A stretch of DNA of 64,000 nt, taken from positions 32,001-96,000 of the forward strand of contig CAVUHW010000022.1 in assembly GCA_963741205.1 (NCBI GenBank), in the 5' to 3' direction. The notes beneath the pieces are model-generated. The model did no database searches and was not told the origin of the DNA. It saw only the letters and a list, made by a program, of their open reading frames with translations. Numbering within the stretch: the first letter of the stretch is position 1; each line of letters begins with the position of its first letter. The stretch comes from Nitrospirota bacterium. Its GTDB lineage: Bacteria > Nitrospirota > UBA9217. The position numbers and the translations under genes are program-made. Positions 1 to 64,000 of the stretch are shown here, in pieces.

Positions 1-339
1 CTCTTTTTAATTTCGTCAAGAGAGGCGATGACCTCTTCCTTATTGATCGGCTGGGGGAAAAATTCCTTTACTCCCGTCTTCAATGCCTTTAAGAGGACCT
101 CCGGGTCCTTGCTCGAAGAGGTGAGGAAGACCTCCCTGGCCAGGCCTTTTGCCCTTGATGTGTTCTACGAGCTTGAACTCCTCATCAAGGTCATGGCCTA
201 TTTCCACGACCATGACGTCGCAGGGAGTGCCGTTGCTGCTGATGGAGAAACCCGGGACCGCAGAAACGGCCTCTTCCAGGTCAAGCGCGGCTGCGGGATT
301 TTTTATGTTCAGTTTGACGGCTATCTTTTTTTCAGGCAT
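1..339 (-). CDS. cpaE: Flp pilus assembly protein CpaE/TadZ, N-terminal receiver-like part (runs off window start, frameshifted)
   Basis: MPEKKIAVKL...CDVMVVEIG atypical receiver. The continuation in another frame reads VFLTSSSKDPEVLLKALKTGVKEFFPQP. Lies downstream of tadG in a Tad locus. Confidence 0.7.
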
Positions 340-358
340 TTCACTGATTCTCTCCGTT

Positions 359-1460
359 CTATTGCACCAGGTTTGGTATATGCCCAGAGGTCACCGAGAT
401 GTAAGTCCTCCGCCGGGGCCATTGATAATGCTGTCGCAGACAACCTGGGCGCAGATCACCTGTGTGTCCGGGGGGCTGGTAACTGAGGTTATTACAATCG
501 TGGAAAAACCCACAATTGTCATGGTCCCGTTGTGGATTGCTGCAATCAGTCCGAATCATAGACAGGTACGGCGGTCGTCCATGTGGTGGAGTCGTTATCC
601 TTGTCTAAGTACTCCGTCATTTTGTACCTTCATGGTATTAAAAAAGTCTGTCATGTTATCGAGGGCATTTGCTAGTGTTGCCACCGGTGAAATTGAATTG
701 CGTCATGGCCCGCGATGGTCTCGGGGCTTGACGTAGGTCCCGTTATTCAGCCCGTCTATGGTGTTTCTGAGAGTATTTGCGCTGGACGGGCTTTGATCGT
801 AAACATGCCATCCGGCGCATCCTGCTGGGTCATTCGTGGGATAAAGCTTGATGGGATTGTTGCAATAGACGTCCGGATCAGAGAACCAGGCCAGTGATAT
901 ACCTACCGGCAAGGGAAGCGCACCTGGGGATACCTCGGCGGCGGTTAAAGACGCCGTGGCCGTCGCAGAAACATTGAAAGAACCTATGCCCAATACTCCC
1001 GCAAGGAGTGTTGCAACAGGGCCGTTTGCAACGTTGTCTTTGCGGGCAGTCACATTCACGGCAGTAGGTCCGGTTGACTGCGGGAGTAAAGGTTTGGGTA
1101 GCAGGGTTCCAATTGCCGAGTCTGAAATCTGACGCTGAGTGATGGTAACGCCGCTGACTCCGGTGGCTGACGTCGCCACCTCTTGGGCTATCGTGCAAGA
1201 AGAGCTCCGGCATCGGGCGTATATATGCGCGCCTGAGCAGATATGTCATCGGTGCAGTATAATTGCACCGAGTTCTCCCGCGGCAGCAAGCGCCGCGGTG
1301 TCGGCGATATTTTGAAGTTCGTTTCTGCTGACCATCATATAGCCGACGTCTATGGCGAAGGCTGCAAAGCCGATAAGCAAGAGCATCAGTCAATGACCAC
1401 TACTATGGTCACGGTACCTCTTTTGTCTTTTAACCTTGCGGAAAGCGTCTTCCGGTTCAT
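359..1460 (-). CDS. tadG: TadG-like pilus assembly protein (several frameshifts)
   Basis: Start MNRKTLSARLKDKRGTVTIVVV is a pilin-like leader. Fragments include ELQNIAD.AALAA and NAVNVTARKDNVANGPVATLLAGVLG...VSATATA; ends GHIPNLVQ. Confidence 0.7.
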
Positions 1461-1587
1461 GTTGACCAACTCCTTTACCGCTGTCAGAGAACCGCCGATT
1501 CCTGTCGGCAATTGATATCGTTAGCCGAGATGGCGGTGTCAAAGCAGCCATTGATTGTCGTTAGAAAACTTTGTCCTCGAACGGAGA

Positions 1588-2008
1588 TCATTCGCATCTC
1601 ATAACGGTATTTCCGGTCAGGGTGAGCCCAGTCGGACGACAAGCTTATGAAATTCGGCAAAACGAAAAAGTTATACGTGTAGGTGACGTTAACCGTCAGA
1701 AGATTGCCGGAGGTTGACACAAGGCGGCCGGGACCGTGGTGACGGGTGTTGCCGGGCCAAATGAGATCAAGTTGCTTGCGCAGTAATGTGTTGACTGTTG
1801 CTGTGATAGCGCCGGCAGTCCGGCCTGGGCGGCGTGCATCAACAATTCCCATACGCGCCCCCTCCCTGCTTGCGTTCGTGATTACGGCCTTATCATAGAG
1901 GATGATGCTGAACTCGATTATCATAAAAAGGACAAGAAGCAGCATGGGCAGTATAAGTGCGAACTCCACGGCCGCGATGCCCTTTTTCTCTATTTTTTCC
2001 GTATACAT
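1588..2008 (-). CDS. tadE: TadE pseudopilin
   Basis: KKGIAAVEFALILP...NASREGAR motif. The likely true end TVMRCE* lies at 1588 in a shifted frame. Confidence 0.85.
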
Positions 2009-2312
2009 CTTGTCCCGTCCCTGCTGCGCATAGGTAGTATCGGTATTGATAAGCTCTGCGGCAGTCTGCTGAGGCCTGTCCTGAAGGAGCGAAGCTCTCC
2101 GTATATTTCTTCATAGTTCCGTCAGCGGCCGTGCCGGGAAGTCCCGTAACGGGCCTCAGGTTTTTCGAGGCCTCGGGGTTCAGGATCTGGCCTGACTTGG
2201 CCGCGTTGTACGACTTGCCGTAATCTTCTTCAAGGGCTCCGTAATGGGCGCACCCGGCCGTAATCAAAAAGATCAGGATAACGACTGTTGCATAATATTT
2301 TTCTCTCATCAT
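1990..2312 (-). CDS. Tad-locus lipoprotein (possible pilotin)
   Basis: Lipobox ITAGC followed by LEEDYGKSY...QILNPEA; sits between the secretin and tadE. End position approximate. Confidence 0.6.
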
Positions 2313-2386
2313 TGCCTCCCGTATGACTTGGCTCTTAGCTCCTAGCTCTCAGCCATGAGTCCATCAGCTATGAACCGCTTCTATTA

Positions 2387-3832
2387 TTACGGAACGATAT
2401 AGCCTACTTCGCCGTCAAAACCCTTTTTGCTGACAGGCACAGTAAGATTTACGTTCTTTCGGCTTCCCGACAGATCGCCAAGGAGATAGAAGCTGAAGTC
2501 CCCGGGGTCGCCGTACTTGTCCGTGGGCAGCGTCTGCTTGCTCATGTCGAGGGGCTTTACGAGATGGGGAGTCACGATCACCACGAGTTCCGTCTCGTTT
2601 TTCTTAAAGGAGGAGCTTCTGAAACAGCGCTCCCAGGATCGGGATGTCGCCGAGGAGCGGGAATTTTGCGATGTCTTCGGTCACTTTCTCGCTTAAAAGC
2701 CCCGCTAAAGCAAAACTCTGCCCATCGGCGAGTTCGACGACCGTGGAGACGCTTCTTTCCGTAAAGGCCGGGATCACGAAGCCGTTCGCGATGATGGCGT
2801 TGGAAAAATCGAGGTCCGAGACGCGCGGCTCCACTTTCATCGAGATCTTCCCTTCACTCAGGACCGTAGGGGTGAAGCTTAGTCCCACGCCGAATTTTTT
2901 GAACGTGACGGATACCGTGCCGAGCCCGGAGGCTTCGGGAATCGGCACTTCTCCCCCGGCGTTGAAGCTGGCCGTCTGGCCGCTCAGGGCCGTAAGCGTA
3001 GGCTCGGCAAGAACGGTAAGCAGGCCGTTCTCCTTGAGGGCGTCAATAAAACCCGTCCAGGTGGCGCCGTCATGCACGAATCTGAATATTGCGTTGACGT
3101 TCTGGGAAACGGCTATTCCACCCGGAGCGCTGATATCCGAACTTCCAAATGGAAAACCCAGGGGCGGCTGCGTTTTAAGCGTGGTAAGGTTATTGAGGAG
3201 GGATACACCGAACTTGCTGCCGTCCGCCGATACTCCGTTGAAATTGATGCCGAGCCTTCTCACGGTGCTTTTCTGTATTTCGGAGACCCTCACTTCAAGC
3301 ATCACCTGCTGGACGCCGCCGACATCGAGAAGGTTGACCACCTTGCCGAAAGGCCCGGCCATGGCAAGCGCCTGCGAAAGATTTGCGGCGTTTGAGACCG
3401 TGCCCGAAAGGGTGATGGCATCATTGGAAGAGGATACCTTGATGTTCTCCTCCTGGGGGAGTATCTCATGGAGCTTCTCCTTGAGGCGGACGATGTCCGG
3501 ATAGACTTCAATGTCGAATGTGGCTAAGACGGTGTCGCCTTCCCACAGGGTCAGATTGGTCAGACCCGGCGCTTTCCCGGTAAGATATATCTGCCGGGGC
3601 GTAAGCACCATGGCGTCCGCGAAGCCGGGCGCGGCCAGGGAGACCCTCTTTACCGCGGTGGGGCTCTCGATGACGATGGATTTTCCCGACCATGAGGCTT
3701 ATCTTCTGGGGTGATGCGACATCGAGCTTGATTACAGACTCTTTCGCCGCGGCCTCATGAGCAAGGATAGCGTATGCTAAAAAAACGAATAATAACTGTT
3801 GATAAAGCCCCCCGGAATGGTCTATTCTCCAT
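2387..3832 (-). CDS. cpaC: Tad secretin CpaC/RcpA (frameshifted)
   Basis: QQVMLEVRVSE, LAEPTLTALSGQTASFNAGGEVPIP, KFPLLGDIPILGALF and VIVTPHLVKP secretin motifs; BON-like segment. Confidence 0.93.
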
Positions 3833-3836
3833 GACC

Positions 3837-4711
3837 CTATTCACTCCCTTCTTTGAATTTCACTTCATCGACTTTCTGGCCTTCGATCAACTGGACCTTT
3901 GAGTAATATTCCTTTGCAGGTACATGCGGCTCGGCAACGACCTTTTCTTCTTGCGTACTGCTTTCTTCTCCGGCGCGGGGCCCTTGCCGCTTAAAAACCT
4001 GACGAGCGACTGCACCGTGGCTCCCTTTGTGCCGATATTCTTGGTATCGCTGAAATTCCTGAGGGAGAGCTGGAGTTTCCCTTCCGCCGAGGCGAGGGCG
4101 AGCACTTCGGCCTCCTCGGGCGACACTTCGAGCGTGATCACGTCCACCTCGACGGGCTTTTCCTGCTTGCCTCTGATCTCCGTTTCCGTCCCGGTGGCGA
4201 GGACGGGGATGTTTTCGAGGACGGTCATGGTTACCGGCATGCATCGAATTTGCAGGCCTGAAGGTGGCGACGACGTCCACCCTGTTTCCCGGATGTATGA
4301 AGCCCGACACACCCTGCACCTTATCCACCTTCACGCCCATGGCCCGCTTGTTTTCGGATATCACGGCCGCAACTCCGCCTTTGGTGATGTCCGAGGGCGC
4401 CAGGCGGGATTCGAATATCGGCTCATCGGCCTTTATGGGGGTGATGACGACGCGCCCCGCAACCGTGGCTGGGTCTGTAAAGAAACCGATGTCAGGCTTC
4501 CCTTGAGGAATGGAACGGTCTTTACCATTTCCGGCTTTATGATCGTCCCCCAGTTCAGGTCAGTAACGGCCACGGCCACGTTCACGAGCTCCCCGCGCTG
4601 GCTTGCGAGCGCGACGGACCTGTCCTTGAGCCAACGGTAAACCAGAAAGCTCGTGGTGAGAGCGACCAACACGGTCAAGACGATAAGAATTATGGGTTTA
4701 TATCTTTTCAC
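3837..4711 (-). CDS. cpaB: Flp pilus assembly protein CpaB (frameshifted)
   Basis: N-terminal TM, SAF domain VAVAVTDL..G, KRAMGVKVDKVQGVSGFIHPGNRVDV, VLENIPVLA, ITLEVSPEEAE. Confidence 0.92.
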
Positions 4712-4754
4712 ATCACACCCCCGGATTAACGGATAAATAATTTCACTTTAAATG

Positions 4755-4787
4755 CGGGAGAGATGCTTATCGAAGCATCTCTCCCGA
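4755..4787 (-). terminator. Hairpin between flp and cpaB (terminator or mRNA stabiliser)
   Basis: cgggagagatgctt-atcg-aagcatctctcccg perfect stem. Confidence 0.65.
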
Positions 4788-4803
4788 AAGCTTGCAGAAG
4801 CTA

Positions 4804-5003
4804 CTAAGTTGCCCGCCACAACGTGTAGGTCAGAAATTGCTTACCAATTGCAGCCGTAAGCATAGCCGCATGACTCGCCGGCAAGAAAGCCGCTGATGAT
4901 GATGAGCCGCCATGATGACTCGCGACCGAGCACCCACTCTCACGCTCACTTCGCCCTTTTCCTCCTGCAGTTTCATCCGCATGTATCTTAACATCTCCTT
5001 CAT
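4804..5003 (-). CDS. flp: Flp type IVb pilin (frameshifted)
   Basis: RBS aaggagg, then MKEMLRYMRMKLQEEKG/EVSV(E)W followed by a hydrophobic helix; about 65 aa; first gene of the Tad operon. Confidence 0.75.
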
Positions 5004-5208
5004 ATATTTCCACCTCCTTTCGTGATAAAGATAAATTCGGCCCATGATGCCGTCTAGCTTCTCTATTTCTTATCCTGAACTTACATAAGCAGCATTTTAC
5101 TGCACTCATTCGTATGGCGATAAAGCTCTTGCAACGAGCTACCGGCATGAGCGATAAGCCATCTAAAAGATCCCCGGAATAAAGCGGGCTCTCCTCAGGG
5201 AATAGGTC

Positions 5209-5799
5209 TCATACTCCGGGAATATATTGGCAAGAAGCTTTTCTTCCTGTAAAGCACGGTATATCAACAATGCGATAAGCAGGCAATATATGGCCATTGC
5301 TGAAGTTGAGAGTCGGGCCAGGACAACGCCGAAAGATGGAAATCAACTCACCCAAATATACTGGATGGCGCACAAGCTTGTAAGGGCCTGTTTGCACCAG
5401 CCTTCTTGCCTGGGGAATGATGCTGAAGCTTCTCCCAAGCGTACTGAGCGAATAGAGCGCGATAGCAATACCGAATATGGTTGCCAGGTTGGCTGAGAGC
5501 ATTATGTCAGGATTATCCGATGGCCTGCTCAACATCGGTATAGTGAACGGCAAAAATGTTGCGACAACAGCGATGGTTTTTGTCAATAAAAGATTTTGTG
5601 GTTGATTTGGCGGCGGTTCTAATGAAGTAAAGAAAGACCAATAAAGCATAGAAGCATACAAGAAGCAGGCGATGTATGAGCGTGGCAACCTTAATCGTGC
5701 TAACGGGCTCTAAAGCTTTTGCTTCCCCGTAAACACCCGTTATGTTGATATCAATAACAGGCTGAATATCGGTATGATTATCAATCTTCCGATGTCCAT
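5209..5799 (-). CDS. Isoprenylcysteine carboxyl methyltransferase (ICMT/PEMT) family membrane protein (frameshifted)
   Basis: LGRSFSIIPQARRLVQTGPYKLVRHPVYLGE signature; multiple TMs. Confidence 0.85.
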
Positions 5800-5876
5800 T
5801 TTATGCGCAATTTGGTTTATCGACACAAGCTTCCCCCGGATACACAAACAACCATGCATTTATGTTTACCTAAGAG

Positions 5877-5892
5877 AGCAAGTTCGATGCCA
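5877..5892 (-). promoter_or_regulatory. Sigma-54 (-24/-12) promoter
   Basis: Minus strand reads TGGCATCGAACTTGCT, an exact GG-N10-GC match, about 80 bp upstream of the ICMT-family gene. Confidence 0.75.
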
Positions 5893-5957
5893 CTATTGAG
5901 AAGCTCAAAATTTCAACTACTTGCCTGCGTCTATATCCGCGCTATGGTCAGGATTGA

Positions 5958-6032
5958 TTCTTTTGGAAACAGTTTATTCTTTATTGCCCATTATTTTATT
6001 GATTGCACTGTTTCTTTTGGAAACAGTTTATT
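5958..6032. promoter_or_regulatory. Tandem putative enhancer (UAS) sites for a sigma-54 activator
   Basis: ttcttttggaaacagtttatt repeated at 5958-5978 and 6012-6032. The second copy overlaps the palindrome ctgtttc-ttttg-gaaacag (6008-6026). Confidence 0.6.
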
Positions 6033-6089
6033 TAACTCACTATAAATTAATGGATATTGCAATATTTTTTGTTTACTTTGGATACATTG

Positions 6090-6648
6090 TGGGTCTCTCC
6101 AGAGTGTTTTCAAAGGCGCCATGAGCGCAACTACCTGCAATGTCTGCCGTTTCTTAAATGGTGTGTCATGGTTTTCAACTACCATATTTCGGATTGCCTG
6201 ATCGGCCAGTGCTCTAGATATGACGATTGCTGGCCCCAGCGTATCGGTGACAAATCTTGGTATCAACAGTGAGTCTAATTTTGGTATCAACATGAGTCTA
6301 TGCATGTCCGGAATAGCAGAGCTTTTTTCCCGTTGTCTCCTGGTAAGCAACCCGGCATCCGGCGGCAGGGGATGTCGAGAGCTTGATGGTAAGCTTTGCT
6401 GTTCATCGACATCATCATTCCTTGTACCTGACGATTAACAAATTTAAAACGGTTTTCCTCCGATGTAATCATTACAGGGAAAAGCTTTCGGGTCCTGATC
6501 CAAGATCACGCATAGGGGATCAGCGGATGCGCCATATCAATCGAAGCGTTAAGTGTTTCGAATACAAAAACGGTAGGGTAGGTATGGCTATACAATATTC
6601 AAACATCGCAGCACATCCATTTATGTGAAGCAAATTCCTGCAATGCAT
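6090..6648 (-). pseudogene. Degraded or low-quality LuxR-type HTH regulator
   Basis: RBS ggagg plus ATG near 6648. Cross-frame fragments LLTRRQRE, GASNRHI, VENH, FKK..LQVVALMA resemble a LuxR C-terminal HTH. Boundaries approximate. Confidence 0.35.
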
Positions 6649-6734
6649 ACCTCCGCGTCCCAAGTTTCCGGCACATGATAATCGGCAATCAGTGCGGAAA
6701 AAACGATTGACAATTCTGATACAGGCTGTTATAA

Positions 6735-7685
6735 ATGTCGTCTATGCTTCAGGCAACGGATAAGATCTGGATGAACGGCTCCTTCGTCAAGTGGGACGAC
6801 GCCAGGGTGCACATCCTTACTCATTCGCTCCACTACGGGACCGCCGTGTTCGAAGGCATCCGCTGCTACAAGGCCGATTCCGGTTCCGCGGTGTTCCGGC
6901 TCCAGGAGCATGTTGACCGGCTCTTCGATTCCGCGCACATCCTGCAGATGGAGATGCCCTTCACCCGGGAGGCCGTGACCGAGGCGATCCTCGAGACGAT
7001 CCGCGTCAACAAGATCGACGCCTGCTATATCAGGCCGCTCGCGTATATCGGCTACGGCGCCATGGGGGTCTTTCCCAAGGAAAACCCGGTTGAGGTTTCG
7101 ATCGCGGTCTGGCCCTGGGGCAGCTACCTCGGAGACGAGGGCATCAAGAACGGCATCCGCGTGAAGATCTCGTCGTTTTCCCGGCCCCATGTGAACGCGA
7201 CCATGGTCCGCGCCAAGACCACGGCGAATTACGCGAACTCGCTCTTGGCCAAGCGCGAGGCGCTCAAGGACGGCTACGACGAGGCCATCCTGCTCGATAC
7301 CGACGGTTATGTTGCCGAGGGCAGCGGCGAGAACGTGTTCATGGTGCGCAAGGGCGTGATCAAGACCCCGCCGCTCACCTCGATCCTGGAAGGCGTTACG
7401 CGGGACACGGTCATGCAGCTCGCGGCGGAGCGCGGCATGAGGCTTGCCGAAGAGCGGTTCACGCGGGACGAACTGTATATCGCCGACGAGGCCTTCTTTA
7501 CCGGCACCGCGGCCGAGATCACGCCGATCCGCGAAGTGGACAATCGCGCCATAGGATCGGGCAAGCCGGGGCCGGTGACCAAGGAGCTGCAGACGGTATT
7601 TTTCGATATTGTTCACGGCCGAGACAGCAGGCATGCGGATTGGCTAACGCCGGTCCATGCGAAACAGCCGGCGATGAAGAAATAA
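6735..7685 (+). CDS. ilvE: Branched-chain amino acid aminotransferase
   Basis: HSLHYGTAVFEGIR, AEGSGENVF, ILEGVTR, ADEAFFTGTAAEITP. Confidence 0.97.
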   Translation: MSSMLQATDKIWMNGSFVKWDDARVHILTHSLHYGTAVFEGIRCYKADSGSAVFRLQEHVDRLFDSAHILQMEMPFTREAVTEAILETIRVNKIDACYIRPLAYIGYGAMGVFPKENPVEVSIAVWPWGSYLGDEGIKNGIRVKISSFSRPHVNATMVRAKTTANYANSLLAKREALKDGYDEAILLDTDGYVAEGSGENVFMVRKGVIKTPPLTSILEGVTRDTVMQLAAERGMRLAEERFTRDELYIADEAFFTGTAAEITPIREVDNRAIGSGKPGPVTKELQTVFFDIVHGRDSRHADWLTPVHAKQPAMKK

Positions 7686-7795
7686 GATATCCGCAGATCA
7701 CAGAGACATCCAGACTGACAGCCTGAGTGCTCTGCAAGCATCCAGCTTTTCTCCGTAGCGCTCTGTGAGATCTGTGGCAATAGGTTTTCACAAGT

Positions 7796-7880
7796 GCCGA
7801 AGTGGTGGAACTGGTAGACACGCACGTTTGAGGGGCGTGTGGGGCAACCCATGGGGGTTCGAGTCCCCCCTTCGGCACCA
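7796..7880 (+). tRNA. tRNA-Leu (GAG)
   Basis: GCCGAAG acceptor stem pairs with CTTCGGC followed by ACCA; D-loop TGGTAGAC; anticodon loop TTGAGGG; long variable arm; GTTCGAG T-loop. Confidence 0.96.
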
Positions 7881-8039
7881 TTTTTACCCCAGCTAGAAAT
7901 TGTCGTAGAAAGCGGGATGAACCATTTGCGAAACGTTGGATGAACTGTGTTCTGCAACAGGGTAACTGATATACCTTTATCTTTATTGAACACTCGACAC
8001 AGGCACGCGGCATTCCATCCCGTTTTCCTGACTCATCCA

Positions 8040-9648
8040 ATGGCCAAACTTCTCCCCATAATTCTGTTCTGGTTCTCCGTCGTTTTCTTTCCCGTGGCAG
8101 GCCTTGCCCAGCCTCCGCAGAACGCCAGCCTCGGGATCGTGTCCGCTCCGCTTGCCAACGTCCACGAAGAGCCGCTCCCCAAGTCCCGGCTTGAGACACA
8201 AGTGCTCATGGGAGACGAGGTGCGCATCCTGGAGAAGCAGGACAACCGCTACAGGATCTCGATCCCGAACCAGGGCGACCGGGAAGGCTGGATCCAGCAG
8301 GAAGCCGTGCAGATTCCGAAGGACAAGGGTCGCTTCTATCTTAACTCCGATCGTCCCTGGATCATGATCGCGGTGCCCAAGTCCGAGGCGCTGATACTTG
8401 ACAAGACCGGCGATCATAAAGTCCCCCTCTATGCCGGCACGCGTCTTCCGGTGCTCGAAACAATAAAGAATGGTTTCAAGGTCCAGTTTCCGGACCGGTC
8501 CGTCGCAATCATCGCCGGCGCCGATGTGATGCCGGTGAAGTCCTCGGATCCGGTCGTGAACAACACCAAGCCCGACGAGATCGCGAACACGGCAAAGCGC
8601 TTCCAGGGCGCCCCGTATCTCGCGGGAGGAATGACCGCCCAGGGCATCGACATGAACGGCCTCATCTCCGTCAGCTACCGCGTCCATGGAATCACGATCA
8701 ACACGGAGCGTATCGGACATCAAGGCACAGGGAGCGCGCGTATCGAAGAAAGACCTCGATCCCGGCGATATCCTGGTCTTCTCCGGGGAGGGCAGGGGCC
8801 TTTACGTAGGGGACGGCCGGTTCCTCCAGGTTGCGAAAAAAGGCAAGGTCCAGCTTGCCGGCGTCGCCGACCGGCGACATGCCAACTCACTCCAATATTG
8901 CCTTCGGATTCTCGGCGCCGGCCCTGACGAGAACAAGCGCACGGCCCAGATGGCCGCCGACGAGATCCTCCTCGCGCAGGCGCGGGTGACGCAACTCCCA
9001 ATCGGCAAACGCATAGCCTACTGGGCAGGCCGCTTCATCGGGACCCCTTACGACACCGACCCGCTCGGACTCTATGTTCGTACGAACCGCATCATAGCCG
9101 ATGAGAAGGTCGACTGCATGTACCATACATTCCGCTCTGTAGAACTTGCGCAAAGCGGTACGCCGGGCGAGGCCGTCGACCGGGCGCTCGATCTCCGCTT
9201 TACCTCCCGGGGAAAGCTCGCGGACGGCCTCGTCACCAACTACGATGAACGGTTCCAGTACGGCGAGGACATGGTCATGAGCGGCAAGTGGGGGAAGAAC
9301 ATTTCTGCCGAACTCGGCGCGATAAAAACGATTCCCGGCTCGCGGGGCAAGGACACGGTGGACATCCTTCCGAAAGAGGCCCTCCTGTCCAAGGCGCTCC
9401 AGAAAAAACTCCAGGACGGAGACATCGTCTACTGGGTCAAGGACCCGAAGAAGCGCGTAGTCGAGGAGATCGTGGCCCACCTGTCCATCGTGCAGGTCAA
9501 ATCCGGCACACCCTATCTCATCCATGCCTCGGGGAGCAAGAACCAATGGGGCACTCCGAACGGCGGCGTGGTCAAAGAGGTCCCCTTCGCCGAGTACGTG
9601 AAGAACATGAAGTTCATCGGCGCCTTCGTGACACGCTTCGAGCAGTAG
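8040..9648 (+). CDS. Secreted SH3b + NlpC/P60-like + DUF1460 (amidase-like) peptidoglycan hydrolase (frameshift near 8720)
   Basis: Signal peptide; SH3b ETQVLMGDEVRIL...GWI; AKRFQGAPYLAGG..GID; second domain FIGTPY...VDCMYH...H...LIHAS. Confidence 0.8.
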
Positions 9649-9929
9649 CCATTGGCTAAAAATAGCCCATAATCCGCTCCGCCGATTCTCGCCCCGGTCC
9701 CAATAGCTCCATCCTCCCTTGTCTCTTCTCTTGCCCTTTCCATCGAATTATAGTTAAAGTCATGTAAATATTGCAGAATACCCAATGCTCGTGAATCTAG
9801 CAATCCATCAAGCAAGAAGATTTTACGCTATTCCGGAACCGAAGCGTGAGCTGGGCGCAGACTTCAACGATATGGGGAGACCTCGCCGAAGCCCTCTCCA
9901 TATGAAGCGGGGGAGCTGCTTGAAAACAT

Positions 9930-10141
9930 TAGATACGTCTGGAAGACTGGCACCGATGCAGTCCCGCAATCTCGGACCTGCCGAAGAATTGAAGAACTGT
10001 AAAAGATCAGAACTGGCCGACATCTTCATATTTCTGACGTATATCAGCGAGGAATATCAATCGATCGGTTTAAAGAAGTTGAAAGCAAGATTCGCGCAGA
10101 ACGCCGCCAAGTATCCTGTGGCCGGATGTTTCAGAGATTGA
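9930..10141 (+). pseudogene. MazG-like/dCTP pyrophosphatase remnant
   Basis: Cross-frame fragments DWHR..SPRNL, ELADIFIFLTYISEEY and QNAAKYP. Confidence 0.55.
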
Positions 10142-10457
10142 CTGGGTGTACATCTGGATTAATCGTAAAGAGTTATCAAAGAAGTACGGCACACCGGACT
10201 ACTGGGGGTAGAGTAAAAGGTGAGAATAACTTTGAAAGATAACTGGGACGTTCGTTCTCAGAGTGCATTGCGGCGTAAGGTATCAAAGGCCTGCTTCTTT
10301 CCGAGCGACATGAATCGATTTGGCGAGATGTAATGCGGCGTGCGGCGGTAATCACAGTAAATTTGTAGCCCGGCTCACGGCAGCAAACCACCATAGGTAT
10401 ATAGGCTCCACTGCCTCAAGAAAGCAGAGCTTAAGTTTGTGGAGCGGGGGAAATAAT

Positions 10458-11478
10458 ATGAAAGCTGTATTGAGCACGGATTACAAAACCTTTCTCGGAG
10501 AGATAAAAGAGCGCATCCATAAGGCCCAGTATGATGCTCTTAAAGCAGTAAACAAAGAGCTGATAAACTTGTATTGGGACATAGGCAGAGTCAATAGTGG
10601 CAAAGCAGGATACGCTTAAATGGGGCAAGGCAGTTGTGGAGACGCTGGCAAAAGATCTGCAAAAAGAGTTTCCGGGGATACAGGGGTTTTCTGCTGAGAA
10701 CCTTTGGAGAATGAGGCAGTTTTACAAAACATATGCGGAAAACGAAAAACTCTCACCATTGGTGAGAGAAATTAGCTGGACAAAGAACGTCATCATTTTC
10801 ATGCAGTGCAAAAATGCTTTAGAGCGTGAATTTTACATCAAGGTGACGAAAAAGTTTGGTTGGACGAAGGATGTCCTGATACATCAGCTTGAGGCGGGCG
10901 CGTACGAGCGGTTCATGGCAAACCAAACCAATTTTGATAAGGCGGTGCCAGAACGGTACAGACATCAGGCGAAGCTCGCAGTGAAGGACGAATACTCATT
11001 CGACTTTTTAGAGCTTGCCGACGAGCACTCGGAGCGCGAGCTTGAGCGGGCGCTCCTTGAGCACGTCAGAAAGTTCCTCATAGAAATGGGGGGCTATTTT
11101 GCCTTTGTCGGCAATCAGTACCAGCTGGAAATTGATGACCAGGAGTTCTTCATCGATCTGCTGTTGTATCACCGGCAACTGCGTTGTCTTGTCGCAATCG
11201 AACTGAAAGTCGGGGCCTTTAAGCCCGAATATGCCGGCAAGATGCAGTTTTATCTTTCCGCCTTGAATGATAGAGCAAAGCTTCCGGAGGAGAACCCTTC
11301 CATCGGCATTATCTTGTGCAAGGATAAAAGCAGGACTATTGTGGAGTACGCGCTGAAAGACACAAAAAAGCCCATCGGCGTATCCACGTATAAACTGACG
11401 GAAAAACTGCCGAGGGACCTTAAGAAATATCTCCCGTCTCCTGAAGAGATGATTGAAAGAGTGAAGCTATTGGGCTGA
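10458..11478 (+). CDS. yhcG: YhcG/DUF1016 PD-(D/E)xK nuclease (frameshift near 10590)
   Basis: AVNKELINLYWDIG, GFSAENLWRMRQFY, KDEYSFDFL, FIDLLLYHRQLRCLVAIELK, ENPSIGIILC. Confidence 0.93.
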
Positions 11479-11671
11479 TTGATCCGTGAGGGCGTTCGTT
11501 CTCAGAGTGAAATCTCTTTGTGGCATAACGTTGTTGCCGTCTGCTCATTCTGCTCCTCGTACACTTTTTTCAGTTTGACATTTCCGCAACTTCTCTGCTA
11601 TTCTCTGCTGGAAATCACTGTTCCCACGCGATAACTCTGAACTCTGAACTCAGAACTATCGAAGGATTCTT

Positions 11672-12723
11672 ATGCTTTCCAAAGTCATCAGCTCCGCGGT
11701 CCTTGGCATCGACGCCTACCCTGTAGAAGTCGAAGTCGACGTCGCGAGCAGGGGCCTTCCCTTTCTTCGCCACCGTGGGCCTGCCCGACGCCGCCGTCAA
11801 AGAGAGCAAGGAGCGCGTGCGCGCCGCGCTCAAGAACACGGGCTTCGATTTCCCCCTGAAGCAGGTCGTCGTGAACCTTGCGCCGGCGGACATCAAGAAG
11901 GAAGGCTCCGCCTTCGACCTGCCGATTGCGATCGGCATGCTGATCGCGGAGGGGATCATCACCAGGAGCAGGCGTCCGGCTTCCTCATCGTGGGCGAGCT
12001 CTCGCTCGACGGCCGCGTCAAGCCCGTGCGCGGCGCGCTTTCGATGGCCGTGCTCGCGAAAAAGGCCGGGATACCGGGGCATGGTGGTTCCGGCAGACAA
12101 CGCGCAGGAGGCGGCCGTCGTCGAGTCGGTGAGGATCTTCGGCATGCAGACCCTGCCGCAGGTCGTGGAGTTTCTCTTTGGCCATGCTCCCCGCCGAGCC
12201 GGTTCGCGTCGATGTCCGGGACGCCTTTGAGACCTACTCCGCGTACCAGGAAGACTTCTCCGAGGTAAGAGGGCAGGAGCATGCGAAGCGCGCCATCGAG
12301 GTCGCCGCTGCCGGCGGCCACAACATCATCATGATCGGCCCTCCGGGCTCGGGCAAGACCATGCTCGCGCGCCGGCTTCCCTCCGTCCTTCCCCAGATGA
12401 GCTTCGACGAGTCCATCGAGACGACGAAGATCCACAGCGTCATGGGGCTTCTCCGTCAGGGCCAGCCTCTCATCGCGACGAGACCGTTTCGGAGCCCGCA
12501 CCACACCATTTCGGATGCGGGCCTGATAGGCGGCGGACAGGTCCCAAAGCCGGGCGAGGTGAGCCTGTCGCACAACGGGGTGCTCTTCCTGGACGAGCTC
12601 CCGGAGTTCAAAAGAAACGTGCTCGAGGCGCTCCGGCAGCCGCTCGAAGACGGCCAGGTCACAATATCGCGCGCCGTGACCTCGCTCACCTATCCCGCCT
12701 CACTCATGCTCGTCGCCGCCATG
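11672..12723 (+). CDS. comM: ComM/YifB Mg-chelatase-like AAA+ ATPase, N-terminal part (interrupted by insertion)
   Basis: [50 protein letters not shown]. Homology stops exactly at LVAAM. Confidence 0.95.
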
Positions 12724-12900
12724 CATGCTCTGTTGTTATGCTCAGCACGATGGGCACTAACTACGACAAGAAAATGAATCGAGATACATCAAGAGATGAA
12801 CATACATAAGTCTGTTTGGGAAACCCGTGTCAGCTTGGACTTTCAGCACTCCTCTTATATCCAGAGGATATACCTGCAGTGAGGTTGTGCTTCCATAACG

Positions 12901-13092
12901 TTGAAAACTCAATACAAGCAGCGGACAGAGATCGTTGGTTTTGAAGTATATACGATTAAAGGTGTCGTGCGAACTGATCATGCTAGCGAGGCAGTATATG
13001 TACTTTTGGGTGACGTCGCCATGCTGGGTCTTGCTGAATTAATTTTTTCCCCATATGCTGTTTCTATATGGATTGAAGAGCGATTCTACTGA
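12901..13092 (+). pseudogene. Fragment of a putative lipoprotein or membrane protein
   Basis: LGDVAMLGLAELIFSP hydrophobic motif; no intact start found. Confidence 0.3.
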
Positions 13093-13317
13093 AAAGAATA
13101 TGACTATCTGGTATGGAATCAACAATACATTTGAAGTCGGTGAAATTGAATACAGTGAAACTCACAGAATTTATCACATTTATCCCTAGCGACTGTCGAG
13201 AATATTTCAGTAAATGACTTGAAACGTAAGCAGCCATTTTGTAACACGCCGCGAGAGGAACACTAGAAGCATCACCTCAAAAGGGGAACGTCAGGCAAAA
13301 CCTGATGCATCGAAAAA

Positions 13318-13980
13318 ATGAGAACATTGCTTAAGGAATTGGAGCTCGCGTGCGGTACTTTTCTAGCTGTTGTGTTATTGAGCGGCTGCATTTGGGGAGT
13401 CAAAAAGGTAGAAATTACGCACGGTCCGCTGAACCCGATCCAAAACAAAATAGAGGGCATAATTGGTGTGAAGCCATTTACTGATGCGCGAGAAGGAAAT
13501 CGACGAAAGAACGGCACTGTGTACGTTGCAGCTGGGACCGTGGGTTCTGTCGAGTTAAAGGGGGATTCTCATTTGGGTGATATATTTGCCGGATATGTGG
13601 TCGAAACCTTGGAAAACGCAGGGTATCAGGCTGTCATCATGGATTTCGCGTTTCAGGTACAATCCGCTGCTACTGAGAAGGTTCCTGTGATTTTGGAAGG
13701 ATGATCTCAAAATTCTCGGTAAATACTATGCCTCTAAGCACGGTGGAGGTCACTCTCCTATTGCGTGATGCAGAAAACGAGGATGTTCTATGGTCAACAA
13801 CTATCTATGGGTATGGCGAGGGCACGCTTTGGACAGGTGCTCAATCAGAATTTGAGGATTGTTGTCCGTCAAGCCGTCGATGAGGCCCTAAACCAAGCAG
13901 CTACAGAGTTTGTTTCGGACGCTTTCTACGAAAAGATAAAAAGATCAAACTCACCACCTGTGCCAAATACAATGCGTTGA
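13318..13980 (+). CDS. Putative lipoprotein (YajG-like; frameshifted into three ORFs)
   Basis: Lipobox LLSGC; VKPFTDAR; consecutive ORFs 13318-13704, 13701-13883 and 13765-13980 join. Confidence 0.6.
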
Positions 13981-14403
13981 AGTGTAATGAAAGCTTTTTT
14001 AGTTTCGTTTTACGCAAATAGACATCTCATGACAATGTGGACTGGTAATCTCGGACTCATATATCCTCTATATTTAAGTATCAAACAGTTTTCTGCACTT
14101 CCCAAGTAAGGAGCTTGACTACAACCTTGTAGAGATGGTGTTGATGCCGACTGAGAAAAGTCAGCCCGATCTATTCTGGTCGAAACGTTCAGCAACAACG
14201 TCATCCTGAACTCGACAAATTCCATATCTTTCGAAAGACAACAGTTCACCAAGAAATAATCAATTATAGGATTTGACATGAGAACCGAACGAGTCTAATA
14301 TCGAACCATATTTGCACTGTCATTTTGCCTCCCGTGTTACCAATACGGGATGCAGATTGAAGCAAGGTTATTCTGGCAGGCACTTTTAAAATTGAGGCAA
14401 GGA

Positions 14404-14490
14404 ATGAAAGCACTTACGATCAAGCAGTCTTGGGTTCACGCCATCCTTCACGAAGGAAATGACATCGAGACTCGTTCGTGGAGTCGTAGT
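14404..14490 (+). pseudogene. ASCH domain N-terminal remnant
   Basis: MKALTIKQSWVHAILHEGNDIETRSW matches the ASCH pattern MKALSIKQPWA..I..G.K.IE.R.W, then homology is lost. Confidence 0.65.
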
Positions 14491-15057
14491 AGATATGTCG
14501 AGGCTGAATATTACCAAGAAGGCGCGAAAGACAAAAAAGATCCTGATGATAGCAGGTCATGGTGCTCGCAGCGTGTCCAGCAGCGCGAAGGTGAACGATG
14601 AAGTCCTTGATCAGGTGTGATATTGCTTGCTTCCGGCATAATATTCTCCTCTCCGATTTTTAGCGCCCTAAGCGTGAAACTGTTCGGGCTTTTGCCGGAG
14701 ATGATACGCCGGAATCAGGAGAAGATCGTGCTGCGAAAGAGGATTTTGACTATGTGGAGACCGGGTCGCTTGCGACAAAGGGCTTTCGAAAATAGGTAAA
14801 GGATGACAGAAGAGCCTGCTCTACGGGCAGGGGACGAAGGCATATGGACGCGATTTTCGACACTGACGTATATCTGCTTGATTGTGGGGCGCGAGAACCC
14901 TACGATTATTCAGGACAAAACTTCCCGTGTCGCAAGCGGCTCGATGAAAAATGTCGAAAATCGGTTTTCGATAAACGTGCAGTGCTTTAACTACTTTGTA
15001 TTAAAAAAAATCCAGATGGGCATATCTGCCCACCTGGAAAAGTGTAATGATTTTAAC

Positions 15058-15085
15058 GGTTCCCAGAATATTCATTCTGAGAAAT
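15058..15085. other. dif-like recombination site A
   Basis: ggttcccagaa-tattca-ttctgagaaat (11-6-11 inverted arms). Confidence 0.6.
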
Positions 15086-15162
15086 GGAGATTTAAAAAAA
15101 AAGACGGCGCACCGGTAACAGACCCGATAAGCGGCCTTCTCGCAGATTCAAGCGCACAAGCC

Positions 15163-15684
15163 CTACTTCGGAACGTCCGTCGCTTTCGATTTCACCGTGT
15201 AGTCTATGCCCACGTCGGATGCCTGTTTTTGCCTTACCACTTTAATGAATCCATATCCCAGGCCGACATGACAACTGTTGCAGCTCGCAATAACCGCGTT
15301 GTATTTCCTATCGAAGGCCTTAAAATCCTGGGCCATGATCGCCTTGTTCACCGGATCGAAGGTATTCTTGTAAAAATTTTCCCATGCAGGGTATTAAGCC
15401 GTTTTCGTGAACTTTGCAGGGTTCATAGCCGCATTCATATACTTTGACATATACGCTGCGAGACCCCAATTGCCGCCCTGGGCTGCGGAAAACATATCCT
15501 GGAAACGGTCGCCGACTTCACGCATCGGTACGGCGAATTTCGGTATCGCATTCTTTACCGCATCGATCTGCTTCTGCAAATCATCCTGCTTTGGCATTTG
15601 AATTTTCACGGCCTGGACGGCATTCATGCCGATAAACGACAACACCCCTGCCATAGCAATAAAGATGACGACTTTTCTCAGCAT
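15163..15684 (-). CDS. Periplasmic monoheme cytochrome c (helical, C-terminal CxxCH; frameshifted)
   Basis: Signal peptide MLRKVVIFIAMAG; CNSCH near the C-terminus. Confidence 0.75.
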
Positions 15685-15792
15685 AGTGGAACTCCTTTCA
15701 AAACTGATTTTAAGTTCGACTGTCCCGCGCTTCACTGCAAAACCTCAATCCTTCAACTTGTTTCATCATCACCTCCTTGTCTGAAGCAGCGT

Positions 15793-16631
15793 CTATTTTT
15801 TTTCCTCATGGGGGCCAAAGGTGTACTGATACGCAAGGTAAGCCGAGACCCGGTTATCACCATGGATGTCGCTTCCGACGGAGAAAAGCACGTGGTGGGC
15901 GTCGGTGACATTCACAATCGCACCCACATTGTAACCGAGACGGGATTTTGCGTCATCCGCATCCTTGGTCTGCGTAATAATTCTGCGCTGATCGTCAGCA
16001 GCTCGGACATTGCACGCTGCACTTGCCAGCCGAAAAACCAGTAGTCCTTGTTGCCTTCACCTGGATTTCGCCAGTAACCGCCGCCGCCGTAGGTTTGCCA
16101 CGGGCCCCAGGCCTTCTGCAGCCAGAGAGGAATAAAAATCCTCGTGTGTCCCGCGCCCAACCCCTTATCGCTGTCGCCGGTAGGCAATGTCACGATGGGG
16201 AAAGTCCCCACCATGAAGTGAGCATCCTCATCGTTTATGAAACGATACTTGATCCCCACCTCCGTGTCGCCGTAGCCGCGCTGCGTGGGCTCCCCCTCCG
16301 GCTTGTCGTATACAAACGGCGTGATAAGATGGAGCATGACATTGGGTACGACTCCATAGTTAAGCTCAAAATGCGGGGCGGTGCCGGAGGTCGCGTCCTT
16401 GTCCTTCGCGTACTGTGTGGCGACGTAAAACTCTCCATGCTTGTAATCCACGGGCTCCGGGTCGTCGGTAACAAAAGGCGGTCCGGCCCAGGTCTTGCCG
16501 ATGCCGATACCCATGACACACAAAATTGCTGCGAGGAGCGCTGCCAAGCGAGGCAGGAGCGCGGAGAACTGAATAATACTACCCTTTCCGGTCAAATATG
16601 AGATTCTACGACGGGAACAATCTATTTGCAT
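15793..16631 (-). CDS. Outer-membrane beta-barrel, putative MetA-pathway/transporter family (frameshifted)
   Basis: AGPPFVTDDPEP, ELNYG, GYGDTEVGIKYRF, LPTGD..KGLG, PLWLQK. Confidence 0.8.
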
Positions 16632-16663
16632 ATTTACTCCTTTTATTTTGAATTTATTAAGCA

Positions 16664-16691
16664 AGTTTCCAGAATACTCATTATGGGAAAT
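16664..16691. other. dif-like recombination site B
   Basis: agtttccagaa-tactca-ttatgggaaat. The right arm is 9/11 identical to the E. coli XerD arm ttatgttaaat. Confidence 0.7.
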
Positions 16692-17400
16692 GGAGATTTC
16701 AAAGACAAAACACCTGACCCCAGAAGCCCAGGTTATCGTCATCCACCTGGAATCACCGGGTCAACATTGAAACCACCAAGCGCCGACATATTTCGTCGCT
16801 CAAAAAAAGGACGCTCATTCGCAGCAATCGATATATTGTTGTAGATATCATATATATTCACGCCTTTGGAAGCATCCTTCTAACCCTCATGAAAATATGG
16901 ATTAGTATAATGAATCCATAGTCGCGGGTCAATCGAAAACAATGGAAAATCCATTATTCTTTTTGCCGCCTTTTCCAGCGATGAGGAGTTCTGTAAACTG
17001 CGGCACAAAACGCTGCGAGAACGAGGAGCTCGAGACCAATCTCCCTGTGGGGGATGGCTCAGCTGCCGCATTCTACATGTTTCAACCCGTATTTCGCAAT
17101 ATTCCAATCGAATGCAACGTGACCTTGTAGGTGATTTCGATAAGTGCGAAGAGGTTAAGAGTTAACAAATTCCGGTTAAACTATTCGTTCAAACTTCTAT
17201 CGGAACTATTGAATGACGGGGAAACCAGTTTATCGACAAATTACCCGGAGGGTAGATAACATTTTCGAAAAAGTGAAAAGCGTTCGAAATAAGAAAGCAT
17301 CATAGCCAACTTCTTGTCAGACGATGCACCGAAAGTCAACGTGCTCTCTGCCCGTAGCGCGGCTTTTGTCTGACTTCCGCGGGATTACCTTATTGCCCTC

Positions 17401-17792
17401 TCAAGGAATTTTCTTATAAACTGCGTTCTTCGTTTTGCAGGGTTTTATCCCATTGCTCAGCCAAGTCGAGTAACTGTTCCGGATCCCGATCCATGGCTGC
17501 TCCCAAGCGCTCGAACGACATCCCGTTGTAGGACGGTTTTGAAATACGCAGCCGGCCAAGTAGTATCGTCCGGGCACTCGAAAGGCACGTACCCGAGAAA
17601 TGCGATAATCTTCGGGATGTGCACCAAGTCCGGCTCGTTCCCGCGCTCCCAGTCCGTATACTGTCGCCTCCGAAACGCCGGTACTTTCTGCAACCTCCCG
17701 CTTGTATAGTCCCAGGTCCATTCGGTGCTTCCGAACGTGCTCGCCGATGGTTTTGGATTCTCAGCGGCTATAGTTGGTCGAGGAACAGCCAT
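17401..17792 (-). CDS. Tandem XRE-family HTH protein (frameshifted)
   Basis: Reconstructed: ENPKTIGEHVRKHRMDLGLYKREVAESTGVSEATVY.WERGNEP...IPKIIAFLGYVP, then a second HTH-like segment. Confidence 0.75.
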
Positions 17793-18306
17793 GTTGAATA
17801 AGGGTACTTTGCAAACCTCACTGAACCCCTGCAAGTGCGGAAACTGGGGAGATCCGCAGCACCAGTGTCAATGCACACCTCACCAGGTGCAGACCTACCG
17901 GTCGCGCGTCTCCGGCCCGCTCATGGACAGGATCGATATCCACATTGAAGTTCCCGCGATAAAGTTCGACGAAATCTCGTCGGACAAACCCGCCGAACCA
18001 TCGGATGCGATCCGCGAGCGGGTGACGAAAGCGCGGGCAATACAATATGCCCGCTTCATGAACGACGGCATCTACGCCAACGCGCACATGAAGCCGAGGC
18101 ATATCCGGAAGTACTGCAAGATAGACGAAGACTCACTGAGGCTCATGGAAACGGCCATGAACCGGCTGGGTCTTTCGGCCCGGGCGTATAACCGCATCCT
18201 CAAAGTGGCGCGAACGATCGCGGATATCGAGAGCAGCCAGAGGATCGCGACCGAACACATTTCGGAAGCGATTCAGTACCGCAGTCTGGACAGAAGGATG
18301 AGCTGA
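17791..18306 (+). CDS. comM: ComM C-terminal part with an element-supplied start codon
   Basis: NPCKCG...CQCTP...YRSRVSGPLMDRIDIH...LSARAYNRILKVARTIAD...EAIQYR; gagga RBS and ATG at 17791. Confidence 0.93.
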   Translation: MLNKGTLQTSLNPCKCGNWGDPQHQCQCTPHQVQTYRSRVSGPLMDRIDIHIEVPAIKFDEISSDKPAEPSDAIRERVTKARAIQYARFMNDGIYANAHMKPRHIRKYCKIDEDSLRLMETAMNRLGLSARAYNRILKVARTIADIESSQRIATEHISEAIQYRSLDRRMS

Positions 18307-18408
18307 ACTGCTTATTATGAGACGCCTTGTCTCTTCCAGCCCAAAGCGGAGCGCCGTAGTCATCACGGAGCCCCGGCACTACGGCGCCCCATTGCGAGCT
18401 CGTTTACC

Positions 18409-19009
18409 TTACTTCTCCGGGCCGTCTTCTTTTTTCTCCCTCTCCTGAGCAACACCCTTTCGATCATATGAGGGTCTCATCCCGCCCGGCCTCTTTCCGT
18501 CCCTCATGAAAGCAGCTTCCTGCTCTTCTTTGAACTTTTTTCTCTGCTCGGGCGTCAGGAGGGCCTTGATCTCCTCCCTGGCCTTGATGTGCGAAAGACG
18601 CAGGTCCGTTCGCATTGATTCGGTTTTCTTGAGCTTCGCTTCGACAGCGCCCATATCCACCGAATCCTTATGCAGAAGTTCTCTCAGCTCGACTCCTGCT
18701 ATTTCGAGGTCCGCCCTCTTTTTGATGGTCTCCTTCATTGCCCGGCTGCTGATCTCCTTAATCGCGTCCTTCTGTTTTTCGGTGAGATCGAGACTCATGA
18801 GCCTCTTGCCACAGGAAATGCATGGCCTCCGGAGAGCTGTTCATAAATCCTGTTCCGGGGCCCGCCATCCACGGACCTCTGTGCATGCCGTCATCCATGC
18901 CGCCCTGAGCCATATGACTGCCGCTTGCACATGGCCCGGCATAAGACCCGTTCGCTGCTGCAACCAAAAATAAAAAGCTGGCAAAAAACCCGATCCAAAA
19001 TCTCTTCAT
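18409..19009 (-). CDS. Spy/CpxP-family periplasmic protein (frameshifted)
   Basis: Signal peptide, Met/Gly-rich region, LDLTEKQ and LLTPEQ motifs. Confidence 0.85.
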
Positions 19010-19077
19010 GTTACGTTCTCCTTTCGATCGTCGTCAAATTTAACCACCGTTCCTGGGCTCAACTATACCGATCGAAT

Positions 19078-19108
19078 GTGGAGCTAATAGGGAAGAATTG
19101 AGGAAATG
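19078..19108 (-). promoter_or_regulatory. Putative BaeR-type tandem box, copy 1
   Basis: gtggagctaatagggaagaattgaggaaatg, nearly identical to 20369-20399. Confidence 0.6.
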
Positions 19109-19279
19109 CTGCCGCTTTCTTATTTATTGTTATTTCCGATGTGCTGCCTCAGACCGCGGAGATGTGAAGGTAAAGGACGAATGGAAGGTTTGTGTTTTTC
19201 AGCGTCTCTCAGGAGTATTGCCTGTTTTCGATGCAGAAGATCCTGCGAATATTTTTTCCTGCTCAATTCTCATCCTCAA

Positions 19280-19850
19280 TTATGGTACGGGCTGCAGAGG
19301 CTTAGGCGGTGGAGGCGCTACCTGAGGCTGATAGATATCGGGCGGCGCGGATTCCATGCCCGATGGGGGAGGCGGCGGTGGAGTCATCCGAACCCGATAA
19401 GATCGTCTCATCCCTGGAATCAGGTTCCCATTGGCGGACATGCACTGTTGATAGGCGATATCATACCGATACTGCGCCTGCCATCCGTAAAACTGGCCCG
19501 AATTGGCGCCTGTTGCGGTTCCGATGAGAAGCCCGCTTGCAGCGCCGAACGCCGCAGCCGAACCGACATTGCCTGAGGCGGCCCCAAGGGCGGCACCGAG
19601 ACCTGCTCCAACCGCAGTGCCGATCGCGGCCCCTGCGGCAGTATTTTTATTAACGATCTCCTGAGGAGTGAGCCCGATCTGCTGTTGTGACCATTGCCTG
19701 CACATGATGTCCTCGGTCTGGAACAGATCAAAGGGCTTGTCCGGGCGGCGGCAATACCATTACTCTGGGACCGCTCGGGATGGTCGCACATCCCCCTGCT
19801 ACCAACAGGACGACAAAAATCAAGAATGTTCGCTTGCCCGTTCTCATGAT
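19280..19850 (-). CDS. Glycine-zipper lipoprotein (frameshifted)
   Basis: GAAIGTAVGAGLGAALGAA zipper, YDIAYQQCM..GN, Pro-rich tail. Confidence 0.8.
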
Positions 19851-19854
19851 GACT

Positions 19855-20211
19855 TCACTCCCTCCCCTTTGGCGGACTCTGTGGAGGAACAACCTTTAGC
19901 CACCCGCTGGGGCATTGTTTCACGTAGGGGTAATAGGCTTTGAAGTCCGGACAGAAATACCAGTAATATTGCTGTTCCTGCACCTGGGGAGCCTGTTGCT
20001 CATAAACGGGATATTGCTGCTGCATCACAACAGGCGGCGCCGCGTAATAATAGGGATAGTATGGCGGACCCCAACCCCACCCGGGACCCCATCCCGGTCC
20101 GATCCAAATGCCGCCCCCCACAAAAGCCCCGCCATGCGCAGAGACGGGTAAGACGCCTGTAAAGAGGAGGACACTGACAGCCAAAATGAGAAAAATTATT
20201 TTTTTCATCAT
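19855..20211 (-). CDS. Pro/Tyr-rich secreted protein
   Basis: Signal peptide, GPGW repeats, YWYFCP...YYPYVKQCPSGWLKVVP. Confidence 0.8.
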   Translation of the reverse strand: MMKKIIFLILAVSVLLFTGVLPVSAHGGAFVGGGIWIGPGWGPGWGWGPPYYPYYYAAPPVVMQQQYPVYEQQAPQVQEQQYYWYFCPDFKAYYPYVKQCPSGWLKVVPPQSPPKGRE

Positions 20212-20368
20212 AAACTCTCTTTCTCCATTATCGGCTGTAGAACATTGCCTCCATTCTTTGGTCGCAGATATTTGTTGAAACATTATTGATCCTCAGGGTC
20301 TTATGATCATGACCCATGGAATCTTGAACGGTTCTACAACTGTCTCTAACTAAAATATACCTCTAATC

Positions 20369-20399
20369 GTGGAGCAAATATGGAAAGAATGAGGAAATG
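20369..20399 (-). promoter_or_regulatory. Putative BaeR-type tandem box, copy 2
   Basis: gtggagcaaatatggaaagaatgaggaaatg in the divergent promoter region before baeS. Confidence 0.6.
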
Positions 20400-20475
20400 T
20401 CGGTTACCCTGGTTCTTCCATCTTGACGGCATGACACGAAACGATATAGATTGAAGAAGGAGGAAAAAGACCTCG

Positions 20476-21911
20476 ATGAAAATGGGGCTTACCTATCGTT
20501 TGTTTCTCTCCATTCTGGGCGCGACGTGCCTGGCCATACTCGCTCTATTCCTGATCATGCGCTGGAGTGTCGATCGGGAATTTTACCGGTACCTCGGCAC
20601 CGTGGACCAGGCCCGGCTGGAGCAGATTGCGAATGAGCTTGGACGGTGATATGAAGAACAGGGAAGTTGGAAGTTTCTCGGTCACGGAAGCTCCCCGGTG
20701 GGACATCGGAGGCTTAATGATCCCGCCCGATCATGAGGCCGCGCGAATGCCGGACGCGGAAGGCGAGGGGCGCGGGCATGGTCAGCGCCCGTTCGGGCCT
20801 CAATCGCTTCATCGCAGGGGCGCCGGACGCCTCGTTGTTCTGGATGCGGACCGGACACCCTGTCCTCGGTTCTTATCCCAAAGATGAAGAAGTGAATTTC
20901 CGGCCTGTTATCGCCCGCGGCGAGAACGTGGGCTTTGTCGGCTTTTTATCGCCGAAACACTTCCTGCATCCGATGCAGGTCCGGTTCCTGACGCAGCAGC
21001 GGCTTGCCCTGTCTTTGGCTGCCGCGGGCATGGTGCTGGTTGTCATGGTCATTTCCCTGCCTCTTGCGCGCAGGCTGGTCAAGCCGGTCAAGGCGATGGC
21101 CGCCGCAACTCATGAAATCGCCTCCGGCCGCTATGCGACACGTATTCCCGTAACTTCATCGGATGAACTGGGTATGCTTGCCCGTGACTTCAACGACATG
21201 GCATTGACGCTCGAGAAACATGAGAAGGAACGACGCCAATGGGTCGCAGACATATCGCACGAGCTGCGGACGCCCATCGCAGTTCTGCAGGGAGAAATAG
21301 AGGCACTCCTGGACGGCATCCGCAAGGTCACGCCCGAGACGGTTCGTTCTCTTCATGCGGAAGTGCTCCGTCTGAACCGTCTTGTCGAAGACCTTTACCA
21401 TCTTTCACTTTCCGATATCGGCGCGTTGACATACCGTAAGGAGGACCTCGATCTCGCAGGGGCGCTGTCGTCGTCCCTGGAAGCTTACCGCGCCGAGTTC
21501 GGTCACAAGGGCATTGCCGTTACGGCTAATATTTCCGAAAAAGAGGTCATTGTCTTTGCAGATCCGGAACGGCTTGCCCAGCTTTTTGCAAACCTGTTCG
21601 AAAATTCCCTGAGATACACCGATGCGGGCGGCGAGCTTACCGTCAACCTCGTGTCAGCGAACGATCATGTGGTTATCGAAATTCAGGATTCGAAACCCGG
21701 CGTTTCTGCCGAGGACCTGGAAAAACTTTTTGAGAGGCTTTTCCGAGTGGAGGGGTCACGAAACAGAACCTCAGGAGGAGCGGGACTCGGTCTTGCAATC
21801 TGCAAGAACATCGTCGAGGCCCACGAGGGAACAATCTCCGCGCATCACTCGCCGCTTGGCGGCCTGCTGATCAGAGTCACCCTGCCGGTCCCGGGAGGCG
21901 GCCATGGGTGA
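20476..21911 (+). CDS. baeS: Sensor histidine kinase BaeS (frameshifted N-terminus)
   Basis: HAMP domain, [49 protein letters not shown]. Confidence 0.9.
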
Positions 21912-22582
21912 AAAAATACTCATCGTCGAGGACGAACCGAAGCTCGCAACGGTCCTGGCAGACTATCTAAAAGCCGCAGGGTTTGAAACCGGTATTCTGG
22001 ACAACGGAACGGATGTCGTTCCCTGGATCAGGGACCGGAAACCCGAACTGGTCCTGCTGGATGTGATGCTGCCGGGACGAAGCGGCATGGAGGTTTGCAA
22101 GGATATCAGAACATTCTCCAGCGTTCCCATTATCATGGTTACCGCCAGGGTCGAGGAAATCGATCGTTTGCTCGGGCTTGAACTCGGGGCGGACGATTAC
22201 ATCTGCAAACCCTTCAGCCCGCGGGAAGTCGTTGCAAGGGTCAAGGCCGTCCTCCGGCGCACCCATCGACGGACGGACAATGCGGGCAGAAGGGCTCGTT
22301 CTTGATGAACAGCGCTACCAGGCGACCCTGGGCGGCCGTGACCTGGGACTCACGGCCGTTGAGTTCAAGCTCTTGCAGCTCCTGGTCGAGCATCCCGGGC
22401 GGATCTATGGACGTCAGCAAATCATGGAAAAAATCTACCCGGACGACAGGTTTGTCAGCGACCGCACGGTCGACAGCCATATTAAGAAGTTGCGGAGAAA
22501 AATCGAGGTTGTCGATCCCCGGACGACGCTTATTCAATCCGTGTACGGCGTCGGGTATAAATTCGAGCCCGAATCGGAGTAA
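21904..22582 (+). CDS. baeR: OmpR-family response regulator BaeR (frameshift near 22265)
   Basis: [55 protein letters not shown]. Confidence 0.92.
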
Positions 22583-22764
22583 CAGGCGCCGGCGCATCCC
22601 AGGTTTCATTTATTAAAAAAGAATACAACGTTGACAGTTGTGTCAGATCAGTGCTACCATGCCCAACGGATTTCTTCCTACTATTCTCAACGGACACAAT
22701 CATACATCAATTCCCAGGTGTAGATGGCTTACGAAACAGGGACAATCATTGTGAGGCCAAGACG

Positions 22765-24002
22765 ATGACGTTCTCAAAAGAAACGAGGGTCAATAACACC
22801 CAGGAGCGGACACGTTTCCGGGCACTGCTCAACCGTTGGTGGATAGGAGCGGCCATAGTCTGTCTCGCGGTTGCCGGGGTGTTCCTGTTCTTTGCCCTGG
22901 GCGGTCAAAAAGCCGCACGCGCCGCCCAGCAGGGGCCTGCGACTGCGCCGGGCTGTGCCGGTCGTGGCCGTTCCCGTGAAGAAGGACGATTTCAGCGTTT
23001 ATCTGTCCGGTCTCGGGACGGTCTCGCCGATGAACACCGTCACGGTAAAGTCCCGCGTCGACGGAGAGTTGACGAAGGTCCTTTTCCGGGAAGGCCAGGT
23101 CGTACGCAAAGGCGAACTCCTGGCCGAAATCGATTCGCGGCCCTTCGAGGTGCAGCTGAGCCAGGCACAGGGGGCCATGGCCCGCGATCAGGCTCTGCTC
23201 GACAATGCCAAAATCGACCTGGTGCGGTTCCAGGACCTGGTCAAGAAAGATCTGATCCCCCGCCAGCAGCTCGATACTCAGGAATCCCTGGTACGTCAGT
23301 ATGAAGGAGCGGTAAAGGCCGACCAGGGCCAGATCGACAACGCCAAACTGCAGCTGGTCTATGCGCGCATCATTGCGCCGATCGGCGGCCGCATCGGGTT
23401 GCGCCAGGTGGACCCGGGCAACATCGTTCATGCGAACGACGCAGGCGGGCTTGCGGTGATCACCCAGGTGCAGCCGATCTCGGTGATCTTTTCCCTCCCC
23501 GAAGACAATCTCTCGCAGATATTGGGCAAGCACAGGAGCGGAGTGCGGCTTACGGTCGAGGCGTACGACCGGGACCATAAGCAGAAACTCGCAACCGGCA
23601 CCCTTGTGACAATAGACAACCAGATCGACCCGAACACGGGCACGGTCAAGCTCAAGGCCGAATTCCCGAACAGGAACGATGAGCTCTTTCCGAACCAGTT
23701 CGTCAATGCCCGTCTCATCATCGAGGTCAAGCACGGTGCGCTCATCGTTCCGCCGTCGGCAATTCAACGGGGACCGCAAGGCACGTTCGTCTTCGTTGTG
23801 AAAGAAGACCAGACAGCGGCACTGCGCCCCGTCACCCTCGGTATCATCCAGGAAGGGAACGCGTCCATTACCTCAGGGCTGTCTGTCGGCGAGCTTGTGG
23901 TCGTGGACGGCGCGGATAGGCTCAGGGACGGCAGCAAGGTCGAGGTGAAGGGCAAAGCAGCAAGACAGCGGCGCCCCGGCTCCCCAAAGGCGGAGCAAAT
24001 GA
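22765..24002 (+). CDS. mdtA: RND periplasmic adaptor MdtA
   Basis: [54 protein letters not shown]. Confidence 0.92.
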
Positions 24003-27000
24003 ACATCTCCCGCATCTTCATCGAGAGGCCGGTGGCGACCACGCTCTTGATGATCGCTATTCTCCTTGCCGGGGCCGTGGCGTACAAGCAGCTGCCGGTC
24101 TCCGCGCTGCCGCAGGTCGATTACCCGACCATCCAGGTCCGCACCTTCTACCCCGGCGCAAGCCCCGATGTCATGGCCTCTTCGGTCACGGCGCCGCTCG
24201 AGCGCCAGTTCGGCCAGATGCCGGGCCTGACCCAGATGACCTCGGCAAGTTCCGGAGGCAGTTCCATCATCACGCTGCAGTTCAGCCTGGACCTCTCGCT
24301 CGACGTTGCCGAGCAGGAAGTCCAGGCCGCCATCAACGCGTCTTTTACCTTCCTGCCGAGGGACCTCCCGACCCCGCCGGTCTACAGCAAGGTAAACCCC
24401 GCGGACGCGCCGATCCTGACCCTGGCGCTGACCTCGAATACGCTGACCCTGCCGCAGGTTGAAGACATGGCGGACACGAGGTTCGCGCAGAAAATCTCCC
24501 AGCTGCCCGGCGTCGGCCTCGTGAGCCTCTCCGGCGGCCAGCGTCCCGCGGTCCGTATTCACGCCAATCCCACGGCCCTGGCAGCCTACGGCCTGACTCT
24601 TGAAGACGTGCGCATTGCCATCACTGCCGCGAACGTCAACCAGGCGAAGGGCGGCTTCGACGGCCCGCGCCAGGCCTATATCATCGGGGCGAACGACCAG
24701 CTCTTTTCGAGCAAGGATTACCGGCCGCTCATCATCGCCTATCGCAACAACGCGCCCATACACCTGTCCGACGTCGCAGATGTAATAGACGATGCCGAGA
24801 ATGTGAACCAGGCCGCCTGGATCAATGATTCCCCTGCCGTGATCGTCAACATCCAGCGCCAGCCGGGCGCCAACGTCATCGAGGTCGTTGACCGGATCAA
24901 AAAGCTCCTGCCGCAGCTCCAGAACGCATTGCCCTCGGCCATCAAGGTCACGGTCCTGACCGACCGCACGACAACGATCCGCGCCTCGGTGAGGGACGTG
25001 CAGTACGAGCTCCTGCTCGTCCGTAGTGCTCGTCGTTCTCGTTATTTACCTTTTCCTGCGCAACCTTCCGGCGACGACCATCCCGAGCGTCGCCGTTCCG
25101 CTCTCCCTCGTGGGGACCTTCGGCGTGATGTATCTGCTGGGCTTCAGCCTGAACAACCTATCGCTCATGGCATTAACGATCTCGACGGGTTTTGTTGTCG
25201 ACGACGCCATCGTGATGATCGAAAACATCGCCCGCTACGTCGAAGAAGGGGAAACGCCGATGGAGGCGGCGCTCAAGGGGGCGAAGCAGATCGGCTTCAC
25301 GATCCTCTCGCTGACGGTCTCGCTCATCGCCGTGCTGATTCCGCTTCTCTTCATGGGCGACGTGGTCGGCCGTCTCTTCCGGGAGTTTGCCATCACCCTG
25401 GGCGTCACGATCCTGATTTCGGCGGTCGTTTCGCTTACGCTCACGCCCATGATGTGCGCGCGGATCCTGAAGCACGTTCCCGAGGAAAAACAGGGAAAGT
25501 TCTACCATGCGTCCCAGCTCTATTTCGACCGGATCATCGCGGCCTACGGGAGGACGCTGCAATGGGTGCTCAAGCGCCAGACCGCGACGCTCATCGTTGC
25601 CGTGAGTACCCTGGTCCTGACCGTGCTGCTGTATATCGTCGTCCCGAAGGGCTTTTTCCCGGTCCAGGACGCGGGCGCGATCCAGGGGACGTCAGAGGCG
25701 CCGCAGTCGATCTCCTTCGCCGCCATGGCCGAGAGGCAGCAGGCCCTTGCCAGGGTGATCCTCAAGGACCCGGCAGTCGAAAGCCTCTCCTCCTTCATCG
25801 GCGTGGACGGGACCAATACTACGTTAAACAGCGGCAGGGTCCTGATCAACCTGAAGCCCTTGGACAAGCGCGATGCAAGCACGGTCGAGGTCATCAGGCG
25901 CCTCCAGCCGGAGCTGGCCAAGGTGGACGGCATCACGCTCTACATGCAGCCGGTGCAGGACCTCACCGTGGACGCGAAGGTGAGCCGCACCCAGTTCCAG
26001 TACACGCTCGACGATCCCAATACCGATGAGTTGAACATCGCTGGCGCCGAAGGTGATCGACGAGCTGCGCACCCGTCCGGAACTGCGCGATGTGAGCAGC
26101 GACCAGCAGGACAAGGGGCTCAGGGTCGCGCTTGCGATCGATCGGGGCACCGCCGCCCGGCTCGGGATAACGCCGCAGAATATCGACGACACGCTGTACG
26201 ATGCATTCGGGCAGCGACAGGTGTCCACGATCTTCACCGAGCTGAACCAGTACCGCGTCGTGCTCGCGGTCAAGCCCGATTTTCAACAGGGGCCCGAGTG
26301 CGCTCCAATCGGTCTATTTGCGCGGAACGAGCGGCGGACCCGTGCCGCTCGCCTCGATCACGCAGGCATCGGAAACAACGGGGCCTCTCGTCATAAACCG
26401 GCAGGGCCAGTTCCCCGCGGTGACCTTGTCGTTCAATCTTGCGCCGCGCGTATCCCTCGGCGAGGCAGTGGACGCGATCGAGAACACGGCGCGCCACCTG
26501 AATCTCCCTCCGAGCATCAGGGGAAGCTTCCAGGGAACGGCCCAGGCTTTCAAGTCCTCGCTCACGAATGAACCGCTTTTGATCCTGGCCGCGCTCATAA
26601 CGGTCTATATCGTGCTCGGCGTATTGTACGAAAGCTACATTCACCCCGTCACGATCCTTTCCACGCTCCCCTCCGCAGGGGTCGGCGCCGTGCTTTCGTT
26701 GATGCTTTTCGGTACGGAGCTCTCCGTGATCGCGATTATCGGCATCATCCTTTTGATCGGCATCGTGCAGAAGAACGGCATCATGATGATCGACTTCGCG
26801 CTCGACCTCGAGCGCAAGGAAGGAAAGAATCCCGAAGAGGCGATCTACCAGGCCTGCCTGTTGCGGTTCCGGCCGATCATGATGACGACCATGGCGGCGA
26901 TGCTGGGAGCTTTGCCCCTGGCGCTGGGGCACGGGGTAGGGTCGGAACTCCGCCGTCCGCTCGGCATCTCGATCGTGGGCGGACTCGTGATCAGCCAGAT

Positions 27001-27085
27001 CCTCACCCTCTACACGACGCCGGTCGTTTATCTCTGGTTCGACCGGCTCGCGCGAAGGGTGAAAGAAGGCCGTTCCGGAAGTTAG
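23999..27085 (+). CDS. mdtB: RND transporter MdtB (frameshifts near 25020, 26040 and 26300)
   Basis: [54 protein letters not shown]. Confidence 0.95.
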
Positions 27086-27123
27086 TTGCTAAAGAACATC
27101 CAGGAACAAGGAAAAAAATATTT

Positions 27124-27224
27124 ACCGCGAAGGCGCAAAGGACGCGAAGGACTTCAAAAACACAAAAAGAATTTTGTTTTTTAATGCCTCCAAGATTTCC
27201 TCGCGACCTTTGCGCCCTCGCGGT
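27124..27224. repeat. REP-like intergenic inverted repeat
   Basis: accgcgaaggcgcaaaggacgcgaagga ... ttcctcgcgacctttgcgccctcgcggt with an AT-rich loop. Confidence 0.7.
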
Positions 27225-27267
27225 TCCAGGGTTTTAGTTCAGACTTGTCCGGGTTAGAGTCTTCACC

Positions 27268-30200
27268 ATGAACATCTCAGCCACCTTCATCAAGCGGCCG
27301 GTCGCGACCACGCTCCTTACCGCGGGGATCGTGCTCTCCGGCGTGCTGGCCTTCCGGCTTTTGCCCGTGTCGCCGCTGCCGCAGGTGGATTTCCCGACGA
27401 TCTCGGTGCAGGCGGCGCTTCCCGGCGCGGACCCCGAGACCATGGCCACCTCGGTCACGGCGCCCCTGGAACGCCAGTTCGGCCGGATCGCGGGGGTCGC
27501 GGAAATGACGTCGACGAGCTTTCGCGGCTCGACGAGCATTACCCTGCAGTTCGACCTGAACCGAGATATCAACGGCGCCGCGCGCGATGTGCAGGCCGCT
27601 ATCAATGCCGCCCGGGGGTTCCTGCCTGCGAACCTTCCGGCGAATCCTACCTACCGCAAGGTCAATCCCTCGGACGCGCCCATACTCATCCTTGCCCTCA
27701 CCTCTGATACCAAGACCACGGCCCAGATGTACGACGCGGCCTCTTCCATCCTGCAGCAGAAGCTCTCCCAGGTGGAGGGCGTGGGACAGGTGTTCGTGGG
27801 AGGGAGTTCCCTTCCGGCGGTACGCATCGATTTAAAACCCCTGGCGCTTTCGAAATACGGCATCAGCCTGGAAAACGTGCGCGGTGTGCTGGCAAGCACG
27901 AATGTAAACAGGCCCAAGGGGCAGTTGGCGTTCGGCGACAAAACGTGGGAGATTCAAACGAACGACCAGATGAGAACAGCCGCGGAGTATTTGCCCCTCG
28001 TCATTGCGTACCGGTCCGGGGCCGCGGTGCGGCTTGGGGATGTGGCTGACGTGCAGGATTCGGTGGAGGACCTGCGCGCCGCGGGGTTCGTGAACGGAAA
28101 GCCGGCGGTCATGGTCATCGTGTTCCGCCAGCCGGGCGCAAACATTATCGAGACCGTGGACAACGTGCGAGCGCTTCTTCCGCAGCTCGAAGCGGCCTTG
28201 CCCGGCGCCGTTTCCCTCTCGATCGTCCTCGACCGAAGCCCGTCGATCCGCGGGTCGCTGCGGGACGTCGAGTTGACGCTTCTGGCCTCGGGCGCGCTCG
28301 TGATCCTCGTGGTGTTCTGGTTCCTGCGGAACGTGCGCGCAACGATCATTCCCGCGGTCGCGGTCGCGGTGTCCATCATCGGCACCTTCGGGGTGATGTA
28401 CCTCTGCGGCTACTCGCTCGACAACCTCTCTCTTATGGCGCTTACGATCGCCACGGGGTTCGTGGTCGACGACGCGATCGTCGTCCTCGAAAACGTCACC
28501 CGCTACCGGGAAAAAGGGGAAGCTTCCCTGCCGGCCGCATTGTCCGGGACCAGGGAGATCGCCTTCACGGTCCTGTCCATGAGCGCCTCGCTCGTTGCCG
28601 TGTTCATCCCGATACTCCTCATGGGCGGCATGGTGGGCAGGCTCTTTCGTGAATTCGCGGTGACGCTTTCGGCTGCGATCATGGTCTCGCTCCTCGTATC
28701 GCTCACCACGACGCCTATGATGTGCGCCACGATCCTGAAGCCTGAAAAGCAGGGCGCTCACAACTTCCTGTTCCGCGCAAGCGAACGGTCGTTCAATTGG
28801 ATGCATGGTCACTACGAACGAAGCCTTCGCTGGGCGCTCGAGTCACTCCCGGATCATGCTGGCCGTCATCGTGATAACGATCGTGACCAACGGGTTCCTT
28901 TTTTACCACGTGCCCAAGGGGTTCTTCCCGGAGCAGGACACGGGCAGGATCGGAGGAAGCATCCAGGCGGCGCAGGATACCTCTTTTCAGGCAATGCAGG
29001 GGAAGCTGCTGGACATTGTTGATATTATCAAGACCGACCCCGATGTGGACTATGTAACCGGCTTTACCGGCGGCGGAGGTGGCGGCGGGTCAACGACCAA
29101 CACAGGTCGCATGTTCATTTCGCTCAAGTCCTTTGCGACGCGAACGGCAACTGCCGGACAGATCATCGGGCGCTTGCGCAAGAAGCTGGTCAGCGTGCCC
29201 GGGGCGTTCACCGGTCTGCAGCCGGTACAGGACCTGCGCGTCGGCGGCAGGATCGGCAACGCGCTCTATCAGTTCACGCTCCAGGGGGAAAATCTTACCG
29301 AGCTGAACGAATGGGGCCAGCGCGTGCTGCAGAAGATGAGAACAATACCGCAGGTGGTCGACGTGAGCAGCGATCTGCAGAACAAGGGGCTGCAGGCCAC
29401 GCTCATGATCGACCGGGCTACCGCGTCGCGGCTCGGCATAACGCCGCAGGTCATCGACAATACGTTATACGACGCGTTCGGCCAGCGCCAGGTTTCGATC
29501 AATTATACGCTCTTGAACCAGTACCACGTGGTTATGGAGGTAGAGCCGCGGTTCTGGCAGCGGCCCGATGCGCTCAAAAACATCTACGTTCCTTCCTCCA
29601 CCGGTCCCTTTGTTCCCTTGAGCGCTTTCACGCATTATGAACCGACAGCAACGTCCCTTGCGGTGAACCACCAGAGTCAATTTCCTTCAGTCACGACGTT
29701 CTTCAACCTGGCGCCCAACGTAGCGCTCGGCGACGCAGTCAAGGCGATCGAAGAGGCCACGCGCCAGATGGGCATGCCGCCCAGCATCAGGAGGACCTTC
29801 GCGGGCACTGCCCAGGCATTCAAGGACTCTTTGGCCAATGTGACGCTTTTGATCCTTGCCGCGCTCATAACGGTCTACATCGTGCTCGGCGTGCTGTACG
29901 AAAGCTATATCCACCCGATCACGATCCTTTCGACACTGCCTTCCGCCGGCGTGGGCGCGGTGCTCGCCATGATGATCTTCGGCATCGACCTCAGCGTGAT
30001 CGCCATCATCGGCATAATGCTTTTGATAGGCATTGTGAAGAAGAACGGCATCCTGATGGTCGATTTCGCGATCGAGGCGGAGCGTAAAGAAGGGAAGAGC
30101 CCGGAGGAGGCGATCTTCCAGGCCTGCCTCCTCCGGTTCCGGCCGATCATGATGACGACTATGGCCGCTCTTTTGGGCGCCTTGCCGCTGGCAATCGGCC

Positions 30201-30427
30201 GCGGGGTGGGGGCCGAGCTCCGCCGTCCCCTCGGGATCGCCATTGTGGGCGGACTGATCTTCAGCCAGATGATGACGCTCTATACGACGCCCGTGGTGTA
30301 TCTTTACCTCGACCGGTTCAGGATCTGGCTTGAAGGCGTGCGGGGACAACGGAAGGCGCGGAGAAGTCCTGTATCGGCAAATGAATTGACGATAGAAGAG
30401 GCTCGCAGAAGAGGAAGGCAATCATGA
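27268..30427 (+). CDS. mdtC: RND transporter MdtC (frameshift near 28845)
   Basis: [44 protein letters not shown]. Confidence 0.95.
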
Positions 30428-31440
30428 AAAGAGTACTGCTCCTGTTTTGTTGCGTCGTTCTCGGGGTAAACGCCTTTGCAGCCGAACCCGGCTATCATGT
30501 CATGAAAAAAATACACCTGGGCGGCGAAGGCGGCTGGGATTATGTCACCGTGGACAGCGTTGCGCGTCGATTGTACGTATCGCGAAGCACCCATGTGATG
30601 GTGGTCGACATCGACACCGATAAACTTGTAGGCGACATCCCGGACACGCCGGGCGTTCATGGAATCGCCCTTGCGCCGGAGCTCTCCCGCGGGTTTATCA
30701 GCAACGGGAAAGCGGATACGGCCACTATTTTCGATTTGAATACGCTGAAGGTCCTTGGGCGGGTGAAAACGGGAAACAACCCGGATGCGATCCTTTATGA
30801 CCCCGTTTCGAAACGGGTATTCACGTTCAATGGCCGCAGTCATGATGCAACCGTGTTCGACGCCGTGTCCGCCGCGGTCCTCGGAAGCATCGCTCTCGGC
30901 GGCAAGCCGGAATTTGCCGTTACCGACGGCAAGGGCAAGGTCTATGTGAATATCGAAGATACGAGCGAGGTCGTCGAAATCGACAGTCAGAAGCTCACGG
31001 TAATAAAGCGGTCTTCGCTCAAGCCCTGCAGAGAGCCCACGGGTATGGCCATTGATGCGGAGCATCACCGCGTCTACAGCGGCTGCCACAGTAAGGTCAT
31101 GGCTGTTCTGGACACCGAAACAGGCAAAGCAATCGCCTTCGTTCCGATCGGAGAAGGAGTCGATGGAAACGGGTACGATCCGGGGACGGGCCTGGTGTTT
31201 AGTTCCAATGGAGACGGAACTCTTACCGTGGCGCGGGAAGTATCTCCCGGCAGGTTCGAGGTGGTCGAAACAGTCGTCACTGAGCGCGGGTCCCGCACCA
31301 TGGCCCTCGACCCCAGGACCCACAACATATATTTGCCGGCGGCGCTCTTTGCGCCTTCCCCGTCGGCAACACCGGAAGCGCCAAAGCCGCGGCCAATCAT
31401 GATCAAGGACAGCTTTACGATCCTGGTGGTCGGGAGATAG
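30424..31440 (+). CDS. YncE/YVTN beta-propeller periplasmic protein
   Basis: GGEGGWDY, GVHGIA, NPDAILYDP, GKPEFAV, RTMALD. Confidence 0.88.
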   Translation: MKRVLLLFCCVVLGVNAFAAEPGYHVMKKIHLGGEGGWDYVTVDSVARRLYVSRSTHVMVVDIDTDKLVGDIPDTPGVHGIALAPELSRGFISNGKADTATIFDLNTLKVLGRVKTGNNPDAILYDPVSKRVFTFNGRSHDATVFDAVSAAVLGSIALGGKPEFAVTDGKGKVYVNIEDTSEVVEIDSQKLTVIKRSSLKPCREPTGMAIDAEHHRVYSGCHSKVMAVLDTETGKAIAFVPIGEGVDGNGYDPGTGLVFSSNGDGTLTVAREVSPGRFEVVETVVTERGSRTMALDPRTHNIYLPAALFAPSPSATPEAPKPRPIMIKDSFTILVVGR

Positions 31441-31629
31441 AGCGACGTCGAAGAGAACCGCACTTTTTGATGTGAATTGCACCTTCTGACGGAAGCCATT
31501 ATTGCATAGTACATCCTATACTCTTTGTGGTAGCCATTCTTATAAACTCATAAAGTTTCATGCAGAATTTGTTAGAGTTATTTATTCAAAGAACATAAGA
31601 CGTGACATCTCGGCAGGAACAATAATAAT

Positions 31630-31947
31630 ATGGAGGATCAAATGAAAGAACGAATGTTTGCAACAGTGAGGCGGTATGAAGGAGTTCCTAACCCAGCGGT
31701 GGCTGCCGAGCAAGTAGAGAAGAAATTCGTGCCGTTTATCTCCTCGCTGCCTGGCTTCATCGAATATTATTGGATAGACCTGAATGGTGGTGCTATGTTG
31801 TCTGTGACGGTATTTAGAACTCTACCAGAAGCCATCGCGGCAAACGAAAAGGCGGGTCTTTGGGTGAAGAACAATTTGAGTTCAGTTCTTCCATCTGCAG
31901 TCCGAATGGAAGCCGGGGCAATAGTCGCATATAAGGGAATCTCTTAA
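31630..31947 (+). CDS. Antibiotic-biosynthesis-monooxygenase-like (dimeric alpha/beta barrel) protein
   Basis: MFATVRRY...FVPFISSLPGFIEYYW...SVTVF. Confidence 0.7.
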   Translation: MEDQMKERMFATVRRYEGVPNPAVAAEQVEKKFVPFISSLPGFIEYYWIDLNGGAMLSVTVFRTLPEAIAANEKAGLWVKNNLSSVLPSAVRMEAGAIVAYKGIS

Positions 31948-32151
31948 GGGTGCATTGAATCGCTGTTGAACCATGTTTGAAAAATCTACATCCTATACTC
32001 CTGCTGTCAAGTGACGATTTTGTCAAATTGTAAGTTACCCATTTCTTTCGAGTTTGGGGCGCTATCGTTTTGCTTCTTTTGGGACGTCGTTTCTATCGTT
32101 GCTTTGCCGCAGAGGGTCCCCGGGGCGCTTAAGCGCTAAAAGGAGGAAGTT

Positions 32152-32631
32152 ATGATTAAGAAAATCTTGGTTTGCACCGCACTTGTCACGATGGCAATGG
32201 TCAATCCCGTCAGGGCACAGCAATCTCCACCAACGTCCGAGCAGGCGAAGCGGATCGAAGCGATGGTCAACAAGGCTGCAGCGCTGGTAGAAACTCAGGG
32301 AAAGGCGGCCTTCTCTGAGTTTAGAAAGCGCGACAGCGAATGGTGGTTCGGGAACACGTATCTATTCGTCTACGATAAAGACATGAATGTGTTACTCAAC
32401 CCCGCTTTCCCGAAGCGGGAGGGAACGAATGTCCATGGCGATAAAGATGCCAACGGCAAGCTGTTTCATGACGAGTTCATGAAAGTAATTCGATCCAAGG
32501 AGGCGGGCTGGGTTGATTACATGTTCCCTAAGCCCGGGCAGACGCAACCGTCTCAGAAGTGGAGCTATGTGAAGGCGGTGAGGATAGAGGGAGGCCAGGG
32601 GCTGATCGGTGCGGGTTTTTATCCCGAATAA
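32152..32631 (+). CDS. Stand-alone periplasmic single-Cache domain protein
   Basis: Signal peptide; YLFVYD, DANGK, GWVDYMFPKPG..K.SYV, GAGFY; no TM or output domain. Confidence 0.88.
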   Translation: MIKKILVCTALVTMAMVNPVRAQQSPPTSEQAKRIEAMVNKAAALVETQGKAAFSEFRKRDSEWWFGNTYLFVYDKDMNVLLNPAFPKREGTNVHGDKDANGKLFHDEFMKVIRSKEAGWVDYMFPKPGQTQPSQKWSYVKAVRIEGGQGLIGAGFYPE

Positions 32632-32800
32632 CACTGGCCGGTCAGTTTCTCGCACCGCGCTTAACCATCTGCCGCGCAGTGCGGAGGTAATAACGCCGGT
32701 TCGGACAGGCTTCCCGTCTTCTTCGGGCCGCTAACCAAGGGAGAAAGGTGAGCTTCTGAGCTATACTCTATGCTAACCTCTAACGTGAAAGGAGAGAATA

Positions 32801-34858
32801 ATGACGGACGGGGAAATCAGTCAATTATCAATCAATACCATTCGCACGCTGTCCATAGATGCGATCCAACAGGCCAATTCCGGACATCCAGGCACCCCTA
32901 TGGGGATGGCCCCAGTGGTCTATTGTCTGTGGCAGCACTTTCTGCGTTTTGACCCGGAAGAACCCATCTGGCCCAATCGCGATCGGTTCGTGCTTTCTGC
33001 CGGACATGCATCGATGCTGCTCTATTCGATCCTCCATCTCACCGGGGTGAAAGCCGTGGACCCGGATTACGAGGTGGTCGGCAAACCCTCGGTTTCCCTC
33101 GACGACATTAAGAGCTTCCGCCAGTTCGGAAGCCGCTGCGCCGGTCATCCGGAATATCGCTGGACCTCGGGTGTGGAATGTACGACAGGGCCGTTGGGCC
33201 AGGGCGTTGCCATGAGCGTGGGAATGGCGATCGCATCCAAATGGCTTGCCGCGCGATACAACCGGCCCGGCTTCGACCTGTTCGATTACGATGTCTACGC
33301 CCTGTGCGGCGACGGCTGCATGATGGAAGGCATCTCCAACGAGGCCGCTTCCCTCGCCGGCCACCTTGAGCTCAGCAACCTCTGCTGGATCTACGACAGC
33401 AACCGCATCACCATCGAGGGCCACACAAACATTGCTTTCCGTGACGATATCGCGTCACGGTTCTTGTCTTATGGCTGGAACGTAGAACGCGTGGGCGATG
33501 CCAATGATCTCGATCGGCTGGATCGGGCGTTGAACACTTTCAGGAAGACGACTGACCGACCCACGCTTATCATTGTGGACAGTCACATCGGATACGGCTC
33601 TCCCCATAAGGCGGGTACTTCGGGGGTCCACGGCGAACCGCTCGGTGAAGAAGAGGTGAAGCTGACGAAGCGCAGCTACGGCTGGCCCGAGGATGCACAG
33701 TTCCTCGTGCCCGAGGGCGTGAGGGAACACTTCCAGCAAGGTATCGGCAAGCGGGGCCGCGAACTGCGGACAGCGTGGGAGTCCAAATTAAAAGAATACA
33801 GGCGCCAATTTCCACAGCAGGCAGATGAGATCGAAAAGATGCAGCGCCGGGAGCTGCCTGTTGGCTGGGATAAGGATCTACCCATTTTCCCCCCGGACCC
33901 GAAGGGCATGGGCGGGCGCGAGTCTTCAGGCAAGGTACTGAATGCGGTGGCCAAGAACGTTCCATGGCTCATCGGTGGTTCTGCGGATCTCACACCGTCC
34001 ACCAAGACCGGACTCACCTTCGAGGGCGCGGGCGATTTTCAGGCCCACAGCTACGGAGGACGCAATCTCCATTTCGGTGTTCGTGAGCACGCGATGGCAG
34101 CCATTCTGAACGGCCTGTCAGTCTCAAAGTTGCGGCCCTACGGTTCCGGGTTTCTCATCTTCAGCGACTATGCCCGCTGTTCCATTCGTCTGAGCGCGCT
34201 GATGGAGATCCCGGCGATTCATATCTTCACCCACGATTCCATCGGGGTCGGCGAGGACGGGCCGACGCATCAACCCATCGAGCACCTGATTTCGTTGCGG
34301 GCCATTCCGAACCTCGATGTGATCCGGCCGGCAGACGCGAACGAGGTGGTCGAAGCATGGAAATTCATCATGCAGATGCGCCACCCGGCCGCGCTCATTC
34401 TGTCACGACAGGCCATGCCAACTCTCGATCGAACGAAATACGCCCCTGCCTCTGGTCTGTTCAAGGGCGCCTACATCCTGGCCGACGCTGTGGGCGGCAA
34501 GCCGGACGTGCTGCTCCTGAGCACGGGCAGTGAGGTGTCGCTCTGCCTAGCAGCTTACGAACAGCTCAAGGCCGAGGGTATCCGGACCCGTGTGGTGAGC
34601 ATGCCGTGCTGGGAAATCTTCGAGCGCCAGAGCCAGGAGTACCGCGACAGTGTGCTGCCTCCATCGGTCAAGGCCCGCGTCGCCGTGGAGCAGGCGTCAA
34701 CGTGGGGCTGGGCGCACTATGTCGGGCTGGACGGCGCGATTCTTGGTATGAAGACCTTCGGGGCCTCCGCGCCCTTGAAAGTATTGCAGAAGGAGTTCGG
34801 TTTCACGAAAGAAAGCGTTATTGCGGGAGCGAAACAACAATTGGGAAAGGCCAAATAA
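32801..34858 (+). CDS. tkt: Transketolase
   Basis: SGHPG, RDRFVLSAGH, TTGPLGQG, GDGCMMEG, THDSIGVGEDGPTHQP. Confidence 0.98.
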   Translation: MTDGEISQLSINTIRTLSIDAIQQANSGHPGTPMGMAPVVYCLWQHFLRFDPEEPIWPNRDRFVLSAGHASMLLYSILHLTGVKAVDPDYEVVGKPSVSLDDIKSFRQFGSRCAGHPEYRWTSGVECTTGPLGQGVAMSVGMAIASKWLAARYNRPGFDLFDYDVYALCGDGCMMEGISNEAASLAGHLELSNLCWIYDSNRITIEGHTNIAFRDDIASRFLSYGWNVERVGDANDLDRLDRALNTFRKTTDRPTLIIVDSHIGYGSPHKAGTSGVHGEPLGEEEVKLTKRSYGWPEDAQFLVPEGVREHFQQGIGKRGRELRTAWESKLKEYRRQFPQQADEIEKMQRRELPVGWDKDLPIFPPDPKGMGGRESSGKVLNAVAKNVPWLIGGSADLTPSTKTGLTFEGAGDFQAHSYGGRNLHFGVREHAMAAILNGLSVSKLRPYGSGFLIFSDYARCSIRLSALMEIPAIHIFTHDSIGVGEDGPTHQPIEHLISLRAIPNLDVIRPADANEVVEAWKFIMQMRHPAALILSRQAMPTLDRTKYAPASGLFKGAYILADAVGGKPDVLLLSTGSEVSLCLAAYEQLKAEGIRTRVVSMPCWEIFERQSQEYRDSVLPPSVKARVAVEQASTWGWAHYVGLDGAILGMKTFGASAPLKVLQKEFGFTKESVIAGAKQQLGKAK

Positions 34859-34880
34859 GAAAAAAAGCGAAAGGGCAGAA

Positions 34881-35801
34881 ATGAACAGCGCACTGTTGGC
34901 ACTCGATCCCTCCGCGCGCACCCTGCGGAGCGGCGGTCTGGCTGCGGTGTTTCTGCCGGGACGGGGCATGCTCTGCGCGTTGCTCCAGCATCGCGGAGAG
35001 GAGTTGCTGGGCCGCGTTGAGGAGATAGACTCGTTCGCGAAAAGCGGGCGCACCTGCGGTATCCCGCTGCTGTACCCCTGGGCGAATCGTCTCGACGCAA
35101 TGCGTTACCGGGCGGCAGGAAAAGAGGTGACGCTGGATACGGCAACCTCGATCGGCCACGACGACAAAGGTTTGCCGATGCACGGCATACCCTGGCCGAG
35201 TCTCGCGTGGCAGGTCATGGATGAAGATGACAGTACTCTGCACGCGCGGCTCGATTGGACGAGCGCTGAACGACTCGCCGTCTTTCCGTTTCCTCACCAC
35301 GTTGAAATGAACATCGCGCTGAGCTTTGACACGATGTGCGTTGAAACGACGCTGCTCGCGGATGAGTCGAGCGTTGTGCCGGTGAGTTTCGGTTTTCATC
35401 CCTACCTTCGCATTCCCGGGCGACCGCGTGCCGAGTGGCAGGTCAATTTGCCTGCGATGACGAGGCTGCTGCTCGACGAAAGAAGTATTCCGACCGGGGA
35501 GGAAGCTCCGGTCCCCGCGTTCGACGCGAAACTGGGTGACCGTGCTTTCGACGACGGTTTTGCGCTGCTGAATCCGCATGCGTTCTTCTTCATTTCGGGC
35601 AGTGGACGACGCATCACGGTCGAGTTCGTTGAGGGTTATCCCTACGCCCAGGTGTTCGCGCCGCGCGACAAAGACTATGTCGCCATCGAGCCGATGACGG
35701 CTCCGGCGAATGCGCTGGTCTCGGGGCGCGGACTGCGCCTCGTCGAGCCGGGCGGTCTGTTCCGCGCGACCTTCCGCGTGATGGTTCAAAACGTGCCATG
35801 A
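34881..35801 (+). CDS. Aldose 1-epimerase family protein
   Basis: GIPLLYPWANRL, HG, FGFHPY, AIEPMT. Confidence 0.88.
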   Translation: MNSALLALDPSARTLRSGGLAAVFLPGRGMLCALLQHRGEELLGRVEEIDSFAKSGRTCGIPLLYPWANRLDAMRYRAAGKEVTLDTATSIGHDDKGLPMHGIPWPSLAWQVMDEDDSTLHARLDWTSAERLAVFPFPHHVEMNIALSFDTMCVETTLLADESSVVPVSFGFHPYLRIPGRPRAEWQVNLPAMTRLLLDERSIPTGEEAPVPAFDAKLGDRAFDDGFALLNPHAFFFISGSGRRITVEFVEGYPYAQVFAPRDKDYVAIEPMTAPANALVSGRGLRLVEPGGLFRATFRVMVQNVP

Positions 35802-35840
35802 TTTGAAAAATTCATTCTGCCCACGACAGAGGAGACAAGC

Positions 35841-36578
35841 ATGACGAACTTGCACATTTTCCCCGACAATCGGAGTTTTGTCAACGGCTCGGCGGATTTC
35901 ATCGCCGATGTTGCCGCCGGCGCCATCGCCGAGCGCGGTCGATGTACCATCGCGCTATCGGGCGGCGGAACACCGAAACCGATTTATGCGCGACTGGAGA
36001 CGGCGGAGTATCAAGACCGGATCGCGTGGGAGAAAGTGCACATCTTCTTTGGGGACGAACGCTGCGTGCCGCCCGACGATGAGCGCAGCAATTACCGCAT
36101 GGTGCGCGAAGTGTGGTTCGATCACTCACCAATTCCCGCCGAAAACGTTCATCGCATTCGTGGCGAAAACGACCCTGCGATCGAAGCCTTGCGCTATGAA
36201 CAGGACATCACCAGACTATATCGCTCGGCCCGGTTCCCGGCGTTCGATCTCATTTTGTTGGGCATGGGAGACAACGGGCATACGGCGTCACTGTTCCCCG
36301 GGACGGCCGCCTTGCGTGAAACAAAACGCTGGGTGGTGGCGCAATACGTTGAAGTGATGGCCACATGGCGGGTGACGTTCACCGCGCCGCTCATCAACGC
36401 TGCGCGCCACGTGGCGTTTCTGGCGGAAGGCGCCGGAAAAGCGCAGATGCTGTGGAACGTGCTTGAAGGGCCTTATCAACCCGACGTGTGGCCCTCGCAG
36501 TTGATCCAGCCGGCGAGCGGCGAGCTGCACTGGTTGGTGGATGCGGCGGCCGCGGTAAAAGTGAAGGCCGTCGGGTAA
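35841..36578 (+). CDS. pgl: 6-phosphogluconolactonase
   Basis: ALSGGGTP, GDERCVPPDD.RSNY, LGMGDNGHTASLFP. Confidence 0.96.
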   Translation: MTNLHIFPDNRSFVNGSADFIADVAAGAIAERGRCTIALSGGGTPKPIYARLETAEYQDRIAWEKVHIFFGDERCVPPDDERSNYRMVREVWFDHSPIPAENVHRIRGENDPAIEALRYEQDITRLYRSARFPAFDLILLGMGDNGHTASLFPGTAALRETKRWVVAQYVEVMATWRVTFTAPLINAARHVAFLAEGAGKAQMLWNVLEGPYQPDVWPSQLIQPASGELHWLVDAAAAVKVKAVG

Positions 36579-36588
36579 AGGGGTCACC

Positions 36589-37308
36589 ATGAAGCAAGCC
36601 TCGACTACTGAATCGGATCAGGAAGCTCAGTTCAAAGAAATGGCTGCGATGCGCGCGGTGCAATTCGTGCGGTCGGGGATGAAGGTAGGACTGGGCACCG
36701 GCAGCACGGCCATTTTTGCCACGCGGCGCATTGCGGAATTGTTGAAAACGGGCGAACTGAGTGACATCGTCGCCTTCGCGACCTCGAAAGCCACGGCAGA
36801 AGAAGCCGTCCGGCTCGGCATCCCCCTGCTGCCCGACGACTTGCCCGAAGATCTTGACGTGACGATCGACGGCGCCGATGAAGTGGACCCGGAAATGAAT
36901 TTGATCAAAGGCGGCGGCGGCGCGCTGCTGCGTGAGAAGATCGTGGCGCAGGTGAGCACACGCGAGATTATCGTGGTGGATGAGACGAAACCGTCGCCGC
37001 GCCTGGGGACCAATTGGCCTGTGCCCGTCGAAGTGGTTCCCTTCGGCTGGCGGGCGCAGGCGCGTTATCTCGAAGTGCTTGGGGCTCAGTATACGATTCG
37101 CAAAAATCCTTGCGGCACCCAGTTTGTCACCGATTCGGGCCACATGATTCTGGATTGTCACTTTGGTCCCATCGCCGACGCGCGTAAGCTGGCAGACGCT
37201 TTAAATTCGCGCGCGGGCATCGTCGAGCATGGCTTGTTCATCGGGATCGCCACCGATTTGATTGTCGCGGGTGCGAGCGGCGTTCAACACCGCACGCGGG
37301 AGGCTTAG
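36589..37308 (+). CDS. rpiA: Ribose-5-phosphate isomerase A
   Basis: GLGTGST, DGADEVD, IKGGGGALLREK, VEHGLF. Confidence 0.97.
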   Translation: MKQASTTESDQEAQFKEMAAMRAVQFVRSGMKVGLGTGSTAIFATRRIAELLKTGELSDIVAFATSKATAEEAVRLGIPLLPDDLPEDLDVTIDGADEVDPEMNLIKGGGGALLREKIVAQVSTREIIVVDETKPSPRLGTNWPVPVEVVPFGWRAQARYLEVLGAQYTIRKNPCGTQFVTDSGHMILDCHFGPIADARKLADALNSRAGIVEHGLFIGIATDLIVAGASGVQHRTREA

Positions 37309-37312
37309 GACG

Positions 37313-37492
37313 ATGTCCCTACCCAAAATTGTTCCCTCTATTCTCGCCGACGGTTTTTTGAAACTGCTCGAGCAGGTGCAGGCGGAAGAGTGCGGCGGCG
37401 CGGATCGCTTTCAGGTTGATGTGATGGACGGCGTGTTCGCGCCGAATATCAGTTTCGGGTTTCCCCTCATCGAAGCGATACGCCACGCCACG
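37313..37492 (+). pseudogene. rpe: Ribulose-phosphate 3-epimerase, N-terminal fragment
   Basis: KIVPSIL...QVDVMDGVFAPNISFG; truncated after about 60 aa. Confidence 0.85.
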
Positions 37493-37705
37493 TACCGAGG
37501 ACGATCTCGGGATCCGCGGGCTTGAGAAGCAGGGCCTGAAGAAATGGCAAAGGCGCGTCGAGGAGGTCACGGAGCGATTCGTCTCGGCCCTCCTCCTCGA
37601 CGATGCCGTTCTCGGCGGCGGGAACGCCAGGAAGTTGACGAGTCTGCCGTAAGGGATGCCGGAGGGTAGACAACGCCAACGCGTTCCTGGGAGGGTTTAG
37701 GCTCA
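37487..37705 (+). pseudogene. Polyphosphate glucokinase/ROK-family C-terminal fragment
   Basis: ATY(E)DDLGIRGLEKQGLKKWQRRV...VLGGGNARKL..LP*GCRRVDNANAFLGGFRL, with an internal TAA. Confidence 0.75.
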
Positions 37706-37855
37706 GATATGCCTGTTGGAAGTGGGCGACTAGCTACAATTAGTAATGCACCGCAAACATCAACGCTACATATGGTTCTCTGTTTGCTTCCTGAATTAAA
37801 AAAGAAATTCCAGATGGGTGTCTATGCCCACCTGGAAAAGTGTAATGATTTTAAT

Positions 37856-37883
37856 AGTTCCAAAAATACTCATTCTGAGAACT
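37856..37883. other. dif-like recombination site C
   Basis: agttccaaaaa-tactca-ttctgagaact, preceded by the same hairpin-bearing flank as site A. Confidence 0.6.
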
Positions 37884-37948
37884 CGTGTCTACAAAAAGGG
37901 CTGGACGACCAGCCCGTCATGCCGTTTGACTATAGACCTGAACTCCGA

Positions 37949-39076
37949 TTAACCGGCTGCAGTATCACTTGCCGCTTTCTGTTCCGCCTCCCCGGAATGC
38001 GCTTCAGATTCAATTTCAACTTCTGATTTAATCGTCAAAGCGAGGACCGTGCCATCGGCCTGAAGCGTCCCTTCAACCTCAAGCGTTGCGTTCGCGGCCA
38101 CCATGCCGCTCGACGGCGCTGTACCTCCCAGAAATACCGTTGCACTGCTGACTTTTACCGTCACCGTCCCGTTCGGCCCGTTCATCGTGAAGGAACCGTC
38201 CGCAGCGATAGCTCCAACGGCAATGCCCTGGATACTGACGTTATCTTCCACTTCGACACCTTCGCCAACGCCATGGTTGCCCTTATTGCCCTCAATGCGC
38301 GTCGCGGTAAGGGTATTCGTGTTCGCGTCCAGGGTCCCTTTTACTTCAACATCGGCCCCGACAATGAGATCTGCCGTGGTCAGATTGGGCATGCTCGTTG
38401 TTGCGGTCGTTACCACCGCAGTTGTCCCAATAGTGAAGCCGGTCCCTGTCACCGACGCTATTTTGCCGTGAATCTCGGCCTTGCCGCTTGCACCGAAATC
38501 GTCCTTCTGGACTGAAATGCGTGTCGCATGAAAAACGCCTGAGTTATCCATGCGGCCGCTGACCTCAATTTCGGGATGCGTCGTGCCGGTGAGCTTGGTT
38601 TGCAGCCCGGTCAGCGTCATGGGATTCCCTTTGTCTTCAAATGACGTGGTTGCACTCGTGACAACCTCATGTCCCATAATCGTGAGCGTACCAGTGGTGC
38701 CGCTTACGACAACATTTGCCGCGGGTCCCCGAAGTTCCGGCTGGAACTCAATGGACTCGAATTCACCCTTTTTCGTGGTTGCGTCGACAGTTCCTTTGAC
38801 CGTGACGATCATCCCGATCTTGAGGTCAGTTTGCACATGAGCTGTATCGTCGAATTTGAATGTAACGGATGCATCGGGTGCATCAGCTTTTTTCGAAAAT
38901 TCGACACCGTTGACGAATACGCTGCCGAAACCTGTGATGACGCCTGTGGTTACTTGCGTCTTTGCAGCCGTAACGGCCGTGCCGCTGTCGCTGCTTGTAC
39001 CGTGACACCCAATAAAGGGCAGCGTCATGGTCAGCAGTACGGTGAGAAACATGCTTCTTCTGAATTTAGCGTTCAT
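37949..39076 (-). CDS. DUF5666 repeat lipoprotein
   Basis: Lipobox FIGC; GVITGFGSVFVNGVEF; four repeats ending V.V.G......A..I. Confidence 0.85.
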   Translation of the reverse strand: MNAKFRRSMFLTVLLTMTLPFIGCHGTSSDSGTAVTAAKTQVTTGVITGFGSVFVNGVEFSKKADAPDASVTFKFDDTAHVQTDLKIGMIVTVKGTVDATTKKGEFESIEFQPELRGPAANVVVSGTTGTLTIMGHEVVTSATTSFEDKGNPMTLTGLQTKLTGTTHPEIEVSGRMDNSGVFHATRISVQKDDFGASGKAEIHGKIASVTGTGFTIGTTAVVTTATTSMPNLTTADLIVGADVEVKGTLDANTNTLTATRIEGNKGNHGVGEGVEVEDNVSIQGIAVGAIAADGSFTMNGPNGTVTVKVSSATVFLGGTAPSSGMVAANATLEVEGTLQADGTVLALTIKSEVEIESEAHSGEAEQKAASDTAAG

Positions 39077-39698
39077 GATTGATTCCTCCTGTTTTTCTAT
39101 TTTAATTAAACATTAGACGAACCACCGGTTAAAAGGTTACAGCGAAAAATGTTTCAGGAATACTTCCTGAAAGTCACACTTGCCCATATCGACCCAGCAT
39201 GCATGTTTTTTGCTTTATTATGTTGAAGTTGTTGAAGTTGCTATCCTTGGCAACACGCGTAAGGTTGCAAACCGTATTCTTCAGCACTTCGCGTAAAATA
39301 ACCCATCGACATAACCTCATCAACATCGTTGACAACTAAGAGCCTCAGGCATATATTCGAGCATAAGTTAGTGAGTGCTTTGGTAATATTTGAATCCCTT
39401 AAAGTACTTATTCAGGAATGTTGAGCACGGGGTCTGCTCAATACATGGTAGATGGGCATAGTTATTGCTAGACTGGTAAACACCGAAAAAGAACTATCGA
39501 ACACTGCAGGTTCCAGGAGGACCGCTCAGAAGGCGGAGACGTTGAGGAATATAAGATCTAAACTCGTTAGCTGCAAGACCTGACCATCAAGCAAATATAA
39601 ACAGTATAGATCTGACCCTCAGGTCTTTAAGGTAAGAGGGGCCGATACTTCCGCGTCTCTGTGCCTCGGCGGTGAATAACTATTATGTGGGGGCTATT

Positions 39699-41070
39699 AT
39701 GAAAAACCAAAAACCAGTTTCACGGCTCCAACAAATGCTGGCTGAAATGTTCGGCTTCGGTCCGGCTGTATCGCTCAGCGTTCTTGCTTTTTTCAGCCTG
39801 ATCATACTCTTTGCCGTCTTCTGGTTCTTCCATTCGGCCCCGCCGAAGACGATTATCATCACCAGCGGCGACGACGGGACGCGCTTCCGGAGAACCGCCG
39901 AGAAATACGCGAAGATCCTGGAGCGGAGCGGGGTGACGCTGAAGATTCTGAAGTCCGAAGGGTCGCTGGAGAACCTCAAACGGCTGGAAGATCCGGCCTT
40001 CCAGGTCGATGTCGGTTTTGTGCAAGACGGCGTGGCCAAGGGACAGAAGACCGATACCCTGGTATCCCTGGGCAGCGTGTTCTATGAACCGCTCTTTATA
40101 TTCTACCGCGACGGGAAGCAGCTCGATGTGCTCTCGCAGTTAAGCGGGAAGCGGTTGGCCATCGGTGAGGACGGCACGGGCACCCAGGTGCTGGCCCTGG
40201 ATCTTCTGGAACGGAACAGCATCAAGCCCGGCGGCTCGACGCAGCTCCTCAAACTGGACGATGACGCGTCAGCAGCCGCATTGCTTGCGGGCAAGATCGA
40301 CGCAGCATTCATGATGAGCGATTCGGCATCGTCAAGTCTCGTGCATGACCTGCTGAGAAAACCGGGGATCAGGCTTTTTGATTTTTCGCAAGCCGACGCG
40401 TACACCCGGCGCATCAGTTATCTGAACAAGACCGTGCTGCCCAAGGGGAGCATCGACTTCGGAAAGAGGATTCCCGACCAGGATGTCAACCTGATCAGCC
40501 CGACCGTCGAGCTGATCGCCCGGGCCGATCTTAATCCCGCGCTCTCCGATCTGCTGCTGGAAGCGGCAACAGAAGTGCACTCGCGCGCAGGGCTGACCAA
40601 CAAACGCGGCGAATTCCCCTCACCGCGCGAGAATGAATACCGCATCAGCCCCGATGCCGTCCGCTACTACAAATCCGGCAAAAGCTTTCTCTACCGTTAC
40701 ATGCCGTTCCAGCTCGCGAGCCTGCTGAATCGCGTGGTCGTCGTTATTCGTGCCGATGCTTCTGATCCTGATACCGAGCGTGCGCAGCATCCCGAAGATC
40801 TACCGCTGGCAGATGCGACTGCGCATCATCCGCTGGTATCGGGCGCTGATGGTCCTGGAAAAAAGCATGGCCGCCGGGCCGATCCAGGCGGACCAGGGGG
40901 AGGAAATAGAACGACAGCTCGAACATATCGAACGCGCCGTCAATAAGATGAAGGTCCCGGCATCGTTCGCGGATCAGTTTTACGGACTGCGCGTCAATAT
41001 CGATTTTGTCCGCGCGAAGCTTACCCAGGTCTCTCCAGGGCGCGCAAGGAGCCTGACGGAAAGTTGGTAA
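39699..41070 (+). CDS. Membrane-anchored TAXI-family TRAP solute-binding protein (frameshift near 40745)
   Basis: SEGSLENL, VDVGFVQDG, SLGSVFYEPL, GKRLAIG..G.GT, C-terminal TM and FADQFYGLR. Confidence 0.85.
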
Positions 41071-41117
41071 AGTGGCGAGCAATTAAGAATCACAAAGGGT
41101 GACAACACCGCTGCGCA

Positions 41118-44100
41118 TCACTTTTCTCCCGGCTCCTTCGAAAAGAGCTCCACCGGCGCTTTGATGATGTTCGTGAAAATTTGTAGTATCCGCGATCCGA
41201 CCGCCTTGGGCGAGAGCACGGTGACGTCGGGATTCGTGAAATCGCCGGACACGCGGGTCGGGATCGTGATGAGCGTGCCCCCCATGATCGTGTTGACGAT
41301 AGGCGTGTGCCTGATGAGCCAGTTGATTGATGAGAAAGGCGCCACGAGCACGACCATGTCGATCGTCTGCTTTCCCAGATCGACCTCTCCCTCCGCAATG
41401 ATGTCCAGCGATTTCCCGCCGATGTAGCATTTTTCGATCGTGAATACGCCCTGATGAATGTCCCCCCGCAGGGCCATGGAATTGTAGGGGAAGCCGTCGC
41501 CCCCGATCTCCGGGGCCCGTCCGCGGAAGACCTCGAATACGCTCAGGATGGACAGTACGTTCGCGAGCGTCGGGAATTGATAGATCTTTCCCTTCTTCGC
41601 CTTGAAATCCACGCGGCCCTCGAGGGCCGAGAGCATATCCGTGCCCGTACCGTGGGACTGAATTTTCGCAGTCAGGTCATAGTCGCCGGTTATGTGCAGC
41701 TCCTTGCCGGTCAGGCAGTCGATGGTATGCTCCAGGGGCTCGGCCTTTGCCGACGGCGTAAAGGTGAACGACGTGCTTTCCCCGGACACGAGGACCGAGC
41801 CTGCCAGGGTAACTCCGCACGTTTTGGTGTTGTTGAACTCCAGGACTACCGTGCCCGGCTCCACGCTCACGACTGCATGCGCGGGCGCCAGGGTATAGCG
41901 TCCGTATTTGACGTACGCCGAGTCGGCGCTGAAGTCGCCCCGGATGGGCGGCAGGGGAAAGGACCTCGCCTTCTGCTCCTGCTTTCAGCTCTGGCTTCTG
42001 CTTGGGCGGTGCCTGGTCTGACGCGGGCGGCTTTGTTCCCGTTTGACTGCGCCAGGGCCTGCTGGATCGTATCGATATCAATCCCATCGGCAGTGAGCTT
42101 CATGCCGAAGGAAAGCCCCTTGTCCGATGTGGTTACGGCCCCGCTCAGGGAGTAATGGTTCTTTCCCCACGTCACGTCAGCGGATTCCACGGTGAGCACG
42201 TCGTCCTCGGCCTTGAAAGCGAACTTGTTCACCGTGGTCGGAATCGGCATGCCCCAGGGAACGAACAAATCGCTGCCCGTAAGGCTTCCCTGCATCCGCG
42301 ACTTGAGCGGCATATCAGTGCGGACCAGGGAATGGAGCTCGCCCCGCATGGTTCCCCTCCCGAAGGTCCCCTGCTCGAATAGCCTGCTCAAGGTGGACTC
42401 CGCGAGAAGACCGGAGAAGGAGAAGTCAGCCGCCTGCTTCTGCCAGTTGAGGGTGAACGCGGCGTCGGTCTCCTGGTCCCTGATCGAGAACTTGCGGACC
42501 TCCAGGTCCGCGCCCTGTTGGGAGAGGTCTACGAAGAACTTCAGCCCGCCCGCCACGGACGCTGTCCCGGAAAACGAGGCGCCCCTGTTTCGCTCCCAGA
42601 CCAGATGGGCGTCGGAAAGGGCAAGCGGGGTCTTGACCATGAGCTCGGGAGGCAGTTTGAGGTTGTTAAAAGCCCAGTCCACGGTTTTTTTGCCTGAGCT
42701 GCCGTCGAGCGTCACGTCCACGGTGCTCACGGTCGTGGTGATGCCGCTCACCACCGCAGTGCCGGTGATGGTCGAGTCGAGGATCGTGGCTTCCTTCAGG
42801 CTGCAGGAGAGTTTATCCGGAACATACCTGAACGTTCCTTTGACGAGGCCGAGCGGGCCGGGCAGGATGGGCGCCTGAAAAAAAATATGATCAAACTCGC
42901 CGGCGGCAAGAACTTTCCATGTCATGGGCCGGTACAGCCGGCCGTTGATCTTGAGCGCAGTCAGGCTGAATTTTCCGGCCAGGGTGTCAACTCCCTGCAG
43001 GATGTGCTCTAATGCCGGATGCCACGTGCGCCAGCCGAAGACCTCGGTGATATCGATCGCTGCGTTGCCGCTTCGGAGTTCGAGCACGGGATCGTCCCGG
43101 CCGGTGAGGAGCGCGGACACATGGGACAGGGAAGACGATCCCATGCGGGCCGAAAAATCTGTTATTTCTACCAGATTATCCTCGACGGCAAACGAGGAAT
43201 TGACCAACACGGGGACGGGAAGCCGCGGGGACTCCAGTTCGATTCGGCGGGCTTCGCCGGTCAGCCGCATGCGCAATTTTTCGGGCTGGGAGAGCAGCCC
43301 CTGTCCCTTCATGGACGTGATGACGAGCGTGCCCTTTAATGACGACAGCTCCTTCATGAAGGGGATCAGGCTCTCCGATGACTTCAGCCACTCATAGATT
43401 TCCTGCAGCGCGAACTCGGCCCTGCCGGAGCGTATTTCAATGCGCGGATCGCGGTCCCAGGTCAGGAGCGCTGAATAGTCCGTGAGTGAAGAATGGCCCA
43501 GTGCAAGGGTCAAGTCCCGGATCTCCGTCTGGGCTTCGGTAAAGGAGTACGTTCCGCTCAGGGTGAAATCTCCCCACTGGTCCGTACCGGCCTTGACCAG
43601 GAAGTGTATGTCGCCGGGCGGGGCGTTGAAATGGACGGTCACCTTCTTGAGGGACAGAAAATCCCGGTGGTTTTTCCTCAAGAGGAATTTCCCGTTGTCC
43701 ATCTCGACCACGAGCCCCGGCCCGATCATCTGCAGATAGCCAAGTACTGACCGGATGTCCTCTTTCGCTTCCTCCAGGGTCGGGGCCTCTGATGTCGTGT
43801 CCGTTTTCGCGGTAGGTACGGCGATCCTGAAATCGGGCTCCTGTATCCGAATCTTTGAAAACTGCACGCGGCCCTTGAAAAGGGGAAGGATCTGCGGTGC
43901 AATGCTGAGGGACCGGAGCGTGCCTTTGAACGTGCGGGGATACGCCAGGCTGAGCCCTTCGAGGGTCACTTGCGGCCGGGGGAACAGGGAAATGTCGATC
44001 TTTTCGTAAGAAACTTTTCCACTGAGTTTCTCCTTCACAGCGGCCTGTATCTTGTTTTTTACTCCCGCGGAGCTCAGGTAGATCGGGACAACGACGGTCA

Positions 44101-44173
44101 CGGCGAATATCAGGATCGCAAGAAAACCGGCAACTACCGTGAACCAGAAATGTTTTCGTTTGAGATTTAGCAT
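41118..44173 (-). CDS. AsmA-family protein (frameshifts near 41870-41960)
   Basis: N-terminal TM anchor, long beta-rich body, C-terminal AsmA_2-like G.VDL....D..V.VAP....P.....GG. Confidence 0.8.
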
Positions 44174-44728
44174 GTGTTTCCCTTCTTAAGTCTTAGATTA
44201 TACGCATTAGGGTCCTGCTCGGCAAATGAATCTTTACAGGACCTCATAGGGTCACCTGGGCTAGAGGGCCAAGAAAGACTCAAAGCCCGATAAGCATCCG
44301 GAAGGGGTGGAAGTAGATGAGGCGGGTGAATGGGCTAGAGTACTCGGGGAGATCTGTCGACTTGCCTTTTTTTAACGAGATCGCAAAGTTTCATGATGAA
44401 TACGTTTACGTACATGTTGCAGCCCATATGCTTTGCCATTGTCATCATATTGGCAATGCAGACTTGTAGATAGATTCTGCAAATTCCAATAATTGAAACT
44501 CCTGCGAAGTACAGGTGGGATTCTGCATCTACTATTTATCAGTCGCCGTTCCAAGCTTGTAGATTATTCGATGATCTGTCTTTACAAAAACCAATCTGTT
44601 CTCCGATTTTTTCCACTTATCTTGCTGATCAATTTGTAAGTATAGAATACCGATAACATTACAGGTTTTTTCTGCTAGGCTTGCCAATACATTAAAGATT
44701 ATGAGTAAAGTAAATACAGTTCGGAAGC

Positions 44729-44850
44729 GTGATTGACAAGCTCGTTATTTCACAACCGAGAGAGGCGATTCCCCCATCGATGAATTCCTTGATGGGCTGG
44801 ACATGAAGTCGCGGGCGAAGGTGGCTGTGCATTTATCGCTTCTCGGGGTT
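44729..44850 (+). pseudogene. HigB/Gp49-like (RelE superfamily) toxin N-terminal remnant
   Basis: YFTTERGDSPIDEFLDGLDMKSRAKVAVHLSLL; truncated, no antitoxin seen. Confidence 0.65.
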
Positions 44851-44955
44851 ACGATTGCGTTCGTTGCTGCGTAAATACCCCTCCGATGGTTTCATAATGG
44901 CTGTTCCCGCAAAAAAAAGTATACAAGCGAACCCGGTTTTATTATAATTGCACCT

Positions 44956-45891
44956 ATGCTCAATGCCGCGTACGCGCGATCATTAAAATATTTCCTGTTC
45001 ATCTGCCTTCTCGGGATGCTCGCCCTTTTCCCCAAGACTGCCTCTGCCACGCCGGATTACGCACGCCAGACCGGATTTGATTGCAGGAGGTGCCATGTCG
45101 ATGTGATCGGCGGCGGAGCGCTCACCGAGAGCGGGAAACAGTTTCTCGAACAAATTAAATCCCAAGGGCTTTACCGGCCGCTCACCATGGCCCAGCACAT
45201 CGTCCGCCTTATCATCGGCTATCTCCACATGTTAGCCGCCATTGTATGGTTCGGAACGATCATGTACGTTCATGTTCTGCTGAAGCCCGCATACGCCTCG
45301 AAGGGCCTGCCCAAGGGAGAACTGAGGCTTGGCTGGCTGTCGATGATTGTGCTCCTGATAACCGGAACGCTCCTTACCATTGCCAGGATTCCGTCGTGGG
45401 AGGCGTTCTTCACCACGCGGTTCGGCGTGCTCCTGGGCATCAAAATAGTCCTTTTCATGATCATGCTTTCGAGCGCCGTCCTGGTGACCATCTATATTGG
45501 CCCAAAATTGAGGAAACAGAAGTCCCTGGCGCCCGCGATGGATAACGGCGTCTGCACGCCCGACGGCCTCTGCCAGTTTGACGGAAAAGAGGGAAGGCCT
45601 GCTTACGTCGCCTACAAGGGGATCATCTACGATGTCACGAAGAGCAGGCTCTGGAAAAACGGCTCCCATGTGACCAAACATGGGGCAGGGAACGATCTGA
45701 CGGAGCTCCTCGCTACCGCGCCCCACGGCGAGGACAAGATCCTCGCCATGCCGCAGGTGGGAAAACTGCTCGCATCCGGCGAACAGCTGAAACAACCCTT
45801 TCACATAAAGCTCTTCTATTTCTTCGCATACATGAACCTCGTTCTCGTCTTCGTTATCACCTTCGTCATCGCCTTCTGGCGATGGTGGTAG
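44956..45891 (+). CDS. Membrane protein: heme c (CxxCH) + CopD-like TMs + cytochrome b5-like domain
   Basis: Signal peptide, CRRCH, LHMLAAIVWFG TM, FDGKEGRPAYVAYKG.IYDVT...H.AG.DLT...APH. Confidence 0.85.
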   Translation: MLNAAYARSLKYFLFICLLGMLALFPKTASATPDYARQTGFDCRRCHVDVIGGGALTESGKQFLEQIKSQGLYRPLTMAQHIVRLIIGYLHMLAAIVWFGTIMYVHVLLKPAYASKGLPKGELRLGWLSMIVLLITGTLLTIARIPSWEAFFTTRFGVLLGIKIVLFMIMLSSAVLVTIYIGPKLRKQKSLAPAMDNGVCTPDGLCQFDGKEGRPAYVAYKGIIYDVTKSRLWKNGSHVTKHGAGNDLTELLATAPHGEDKILAMPQVGKLLASGEQLKQPFHIKLFYFFAYMNLVLVFVITFVIAFWRWW

Positions 45892-46084
45892 GTTGATCCC
45901 TCCTCAATCCTTCCGCGAACTCGTGAAGTGCTCGTTGCGTTCGTGTGTCCGGATGCGGGACAGGACCCTCGAACCAAGGTAAGGTGCGAGCTATGCCTAT
46001 GCTATACTATTACCTTGAAGTCTTATGCAATTCGCCGTAAACGTCAGGCGGCATTCGGCTTCAAACCATTGAAGGAGGTGCGGA

Positions 46085-46788
46085 ATGACAAAAAAAACGG
46101 CATTCTGGATTTTTTTCTGGGGCACGGTCTCATCGGCCGTCATTTTTCTGTGGCTCACCTGGGACACCCACCGCCAGGTCGAGGCGCTGTCACACGTGGA
46201 CAAGCTCTCTGACACGGTCGTTGACGGGAAGCGGACGTTCGAGAAGTACAACTGCAACGATTGCCATACGATCCTCGGCTTCGGCGCGTACTACGCGCCT
46301 GATCTCACCAAGGTGGTCCAGCGCGTCGGGGAGGACGGCATCCGGTTTCGAATTAAGAACCCGGAGAAGGCCCTTGCCGCCTCCTGGCGCAAGATGCCGA
46401 ACCAGAATGTATCGGACGCCGAGATCGACAATCTCATCGCATTCTTCACTTGGGTCGGGAACGTCGAGAACGGTGACTGGCCCCCGCAGGACAGCAAGAA
46501 GCGCCTCTCCCGCAGCGAGGAGAGAATGGTTGCGGGAGCGGGCGCATCCCCGGGCGCGGCGGTGTTTCAGACCCGGGGCTGCATGAACTGCCATTCGCTG
46601 CACGGCACGGGCGGGACCTTCGGTCCGGCCCTTGATACGATCGGCCGGAAGCTCGAGTCATGGAGCAGATAGAGCATTACATCAAAAATCCCAAGTCAGT
46701 AAATCCCAAAGCTATGATGCCGGCCCAGACAACTCTCTCGGAAAAAGAGCTTGAAGAAGTCGCCGGGTTCCTGGCGAAATTACAATAG
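46085..46788 (+). CDS. norC: Nitric oxide reductase cytochrome c subunit, diheme (frameshift near 46660)
   Basis: N-terminal TM, CNDCHTILGFGAYYAPDLT, RKMP; second domain CMNCH...GPAL...MMP. Confidence 0.9.
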
Positions 46789-46797
46789 GAGGAAACG

Positions 46798-48131
46798 ATG
46801 GAATACCGCTCACAAAAAATAGCGTACTGGTATTTTGTTGTTGCCCTGCTCCTGTTCGCGCTCCAGGTTGTCATGGGGCTCTGGCTTGCATTCAGCTACA
46901 GCTTCACCGTGCCGCAGAAGCATCGTGGACGTATTCCCCTTTGCAACAGCACGCGCCATGCATACGAACCTGCTCGTGCTCTGGATGCTGCTCGGGTTCA
47001 TGGGGGGAACGTACTACATCGTACCGGAGGAAACAAAGAGCGAGATCTATTCAGCGAAGCTCGCCTGGTTCCAGCTCATCGCCTGGTCACTACAGGGGTC
47101 GTCGCTCTCGTGGGATTCATCTTTGGCTGGACACAGGGCAGTCCGCTCCTGGAGATACCGACTACCCTCGACTTCGTCGTGGTTGCGGGCGCACTCGTAT
47201 TTCTGTTCAATGTCGGGATGACCATGTACATGGCCAAGCGCTGGACCGTGATCCAGGGCACGCTTCTCGGCGGGCTGCTCTTTCTTGCGCTCCTGTACCT
47301 CTTCGGAATACCCTTTTACCGGAACGAGGTGATCGACTGGTATTACTGGTGGTGGGTCATCCATCTCTGGGTGGAAGGGGCGTGGGAGCTCGTGACCGCC
47401 TCTATTTTCGCGTTCGTACTGATGAAGCTCACCGGCGTTGACCGTCAGGTGGTGGAGAAATGGCTCTATGTGGAGATAGGTCTCTTCCTCTTTACCGGAA
47501 TCGTCGGCACGGGCCATCACTACTATTGGATCGGCGCTCCACGGTACTGGCTCTGGTTCGGCGGGATCTTTTCGGCCCTTGAACCGCTACCGATCCTGCT
47601 CATGCTCATCGATACCATGAACCATGTCAAGCAACGGAAAACGGAAGATAATCAATCCGCTCACCTGGACCATCGCCGTCGGCTGCGCGGCGATGCATAT
47701 GATCGGCGCCGGGGTATGGGGTTTCATGCACACGCTCCCTCAGATCAACTACTATACCCACGGATCGCAGGTTACGGTGTCGCACGGGCACCTCGCGTTT
47801 TTCGGGGCCTATGCGCTCCTCAACATCATGGTCTTCTACTACGCCATGCCGAAGATCAAGGGGATCGAGGTGTACGATGCCGTCGCGCGGCAAGGCGGCG
47901 TTCTGGACCATGTCCACCGCCATGATGCTCATGGGGTTATCCTTCGGCATAGCCGGCGTGGTGCAGTCCTACCTCGAACGGGTGCTCGGCATGGGGTACA
48001 TGGCGGCCCAGTCCTACATGCGTCTATGGATGGGCGTCACGTTCTTTTTGGGGATATGCTTTTTCATCGGGGTTCTCATCCTGGTCACGGATCTGCTGTT
48101 TCTGCGGCCAGCGCGGAAAGCGGCGGGATAA
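46798..48131 (+). CDS. norB: Nitric oxide reductase large subunit (cNor; several frameshifts)
   Basis: ARAMHTNLL, HLWVEGAWE, GTGHHYYW, SALEP, HTLPQINYYTHG, HGHLAFFGAY. Confidence 0.95.
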
Positions 48132-48262
48132 CGGTTGCGTCAAGCGGACCACGGTGGCAGCTTTTGACCATCGGAGTATGACTGAAGAGGGGATGCCACG
48201 GAATTCGAAGTGCCCACAGCGGGAGGAAACAGCGATCCGTGAGCGCTCGACGAATGATCTGG

Positions 48263-49537
48263 TCAGTGCACGGAACAGGAGATGCACGGATCGTAGGACC
48301 GGACCAGCATCTGGGCAAGGAGCTCGATGTCCCCATCGGCCGAACCGCTGGATGCGTACTGCGCCGCAAGTTCTTCGAGGTCGTGCTGGATGTTGGCGTG
48401 GTTTTGGCTCGTGGGAATCACGCAGTCACACCGGATTATCCTGCCCTCATCGTCGAACTCGTAACAGTGATAGAGAATTCCGCGGGGCGCTTCCACCGCG
48501 CCGACACCCACTCCGTACTTTGGATGAACGGCCTGACGCGGTTCCTGCCATGGCGAGCCCATGAGCTCATCGATAAGACTGATTGCCTCGCTGACAACCT
48601 GAACGCATTCCACGAGCTGGCCGATATTGTTCATAAAGGGGTTATGATTCACCGGCTTGAGCCCGAAGGAGACGGCTATTTCTTTTGCATCGGGACAAAG
48701 AAATTCGAAATTGTTGTTTAAGCGGGCGAGCGCGCCCACGGCAAAGGACCCCCGAGAGAGCCGGCTCCACTTCGATGTGGACTGCTCCACCAGATATTCA
48801 TTTGTCATCGAGCGGTATTCGCTTTCTCTCCTGATGACGCCGTCCGTTGATATCAAATCTCCTCCGATGAACGGATAATTCCCCTCTCCCTTCAAAGACA
48901 CAAACTCGGTTTCCCGGACGAAGTCCGGTATCGCAAAGCTCCGAAACAGCTCTGCGGTTCGCAGGAGGTCCTCCCGCGAATCATGAAGCCTCATCTTGAA
49001 ATGGAAGAGCTCTTTCTTCCCGGGCAGCATGGTGAAACCGCCAGCGACAACCCTCGTGGGATGCAAACGGCGGCCGCCGACGCAGTCACAGAGGTCATTG
49101 GCGAGCAGCTTTATTCTCGCGGCCCGCTGCACGACATCGGGATGGGAATTAATGAGCGGAAACACGCTTCCGACGTTCAGAAAGTCGGGGGCGACGAGAA
49201 AATAAAGGTGGAGGACGTGGCTCTGAAGCGTCTCCATGTGTTTGAGGAGCAGTCGCAATTTCCGGGTCTGGTCGGTCGGGACGATCCCAAAGGCGTTCTC
49301 CACGGCCCGGATGCTTGCCAGGGTATGGCTGATGGAGCAGATGCCGCAGATGCGGGAGCTGATCCAGGGGGCGTTTTCCCACTTCTTTCCGACGAGCATC
49401 GCCTCGAAGAGGCGCGGCGTTTCCACCACGTTCCACCGCGCTTCTTCAAGCTTACCGTCCCGGATTCTTATCTTGATGTCGCCGTGGCCCTCGACCCGGG
49501 TGACATGATGGATGTCAATATTGCAGTTAACCTTCAT
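48263..49537 (-). CDS. Group 3b [NiFe]-hydrogenase large (alpha) subunit
   Basis: TRVEGHG, L1 RICGIC, EAPRG, L2 YDPCISCSVH*. Confidence 0.95.
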   Translation of the reverse strand: MKVNCNIDIHHVTRVEGHGDIKIRIRDGKLEEARWNVVETPRLFEAMLVGKKWENAPWISSRICGICSISHTLASIRAVENAFGIVPTDQTRKLRLLLKHMETLQSHVLHLYFLVAPDFLNVGSVFPLINSHPDVVQRAARIKLLANDLCDCVGGRRLHPTRVVAGGFTMLPGKKELFHFKMRLHDSREDLLRTAELFRSFAIPDFVRETEFVSLKGEGNYPFIGGDLISTDGVIRRESEYRSMTNEYLVEQSTSKWSRLSRGSFAVGALARLNNNFEFLCPDAKEIAVSFGLKPVNHNPFMNNIGQLVECVQVVSEAISLIDELMGSPWQEPRQAVHPKYGVGVGAVEAPRGILYHCYEFDDEGRIIRCDCVIPTSQNHANIQHDLEELAAQYASSGSADGDIELLAQMLVRSYDPCISCSVH

Positions 49538-49608
49538 TCGAAATCCTCACCGGACAGGATTACAGAATAACATCTGATAAAGTCCTATCCCGTAAATTCC
49601 GTATCTTG

Positions 49609-50430
49609 TCAAAGATTGGACCTTTCTGAGATTTTCTTTCGCAGTATTTCCGCATGGGCTTTGAACCCCCCGAAACATTCGAGACGGTCCAGGATTGTTT
49701 CCTCGGGAAAACCATGCTCTTTCATAATCTTCTTCATCTGCTCCACGTTGGCGTCGTCGGAAGGACCGCGGCAGCCCCAGCACCCGGCGCGGTTGCTCGG
49801 GCACCAGGAGTCGCAGCCGCCTCTTGTGATCGGTCCCAGGCAGGGCTCTCCAAGGTCGAAGAGGCAGATGTTTTGGTTCGCGGTGCATTCCATGCAAACG
49901 CAATACTTCGGGTGGACTACCGCCTTCCCGATGACGATGTTCGTAATGATCTTTTCGACCTCCTCCTTCCTGACCGGACAGCCGTAAATTTTAAGATCGA
50001 CGGCCACGAAGTCTTCAATCGGTCTTGCCGCGTCATTCGTGTCTATCCCGCCCGTTCCATACACCTGTTTTTTTACCCAGGCCGGATCATTAAACCGGTT
50101 TTTGAGCTGGTTCACGCCGCCGAAGCAGGCGCAGGAGCCGAAGGCCACAAGCACCTTTGCGTTCTTCCGGATCGTGGTTAGGCGCTCGATTTCATCGGCG
50201 CGGGTAACGCTCCCTTCGACGAAGGCGATATCATAGTTGTCGCTTCTTTCGGCCATGGCCTCGCGAAAATTCACGACCTTCACCAGGGAGAGAAAATCCA
50301 GGAGCGACGTTTCGTTGTTCACGATCTGCAGCTGGCACCCCTCGCAGGAGGTGAGCTCGAAGAAGGCGACGCCCGGACGCTCAACCGGAACGCCGAGATA
50401 GGTGCGGGTCTGCTGTTTCTGTTCGTCCAT
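49609..50430 (-). CDS. Group 3b hydrogenase small (delta) subunit
   Basis: TSCEGCQ, EGS, GSCACFGG, GCP, CLGPITRGGC, CWGCRG. Confidence 0.93.
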   Translation of the reverse strand: MDEQKQQTRTYLGVPVERPGVAFFELTSCEGCQLQIVNNETSLLDFLSLVKVVNFREAMAERSDNYDIAFVEGSVTRADEIERLTTIRKNAKVLVAFGSCACFGGVNQLKNRFNDPAWVKKQVYGTGGIDTNDAARPIEDFVAVDLKIYGCPVRKEEVEKIITNIVIGKAVVHPKYCVCMECTANQNICLFDLGEPCLGPITRGGCDSWCPSNRAGCWGCRGPSDDANVEQMKKIMKEHGFPEETILDRLECFGGFKAHAEILRKKISERSNL

Positions 50431-51335
50431 CAGATAGCCTCTTTCAGGTTCATCACGGTCCAGTAGTCGAATACCGGTCCGGACAGGCATATGTACGTGG
50501 AGCCCACGTTGCAGCGGCAGCACTTTCCCATGCCGCAGTGCATGCGCCGTTCCAGGGAGACATACATCTTCTGCATGGGAATGCCGATCTCGCTCAGCAT
50601 ATTGCAGACGGATTTGAACATGACCGGCGGACCGCAGACAACGGCGTAGGTGTTCCTTGCGAACGTTTTGTCGCTTTCCAACGCCATCTGCTCAAGGACC
50701 TTCGTGGTAAGGCCCACGGGCCCTTTCCACGCGTGATCGGCCTTCTCAACGATGACGGCCAGTTCGATATCGTCCTTTCGCCAGGCGTCGTATTGGTAGG
50801 TGAACAGAAGCTGCGACGGCTCCTTCGTCCCATAGATGATATTCACGTTCTCAAAAAGGTTGCGGTTTTCCTGCACATAGGCGATCGGCGAGCGCAGCGA
50901 TGCAAGGCCGAGCCCGCCAGCGATCAGGAGAATGTTCTGGCCATGCATCTCATCCATGGGGAAGCTGGTGCCGAAGGGGCCCCGAATCCCCACGCGCACG
51001 CCGCGGCCGGCTCTGGACAAAAAGTTGGTGAGGTTGCCGACTTTGCGAATGCAGAGTTCCACGTCCCCGTGGCTGCTCGGCGAGGAGGAGATGCCGAAGG
51101 GCGCTTCGCCGATGCCCGGCAGCTCCAGCATCAGGAACTGGCCGGGTTTGAAGGCGAACCGCTTCCTTTCTTCCTCATTGATGATGCGTATCCGGTAGAG
51201 GTTCTCCATGGCGGTAAGCCGGTGTACGCTCGTAATCTCCGCCTTGAAGGAATGCTCAAACGTGGAAAGATCGTTTCTGCGATAGTATGCGGAAGAGTTC
51301 GAGACCACATTGGTGAATTTCAGCCGGGTATCCAC
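50430..51335 (-). CDS. Group 3b hydrogenase gamma subunit (FAD/NAD(P), 2Fe-2S)
   Basis: FKPGQF, RGPFG, AGGLGLA, CGPPVM, ERRMHCGMGKCCRC...C..GPVF. Confidence 0.93.
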   Translation of the reverse strand: MDTRLKFTNVVSNSSAYYRRNDLSTFEHSFKAEITSVHRLTAMENLYRIRIINEEERKRFAFKPGQFLMLELPGIGEAPFGISSSPSSHGDVELCIRKVGNLTNFLSRAGRGVRVGIRGPFGTSFPMDEMHGQNILLIAGGLGLASLRSPIAYVQENRNLFENVNIIYGTKEPSQLLFTYQYDAWRKDDIELAVIVEKADHAWKGPVGLTTKVLEQMALESDKTFARNTYAVVCGPPVMFKSVCNMLSEIGIPMQKMYVSLERRMHCGMGKCCRCNVGSTYICLSGPVFDYWTVMNLKEAI

Positions 51336-52379
51336 TTAACCCCCCTCTCCGCGAACGCTGGCGATGACTCGCGGAACGGTAATTTTCGCCAGGCAAGCCT
51401 CGCCGCAGCGGCCGCAGCCCACGCAAAGCGACTCCTCGTACGCCTCCACAAAGCCGCGGTGTTTATGATAGTAGCGGTATTTGAGCCGGGAAGACCTCTC
51501 AGGCCTGAAATTGCGGCCGCCGGCGACCTCTGCAAAATCAATGACCGTGCAAGCATAAAGGGTCTTGATCTTCCGGGCGCTCTTGAGGTCGACGTCCACG
51601 GTCTCTTCCACACCGTAACAGTAACAGGTCGGGCAAACGTTCGCGCACGCGCCGCAGCCGAGGCACTTGTCGCCCCACTCTTTCCAGACCGGGGACTGAA
51701 ACTCCATGTCGAGGATCTTCGTCAGGTCCGTCGTGTCAACCTGCGCCTTGAACATTCCGTTCTTCTCCGCAACGACCTTCATATACTGCATGTGGTCGGC
51801 CTCTTCCGGCGCGCGCGTCGCAACGCTTCGGAGAATATCGTAGGCCGCCGCGGAGAGGATTTCAATGAAGTATCGGCCGCCGATGTCGGTGAGGAACATA
51901 TCGAAACCGTGGAGCGCGGTGTCAGTTCCCATGGAACGGCAGAAGCAGAAGGGCTGGGGCCGGCAGTCGATGCCGATGATAAACGTGTTCCTGCGCTTTG
52001 CCGCGTAATAGGGCATGGGGTAGACATTACCCATCAATACCTTATCAAGCCTGTTCAGCGCGTTGATATCGCAGGCATGGAGACCGAAGAGCACCAAAGG
52101 GCTGTCGCAGTTGTAATCTACGGTCTTGCGCCAGTCGGCGCCGTCGATCTGAAAGGTCGCGAGGTTCTCTTTGAAAGGAAGAAAATACCTCTTCGCGGAG
52201 TGTCTGGTCGTCGTGAAGTCGAGCCGAAGGTTTTCGAATTCAGAAACCGGTTCAAAGGCATAGAGCGGCTTCCCGCTGCGGTCAATGCCGGTTTCAACAG
52301 GTCCAACGACCGCATTTTCCGCAGCGAGGCGGCAGAAGAGCTTCTTTAGCTCTTCATGTGCCAGGACCCTGAATAGCAT
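51336..52379 (-). CDS. Group 3b hydrogenase beta subunit (4Fe-4S)
   Basis: ACD, CFC, CLGCGACANVCPTCYC, CVGCGRCGEAC; likely start MLFRVL. Confidence 0.92.
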   Translation of the reverse strand: MLFRVLAHEELKKLFCRLAAENAVVGPVETGIDRSGKPLYAFEPVSEFENLRLDFTTTRHSAKRYFLPFKENLATFQIDGADWRKTVDYNCDSPLVLFGLHACDINALNRLDKVLMGNVYPMPYYAAKRRNTFIIGIDCRPQPFCFCRSMGTDTALHGFDMFLTDIGGRYFIEILSAAAYDILRSVATRAPEEADHMQYMKVVAEKNGMFKAQVDTTDLTKILDMEFQSPVWKEWGDKCLGCGACANVCPTCYCYGVEETVDVDLKSARKIKTLYACTVIDFAEVAGGRNFRPERSSRLKYRYYHKHRGFVEAYEESLCVGCGRCGEACLAKITVPRVIASVRGEGG

Positions 52380-52818
52380 GAGTGAGTACCTCTTATTGCC
52401 TGACATTTCAACGTAGTAACGAAAGACCACCCCGAAAAATTTTTTTAGGTCGTCGTTGCGGGGATCGGAGCACTTTCCGATTTTTTCTCTTACTTGAAGT
52501 TTAGCAAAAGTTGCGCAATATTGAGGCTCATACCCTCTTCGTGTTATTAAGTTAATGCTCTTTGCAACTTTAACTGTTCGTAGGTATGTTTGGTTCCGCC
52601 ATGGACCCAGCTGAAGCATTATACCCTCTTTATGTAAATTCCTGCAATCCCTTGTTTTGATGTTGCATAATCCTGCCGTCCACAGAGGCACAATCCTGCG
52701 TAATAAGCAGATGACGGCCGCTACAGACGACGGCCGCTACTATCCATAATCCAGATCCTTTGCTATAATAGGGGAGCGTAGCCGTGAAGCGTTGAAGGCA
52801 GCGTGAGGAGGCATCGCC

Positions 52819-53013
52819 ATGCAATGCCCTCATTTGACGGGGAAGCAGGTCCCGACCTGTATGGTAGACAGCGCTGTTTACATCCCCAGCATCTCAGAGC
52901 TCGAGGAGTACTGCCTGAGCAAGAAGTACGAGGAGTGTCCGTTCCTGCGCAACTTCACAAACGCCGATAAGAGCCTGCTCCATCCCGTTGATGGAATGCG
53001 GCCTTTTCAGTAA
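52819..53013 (+). CDS. Small Cys-rich putative metal-binding protein
   Basis: RBS gaggagg; MQCPHL...C....YIPS..EL..YC......CP; followed by a terminator-like hairpin. Confidence 0.7.
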   Translation: MQCPHLTGKQVPTCMVDSAVYIPSISELEEYCLSKKYEECPFLRNFTNADKSLLHPVDGMRPFQ

Positions 53014-53050
53014 GTGGTACAATGGGGACTCACGGTCCGACGCCCTTCAT

Positions 53051-53084
53051 GCCATCCTGGAGTTTTCCGCAGGATGGTTTTTTT
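53051..53084 (+). terminator. Rho-independent terminator
   Basis: gccatcctg...caggatggt followed by a T-run. Confidence 0.6.
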
Positions 53085-53299
53085 ACGGGTTTTCAGATTT
53101 TCGAAGTACGAATCGAACCGTCAGTGACGTACGAGGTGTGAAGAAGACGCTTGAAATCGAGCTAACCTTTTGTCACTTCCTCCAATCGCGGCGTGACTCC
53201 TGATATACTGAAAGCAGAAGAAGCATGATTTCGAGAGTCTGATCCGTCTCCTCGATATTACGACTTAAAGCTTACAACTCATTCCAGGAGGGACCAACC

Positions 53300-53701
53300 A
53301 TGACTAAGGCAAAAAAAGTAAAACAGCTTCAATTCATGATGTCTGACCGGACAGGACGGCTTTCGGAGATCACGACAGCACTCGCCGGCGCCAAGGTGAA
53401 TATCACCAACATCTGCGCATACGGCATGGAACAGGAGGCAACCTTCATGCTGACCGTGGACAGCAACGCGAAGGCAAAAAAGGCTCTCGCCCCCCTCGGC
53501 GTCGCGATCAAAGAAAATGACGTCGTTATCGTGGAGATGCAGAACAAGCCCGGGGAACTTCAGAAGGTGGCGAAGAAAATCGGCGATGCGGGAATCAACA
53601 TCTACTATATGTACGGCACGAGCTCAGGCGCAAGGTCGGGGAATTGCATTTTTGCCACCTCTGATGATGCACAGGCGATCAAGCTCATTAATAAAAAATG
53701 A
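53300..53701 (+). CDS. Tandem ACT domain protein
   Basis: DRTGRLSEIT..L..A.VNI and NKPGEL..VA..IGDAGINI.YMYG. Confidence 0.88.
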   Translation: MTKAKKVKQLQFMMSDRTGRLSEITTALAGAKVNITNICAYGMEQEATFMLTVDSNAKAKKALAPLGVAIKENDVVIVEMQNKPGELQKVAKKIGDAGINIYYMYGTSSGARSGNCIFATSDDAQAIKLINKK

Positions 53702-53810
53702 TTCTGATAATCATAGCGCGGAGACGATCCCTGCTTCGCGGCATGATGTAATAGGTATCCCTGTCTGAGGTCAAGAGTTTAGTGTGTGCAAGAAGCAAGG
53801 GAGGGGTCTC

Positions 53811-54963
53811 ATGAGAGCACGGGGGCCGTTCAAGACATATGGTGTCTTTGTGGTGTTGTCGGTGATGATACTTTCGGCATGCCACGGGAGTGGCGGGGGA
53901 AGCACTGTCGTAGCGCCGCCTATCCCTACAGTTCTAACGGTTGGGGCGCCGCCGGTATCCGATACCGTGGTTCGCCCTGGGTTTAACGCTTATGCTGCGT
54001 CGGTCACGCCAGGCTCTTTCTATAAGATAAGCATCACCGCTCCAACAGATGATGTTGACCTTAACGTATATGATGCGGACAGCACCTTCACGCATCCGAT
54101 CATATGTCCTGTTGACAACAGTGTCATTCCTGTTACGTCTCCCGAGGACTGCATCCTCATACCCGCTGGAAATACGCTTTACTTCGGCGTGGACGGATCA
54201 TTTCTTGTGGGATCAGCTGCCGTATATACGATTGGCGTAGAACTATTGTCCGAGACCAAGTTTGCATCTCTCCATCCCGCTTCAGTGATCAGACCACCCA
54301 GCGCGGCGCCGGAGTTTATTCCGTGCCCGTATCGCCCGGTGCCTACACCGTCAGCATCACCGGGCTCACCGATGACGCGGATCTCCATGTCTTTATCGAC
54401 AACGGTTCCGTCATTTCCCCAGCGGTCTGCTCCGCCGCCACCGTGAGCAATACCTTGCTCATCGGAAATGCGCCGGAAGACTGTACCTTGAATGTTACCA
54501 CGGGCAGCACGGCCGTATTTTTCGTCGTCGACGGACTCTTCAGCTCCGCATTCACGGTCCAGTATACGGCCCTTGTGACACCGGCCCCGAACGTGCCGAA
54601 TCCCGGTGACCGAAGGGACCGCACACGTCTCCCGTCCGTCATAACACGTCAGATACGCCGACAACGGGACAGGTCGGCTCCGGCCGGCACGAGCTTCTAC
54701 GCAGTGAACGGACTGACGCCGGGGTCGCGTTATACCATCAGCATTACCGGCCTGACGGAGGCTGCAACCTCACCGTGTTCGCAGTAAGCACCTTCACGAC
54801 CCACCTGCTCTGCTCGATCAATAATACTCCTTTGGCCGGAACGACGCCTGAGAGATGCACCCTGCTAGCGCCCAGGGAGGGACGGTCTTTTTCACAGTAG
54901 TATCTGGCTCAACGCACCGGAAACGGCGCAGCGTATATTGTCCTGGTTGAACCGGGACCCTGA
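53811..54963 (+). CDS. Lipoprotein with three PPC-like (pre-peptidase C-terminal) repeats (frameshifted)
   Basis: Lipobox LSAC; repeats Y.ISIT..TDD.DL.V...C.....PE.C; end approximate. Confidence 0.65.
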
Positions 54964-54996
54964 TAGACAACCCGGCAGCGAATGCCATAAAACACA

Positions 54997-55038
54997 AAAG
55001 GGCCGACCTCATAGAAGGTCGGCCCTGCGCATTTTTTT
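54997..55038. terminator. Bidirectional terminator
   Basis: agggccgacct-catag-aaggtcggccct stem between convergent genes. Confidence 0.7.
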
Positions 55039-55061
55039 CTGTTTTCACCAATCGAGGACGA

Positions 55062-55436
55062 TCAGTCCACCTTCCGCTTTTCCTCTTCCTCCTGGGCGGT
55101 TTTGCACTCGATGCAGAGCGTGGTGACGGGCCGCGCCTCAAGCCTCTTGATGTTGATCTCCCCTCCGCAGGACTCGCAGATGCCGTAGGTGCCGCCGTCG
55201 ATCCGCGAAATCGCCTCGTCGATCTTCTTGAGGAGCTTCTGTTCCCGTCCCCGAAGCTTCAAGAGGAAGTTATTGTCCAGTTCGGCGACCGCCTGGTCAG
55301 TCGGATCGGGAAAACTCTCTTTTTCCGTACTGATCTTATTGTTCAGCGTCTGCTCTGCTTCGGAAAGAAGCTCCTGACGCTGCTTGAGAAGCTTCTTCTT
55401 GATCAACAGCATTTTCGAATCCGTAACCATCACCAT
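55062..55436 (-). CDS. dksA: RNA polymerase-binding transcription factor DksA
   Basis: FPDPTDQA tip; YGICESCG..I...RLEARP...LCIECK. Confidence 0.93.
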   Translation of the reverse strand: MVMVTDSKMLLIKKKLLKQRQELLSEAEQTLNNKISTEKESFPDPTDQAVAELDNNFLLKLRGREQKLLKKIDEAISRIDGGTYGICESCGGEINIKRLEARPVTTLCIECKTAQEEEEKRKVD

Positions 55437-55594
55437 ACCTCGGCATCCAATCTAACAGACTCCTGCCACGGCGTCCCGGCCGAAGCCCGTTTGAATGTAG
55501 TGAATGTAGTGTTGAACTATATCAGAAAAGTGCAAATGAGTCAATTGATAAATACTGGACACCCTGTCTTGATTCGCTGATTGACAAAACGGGC

Positions 55595-56848
55595 ATGTTA
55601 TGGATATTATGCTTCATGCTGAATGAAAAGCGGAAACTCAACACTCTCATGAAGCTGGGCGTCGAACTCACCGAGGTCAAAGACGTTGATGTGCTCCTGG
55701 AGCGGATCCTGCGCGAGGCGCGAAAGCTGGTGAACGCCGACGCGGGTTCGATCTATATCAAGGAGGGAGATAAGCTGAAGTTCAGCTATACTCAGAACGA
55801 CACTCTGCAGAAAAAACTGCCTCCGGGCAGGAAACTGATCTATTCCACCTTCTCGATCCCGATCGACAACCAGACGATCTCCGGCTATGTGGCGAACACC
55901 GGCGAAGCCCTGAACATCGCCGATGCCTACAAGCTCGTCTCTAGTCTGCCCTACGCCTTTAACAATTCCTACGACGACCTCTCGGGGTACCGGACGCGGT
56001 CGATGCTGACGTTCCCGCTCAAGACCAACCGGGGCGATACGATCGGCGTGCTTCAGTTGATCAACGCGACAGACACCCGGGGCAAGGTCGTCTCCTTTTC
56101 GAAGAAAGATGAGCCGCTCATCCTGCACTTTGCCAACACGGCCGCTGTTGCCATTGAACGGGCCCAGATGACCCGGGCCATGATCCTCCGGACCATTAAA
56201 ATGGCGGAACTGAGGGACCCCAAGGAAACCGGCGCCCACGTGAACCGCGTCGCGGCGTATTCCGTCGCCATCTACGAGGCCTGGGCCGGAAAGCGGGGTG
56301 TGCCCCAGGACGCGCTTGACAAGAACCGCGACATTCTTCGCATGGCCGCCATGCTCCATGACGTGGGGAAAGTGGCCATCTCGGATGCGATCTTGAAGAA
56401 ACCGGGGAAGCTCGATGACGCGGAACGGGAAGCCATGAAACAGCATACCGTCATGGGAGCAAAGCTCTTCGCCGACCGGTACTCGGAATTCGATGAGGCC
56501 GCGGCGATCGTGGCCTTGAACCATCACGAGAAGTGGGACGGCACCGGTTATCCGGGGAATATCAACCCCCTTGACGGCAAGGTGCTGCCCGGATACGAGA
56601 ACAGTGACGGATCGCCGCGGCCCAAGAAGGGAGATGAGATTCCGATCTTCGGCAGGCTCGTCGCGCTCGCGGACGTGTTCGACGCGTTGGGCTCGCGGAG
56701 GGCGTACAAGGAGCGGTGGGACGAGGCAAAGGTCCTCGAAGAGCTCCGGGCCTGCTCCGGAACGCAGTTCGATCCCGAGATGGTCGATACCTTCTTTTCC
56801 TGCATCGACACGGTCCGCAATATCTCGGAACGGTACCCGGATCATTAG
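55595..56848 (+). CDS. GAF + HD-GYP cyclic dinucleotide phosphodiesterase
   Basis: GAF (GYRTRSML..PL...GVLQLIN); ETGAHV.RV, LHDVGK, HHEKWDGTGYP, ADVFDAL. Confidence 0.92.
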   Translation: MLWILCFMLNEKRKLNTLMKLGVELTEVKDVDVLLERILREARKLVNADAGSIYIKEGDKLKFSYTQNDTLQKKLPPGRKLIYSTFSIPIDNQTISGYVANTGEALNIADAYKLVSSLPYAFNNSYDDLSGYRTRSMLTFPLKTNRGDTIGVLQLINATDTRGKVVSFSKKDEPLILHFANTAAVAIERAQMTRAMILRTIKMAELRDPKETGAHVNRVAAYSVAIYEAWAGKRGVPQDALDKNRDILRMAAMLHDVGKVAISDAILKKPGKLDDAEREAMKQHTVMGAKLFADRYSEFDEAAAIVALNHHEKWDGTGYPGNINPLDGKVLPGYENSDGSPRPKKGDEIPIFGRLVALADVFDALGSRRAYKERWDEAKVLEELRACSGTQFDPEMVDTFFSCIDTVRNISERYPDH

Positions 56849-56951
56849 AAAAAACGACGGCAGCCGCGGATGGTCGCGGGAAAAGCCGATACGAAAAAAT
56901 CACGTTCACACATTCTGAAAATCCTGTTGATACGATTCACCAAGCCCTTCC

Positions 56952-57617
56952 ATGAAAAAAAAGAAATCCGGCGATCAATCTCCCGCAGACTTCAAAAACA
57001 ACCCCTTCACGCCCCTCAGGGGCTTTGCGCCGCGCAGCCCGTCAGCGCGAAAGACGGGAACCGAGCCCAGCAGGAAGGAAGAGCAGTCCGAAGACGACGG
57101 CTCCCTCTTTCTGAGGGCTGTATCGGGGGCGCGGAAAATAGAGAAGGAGGAAGACCCCGCCCCGGGTCCGGTCACCCGGAAGATCGAAGAAAAACGGGAC
57201 GCAGAGGACTATGAGATCTTCCTCCAGGCCATGCAGAAGATCGGGACTGCGGCGCAAGACCGTCAGTCGGAGCAGGAGGAGCTTGACGAGCCGGGGAGAC
57301 GGCCCCCGAGCAGCCGCATGCGGCAACTAAAGAGAGGGACTATCCGCATCAGCGGCGAGCTGGACCTGCATGGCTTTCTCCGGGACGAGGCGCTGGTAAG
57401 GCTCGAGCGCTATATCGCCGGCGCCTACAGCCGGGGACAGGACGCGGTGCTGGTTATCACCGGAAAAGGGGTCAACTCGCCGGAAGGTCCGGTCCTTCGG
57501 GGAGCAACGGCGGCGTGGCTTGGCGGGCGTGGGAAAGGGATGGTCGCCGAATTTTCACCGGCGCCGCGCGACAAGGGGGGGAGCGGAGCCTTCGTGGTAT
57601 TCTTGAAGAAGAAGTAA
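56952..57617 (+). CDS. Smr/MutS2 C-terminal domain protein
   Basis: LDLHG, VITGKG..S, GGSGA. Confidence 0.9.
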   Translation: MKKKKSGDQSPADFKNNPFTPLRGFAPRSPSARKTGTEPSRKEEQSEDDGSLFLRAVSGARKIEKEEDPAPGPVTRKIEEKRDAEDYEIFLQAMQKIGTAAQDRQSEQEELDEPGRRPPSSRMRQLKRGTIRISGELDLHGFLRDEALVRLERYIAGAYSRGQDAVLVITGKGVNSPEGPVLRGATAAWLGGRGKGMVAEFSPAPRDKGGSGAFVVFLKKK

Positions 57618-57653
57618 GGCATAGGCAGCGAGGCTGACCCTAACCTGGTCAGA

Positions 57654-57697
57654 CAAAAAAGGACGAGAGACCCTACGGTCTCTCGTCCTTCGTTTTG
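57654..57697. terminator. Bidirectional terminator
   Basis: aaggacgagagacc-ctac-ggtctctcgtcctt flanked by A and T runs. Confidence 0.85.
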
Positions 57698-57719
57698 TTC
57701 CGGGCTGTTCTGCTTACGG

Positions 57720-58097
57720 TCATCTGCTTCCCAGGATCCCGTTCACGACGTTTAAAAGGTCCGCTGTCTGGATGGGTTTGGGGATATAAGCGTTGGCGCC
57801 GAGGGCGATACCGCGCTTGCGGTCCTCTTCCGCGCCTTCGGTCGTGATGATGATGATGGGAATGGTCTTATGCGCGGGGTCGTTTCGCACCATGGAGACA
57901 AGCTTGAGACCGTCCATGATGGGCATATTGATGTCCGTCAGGATGATGTCGAATTTCTGGGTCGAGAGCTTCTTGAGCGCGTCGATGCCGTCGTTGGCTT
58001 CAACGATCTTGCTGCCGGGGATGCGCTTCAGGGCGAAGGAGATGAGCTGCCGCATCGTCGGGGAGTCTTCTACCACCAGAAACTTGTACTCGGGCAT
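57720..58097 (-). CDS. cheY: CheY-like single-domain response regulator
   Basis: VEDS, TDINMP.MDG, TTEG, KP. Confidence 0.85.
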   Translation of the reverse strand: MPEYKFLVVEDSPTMRQLISFALKRIPGSKIVEANDGIDALKKLSTQKFDIILTDINMPIMDGLKLVSMVRNDPAHKTIPIIIITTEGAEEDRKRGIALGANAYIPKPIQTADLLNVVNGILGSR

Positions 58098-58111
58098 GAT
58101 TCAACCTCCGT

Positions 58112-58939
58112 TTATTTTTCTTTGAGCAGGTCGAGAAAGCTCTGGATCGTGGTAAGTTTTCGCTCCGACTGCGAGTAGAGCTTCGAGGAAAAGAGCGCCG
58201 TGGCCGCGTGGCCGGCCAGCATCGAAAAAAGCTCGTAGTCCACGTTCGAGAAGGTCTGCTTCTGGACGAGGAGCTTGTAGATGACGATGACCCCGATCAC
58301 GTGCTCCTTGATCTTGAGCGGGATGACGACCAGGGGGTGGAGATAATCCACGCCCGCGAGGTCCGTGGGATCGCCCTCGCGGTAGAAGGACTCGCCGGAT
58401 TTCGCCGCCGCGCCGATGATTCCCCCTCCAAGCTTGACACTGGGCCTCGCCTCGGGCCCCATGCCCTCCTGGGCCACGATCGTCAGCTCGTTCGTCTTCT
58501 CGTCGAGCATCATGATGGAATATTCCTCGGCGCCGATCAGGTTCATCACGATTTCGAGGATGATCCTGAGCGACTCGTTGAAGTCCAGCGTAGAGTGCAG
58601 CTGATAGCTGGCGACGTACAGGTTTGCCAGGTTGTTGTTCTCAGCCTCGACCTCGACGTACCGGTTCGCGAAGTCCTTATTTTCTTCCTCGACAACTCGG
58701 TAGCGGTCGAGGAGCTGCTTGTTCTCCTCTTCCAGAAATTTCACCCGCTCCTCGAGGCTGTGAAACTTGAAGCTTTCTTCCCGGCCGGAGAACTTGGTGA
58801 CCTCTTCAAACTTGGCCAACTTGTACCGGAGCTTTTCATTTTCCTTGAGCAGCTCCTGGGTAAACTCCTCGCCTTTTTTAAAGACCTGGAGAAACTCTTC
58901 GACTTTTTTCGAAATCGCTGCGGGTTCTTTTTCCATCAT
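58112..58939 (-). CDS. Coiled-coil + GAF domain protein
   Basis: N-terminal heptad repeats, NNLANLYVASYQLHSTLDF, then GAF; no output domain. Confidence 0.85.
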   Translation of the reverse strand: MMEKEPAAISKKVEEFLQVFKKGEEFTQELLKENEKLRYKLAKFEEVTKFSGREESFKFHSLEERVKFLEEENKQLLDRYRVVEEENKDFANRYVEVEAENNNLANLYVASYQLHSTLDFNESLRIILEIVMNLIGAEEYSIMMLDEKTNELTIVAQEGMGPEARPSVKLGGGIIGAAAKSGESFYREGDPTDLAGVDYLHPLVVIPLKIKEHVIGVIVIYKLLVQKQTFSNVDYELFSMLAGHAATALFSSKLYSQSERKLTTIQSFLDLLKEK

Positions 58940-59253
58940 TCCCTCCTGTTGTCACTCCCGCCTGATGCGGCAACTCAGGACGCCGACACCGCTGCCGCAT
59001 GAGAACCCATCTCCGGGATGGAAGGAACTGCTGAGCGAGCGTTCCCGCCGGTGAGGAGCTGTGCAACGGGGACAAGTATAGTCTAGTCTGAAAAAATTAT
59101 CAAGCGTATTTCTTGGGCGCGTCCCCGTCAGAATCGCGGGCGCGGTCGATGAAATCCCGCGGGCTCAAAGGCTGATTTTACGCCGCCGTCACGTCAGGGC
59201 ATGGAGTATGGAATCCCGAGGCCAGCCGTGCTACACTTAAAGAAAGCAATGCC

Positions 59254-62200
59254 ATGGAGACCACGAACGACATATGCATTCTCGATTTTCTGACCGGCAC
59301 GCTCTCAACGGCCTACAAGGGCGTCATCACCTCGCTTGTAGCCAAGGATTTCTGCGTGGCCAGAGGGGGGGACGCCGTTATTCTCAAAGGCAAGATCCTC
59401 TCCATGCCCGCGGGAAATTATGAGGCGTCGCTTATCGGTCGCGGCGTCGAGCTTGCCCGGACCGATCTTATCGAGGGAGCCTTCGAGCTCAAGGCAGGGG
59501 CCGAGCTGGTCAAGCGTGCGCAGGACCTCCAGATCGACATCATTCAGGAGGGGAGGCACATCGGGACTTTTTTGCTCAAAAGCGACGAGGCAGGAGGGGC
59601 CTACAGCTCGGCGATAGTGCTTTCCGATGAAATCAAGGGCATGGATTTCAAGCTCCTTACGGTTCCGCTGCGAGAGAAGGTCGGACTTCTCCAGAAGGCG
59701 GAGGAGATCATTGCCAAAATTTATTCTACGAAAAAAGACTGGGCGGCCTTTTCCGAACTCCTGCATGGCTTCGCTTATGACGCCTTCTGGTCCGCGAAGG
59801 ACGCTTTCTACGGCGGCTTCGCGATACTGGCCCGCTTCGCGCTCAAGGCCGCGGAGCGGACGGATAGGTCGCTTACGAACAAGCCCGTCTCAAACGTACT
59901 CGACTTGATCGAACTTCCCCTCTCGAGCGAGGAAGACGCCGGCCGGCTTCGCCCCGCCGTCGACATCTGGCTCAGAGAGCTTGCCGGATCGTCGATTGAC
60001 CTTTCCTCGCAGCTCCGCCAAGCCGCGCCCCTTCTCCGATCGATTAACGAACGATTCCCCGACGCGGACTTAGGTCCGGTCCTTGCCGGCATGCTCGGCT
60101 CGCTCCGGGAAAAGCTACGCACGGTCCCTCCTCTGGGTCGGGCTATTCTGGATCCCCTCCAGAGGAGCATGGACCCCGGCGAATACAAACTTCTCGCCCG
60201 CTACGGCGTCGAAGGGAGGGCGGAACTCGTCCGGGAACTCGCCCTTGCCGAAAGGGGCCTTGAGGCGCGGTCCCTCGGGGAAGTCCTGAGCTTCCTAAAC
60301 CGGCTGGATCCGGACAGCGTGGATGACGGGAAGATGATCGAGGCGTTCTTCGATGCCACCGCCCGATACCTGAGTGCCGCTTTGGCCGATGCCTTCCCGC
60401 AGGCGTTCTCGGAGATCGTTTCGTTCCTTCCCTCGCTCTCCGCGGGGGCAGTCTCGAAAATCATAGCGAACCTGCCCGGAGTGATAGAAAAGCTTCTCAA
60501 TATCGGACAGAACGACATCTGCGAATCGCTGCTCGCGGACGTTGCCCGCGCGGGTCCGCCGGTCACTGAAGAGATCGTCATGAACACCCGGATCGCCGCC
60601 GTTATCCTGGAATCCGAAAACGAAGAACTGATCGCGCGCTACCGGGACATCCTGACCGGCATCATTATCCCGGCCGCGAAAGTGCGCGAGATATCCGACG
60701 GAGACCTGGGCCGAGGTGGTGAACCCGCTCCATCTCGAGCGGCTCGCGAAGTTCATGGACATCCTGGAGCATGGCAGCGAGCGGCTCCGCGGCGTTCTCG
60801 TCCATGTAATCGCGAATCTCCTCGTAAGCGGGCTGTTCATTCCCGACGATCGCCTCTTTCAGCGAAGGGTCACGGCCTACCTGAATTCCGCGGCCATGCG
60901 CGGAGATTTCCTGCTGAACTACCTGCTCCTCCGGATGCTGCCGGTCTATTTCCACGAAGTGGGCGCCGTGAGCAGAATCCGCGATTTTTCCACCGAGATC
61001 GACTCGTGGGGAAACGATCCGGTTATCTACTTTGTCCGCAAACAGGTGCATGTGAATGCAAGCAATTACAATGTGCGGCTGATCGAGAGGGTCCTCGCGT
61101 CGTGGGTGTGGAACGACCCCGGCTTGCTGCAAGACGCCGTTCCTCGCGATATCTTGGAGAGCCTTGCGCCGGAATTCTTCGATAAGTATTCCCGGGTCAT
61201 CAGGCCGCTTTTCGAATCTCTCGGCGTGGTCGATGCTGACGGGCTTCACTTCGCACGGCTAATCGATGTCCCGGAGGAGGAATTCCGGAAAAGGTTAGGG
61301 GAAGGGCGGCTTGACGAAATTCCCGCCAAGGTCATGCTAATGTGCAGGCTGTACCAGGAGATCGTCGGAAAGTACTCCTTCGCGAGCAGGGAATCTGCGC
61401 ACACGGACATCATGACGTCGCTCTCGGGATATCTTGAGCGGATGCGAAAGAACGTCGGGATCGCGCGTTCCCCGGAAAAGACTGCCGCGCAGGAGTCCCT
61501 CTATTTTAAGCGTCATATCGCCTTCGGCATCCCCTCGGTTCTCGGGACCTACCATGAACCGAAGTTCGACGCCATGGCCGAGCTCCTCCGGGACGACGCC
61601 GGCATCAGCGTGCTGTTCGAAAAGATAATTTCCGATATACGGGCGCGGGAACATGATTTCTCTCCAGCCAAAGCCTCGGAGTGGATTCATGCTCTTGCCG
61701 CGGCTTCTCACGTGCTGAAGCTCCACGGGCTGGAAAACAGGCAGGTGGAGGAACTCGTCGAAATCAGCGAGGAAAGCAGGCTCTGCCTCTCCCAGGCCGC
61801 CGACCTGCTCAGGCTGTGGCAGAAGGAACTTGCCTGGCAGGTGGATTTCTTCAACCGTACGTTCCACAAGCCGGTCATCGCCGTTCTCGAACAATTCCCC
61901 AAAGAGGACCTGCCCGAATACCTCATGAACCTGGACCCTTCGTCACCTGACTTTACGAACAAGGCGGCGGACATCATCATCAGAGACATGCTCAGCAGTA
62001 TACCGGCGCTCGTGGAAGCGGACCGGATCATCGAACATCTGCTCGGAGCGATCCCGGCCCGCGTAGAGCAGGGAGCGGATGACGAGCTGGATAGCGGCAG
62101 GGCCGATGAGGACAGGCTGTTCTTTGCGCTTCATGAGCTCGACGAAAGCGACGCGATGAGGCTTGCTCCCCTGCTCGGCAGCAAGGCGAAGAACCTGGCC

Positions 62201-63702
62201 TATCATCGCGAAGCGGGGGTTCCGCGTCCCTGCCGGGGTCGTATTTTCCGCACGCTTGACAGCCGGGTACGAGGCGGCCTTCAGCAGCGCGGACTCGGCC
62301 GCCGTGCTGAAACAGGCGGTCAAGCCCATCGAGAACAGTACAGGACAGGTGTTCGGCGACGGCGCAAATCCGCTCTTCCTCTCGGTCAGGAGCGGGTCCT
62401 ACGTGTCCATGCCGGGCATCCTCTCAGACCGTTCTCTACTGCGGCATGAACGGGAAAACGCTCCAGGGACTTCTGCAAACGACGCGTGACCCCCTGTTTG
62501 CCTGGGACTCGTACCGGAGGTTCATCGAACATTACGCGGAAGTGGTCATGGGCCTCGACAGCTCGATCTTTGACACGATCACCACCGAGGCATTGAAGGG
62601 CTTCGGTCTGGCAAGCCGGGAAGAATTAAATGCCGCTCAGTCGGAAGAGATCGTCGGACGTTTTGTCGACGAGTTGTCCCGCCGGGGCCTGGCAATCCCC
62701 GACGACGTCTACGAACAGCTCCGCCAGGCGGTCCTGGCGGTCTACGCATCGTGGAACAGCAAGCGGGCCGTGCAGTTCAGGAGGGCCACGAGGACCTCCG
62801 CCTAGTGGGGAACGTCGGTGACCCTGATGAAGATGGTATACGGCAACAGGGCCGGGTCGGGGACATCGGTGTTCTTCACGCGTAATCCATTTACAGGGGA
62901 AAAAGGGATCTACGGCGAGACCAGGGAGCGCGCAACCGGCGAAGACCTCGTGCACGGGAAACAACGCAATCGCCCCCTTGCGAAGAGCCTGAAGGAAACG
63001 AAAGCGCCCTCTTTCGCGGGAGATGTCGGAGAAAAAAACGGCGGGTATCAGAAGGCGCAGGGTTTGAACGAGAGCCTCGAGGAGACGGACCCGGAATTAT
63101 TCGCCTTGCACCAGAAGCTGGCGAGGGAGATCGAGGAGGCCATGGGCGGGCTGCCGCAGGAGGTGGAGGTCACGTACACGACCGAGGAGGACGGCGCACG
63201 GCGGATCTCGGTGCTCCAGACGCGGCGCATGGAACTCATCGCCGGGACGGCGGCCGCCTTCGACGAAATATGCCGCATGGAGGCGCAAATCATCGGCAGG
63301 GGCCTCGCGGCCCATGGAGGGGCTCGGAGCGGCGTTGTTTCGTTTGCAAAGACCCCCGAGGAAATTCTGCAATTGCGAAAGGAATCCGGAATGCCCGTCA
63401 TTCTCCTCCGGACTACGGCGAACACCGATGATGTCTCCCTCATGCCGGTAATCGGCGGCATTGTCACCGCCTCGGGCGGCGTGACCTCCCATGCCGCCGT
63501 GCTGGCAGGGAAGTTCGGTGTTGACGCCGTCGTGGCTTGCAGGGACATGACCATCGGTACGGACGAGAAGGGCGAATCCGTTGCCCGGATCGGGGAGGCC
63601 GTGCTCAGGGAGGGATCGTTCATCAGCATCGACGGAGCGGCGGGCCTGGTCTTTTCAGGCCTCTGCCTGGAGGCAGACAAGGAAGAAAAGGGATACGTTT
63701 GA
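59254..63702 (+). CDS. Large PPDK-like dikinase (helical N-terminus + ATP-grasp + phospho-His domain); frameshifts and one in-frame TAG
   Basis: LGSKA.NL, PLFLSVRSG..SMPG, FAWDSYRRF, WGTSV...MVYGN...SGT.V.FTRNP, GEDLV, LQTR, GGVTSHAAV. Confidence 0.85.
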
Positions 63703-63783
63703 GCCCTGCCCCGGGATGCTCCTCAGGAGGGCTGCAATTACCTTGGCGGAGGGACGCGGACGGGATGTCCGCTTTGTTTTCCT

Positions 63784-64000
63784 ATGATCGTTCCGAAAAG
63801 AAGACTCGGCAAAACCGGCGTTGATGTGACCATTCTCGGCCTAGGCGGAGAAGGCGTACTGAGGACCTATGGCCATGACCGAGAAGCCCGCGCCCTCATC
63901 AACCGGGCGCTCGACCTCGGTATAACCTATTGCGAATCCGCACGCGCCTACTCGGGAAGCGAATCTTACTACGGTCACGCGCTCAAGGAACGGCGCAAGG
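63784..64000 (+). CDS. Aldo/keto reductase (partial, runs off window)
   Basis: MIVPKRRLGKTGVDVTILGLGGEG...ALDLGITYCESARAYSGSE; absent from the ORF track because it is truncated. Confidence 0.9.
   Translation, partial: MIVPKRRLGKTGVDVTILGLGGEGVLRTYGHDREARALINRALDLGITYCESARAYSGSESYYGHALKERRK

Follow-up and report, generated by a model that had tools for sequence, protein, structure and literature searches.

The competence-related comM gene in the 64,000-nucleotide stretch of contig C22 analysed here (the window) is split by a 5,100-bp insert (12724-17823), which very probably represents the leftover right end of a prophage-like element of a large serine recombinase (LSR) at a fixed comM site, with the rest of the element replaced by mosaic DNA. 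The LSRs of a widespread family integrate at one fixed comM site, the TG of the Pro352-Cys353 codons. Intact members of this family carry the LSR gene at their left end, running outward across attL, which places the recombination site inside the LSR frame. Because the gene reads across attL, integration would sever an LSR body of ~495 residues, at the left end, from a helix-turn-helix (HTH) tail of ~145 residues at the right end, beside attR. Of such an element the window keeps only the right end, made up of the P arm, the core and an indel-ridden tail. Missing are the P′ arm, the LSR body and, on the comM side, the final 8 bp of the B arm, and in their place stand a low-GC stretch, a tyrosine recombinase stub and a duplicated pair of cytochrome c′-like and porin-like genes. 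We infer that this copy once carried an LSR, which was then deleted or replaced.

Comparison with the intact comM of relatives confirms that the interruption between ...AAM and NPC... is real. The sequence LMLVAAMNPCKCG is uninterrupted in comM at 10 of the 11 relatives' loci examined, and at the 11th, that of G003, comM is likewise interrupted. Against the closest intact comM (L013), the blastn match stops at position 12723 (subject 2037) and restarts at 17822 (subject 2036), leaving an overlap of two bases, TG, for which the chance expectation is about 1 in 16. These alignments bear out the split, length and overlap given in a preliminary description of this DNA, and the sequence of both ends agrees with its report that a 5-bp duplication and TGT...ACA ends are absent; no flanking direct repeat or terminal inverted repeat was found at the insert ends either. 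The G+C content of the insert is 0.40-0.49, reaching 0.56-0.58 at 15800-16600, compared with 0.60-0.67 for comM. The 5′ part of comM (11672-12723, plus strand) corresponds to codons 1-350 of the intact gene and matches ChlI (E=6.7e-27) and positions 1-157 of the Mg_chelatase profile (E=3.3e-75); it is readable only via three frames and carries four single-base, frameshifting indels relative to L010/L011. The 3′ part (17824-18306, plus strand; codons 351-510) has an open frame and no indels, matches Mg_chelatase profile positions 152-206 and Mg_chelatase_C (E=5.6e-34), and is 85.4% identical to L013 over 480 nt with zero gaps. The restoration of comM that had been predicted on deletion of the insert thus holds for the local frame and fails for the gene as a whole. 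Most likely comM is permanently inactivated here rather than reversibly switched, and a permanently dead comM agrees with the failure of the queries used to find the gene in five of the 14 genomes of the genus.

Frameshifts are also present in neighbouring conserved genes, namely NlpC/P60 (one) and a cpaB-like gene, and in ettA on contig C6; for this reason, part of the apparent decay may be assembly error. Upstream of comM lie Tad pilus genes, ilvE, tRNA-Leu and NlpC/P60. Tandem accretion, in which a larger upstream element would have brought its own comM 5′ half, was rejected, as this upstream region is ordinary chromosome and contig C44 is no more than a homeologous counterpart of C22.

The right ~430 bp of the insert are homologous to the right end of LSR elements that occupy the same comM site in Nitrospirota, Geobacter-like, Rhizomicrobium and Granulosicoccaceae genomes. 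This region holds a pseudogene of the LSR C-terminal HTH tail (17404-17829, minus strand), annotated as an 'XRE' ORF, which ends in the attR P arm at about 17800-17829. The pseudogene is 80% identical in DNA sequence to G003:C85:17929-18250, and tblastx matches it to attR-adjacent ORFs of G003, G032, G055 and G061. Its frame is broken by seven gaps found only in the window, none a multiple of 3 in length (alignment A1); the canonical-phase frame fails to remain open from the core, and the only frame open for >60 codons there has a different phase. In the same alignment the window hardly differs from G061 over the first 35 columns, and the P-arm motif GCAAAC stands 13 nt from the core TG in the window and in G003 alike. 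The right junction accordingly has the layout of an attR, in which the family P arm is joined to comM at a CCCC-TG-C core and the HTH tail, here frameshifted, points outward. With an LSR element at the same site in G003 and a right end in common with it, the earlier suggestion of a decayed serine-recombinase element is upheld.

The overlaps between attL and attR in relatives (ACCCCTG in G003, TG alone in G083 and TGT in G081) point to the TG of CCCC-TG-CAAG as the crossover dinucleotide of the family, corresponding to 17830-17831 in the window. Crossover would then take place at this second TG (CCCC-TG-C), 8 bp to the right of the TG that had been put forward as the core (12722-12723/17822-17823), an assignment that does not fit the family. 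No complete element with the P-arm type of the window, which is common to G061, was found, so the core of the window is taken from the relatives. A 24-nt P-arm pattern gave 0 matches in viral contigs and, among metagenome contigs, matched only the G061 contig.

The left junction is of a different kind. At 12723/12724 the sequence reads GCCGCCATG/CATGCTC, without AACCCCTG and without a P′ arm. A canonical attL would run from comM through ATGAACCCCTG into a P′ arm forming the mirror image of the P arm, and ATGAAyCCnTG is retained before divergence in all eight LSR-bearing attL sequences shown; since the left junction of the window lacks this motif, we do not regard it as a canonical attL. No inverted P-arm-like sequence was found at the left end of the insert, and the P arm itself accounts for the sole match without mismatches across the bin. 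That the restoration of comM looks 'precise' is due to the final 8 bases of the P arm (TGAACCCC), which by chance coincide with the comM bases missing on the left. The junction sits inside 10 bases common to the P arm and comM, where a random deletion endpoint would rarely fall. This position hints at a site-directed event, and counts against our preferred explanation.

The interior of the insert is a mosaic. A low-GC stretch (12724-14420) contains a lipoprotein-like ORF (13306-13977, plus strand) broken across three frames and, at about 14140-14210, one copy of a ~70-nt repeat that is dispersed in the bin; the ORF pieces scanned from this stretch had no Pfam match at E<=1, and insert positions 1-1400 had no DNA match among 40 relatives. 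It is followed by an N-terminal remnant of a tyrosine recombinase with its upstream region (14423-15098, minus strand), in which the ORF piece at 14423-14659 spans ~50-80 codons. Insert positions 1814-2375 are 74-76% identical in DNA sequence to G003:C102 and G034:C148. By itself the recombinase piece of the window has no Pfam match, and its full homologue in L024 (361 aa) matches Phage_integrase (E=7.3e-25) and Phage_int_SAM_1. Next comes a pair of frameshifted minus-strand genes, a cytochrome c′-like gene (15166-15744) and an outer-membrane Phenol_MetA_deg-like gene (15796-16632; Phenol_MetA_deg E=0.0013, below cut-off, the sole match among the 20 insert ORF pieces scanned with Pfam). A second copy of this region is found on contig C6 (14764-16658 versus C6:13889-15779, 89% identity), where the intact 173-aa copy of the cytochrome c′-like gene matches Cytochrom_C_2 at E=4.5e-4, also below cut-off. 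Around the gene pair (15059-16711, minus strand) lie two copies of a 47-nt palindromic motif, at 15059-15105 and 16665-16711, that form direct repeat D1 and are 83% identical. An integron formed by the tyrosine recombinase stub and the repeated motifs was considered; in several relatives the 47-nt motif also stands ahead of genes, and it has the look of a regulatory site. An Rfam search (E<=0.1) of 9000-20500 returned nothing, and the only tRNA within 1-22000 is the tRNA-Leu at 7796-7880, distant from the insert; support is consequently lacking for an att site of the tRNA type and for a group II intron.

An LSR body, with Resolvase, Recombinase and zinc-ribbon domains, is absent from the window element, which holds a C-terminal tail pseudogene only: tblastn of 12500-17900 with 10 family LSRs gave a best E of 0.58. 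A weak match at 12919-13059 (plus strand) to three Geobacter-type LSRs (tblastn E about 0.6) has no Pfam support and was attributed to chance. Neither Resolvase nor Phage_integrase has a Pfam match on contig C22, and when the 4.27-Mb bin was searched by tblastn with the G003 LSR, no member of this LSR family came up; the bin is 84.5% complete, so that an LSR in unbinned DNA is conceivable. The only two matches of this query to the whole bin, at 33-34%, are to small resolvase-type genes on contigs C47 and C28. The statement that the insert contains no recombinase gene is thus right for a whole gene, and needs amending for two fragments, the LSR tail at 17404-17829 and the tyrosine recombinase stub at 14423-14659.

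There are alternative explanations for these boundaries. The insert might be an intact non-autonomous element that a serine recombinase placed at the TG of A-TG-A and that can be excised in trans, and so a comM switch; an excision switch for competence had been suggested in the preliminary description. Deleting 12724-17823 does rebuild the comM sequence exactly with a two-base overlap, and TGAACCCCTG is likewise read on the attR side in G055 and in G061, such that the right junctions alone would allow a first-TG crossover there. However, the first TG is missing from the attR side in G032 and in G003, AACCCnTG is kept in eight of the eight family attL junctions shown, the spacing of the GCAAAC motif in the P arm fits the second TG, and the left end bears no P′-like inverted copy of the P arm. 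With the ATGAACCCCTG and P′ arm of a canonical attL missing, no LSR of the family found in the bin, and both the tail and the comM 5′ half frameshifted, we consider an excision switch very unlikely, and the element in the window would no longer be able to excise.

Quite unlikely, too, is an assembly chimera at the left junction, with the comM 5′ half truly running into a canonical attL or an intact comM and the DNA from 12724 on coming from another place. This possibility is raised by the non-canonical junction itself and by the origin of the contig in a metagenome bin in which two relatives were assembled together. C44, a homeologous contig colinear with C22 over 18 kb (82-93% identical to C22:26744-44723), breaks off a single base after the same ATG, and this terminal base, A, is what comM or a canonical attL would have there and not the C22 insert; the local assembly graph is therefore not simple. 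Against a chimera, the right junction is a genuine attR common to four relatives, so the comM 3′ half is truly apart from the 5′ half; moreover, no bin contig contains a family LSR or a second comM 3′ half, and the sole repeat at the join, CATGCATG, is too short to mislead an assembler. Finally, the LSR signal could be incidental to another island type, Tn7-like or of the tyrosine-integrase kind. AbaR-type Tn7-like islands interrupt comM in Acinetobacter by TnsABC-type transposition, producing a 5-bp duplication and TGT/ACA ends, and the insert does contain a tyrosine recombinase stub. The host gene is the same, but the features of the AbaR mechanism are all absent from the insert: it lacks TGT...ACA ends as well as a 5-bp duplication, and transposase, TnsA-C and rve domains are missing from the 20 ORF pieces scanned. 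The tyrosine recombinase stub, an N-terminal piece, is mid-insert rather than terminal and has its relatives at other loci; no complete terminal integrase or flanking target repeat is present, and the Phage_integrase catalytic domain has no match on C22. With a right end whose homologues are LSR elements, such an island is hardly credible.

The intact relatives show what the window element would have lost. In G003, from the same genus, a prophage-like element at the same comM site encodes a 507-aa LSR (Resolvase, Recombinase and Zn_ribbon_recom in Pfam) that adjoins the comM 5′ half. The order is comM 5′, attL and LSR, then a CI-like repressor and phage-type replication and recombination genes, and the end of another G003 contig reads HTH ORF, attR and comM 3′. 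The G003 LSR as query recovered 10 loci, in nine of which the LSR adjoins a comM 5′ fragment (ending at residues 352-358). Single-protein patterns found no relatives of this LSR in viral contigs. Of the 64 genomes of the class, five (G000, G003, G032, G055 and G061) have a homologous HTH ORF beside a comM 3′ fragment, and the same arrangement is seen at all seven loci retrieved from four Geobacter-like or Rhizomicrobium genomes. G035 was left out of this count, as its extra comM, tried as an interrupted fragment, is a second copy that is uninterrupted at this site and runs off the end of a short contig.

The core CA is at LSR codon phase 2 in six attL loci and at phase 2 of the ORF open through attR in 10 attR loci, and in G083 the phase is 0 on the attL and attR sides alike. 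Among the best 120 LSR homologues, eight are fused forms of 598-658 aa with HTH_3. In the natural fused LSR P0007, residues 1-495 align to the LSR body (66%) and 493-640 to the tail (64%), and the G003 tail homologue aligns to the same residues 493-640. Because the phases agree across the core and natural fused forms exist, we read the 'XRE' ORF beside attR as the C-terminal HTH tail of the LSR, severed by integration. Judging from these loci, the split-recombinase architecture, which is the wider point of this analysis, is conserved from Nitrospirota to Proteobacteria and belongs to the intact relatives rather than to the window.

Several LSR elements split a gene that precise excision can rebuild, including the Listeria A118-like phage in comK and, in Bacillus, skin in sigK and SPbeta in spsM, which serve as developmental or 'active lysogeny' switches. 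The earlier switch idea was modelled on elements of this type. They keep a working LSR and both att sites, whereas the window has neither the LSR body nor a canonical attL, and its comM is frameshifted. Archaeal viruses with integrases of the SSV type have attP within the gene for the integrase, so that this gene is split on integration, just as the LSR gene is in intact relatives of the window element; the viral enzymes are archaeal tyrosine recombinases, whereas here a serine recombinase has a severed HTH tail.

LSR targeting of comM has already been published (PMC10083194, PMC9203015). Durrant et al. 2022 (PMC10083194) catalogued LSR elements that target the Mg-chelatase/ATP-dependent-protease (ComM/YifB) gene, and the window is like these in target gene and recombinase class, but is a dead right end only, without an LSR. 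The available part of that article's text does not mention an attP inside the LSR frame, and its supplements may list this family. The Wolbachia prophage WO variant sr1WO (Bordenstein & Bordenstein 2022, PMC9203015), likened here by layout alone, resembles G003 and, at the right end, the window; it comes from another phylum, and its HTH_XRE genes were taken as transcriptional regulators in the part of that article available. A full-text literature search found no description of an attP inside the reading frame of a serine recombinase. For annotation, a seamless junction with a two-base overlap is insufficient to call an LSR crossover, and an 'XRE regulator' beside a comM fragment can be a severed recombinase tail.

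About evenly balanced, in our judgement, is the proposal that attP of the family lies inside the recombinase ORF, such that the free form would encode an LSR of ~640 aa with a C-terminal HTH, and the integrated form a tail-less LSR of ~500 aa plus an HTH ORF beside attR, as a possible integration-dependent switch. If the two forms differ in activity (for example, if only the long form integrates, or if the severed tail is a repressor or immunity factor), this would provide a built-in, integration-dependent switch of directionality or lysogeny. The tail ORF is intact in the LSR-less attR remnants of G032, G055 and G061, compared with the decayed one of the window, and its persistence there would fit a stand-alone role of the tail.

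Comparison with relatives' loci and with the closest intact gene establishes that comM is split in the window by a 5,100-bp insert (12724-17823) with a TG overlap at its boundaries. The junction sequence LMLVAAMNPCKCG is uninterrupted in 10 of 11 relatives' loci, the eleventh (G003, of the same genus) being itself split, and the blastn alignment to the closest intact comM (L013) stops at 12723 and restarts at 17822, an overlap of two bases. Such an overlap would arise by chance about once in 16 cases and is weak evidence alone. Pfam matches to Mg_chelatase cover profile positions 1-157 in one ORF, which ends at 12777, and positions 152-206 in another (17725-18306), which also matches Mg_chelatase_C; a restored gene would join ...GCCGCCATG to AACCCCTGC. 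As the preliminary description had claimed, target duplication and Tn7-type ends are both absent from the insert. Four single-base indels separate the 5′ half of comM from its relatives, and three frames are needed to read it.

A DNA search of 40 relatives returned no copy of the whole insert. Its positions 4706-5033 match contig C85 of G003 at 80%, directly upstream of a comM 3′ fragment. In G003, comM is split at the same place with its halves on two contigs. On C84, the 5′ part meets an opposite-strand ORF of 507 aa with Resolvase, Recombinase and Zn_ribbon_recom domains, a large serine recombinase (LSR), past which lie a CI/LexA-like repressor and then phage-type replication genes. C85 runs from phage-type recombination, methylase and DUF262 genes through a helix-turn-helix (HTH) ORF and the right element junction (attR) to the comM 3′ part. 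Because this LSR element at the same site shares the right end of the insert, the earlier guess of a serine-recombinase element was right at the level of the family.

Using the G003 LSR as query and one genome per species, we recovered 10 loci from Nitrospirota, Geobacteraceae or Deltaproteobacteria, Rhizomicrobium and Granulosicoccaceae. In nine of the ten, the LSR adjoins a 5′ fragment of comM whose end falls within residues 352-358, and in the eight junctions examined comM is kept through ATGAAyCCnTG before the element starts. The left junction (attL) and attR overlap by ACCCCTG in G003, by TGT in G081 and by TG only in G083, and the predicted crossover core is therefore the TG of CCn-TG-C. 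In the window this is 17830-17831, eight bases rightward of the TG to which the crossover had been assigned (17822-17823 at the right junction). The right (P) and left (P′) element arms beside the core form clear inverted repeats around the TG in G003 and G083, and a P-arm GCAAAC motif lies 13 nt from the core in the window and in G003 alike. Judged by this core position and spacing, the attR of the window is canonical. The left junction, GCCGCCATG followed directly by CATGCTC, is missing AACCCCTG and any P′ arm and is thus not a canonical attL. The final eight P-arm bases of the window are TGAACCCC, as in G055 and G061. They are identical to the comM bases missing from the left side, which accounts for the seamless 'restoration' of comM. 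Elsewhere in the source bin, a 22-mer with three mismatches to the inverted P arm (contig C40, ~9044-9065, reverse strand) occupies a spacer between ordinary genes and could be a chance match or a pseudo-site.

The position of the core relative to reading frames bears on how the recombinase gene is organized. Of the attL loci, six have the core, read as CA, at codon phase 2 of the LSR and two have it at phase 0. Beside attR, the HTH ORF stays open across the core in 10 loci, again at phase 2; in G083, where the LSR is at phase 0, the HTH ORF is likewise at phase 0. Of the 120 database proteins that are the best homologues of this LSR from G003, eight are 598-658 aa long and contain HTH_3. The homologue P0007 (643 aa) aligns over residues 1-495 to the LSR body (66% identity) and over residues 493-640 to the attR-side ORF of G003 (64%), with the join at a conserved Arg-Gly. 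Matching core phases and naturally fused homologues such as P0007 indicate that in the free element the LSR and its HTH tail would be a single protein, which integration separates. Full-text searches of the literature gave no description of this split architecture for serine recombinases; supplementary files may list one. It belongs to the intact relatives and not to the window, where the tail (17404-17829, reverse strand) starts as in G061, in the canonical phase, but without that frame remaining open from the core. In an alignment of tails, seven window-only gaps are not multiples of three, versus none in four relatives. The statement that no recombinase gene lies inside the insert holds for the LSR body and needs amending for the tail, since the insert retains a dead fragment of that gene.

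Outside the tail, the insert is a mosaic rather than coherent cargo. Positions 12724-14420 are low in GC; they hold a disrupted lipoprotein-like ORF and a single copy of a ~70-nt repeat, and have no matches in Pfam or in relatives. Next comes what is left of a tyrosine recombinase gene, its N-terminal stub with the upstream region (14423-15098, reverse strand); full-length relatives of it lie elsewhere in G003 and G034. A frameshifted cytochrome c′-like and porin-like gene pair between two 47-nt palindromic motifs (15059-16711) has an 89% identical second copy on contig C6. The motif copies (15059-15105 and 16665-16711; inner palindrome CAGAAT..ATTCTG) have 28-45-nt matches in G001, G002, G003, G011 and G034, of which the one in G003 precedes a tyrosine recombinase gene, and are possibly an operator or recombination site. 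The ~70-nt repeat (~14140-14210) has no Rfam match; the bin contains another 13 matches at 74-93% identity (C5, C9, C10, C14, C20, C32, C41, C49), three of them on C5 about 3.3 kb apart.

An excision switch for competence had been proposed for this locus. In the source bin (4.27 Mb, 50 contigs, completeness 84.5%, contamination 4.9%), tblastn found no LSR of the comM-targeting family, the only two matches (33-34%) being small resolvase-type genes; the incompleteness of the bin limits this negative. This result, the absence of a canonical attL, the tail pseudogene and the frameshifted comM 5′ half speak against a switch, and from them we infer that the insert is a fixed remnant and comM permanently inactivated. 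The preliminary description is thus partly confirmed in its observation and partly supported in its interpretation: right in family, wrong in core, and with no switch. comM was not found in 5 of 14 same-genus genomes (G001, G002, G004, G010 and G011; 182-aa or 510-aa query), two of them 99-100% complete, so it may be dispensable in the genus.

There are possible assembly-related explanations for parts of this locus. Conserved genes nearby are also frameshifted, with one or two frameshifts each in the cpaB-like and NlpC/P60 genes (3837-4711 and 7947-9648) and likewise in ettA on C6 (L002, 1-1074), reflecting either assembly indel errors or a pseudogene-rich organism. Frameshifts are denser in the LSR tail (7 in 0.43 kb) and the comM 5′ half (4 in 1.05 kb) than in ilvE (0 in 0.95 kb), NlpC/P60 (1 in 1.7 kb) or the comM 3′ half (0 in 0.48 kb). 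Contig C44 of the bin, over its whole 18.6 kb, is a second copy colinear with C22:26744-44723 (82-93% identity), which takes in window positions 1-12723 and DNA upstream of the window (itself C22:32001-96000). In C44, the 5′ half of comM is broken by one TAG stop and one frameshift, and the bin yielded no second 3′ half. C44 breaks off a single base beyond the comM ATG at which the C22 insert starts. The co-assembled relative may therefore hold an intact comM or a full element, its continuation collapsed or unbinned, and the left junction of the window could in principle be a chimera. The NlpC/P60-comM spacer, ~180 bp in G003, contains in the window a 2-kb low-GC island (9650-11650) with a frameshifted DUF1016/YhcG PDDEXK nuclease gene (10320-11478), and in C44 2.2 kb of unlike sequence that includes an internal repeat of 200 nt.

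The pairing of LSRs with comM was already established by Durrant et al. (PMC10083194), and the window adds a dead, degenerate member to this known family. Related loci vary in arrangement. In three genomes of the class, G032 (L033), G055 (L034) and G061 (L036), an intact comM is followed by 6-8.5 kb of cargo; beyond it lie an LSR-tail ORF, also intact, attR and a further 3′ fragment of comM beginning at NPC, with the LSR absent from the stretches examined. The cargo is a 2289- or 2513-aa ORF in G032 and G055, with Pfam matches to SpvB, TcdB_toxin_midN and RHS_repeat in G032; in G061 it is a DUF5131-like phage fragment. Identity between the paired comM 3′ copies is 98.8% over 485 nt in G055 and 72.7% in G032. 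The deltaproteobacterial genome G080 (L058, L062, L064 and others) has seven comM 3′-part matches, of which four or more are full 3′ fragments, and a tail ORF beside each of the three fetched, which suggests several or tandem elements at comM-like sites.

What the first reader, a model, noticed from the sequence alone, without database searches (positions are those of the whole stretch)
15058..16691. Two direct dif-like sites bracket a two-gene module: candidate Xer-type gene cassette
Seen: site A (15058-15085, ggttcccagaa-tattca-ttctgagaaat) and site B (16664-16691, agtttccagaa-tactca-ttatgggaaat) are 28-bp 11-6-11 imperfect inverted repeats in the same orientation, both followed by ggagattt. 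They enclose exactly two co-oriented genes, an outer-membrane barrel and a periplasmic cytochrome c. Known: XerC/XerD dif sites have this geometry (E. coli GGTGCGCATAA-TGTATA-TTATGTTAAAT; site B's right arm matches 9/11), and pdif modules shuffle genes on Acinetobacter plasmids. Inference: this is a chromosomal dif-module/cassette system moved by XerCD or a related tyrosine recombinase in trans, nested inside a comM-targeting element. I know of no description in this kind of organism.
Basis: partly seen in the sequence, partly recalled or inferred. Interest (0 to 1): 0.85.

Follow-up and report, generated by a model that had tools for sequence, protein, structure and literature searches.

The report
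Decayed dif-like gene cassette array
The two repeats are real, resemble the chromosome's dimer-resolution site, and most likely mark the ends of a captured two-gene cassette in a now-broken gene-capture platform that is found across one family of Nitrospirota bacteria.

Summary
Sites A and B are direct copies of one conserved imperfect palindrome, TTCYCAGAATGAGTATTCTGGGAAC on the minus strand, plus about 13 conserved bases on one side. The motif occurs in 18 of 301 genomes of the phylum, all in one family. It is not the chromosomal dif, which lies on contig C11 and is single-copy and family-wide. It does resemble dif at 18 of 28 positions.

Site A heads a conserved unit: site, a 60-nt tail ending in a terminator, a 330-nt repeat-rich spacer, then a Xer-family tyrosine recombinase gene. 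In this window the recombinase is reduced to a 44-residue remnant. Site B ends a promoter-bearing leader.

Other genomes and metagenome contigs carry the same leader or promoter and the same recombinase unit. They are joined either across a single site ("empty") or across one to two co-oriented cassettes. One patatin cassette sits at two loci of one genome, bounded by its two sites.

Best reading, about 0.57: an integron-like capture platform run by a dedicated Xer-like recombinase, here fossilised, with both cargo genes broken. Main rival, about 0.25: a portable 5'-UTR or operator element. No recombination was observed directly.

The parts
16664..16703 (-). Site B. The palindrome is 16666-16689, TTCCCATAATGAGTATTCTGGAAA on the minus strand. 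The conserved left flank ...gaaatctccat is 16690-16703. It is the first site of the array, and the cassette starts after it.
   Evidence: (G000:C22:48666-48689)
16904..16932 (-). Sigma-70-like promoter TTGACC-17-TATACT of the platform leader (L-alpha), pointing towards site B.
   Evidence: 10 of 12 matches. The same hexamers lie upstream of first sites in C4, G003:C102, L134, L135 and L136.
16704..16903 (-). L-alpha leader, about 200 nt of non-coding sequence between the promoter and site B.
   Evidence: 71% identical to C4:16452-16718 and 69% identical to G003:C102:3883-4087. No reading frame is shared by the three copies, judged by my inspection of the alignment.
15808..16631 (-). Cassette gene 1: outer-membrane barrel-like gene with a frameshift near 15984.
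   Evidence: Low-depth soil contigs carry one extra A after 15975.
15163..15684 (-). Cassette gene 2: cytochrome c'-like gene with an in-frame TAA at 15394-15396. The CxxCH motif lies downstream of the stop.
   Evidence: Soil contigs read C instead of A at 15396.
15098..15162 (-). Hairpin-rich 3' end of the cassette. The 52 nt upstream of site A fold at -18.8 kcal/mol and are followed by a T-run.
   Evidence: row L081
15058..15097 (-). Site A. The palindrome is 15060-15083, TTCTCAGAATGAATATTCTGGGAA on the minus strand. The left flank ...taaatctccat is 15084-15097. It is the terminal, recombinase-proximal site.
   Evidence: (G000:C22:47060-47083)
15003..15059 (-). R-alpha tail: ccgttaaaatcattacactttt followed by an intrinsic terminator (12-bp stem at 15038-15011, then T8).
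   Evidence: Present after 19 of 77 unique sites.
14624..15002 (-). Conserved non-coding spacer between R-alpha and the recombinase gene. It holds the palindrome GTCGAAAA-N4-TTTTCGA (at 14953) and the inverted pair GCCGCTTGCGACA / TGTCGCAAGCGAC.
14492..14623 (-). Remnant of the Xer-family tyrosine recombinase gene, N-terminal 44 residues only.
   Evidence: tblastn against the G041 recombinase, residues 6-49, 59% identity. No longer ORF is present.
37800..37895 (-). Site C (palindrome 37858-37881) with an R-alpha tail and terminator but no spacer or recombinase. It follows a 375-aa lipoprotein gene and its hairpin.

Best explanation
Sites A and B are two copies of the core recombination site of an integron-like gene-capture platform that occurs in one family of Nitrospirota.

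An intact platform reads, in the direction of transcription:
1. an outward sigma-70-like promoter (TTGACC-17-TATACT), with or without a leader;
2. one 24-28-bp dif-like imperfect palindrome, preceded by about 13 conserved bases;
3. a 60-nt tail ending in an intrinsic terminator;
4. a 330-nt repeat-rich spacer;
5. the gene of a roughly 300-aa Xer-family tyrosine recombinase.

Cassettes consist of one or two genes with their own ribosome-binding site, about 15-25 nt after the site, and usually their own 3' hairpin. They sit between the promoter and the terminal site, and each is bounded by a site in direct orientation.

Inferred mechanism: the recombinase exchanges strands within the central bases of the palindrome. 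A circular cassette carrying one site is inserted at, or excised from, the platform site, and the platform promoter then reads into it.

In this window the array holds one cassette (barrel gene plus cytochrome c' gene) and is a fossil. The recombinase is a 44-aa remnant and both cargo genes are interrupted.

Shown: the anatomy, the distribution, the mosaic junctions and the linkage to the recombinase. Inferred: that the recombinase acts on the site, the position of strand exchange, and expression from the promoter.
For: 1. The site is a discrete conserved unit.
- 77 unique copies were collected. Positions -13 to +25 are conserved and the flanks beyond are not.
- It is restricted to one family: 17 of 63 genomes against 0 of 237 in other families. 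The reversed-pattern control found 0.

2. Linkage to a recombinase.
- 19 of 77 sites are followed by the R-alpha tail.
- In alignable copies the conserved spacer and a tyrosine recombinase gene follow the tail.
- The gene is intact in G041, G003:C102 (299-aa product, P0007), L140 and L135's contig (P0003).
- It carries Phage_integrase plus SAM_1 domains. Its best family matches are XerC, XerD and XerA, all far below their cut-offs.

3. Co-variation. A 53%-identical recombinase (L106, G131) has the same layout with a changed but still palindromic site, TGCCCATAATGCGTATTATAGGAA.

4. Empty versus occupied platforms, three pairs.
- G003:C102 joins an L-alpha-like leader (3883-4087) to R-alpha, spacer and recombinase (4048-4609) across one site at 4063-4086. 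In the window the same two flanks lie 1.6 kb apart.
- L132 (leader-site-R-alpha) and L146 (the same 75-nt left flank-site-1.8-kb cassette-site-R-alpha).
- L135 (promoter-site-R-alpha) and L134 (homologous promoter-site-gene).

5. Arrays.
- 7 of 22 metagenome contigs, 6 of the 10 regions fetched, and the G014 patatin locus (L022) hold 2-3 sites each. All are on one strand within a locus.
- 5 of the metagenome arrays end in R-alpha.

6. Cassette mobility.
- The patatin cassette (Pfam Patatin) occurs at two loci of G001, 93.4% identical. Homology runs from 2 nt before site 1 to 13 nt after site 2.
- It also occurs in G014 and L130 with a different left flank.
- A cytidylate-kinase-like cassette is 89.9% identical between two genera. 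Housekeeping DNA of same-genus genomes is about 65-83% identical.

7. Half-site. C35 lacks 61 nt present in L138. The deletion ends between positions 8 and 9 of the palindrome, where an 8-bp overlap region would be cut.

8. Cargo is functionally unrelated: patatin, pilin-like, NosL, DsrC, lactonase-like, fn3/PQQ lipoprotein.

9. The site matches the family dif at 18 of 28 positions, placing it among the top 79 of 8.5 million genomic 28-mers. This fits a Xer-family enzyme.
Against: - No recombination product was seen: no circle junction, and no allele pair from one strain. The only runs holding the stretch were low-share soil contigs.
- The dedicated recombinase is rare. It was found in 6 of 401 genomes of the phylum, intact in three of them: G041 and G131 with no internal stop, and G003, whose one TGA lies at the gene's 3' end. 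The site occurs in 18 genomes, many of which lack it (G001, G011, G002).
- Sites sit where a 5'-UTR or operator element would: 40 of 77 have a Shine-Dalgarno sequence plus a start codon a median 19.5 nt downstream. Site B overlaps a promoter-like match, TTGTCT-17-CATAAT.
- The C6 paralogue of the module has the terminal site but no upstream site. Its homology to the window starts about 25 nt after site B, not inside it.
- A G001 barrel homologue has no site nearby.
- In G041 the site lies inside a 7.6-kb island with no second copy.
- The empty and occupied partners are diverged (69-74%) or differ in their right flank (L132 versus L146), so none is a simple insertion allele.
- The left-flank bases of the two sites of one array are often identical (window, L140, L147, nearly L136, and L138 first and third sites). 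A simple crossover inside the palindrome does not predict this.
- Loci were collected by searching for the motif itself, so array counts are biased towards motif-rich places.
Confidence: 0.57

Rival explanations
1. The palindrome is a cis-regulatory element, either an operator over the transcription start or a 5'-UTR RNA hairpin. It belongs to a portable expression module placed in front of accessory genes and in front of a small terminator-ended RNA upstream of the recombinase gene. The mosaic flanks then come from homologous recombination or horizontal transfer, not from site-specific recombination at the palindrome.
For: - The orientation relative to the downstream gene is constant, and the spacing to the ribosome-binding site is tight: 40 of 77 sites, median 19.5 nt.
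- The upstream flank is -35-like (TTGTAG or TTGAAA), 17 nt before GAGTAT. There is also a promoter-like match over site B.
- In the L-beta and short-leader contexts a near-consensus promoter lies 10-40 nt upstream, so the palindrome would be transcribed.
- Site plus R-alpha has the shape of a small RNA: a 5' hairpin, an AU-rich stretch and a terminator.
- The common T at position 4 pairs with G as a G-U wobble only on the sense strand.
- Sites persist in genomes without the recombinase.
Against: - Cargo downstream of the sites is functionally unrelated, which is unlike a regulon.
- No candidate regulator was found.
- Terminal sites with no gene behind them are common: 19 R-alpha and some of the 18 'other'.
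- This reading does not explain why arrays end next to a tyrosine recombinase gene, why identical left flanks join different right flanks exactly at the palindrome, why a cassette is duplicated with both bounding sites, or why the site resembles dif.
- No RNA data could be obtained.
Confidence: 0.25
2. The reading the first reader put first: host XerC/XerD, acting in trans, move modules bounded by dif-like sites, as in Acinetobacter pdif modules. The neighbouring recombinase is incidental.
For: - The geometry is 11-6-11, and 18 of 28 positions match the family's own dif.
- A bona fide XerD is encoded on C34 (380.8 bits, cut-off 329.6), and a split XerC-like gene lies on C45.
- Sites are retained in genomes that lack the dedicated recombinase.
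Against: - The central six bases differ from dif at 1-2 positions in A and B. In the consensus, TGAGTA against TGTATA, they differ at 2 by my count.
- pdif modules are bounded by inversely oriented sites. Here every array examined is direct.
- The palindrome co-varies with its neighbouring recombinase in L106.
- The site is missing from 46 of 64 family genomes, whereas the true dif is present in 49 of 64. I did not survey XerC/XerD across the family.
Confidence: 0.1
3. The copies are a selfish or structural repeat, of REP/MITE-like or integron attC type, with no link to the Xer-like recombinase.
For: - It is an imperfect palindrome, often preceded by GTAG(AC).
- A classical integron integrase is encoded on C18 (378 bits, cut-off 265). 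Such integrases occur in 32 of 64 family genomes.
Against: - At most nine places per genome.
- The copies are never in inverted pairs.
- By inspection there is no attC-like R''/L''...L'/R' structure.
- Integron integrase shows no positive association with the sites: 7 of 18 site-positive genomes against 25 of 46 site-negative ones.
- No site lies on contig C18.
Confidence: 0.05

Closest known systems
Integrons (IntI, attI, Pc, attC cassettes)
   Same: - A tyrosine recombinase gene lies next to a primary site.
- An outward promoter faces the insertion point.
- There are arrays of co-oriented, mostly one-gene cassettes, each ending in a recombination site.
- 'Empty' platforms exist, and so do arrays without a recombinase.
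- Cargo is diverse accessory genes.
   Different: - The recombinase is not an IntI: integron-integrase model 61.7 bits against a cut-off of 265.
- Sites are near-identical 24-28-bp simple palindromes rather than 57-141-nt structured attC sites (attC dimensions recalled).
- The recombinase gene lies downstream of the array, co-oriented with it and insulated by a terminator, not divergent from it.
- True integron integrases in the same family do not co-occur with the sites.
Acinetobacter pdif / dif modules moved by XerCD
   Same: Gene modules are bounded by 28-bp dif-like sites with an 11-6-11 layout. Site spacers are identical or nearly identical (PMC13141974, passages read).
   Different: - Standard pdif modules are flanked by inversely oriented sites and alternate C and D types. 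Here sites are direct.
- pdif modules have no dedicated recombinase.
- Here the sites are chromosomal, lie in Nitrospirota, and have an adjacent Xer-family recombinase gene and a platform promoter.
Single-recombinase Xer systems with the site beside the gene (XerS/difSL, XerH/difH) and Xer-exploiting integrative elements
   Same: A Xer-family enzyme is encoded next to a dif-like site. The closest solved relatives are XerD 1a0p and XerA 5hxy. The layouts of these systems are recalled, not tested.
   Different: - Those sites are the single chromosomal dimer-resolution site. Here the genuine dif is elsewhere (C11:1798) and is single-copy in 47 of the 49 family genomes that have it.
- The present site is multi-copy and bounds cassettes.

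Membership tests
Chromosomal dif (Xer dimer-resolution site) | One copy per chromosome, conserved across relatives | tested here: not met
   The motif has 8 copies with at most 2 mismatches in the own genome and occurs in only 18 of 301 genomes. The real dif candidate, TTGTCTGATAA-TGTATA-TTATGTCAAAT at C11:1798, is found in 49 of 64 family genomes, once in 47 of them.
Chromosomal dif (Xer dimer-resolution site) | Sequence of the XerC arm, 6-bp centre and XerD arm | tested here: inconclusive
   A and B match the family dif at 18 of 28 positions in the minus orientation. Arms and centre score 7/5/6 for A and 7/4/7 for B.
pdif / dif modules (Acinetobacter type) | Module flanked by inversely oriented sites (C and D modules) | tested here: not met
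   A, B and C are all in the same orientation. All 14 multi-site loci examined are direct. The definition comes from PMC13141974.
pdif / dif modules (Acinetobacter type) | Recombination by host XerC/XerD | not testable with these tools
   XerD is present and a XerC-like gene is split.
Integron | IntI-type integrase with the integron-specific extra segment | tested here: not met
   The adjacent recombinase scores 61.7 bits on TIGR02249 against a cut-off of 265. The genome's true IntI is on C18, far from any site.
Integron | attC sites (R''-L''...L'-R', variable sequence, conserved structure) | tested here: not met
   Judged by inspection only. The sites are a near-invariant 24-nt palindrome plus a 13-nt flank. 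No attC model was run.
Integron | Platform of promoter, primary site and integrase, with an array of co-oriented cassettes | tested here: met
   The function is analogous but the gene order differs.
Simple (Xer-like) tyrosine recombinases | Core-binding SAM-like domain plus catalytic domain, about 300 aa, no arm-binding domain | tested here: met
   Pfam Phage_int_SAM_1 (residues 10-91) and Phage_integrase (118-288) in a 305-aa product. Best family matches are XerC, XerD and XerA, below their cut-offs. HxxR and a C-terminal RY are visible in the sequence (by eye).
Transcription-factor operator / regulon | Fixed promoter-proximal position | tested here: met
   40 of 77 sites have a Shine-Dalgarno sequence and a start codon a median 19.5 nt downstream.
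Transcription-factor operator / regulon | Functionally coherent target genes, with the site evolving in place without flank homology | tested here: not met
   Cargo is unrelated. Flanks are mosaic, with long homologous blocks ending at the site.
REP / MITE-type repeats | High copy number, inverted pairs or terminal inverted repeats | tested here: not met
   At most nine places per genome, and no inverted pairs in the loci examined.

The most novel reading that the evidence does not exclude
One family of Nitrospirota carries a previously undescribed gene-capture system that works like an integron but is built from different parts. These are a dedicated Xer-family tyrosine recombinase, a 28-bp double-strand dif-like site used at every cassette boundary, an outward platform promoter, and a terminator that insulates the recombinase gene. 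This would be an independent origin of cassette capture from the Xer/dif machinery.
Probability: 0.5. Interest if true: 0.8.

Novelty: new variant of a known kind. Interest (0 to 1): 0.7.

Why it matters
Integrons are so far the textbook case of a platform that captures and expresses promoterless cassettes. pdif modules are the only well-studied cassettes bounded by dif-like sites, and their movement is still not fully explained.

A second platform, independently assembled from a Xer-like enzyme and a simple 28-bp site, would show that cassette capture evolved more than once from the chromosome-dimer-resolution toolkit. It would give a compact recombinase-and-site pair for experiments. It would also explain part of the accessory-gene flux in uncultured Nitrospirota.

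The window's own copy is a fossil and has little functional weight.

Tried and rejected
- **Rfam.** At gathering thresholds it found only a tRNA in the window and nothing at the sites or in the leader.
- **Host regulon test for the spacer palindrome.** GTCGAAAA-N4-TTTTCGAC occurs only in the recombinase leaders plus one 2-mismatch chance-like hit. It is therefore not a LexA-like host box.
- **Conserved element end after the recombinase stop codon.** None is shared by the five copies compared.
- **G041 island boundaries.** No convincing direct repeats. I saw a short ATGAGTAT match at the right junction and did not pursue it.
- **Homologues of the two genes that accompany the recombinase in G041 and G003 (about 290 aa and 178 aa).** None in the own genome.
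- **Variant site of G131.** A single copy in that genome.
- **Orthologous empty alleles among same-genus genomes.** The genomes are too diverged (65-83% DNA identity) and synteny around the window is weak.
- **Sequencing runs.** No RNA holder was listed. Only two low-share soil DNA runs, kept as contigs, held parts of the stretch. Laying them gave short pieces and no joint between the sites, apart from one unrelated 84-nt replacement.
- **Earlier findings.** A second call returned an argument error.
- **Papers.** Three searches found no description of such a system in Nitrospirota. Apart from PMC13141974, where I read passages, I saw only listings and the starts of abstracts. Supplementary files were not consulted.
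- **Not run.** Structure prediction, fold search, complex prediction and covariance models. I judged they would not separate the hypotheses.
Full report
**Observation**

The two 28-bp sites are present as described, in direct orientation, and both are followed by GGAGATTT. A 33-nt pattern covering both has 2 matches in the window and none in 100 shuffles. The repeat extends to 47 nt at 83% identity. A third copy lies at 37861-37881.

The enclosed genes run on the minus strand, so I describe everything in that orientation. There the consensus is TTCYCAGAATGAGTATTCTGGGAAC.

The two genes are:
- an outer-membrane-barrel-like gene, with only a sub-threshold Phenol_MetA_deg hit;
- a cytochrome c'-like gene, whose 173-aa paralogue on contig C6 carries CNSCH.

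Both are interrupted here. The barrel has a frameshift near 15984, and the cytochrome has an in-frame TAA at 15394-15396. Low-depth soil contigs read C at 15396 and carry an extra A after 15975. This suggests relatives have intact genes, but the depth is under 5.

**Distribution**

- The own genome (4.27 Mb, 50 contigs) has 8 copies with at most 2 mismatches to a 21-nt core.
- Among 41 related genomes, 11 have the 24-mer with at most 3 mismatches, all in one family. The reversed control found none.
- Among 301 genomes of the phylum, 18 have a 20-mer with at most 1 mismatch. That is 17 of 63 in the family and 0 of 237 elsewhere.
- Record titles place the group in Nitrospirota.

**Not the chromosomal dif, but dif-like**

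Scanning the genome with the E. coli dif quoted in the finding gives one outstanding hit, TTGTCTGATAA-TGTATA-TTATGTCAAAT at C11:1798. This sequence occurs in 49 of 64 family genomes, once in 47 of them, with control 0. It is the likely true dif.

Sites A and B match it at 18 of 28 positions in the minus orientation. Only 79 of 8,527,904 genomic 28-mers score as high. A genuine XerD is encoded on C34.

**Context of the sites**

I collected 77 unique copies from the genome, the fetched loci and 22 metagenome contigs.
- 40 have a Shine-Dalgarno sequence and a start codon, a median 19.5 nt downstream.
- 19 are followed by a conserved tail (R-alpha: ccgttaaaatcattacactttt plus a terminator).
- 18 are neither by my heuristic, which misses some genes.

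Conservation spans about -13 to +25 and stops there. The inner 24 positions were selected for, so only the flank values are unbiased.

Three types of left flank occur:
- a promoter TTGACC-17-TATACT, with a leader of 10 to about 330 nt;
- a second promoter-like flank, TTTACA-17-TACTAAAAT;
- the hairpin at the end of the preceding gene, followed by GTAGAC.

**The recombinase**

Behind R-alpha lies a 330-nt conserved non-coding spacer with its own repeats, and then a roughly 300-aa tyrosine recombinase gene in the same orientation.

- It has the SAM-like and catalytic domains.
- It scores best on XerC, XerD and XerA models, far below their cut-offs, and poorly on the integron-integrase model.
- Its closest solved relatives are XerD and XerA.
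- In the window only residues 6-49 survive, at 14623-14492.
- The enzyme is rare in reference genomes: 6 of 64 in the family and 6 of 401 in the phylum. It is intact in G041, G131 and G003, whose one TGA lies at the gene's 3' end.
- 127 homologues with E at or below 1e-30 exist in the large protein collection, all named only generically.
- Intact copies also occur in L140 and on L135's contig.
- A 53%-identical homologue keeps the whole layout with a changed but still palindromic site.

**Evidence that the site is a recombination junction**

(a) Empty and occupied platforms.
- In G003:C102 a leader homologous to the flank of site B, and an R-alpha/spacer/recombinase block homologous to the flank of site A, meet at one site. 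In the window they are 1.6 kb apart, with the module between them.
- L132 and L146 share an identical 75-nt left flank and palindrome but continue into R-alpha or into a 1.8-kb cassette.
- L135 and L134 do the same with a homologous promoter flank.

(b) Arrays. Arrays of two or three direct sites recur, and five metagenome arrays end in R-alpha.

(c) A cassette at two loci. The patatin cassette is present at two loci of G001 at 93.4% identity, with homology limited to the stretch from site 1 to site 2. It also occurs in two further contexts.

(d) Transfer between genera. A cytidylate-kinase-like cassette is 89.9% identical between two genera.

(e) Other breakpoints at sites. C35 carries a half-site whose breakpoint falls at position 8|9 of the palindrome. 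Site C and its paralogue on C5 form a unit whose left boundary lies in a degenerate site.

(f) Unrelated cargo. Cargo functions are unrelated.

**Evidence against, and open points**

- No recombination product was observed.
- The empty and occupied pairs are diverged rather than allelic.
- The C6 paralogue (88.7% over 1.9 kb) has no upstream site, and its homology starts about 25 nt after site B.
- A G001 barrel homologue has no site.
- In G041 the site is internal to a 7.6-kb island inserted between xseA and ymdB, and there is no second copy.
- Many site-bearing genomes lack the recombinase.
- The sites occupy positions typical of operators or 5'-UTR hairpins, and site plus R-alpha looks like a small RNA gene.
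- The roughly 11 bases left of the palindrome are often identical in the two sites of one array: window, L140, L147, nearly L136, and L138 first and third sites. They differ in L146 and around the patatin cassette. I cannot explain this.
- Loci were found by searching for the motif, which biases the counts.

**Comparison with known systems**

It works like an integron but fails the integron membership tests. The recombinase is not an IntI and there is no attC structure. True integron integrases are common in the family (32 of 64 genomes) but show no positive association with the sites: 7 of 18 site-positive genomes against 25 of 46 site-negative ones.

It shares dif-like sites with Acinetobacter pdif modules, but those are bounded by inverted sites and have no dedicated enzyme.

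Three literature searches found no description in Nitrospirota.

**Verdict**

However, the enzyme is most likely a dedicated Xer-family recombinase encoded in cis, and the window copy is a fossil.

| Reading | Probability |
|---|---|
| Integron-like platform | about 0.57 |
| Regulatory element | about 0.25 |
| Host XerCD modules | about 0.10 |
| Other repeat | about 0.05 |

Noticed in passing
G000 contig C11:1798-1825 (outside the window): Likely true chromosomal dif, TTGTCTGATAA-TGTATA-TTATGTCAAAT. It is present in 49 of 64 family genomes, once in 47 of them.
   Followed up: yes
G000 contig C18:131982-133454 (L151): A 490-aa classical integron integrase (TIGR02249, 378 bits, cut-off 265). Such integrases occur in 32 of 64 genomes of this family. 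Their cassette arrays were not examined.
   Followed up: partly
L059:3491-7090 (G041:C3): The 7.6-kb island that carries the intact recombinase also encodes a 1199-aa reverse transcriptase-Cas1 fusion (Pfam RVT_1 plus Cas_Cas1).
   Followed up: no
window 17429-18306: A 3' fragment of comM (Mg_chelatase plus Mg_chelatase_C). DNA homology to an intact relative starts at 17429 and the 5' two-thirds are missing. Frameshifted HTH-like ORFs lie antisense at 17401-17834.
   Followed up: partly
window 7000-9648 and 11633-12723: These stretches are 93-96% identical to contig C44 of the same assembly. This is either a duplication or strain heterogeneity in the bin.
   Followed up: no
window 39618-41000: This stretch is 92-95% identical to G001:C1 and G011:C2, while housekeeping DNA of these genomes is about 65-83% identical. 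That suggests recent horizontal transfer.
   Followed up: no
window 16704-16903; C4:16473-16718; G003:C102:3700-4062: A conserved non-coding leader (L-alpha) of about 200-330 nt lies between the promoter and the first site. It has conserved blocks (GCTGCGAA, GCGACGAAAT, GGCGCTTG) and no shared reading frame. Its function is unknown.
   Followed up: partly
window 14953-14972 and the homologous spacers (L006, L106 and others): A 20-bp palindrome, GTCGAAAA-N4-TTTTCGA(C/T), and an inverted pair GCCGCTTGCGACA/TGTCGCAAGCGAC lie in the recombinase leader. They are found nowhere else in the genome and may be control sites for the recombinase gene.
   Followed up: partly
window 15084-15097 and 16690-16703; L140, L147, L136, L138: The roughly 11 bases left of the palindrome are identical or nearly so in the two sites of one array, but differ between arrays. 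The exceptions are L146 and the patatin cassette. Unexplained.
   Followed up: partly
G218:C1:150508 and 154287 (L058): A tandem duplication of about 3.8 kb. Each copy ends in a site plus an R-alpha-like tail, and one copy is followed by a PAS/LuxR-type regulator gene.
   Followed up: no

Follow-up and report, generated by a model that had tools for sequence, protein, structure and literature searches.

A candidate small RNA gene behind a palindromic promoter-like box in an uncultured Nitrospirota lineage, with tyrosine recombinase genes beside about half of its copies

The window, by which we mean the whole 64,000-nucleotide stretch of Nitrospirota DNA analysed here, contains two copies of a short repeat, at sites A and C (Table 1). 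Both are best read on the minus strand, on which each follows the end of an envelope-type gene: a DUF5666 lipoprotein gene closed by its own terminator at site C, and an operon for a barrel protein and a weakly cytochrome c'-like protein at site A. Each copy consists of a palindromic box, some 20 conserved bases and a hairpin followed by a run of T residues; behind site A there is in addition a region of repeated motifs that leads into the remnant of a tyrosine recombinase gene.

An earlier, sequence-only reading had described 15001-15085 and 37796-37883 as homologous, and so they are: BLAST aligns them at 86% identity over 81 bases, and the 30 identical bases that it had listed (tgcccacctggaaaagtgtaatgattttaa, at 15027-15056 and 37825-37854) are present at both sites, far beyond what chance would give two sites in 64 kb. 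Its hairpin is equally real, with arms of 12 nt at A (15011-15022/15027-15038) and of 11 nt at C (37808-37818/37827-37837), and minus-strand genes do end to the right of both sites, 66 bases from 37883 (ORF end at 37949) and 78 bases from 15085 (ORF end at 15163). The 11-6-11 palindrome that it saw at both sites is at A a clean 10-4-10 (15060-15069/15074-15083); at C it is weaker, 8/10 by eye, and went unreported by the palindrome search. The degraded DNA said to lie to the left of the sites is there in part: at C the rpe gene is truncated (56 of 198 Pfam positions, with an internal deletion compared with a relative) and at A a tyrosine recombinase gene is truncated and frameshifted, but the supposed ASCH remnant at A has no Pfam match. 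The pgl-rpiA-rpe segment to which the truncated gene belongs (window 35818-37704) shows ~83% DNA identity to MAGs labelled Eubacteriales, Syntrophobacterales and Aminicenantes, and its more distant protein matches carry the labels Anaerolineae and Acidobacteria; this mixture could reflect either transfer or unreliable labels.

Table 1. Features at sites A and C (window coordinates) and the two further copies of the element in the same assembly.
Feature	Position	Strand	Basis or remark
Tyrosine recombinase remnant, first ~50 codons	14492..14639	-	ATG at 14639, frameshift; similarity ends near 14492
Conserved stretch behind site A in which TGTCGMAARNCG-like motifs recur	14765..15002	-	
Inverted 11-mers in this region	14928-14938 and 14765-14777		157 bases apart
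Further motif in this region	14849-14861		
Promoter-like GCGACA-17-AATAAT in this region	14933->14905	-	
Palindrome in this region	14953-14972		
Site A, whole copy	15001-15085	-	BLAST, 86% identity over 81 bases; element read on minus strand
Short-RNA terminator, site A	15003..15038	-	12-pair stem, 4-nt loop, T8 (TTTTTTTT)
Conserved unpaired 5' part of short RNA, site A	15039..15058	-	alignment, centroid fold
Box A (TTCTCAGAATGAATATTCTGGGAAC)	15059..15083	-	pattern and palindrome search
Box-driven two-gene operon: Phenol_MetA_deg-like barrel and weak cytochrome c'-like CXXCH protein	15163..16637	-	upstream of site A
Box B, before the outer-membrane-barrel gene	16665..16689	-	ribosome-binding site and ATG within ~30 bases
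Site C, whole copy	37796-37883	-	BLAST query; element read on minus strand
Short-RNA terminator, site C (hairpin of the sequence-only reading)	37798..37837	-	11-pair stem, 8-nt loop, then TTTCTTTTTT
Conserved unpaired 5' part of short RNA, site C (UAUUAAAAUCAUUACACUUU)	37837..37856	-	alignments; unpaired in centroid fold
Box C (TTCTCAGAATGAGTATTTTTGGAAC), palindromic, promoter/operator-like (11-6-11 site of the sequence-only reading)	37857..37881	-	pattern search
Separate terminator of upstream DUF5666 gene (GGGCTGGTCGTCCAGCCC and T-run)	37893..37915 (called 37915->37898)	-	terminator scan
DUF5666 lipoprotein gene, 375 aa	37949..39076	-	duplicated with RNA gene on contig C5
Degenerate box-like sequence (CAGGAAGTATTCCTGAAAC)	39151..39169	-	homology to C5 copy starts there
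C5 copy	C5:3650-3738		BLAST of own assembly
C6 copy	C6:15458-15543		BLAST of own assembly

A BLAST search with the 88-mer of site C against the window's own assembly (50 contigs, 4.27 Mb, 84% complete, 4.9% contamination) finds four full copies, which form two pairs. Site C and the copy on contig C5 have 1460 bases in common at 86% identity, comprising the DUF5666 lipoprotein gene and the element, while site A and the copy on contig C6 have 1907 bases in common at 89% identity, comprising the two-gene operon, the element and 230 more bases. Between the two pairs the common DNA amounts to only 90-104 bases, which makes the element a module that unrelated genes have in common. Both duplicated segments start at or next to a box and end 50-230 bases past the RNA gene, with no second site at their end; two strains binned together could be the source of the duplicates. 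The DUF5666 duplicate (C5 ~3750-5030, minus strand) has ATT in place of ATG, an in-frame TAA and beside it an RNA copy with an altered 5' part, and it looks like a decaying copy. In the other pair, the cytochrome c'-like CXXCH gene (15163-15735, minus strand) is broken in the window by TAA at a codon that reads GAA on C6, and the barrel gene (15912-16637, minus strand) and its C6 counterpart (C6:14300-15400) differ by single-base indels, one per copy; both barrel-gene copies may be broken or contain assembly errors.

With respect to the box, its anatomy is that of a promoter-like sequence overlaid by a palindrome. At site C the promoter scan calls TAGACA-17-TATTTT (37891->37863, minus strand, 9/12 hexamer matches); at site A the same scan calls no promoter, the -35 part being poor there (AAATCT). 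We searched the 64 genomes of the family with a 21-base pattern, allowing at most 2 mismatches, and found 63 matches in 22 of them, against none in all 64 for the reversed control. From the fetched loci 65 forward-pointing instances were kept, the consensus of which is TAGACA, 17 bases, TATTCT and then GGGAAC, with a near-perfect palindrome, CYCAGAAT-GAGT-ATTCTGGG, lying over the spacer and the -10 hexamer and reaching into the bases beyond. The conserved motif reaches ~40 positions in these 65 instances, past the bases searched for, with T-rich/TAGACA sequence upstream and AC downstream. Changes in the left arm of the palindrome are, by eye, not accompanied by compensating changes in the right arm, and it is therefore a protein site on DNA and not an RNA helix. 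The upstream genes close with their own terminators directly before the box, leaving no room for another promoter.

What the box points towards is mostly the start of a gene. A ribosome-binding site and start codon lie 0-40 bases downstream of 37 of the 65 boxes, as opposed to 5 of 65 on the opposite strand, and the spacing from box to start is nearly fixed (median 18; 34 of the 37 at 13-40 bases). Another 12 boxes lead by pattern into the small RNA, three more into diverged or decayed RNA copies, and four into a second kind of short sequence beginning GAATCATTTC; the remainder are less clear. The latter, which starts (C)GAATCATTTC and has no hairpin of the R1 type (see below), was seen at L039, L075, L077 and L078 (genomes G064, G065 and G066) and at L098 (G024); it may be a sister RNA sharing the AAUCAUU start.

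There are 9 box sites in the window's own genome, three of them in the window. The boxes also tend to cluster, in 9 same-orientation groups with spacings from 75 bases to 4.3 kb in 8 of the 22 box-positive genomes (for example G068:C13:270761/273495/276559, G066:C7:153385/153953, and 15059 with 16665 in the window), which by our own estimate is far more than chance would give for 5-8 sites per 4 Mb. A single pair in opposite orientation was found, in G011.

The genes driven by the box make up a stress-type regulon. In the window's own genome the box leads four protein genes or operons: the barrel operon; a NosL gene with a Sco-like gene (assigned by reading the sequence); a cytidylate-kinase-like gene; and a gene without known family. 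In the relatives it precedes genes for Usp, STAS, PilZ, a response regulator with PilZ, rhodanese, Ysc84 and FkbM methyltransferase, as well as DUF3047, DUF6982, a cupredoxin-like protein, patatin, zinc-ribbon proteins, a rubredoxin-like peptide and several lipoproteins. A sigma-B-like partner-switching operon was considered and rejected, the box-led STAS gene being followed by a PilZ protein and not by an anti-sigma kinase and a sigma factor.

On the minus strand of both A and C the terminator scan calls the hairpin behind the box an intrinsic (Rho-independent) terminator, a class defined by a stem rich in GC, a loop 3-8 bases long and a T-run that starts no more than 2 bases after the stem. 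The ~20 conserved bases between box and hairpin (..AAAUCAUUACACUUU..) remain unpaired in the folds. The computed folds are stronger on the minus than on the plus strand, at site A (-33.4 kcal/mol, z -5.1, versus -27.4, z -3.3) as well as at site C (-28.4 kcal/mol, z -2.5, versus -21.2, z -0.5). On the minus strand the C6 copy folds at -40.2 kcal/mol (z -5.4) and the C5 copy at -19.2 kcal/mol (z -0.1), the latter no better than shuffles. Among 16 aligned copies, 20 of the 176 stem cells are G.U, which are mismatches on the other strand, and at one stem position the commonest pair, G.U, occurs in 10 copies, against 4 with A-U and 2 with G-C; taken together, these cells and this distribution of pairs fit a stem that is read on the minus strand only. 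Pairing holds in 93.8% of the 176 cells, a level that 110 of 500 shuffles also attained, and covariation in the stem does not rise above shuffled controls (only two pairs differ in both partners, and 94 of 500 shuffles scored at least as high), the sequences being too alike.

A covariance model, R1, built from 14 copies finds 17 full-length places (at least 65 bits) in 11 of the 64 genomes, spread over five genera, and a metagenome scan adds the element on 5 contigs, which represent 4 distinct loci. Rfam holds no family for the element, for the region behind it or for three related loci, the matches being sub-threshold and of the chance kind. The motif string had no match in the literature text searched, and a word search over titles and the openings of abstracts brought up nothing relevant in those parts. 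Small shares of the searched stretch are present in 8 RNA runs, in four of which the contigs lay on the body of the DUF5666 gene only; these contigs (38166-39088 and parts of it, 90-99% likeness, from four sediment or soil libraries) derive from relatives rather than from this strain.

Behind the RNA gene, a conserved region of ~330 bases with repeated motifs is found in 11 of the 21 copies for which the downstream DNA is readable: at site A, on C6, in G022 (two copies), G003, G069 and G061, at three metagenome loci and, in a decayed version, in G004. Neither the region nor a recombinase is present at site C, on C5, in G065 (two copies), G068, G076, G016 and G002 (two copies) or at one metagenome locus. 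The region comprises a palindrome (GTCGAAAA-4-TTTTCGAC), about six TGTCGMAARNCG-like motifs in both orientations, a pair of inverted 11-mers and a promoter-like GCGACA-17-AATAAT located ~260 bases upstream of the integrase start, and it ends at the start of the tyrosine recombinase gene on the same strand. All ten regions for which this was compared are in the same orientation. Homology between C6 and every other region breaks off precisely at the second inverted 11-mer (TGTCGCAATCG in C6; C6 ~15779; window 14765-14777), so that this motif behaves as a breakpoint.

The recombinase gene, or a remnant of it, is present at 9 of the 21 copies, in all nine co-directional with the RNA gene and the region. 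It is intact in three places, G003, G069 and the metagenome locus L210, and decayed elsewhere, with fragments in both copies of G022, in G061, at L206 and at site A (where the remnant is too short for a Pfam search); at L208 the stored DNA ends. The G069 and G003 proteins consist of a Phage_integrase domain (PF00589) and a SAM-like N-terminus, and that of L210 aligns over 341 residues. A search for the integrase family in the family genomes gave 2 intact members, 3 fragments, 1 member cut at a contig end and 4 distant paralogues (27-29% identity), and every member with readable upstream DNA lies behind the RNA gene, with the exception of one C-terminal fragment (G056). G003 and G069, which belong to different genera, share an RT-Cas1 region, a gene of 290 aa and the whole module; within the module the homology sets in at the box and breaks off precisely at the stop codon of the integrase gene. 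In G069 the RT-Cas1 fusion gene (1199 aa, L193:3491-7090, minus strand) lies just upstream of the RNA-integrase module, and the homologous stretch of G003 (L195:2-2464, minus strand, 71% identity) is probably the same gene. A link to CRISPR was dropped: no repeat array was found in the 20 kb of G069 that were searched, and Cas1 is absent from the genome of the window. Directly behind the G069 integrase stand the housekeeping genes ymdB, rny and mgsA. G070 and G071 carry the cytochrome-like operon with no accompanying RNA gene; both genomes are too distant to fix insertion borders.

The sequence-only reading had taken the palindrome for a dif-like recombination core and the hairpin for its accessory. 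This did not hold: the box recurs 63 times in 22 of 64 genomes, always pointing towards a downstream gene or RNA, and the hairpin is a terminator on the minus strand. What is directly observed at the element is its anatomy, its conservation, the asymmetry between its strands and a box common to protein genes with a fixed spacing to the start codon, and we think it probable, on the sequence evidence assembled here, that it is a small RNA gene of the stress-type regulon, made up of the promoter/operator box and the terminator hairpin and read from the minus strand. According to this proposal a sigma-70-type promoter would be overlaid by the palindrome, to which a dimeric repressor of the regulon would most likely bind, although an alternative sigma factor at the box is also conceivable. 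Transcription would start just after GGGAAC, run through the ~20 conserved unpaired bases and stop at the GC hairpin and its U-run, yielding an RNA of roughly 55-60 nt. Such an RNA may act in trans by base pairing, with its 5' part as the seed, as a regulon-embedded regulator with several copies per genome. With respect to possible targets, complementary runs of at least 11 bases in the genome number 35 against ~30 expected by our own estimate, which is roughly chance, and pairing between the RNA and the integrase leader, computed for three genomes, is no better than for shuffles.

Regulon-embedded small RNAs with a 5' seed are familiar from the Proteobacteria, in the sigma-E-dependent RybB and MicA and in the multi-copy, Fur-controlled RyhB and PrrF. 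Like these, the present element would yield a short RNA from a (predicted) promoter of its own regulon; the 5' segment of that RNA is conserved and, in the folds, unpaired, a Rho-independent terminator closes the unit, and a genome may have several copies, which lie behind genes of the regulon. It differs from them in belonging to another phylum, in lacking any sequence relation and in having half of its copies tied to an integrase. The tie to the integrase speaks against the small RNA reading, as a plain regulatory RNA does not explain it; further points on that side are the poor -35 part at site A, the C5 copy that folds like its shuffles, the stem covariation at the level of its controls and the chance-level complementarity.

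One alternative makes the RNA gene, or its terminator hairpin, the junction between the chromosome and a mobile element that carries an integrase, a role in which tRNA and tmRNA genes are known, or has it move about as an end of such an element; the arm-type sites and the promoter of the integrase would then lie in the region that follows. We regard this as rather unlikely, while noting that it is compatible with a small RNA gene. In the P4-like layout of tRNA/tmRNA-type integration, an RNA gene is followed by arm repeats, an integrase promoter and the integrase gene, and the order found here is much the same: the small RNA gene has a symmetric stem, repeated motifs of 12 bases stand directly behind it in both orientations, and next come a promoter-like site and a tyrosine recombinase gene read in the same direction. 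The frequency of the association (region in 11 and recombinase gene or remnant in 9 of 21 copies, on the same strand), the near-exclusive position of this integrase family behind the RNA gene (the G056 fragment apart) and the decay of most of its members, which is usual for integrases of mobile elements, all favour a junction, as do the half-dozen motifs in both orientations, the flanking genes that vary between genomes, the G003/G069 homology that stops at the integrase stop codon, the C6 homology that stops at an inverted 11-mer, and the truncated genes that adjoin both sites (the integrase remnant at A, rpe at C). The RNA is, however, neither a tRNA nor a tmRNA; the integrase is intact in only three places; neither cargo nor a second attachment site was found, a second, partial copy of the RNA gene being absent from the 64-kb window (searched with filters off) and from ~30 kb downstream in G069, where the integrase gives way directly to housekeeping genes. 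Moreover, 10 of the 21 copies, site C included, have neither region nor integrase, the box pattern has no match in viral contigs, the regions are all in one orientation, and no single locus was seen to vary by excision or occupancy. The earlier idea that the repeat marks acquisition boundaries fares differently at the two sites: site A has the motif region and a recombinase remnant, with relatives that are intact in the same place, but site C has neither. In its broader form, with the element as a mark of recombination and of decaying genes, the idea has partial support, at site C only by way of the truncated rpe. The neighbourhood of a tyrosine recombinase, which the sequence-only reading had proposed to look for along with that of an HUH transposase, exists, as a gene or a remnant, at nine copies; the 7 Phage_integrase and 3 Y1 transposase matches in the window's own genome are none of them on C22, C5 or C6, the contigs that bear copies.

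The same co-directional arrangement of RNA gene, region and integrase in all nine linked copies, together with the use of the box as a promoter before many genes, could instead indicate a leader or attenuator, in which transcription from the stress box mostly stops at the hairpin and read-through feeds the downstream DNA, the integrase included. This we consider improbable: the region has its own promoter-like site before the integrase, about half of the copies are followed by unrelated or opposite-strand DNA, and the sequence of the 5' segment is conserved even where no integrase lies downstream. It is also scarcely to be expected that a miniature transposable element or the end of an IS has spread the repeat between genes by transposition. 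A short repeat common to unrelated loci, with intergenic copies behind terminators, might suggest as much, but the search turned up the two internal palindromes and no inverted repeats at the ends, and by eye no direct repeats flank the unit; the genome has only 4 copies, which make up two pairs, and in each pair 1.4-1.9 kb of neighbouring genes was duplicated along with the repeat. Its 5' part, moreover, is the box also found before protein genes, and no Y1 transposase is encoded on the same contigs.

As for a site of the dif/Xer type, whether for the resolution of chromosome dimers or as the border of a Xer-mobilised module, that interpretation is close to refuted. A replicon has a single dif site, located at its terminus, where the GC skew reverses; IMEX elements and pdif modules exploit the Xer system and are bracketed by pairs of dif-like sites. 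The box does resemble all three in being an imperfect palindrome of ~28 bases, which can be parsed as 9-6-9 or 11-6-11 and would suit a tyrosine recombinase core. Unlike them, it is present in many copies (9 in this genome), occupies a promoter position with a fixed orientation and spacing to start codons, and has arms more symmetric than those of dif; the GC skew shows no switch in the window, and the linked integrase, mostly decayed, is not the essential Xer. In contrast to IMEX and pdif, the boxes stand in tandem and in the same orientation, each before a gene or RNA, and do not bracket modules as inverted or direct pairs.

There is finally a very improbable interpretation in which box, RNA, region and integrase form a stress-controlled recombination module, with the box palindrome (as 9-6-9) or the hairpin as the core site and the tandem box-led genes as cassettes that are gathered or shuffled. 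Its attraction is that it would tie together the 9 box clusters in 8 of 22 genomes, the duplications that start at boxes and the homology that runs from box to integrase stop; if true, it would amount to integron-like gene capture in which the recombination site doubles as the promoter of a regulon. No recombination junction was seen in any genome comparison. In integrons proper, the attC/attI sites have RYYYAAC/GTTRRRY cores and the IntI-type integrase is divergent from the cassettes, whereas the box ends in TGGGAAC/GTTCCCA, which does not fit this consensus, and the integrase lies downstream and is co-directional. A likeness may also be seen to the fimS type of switch, in which an invertible promoter lies beside a tyrosine recombinase gene: here a promoter-like site just ahead of the recombinase gene lies between two inverted 11-mers with 157 bases from one to the other, but in the assembled sequences, to which this comparison applies, 10 of 10 regions have one orientation.

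Returning to the small RNA gene, the reading that we prefer, the 40-base promoter/operator box and the small RNA family provide annotation marks in an uncultured lineage without described regulons, and the box defines a stress-type regulon across at least seven genera. The case also illustrates that a near-perfect palindrome beside a hairpin can mimic dif and yet be a promoter and a terminator on the other strand. Finally, the pairing of a small RNA gene with a decaying recombinase offers a place to ask whether small RNA genes other than those of tRNA and tmRNA serve as landing sites, and whether an integrase may sit under the control of a stress regulon.
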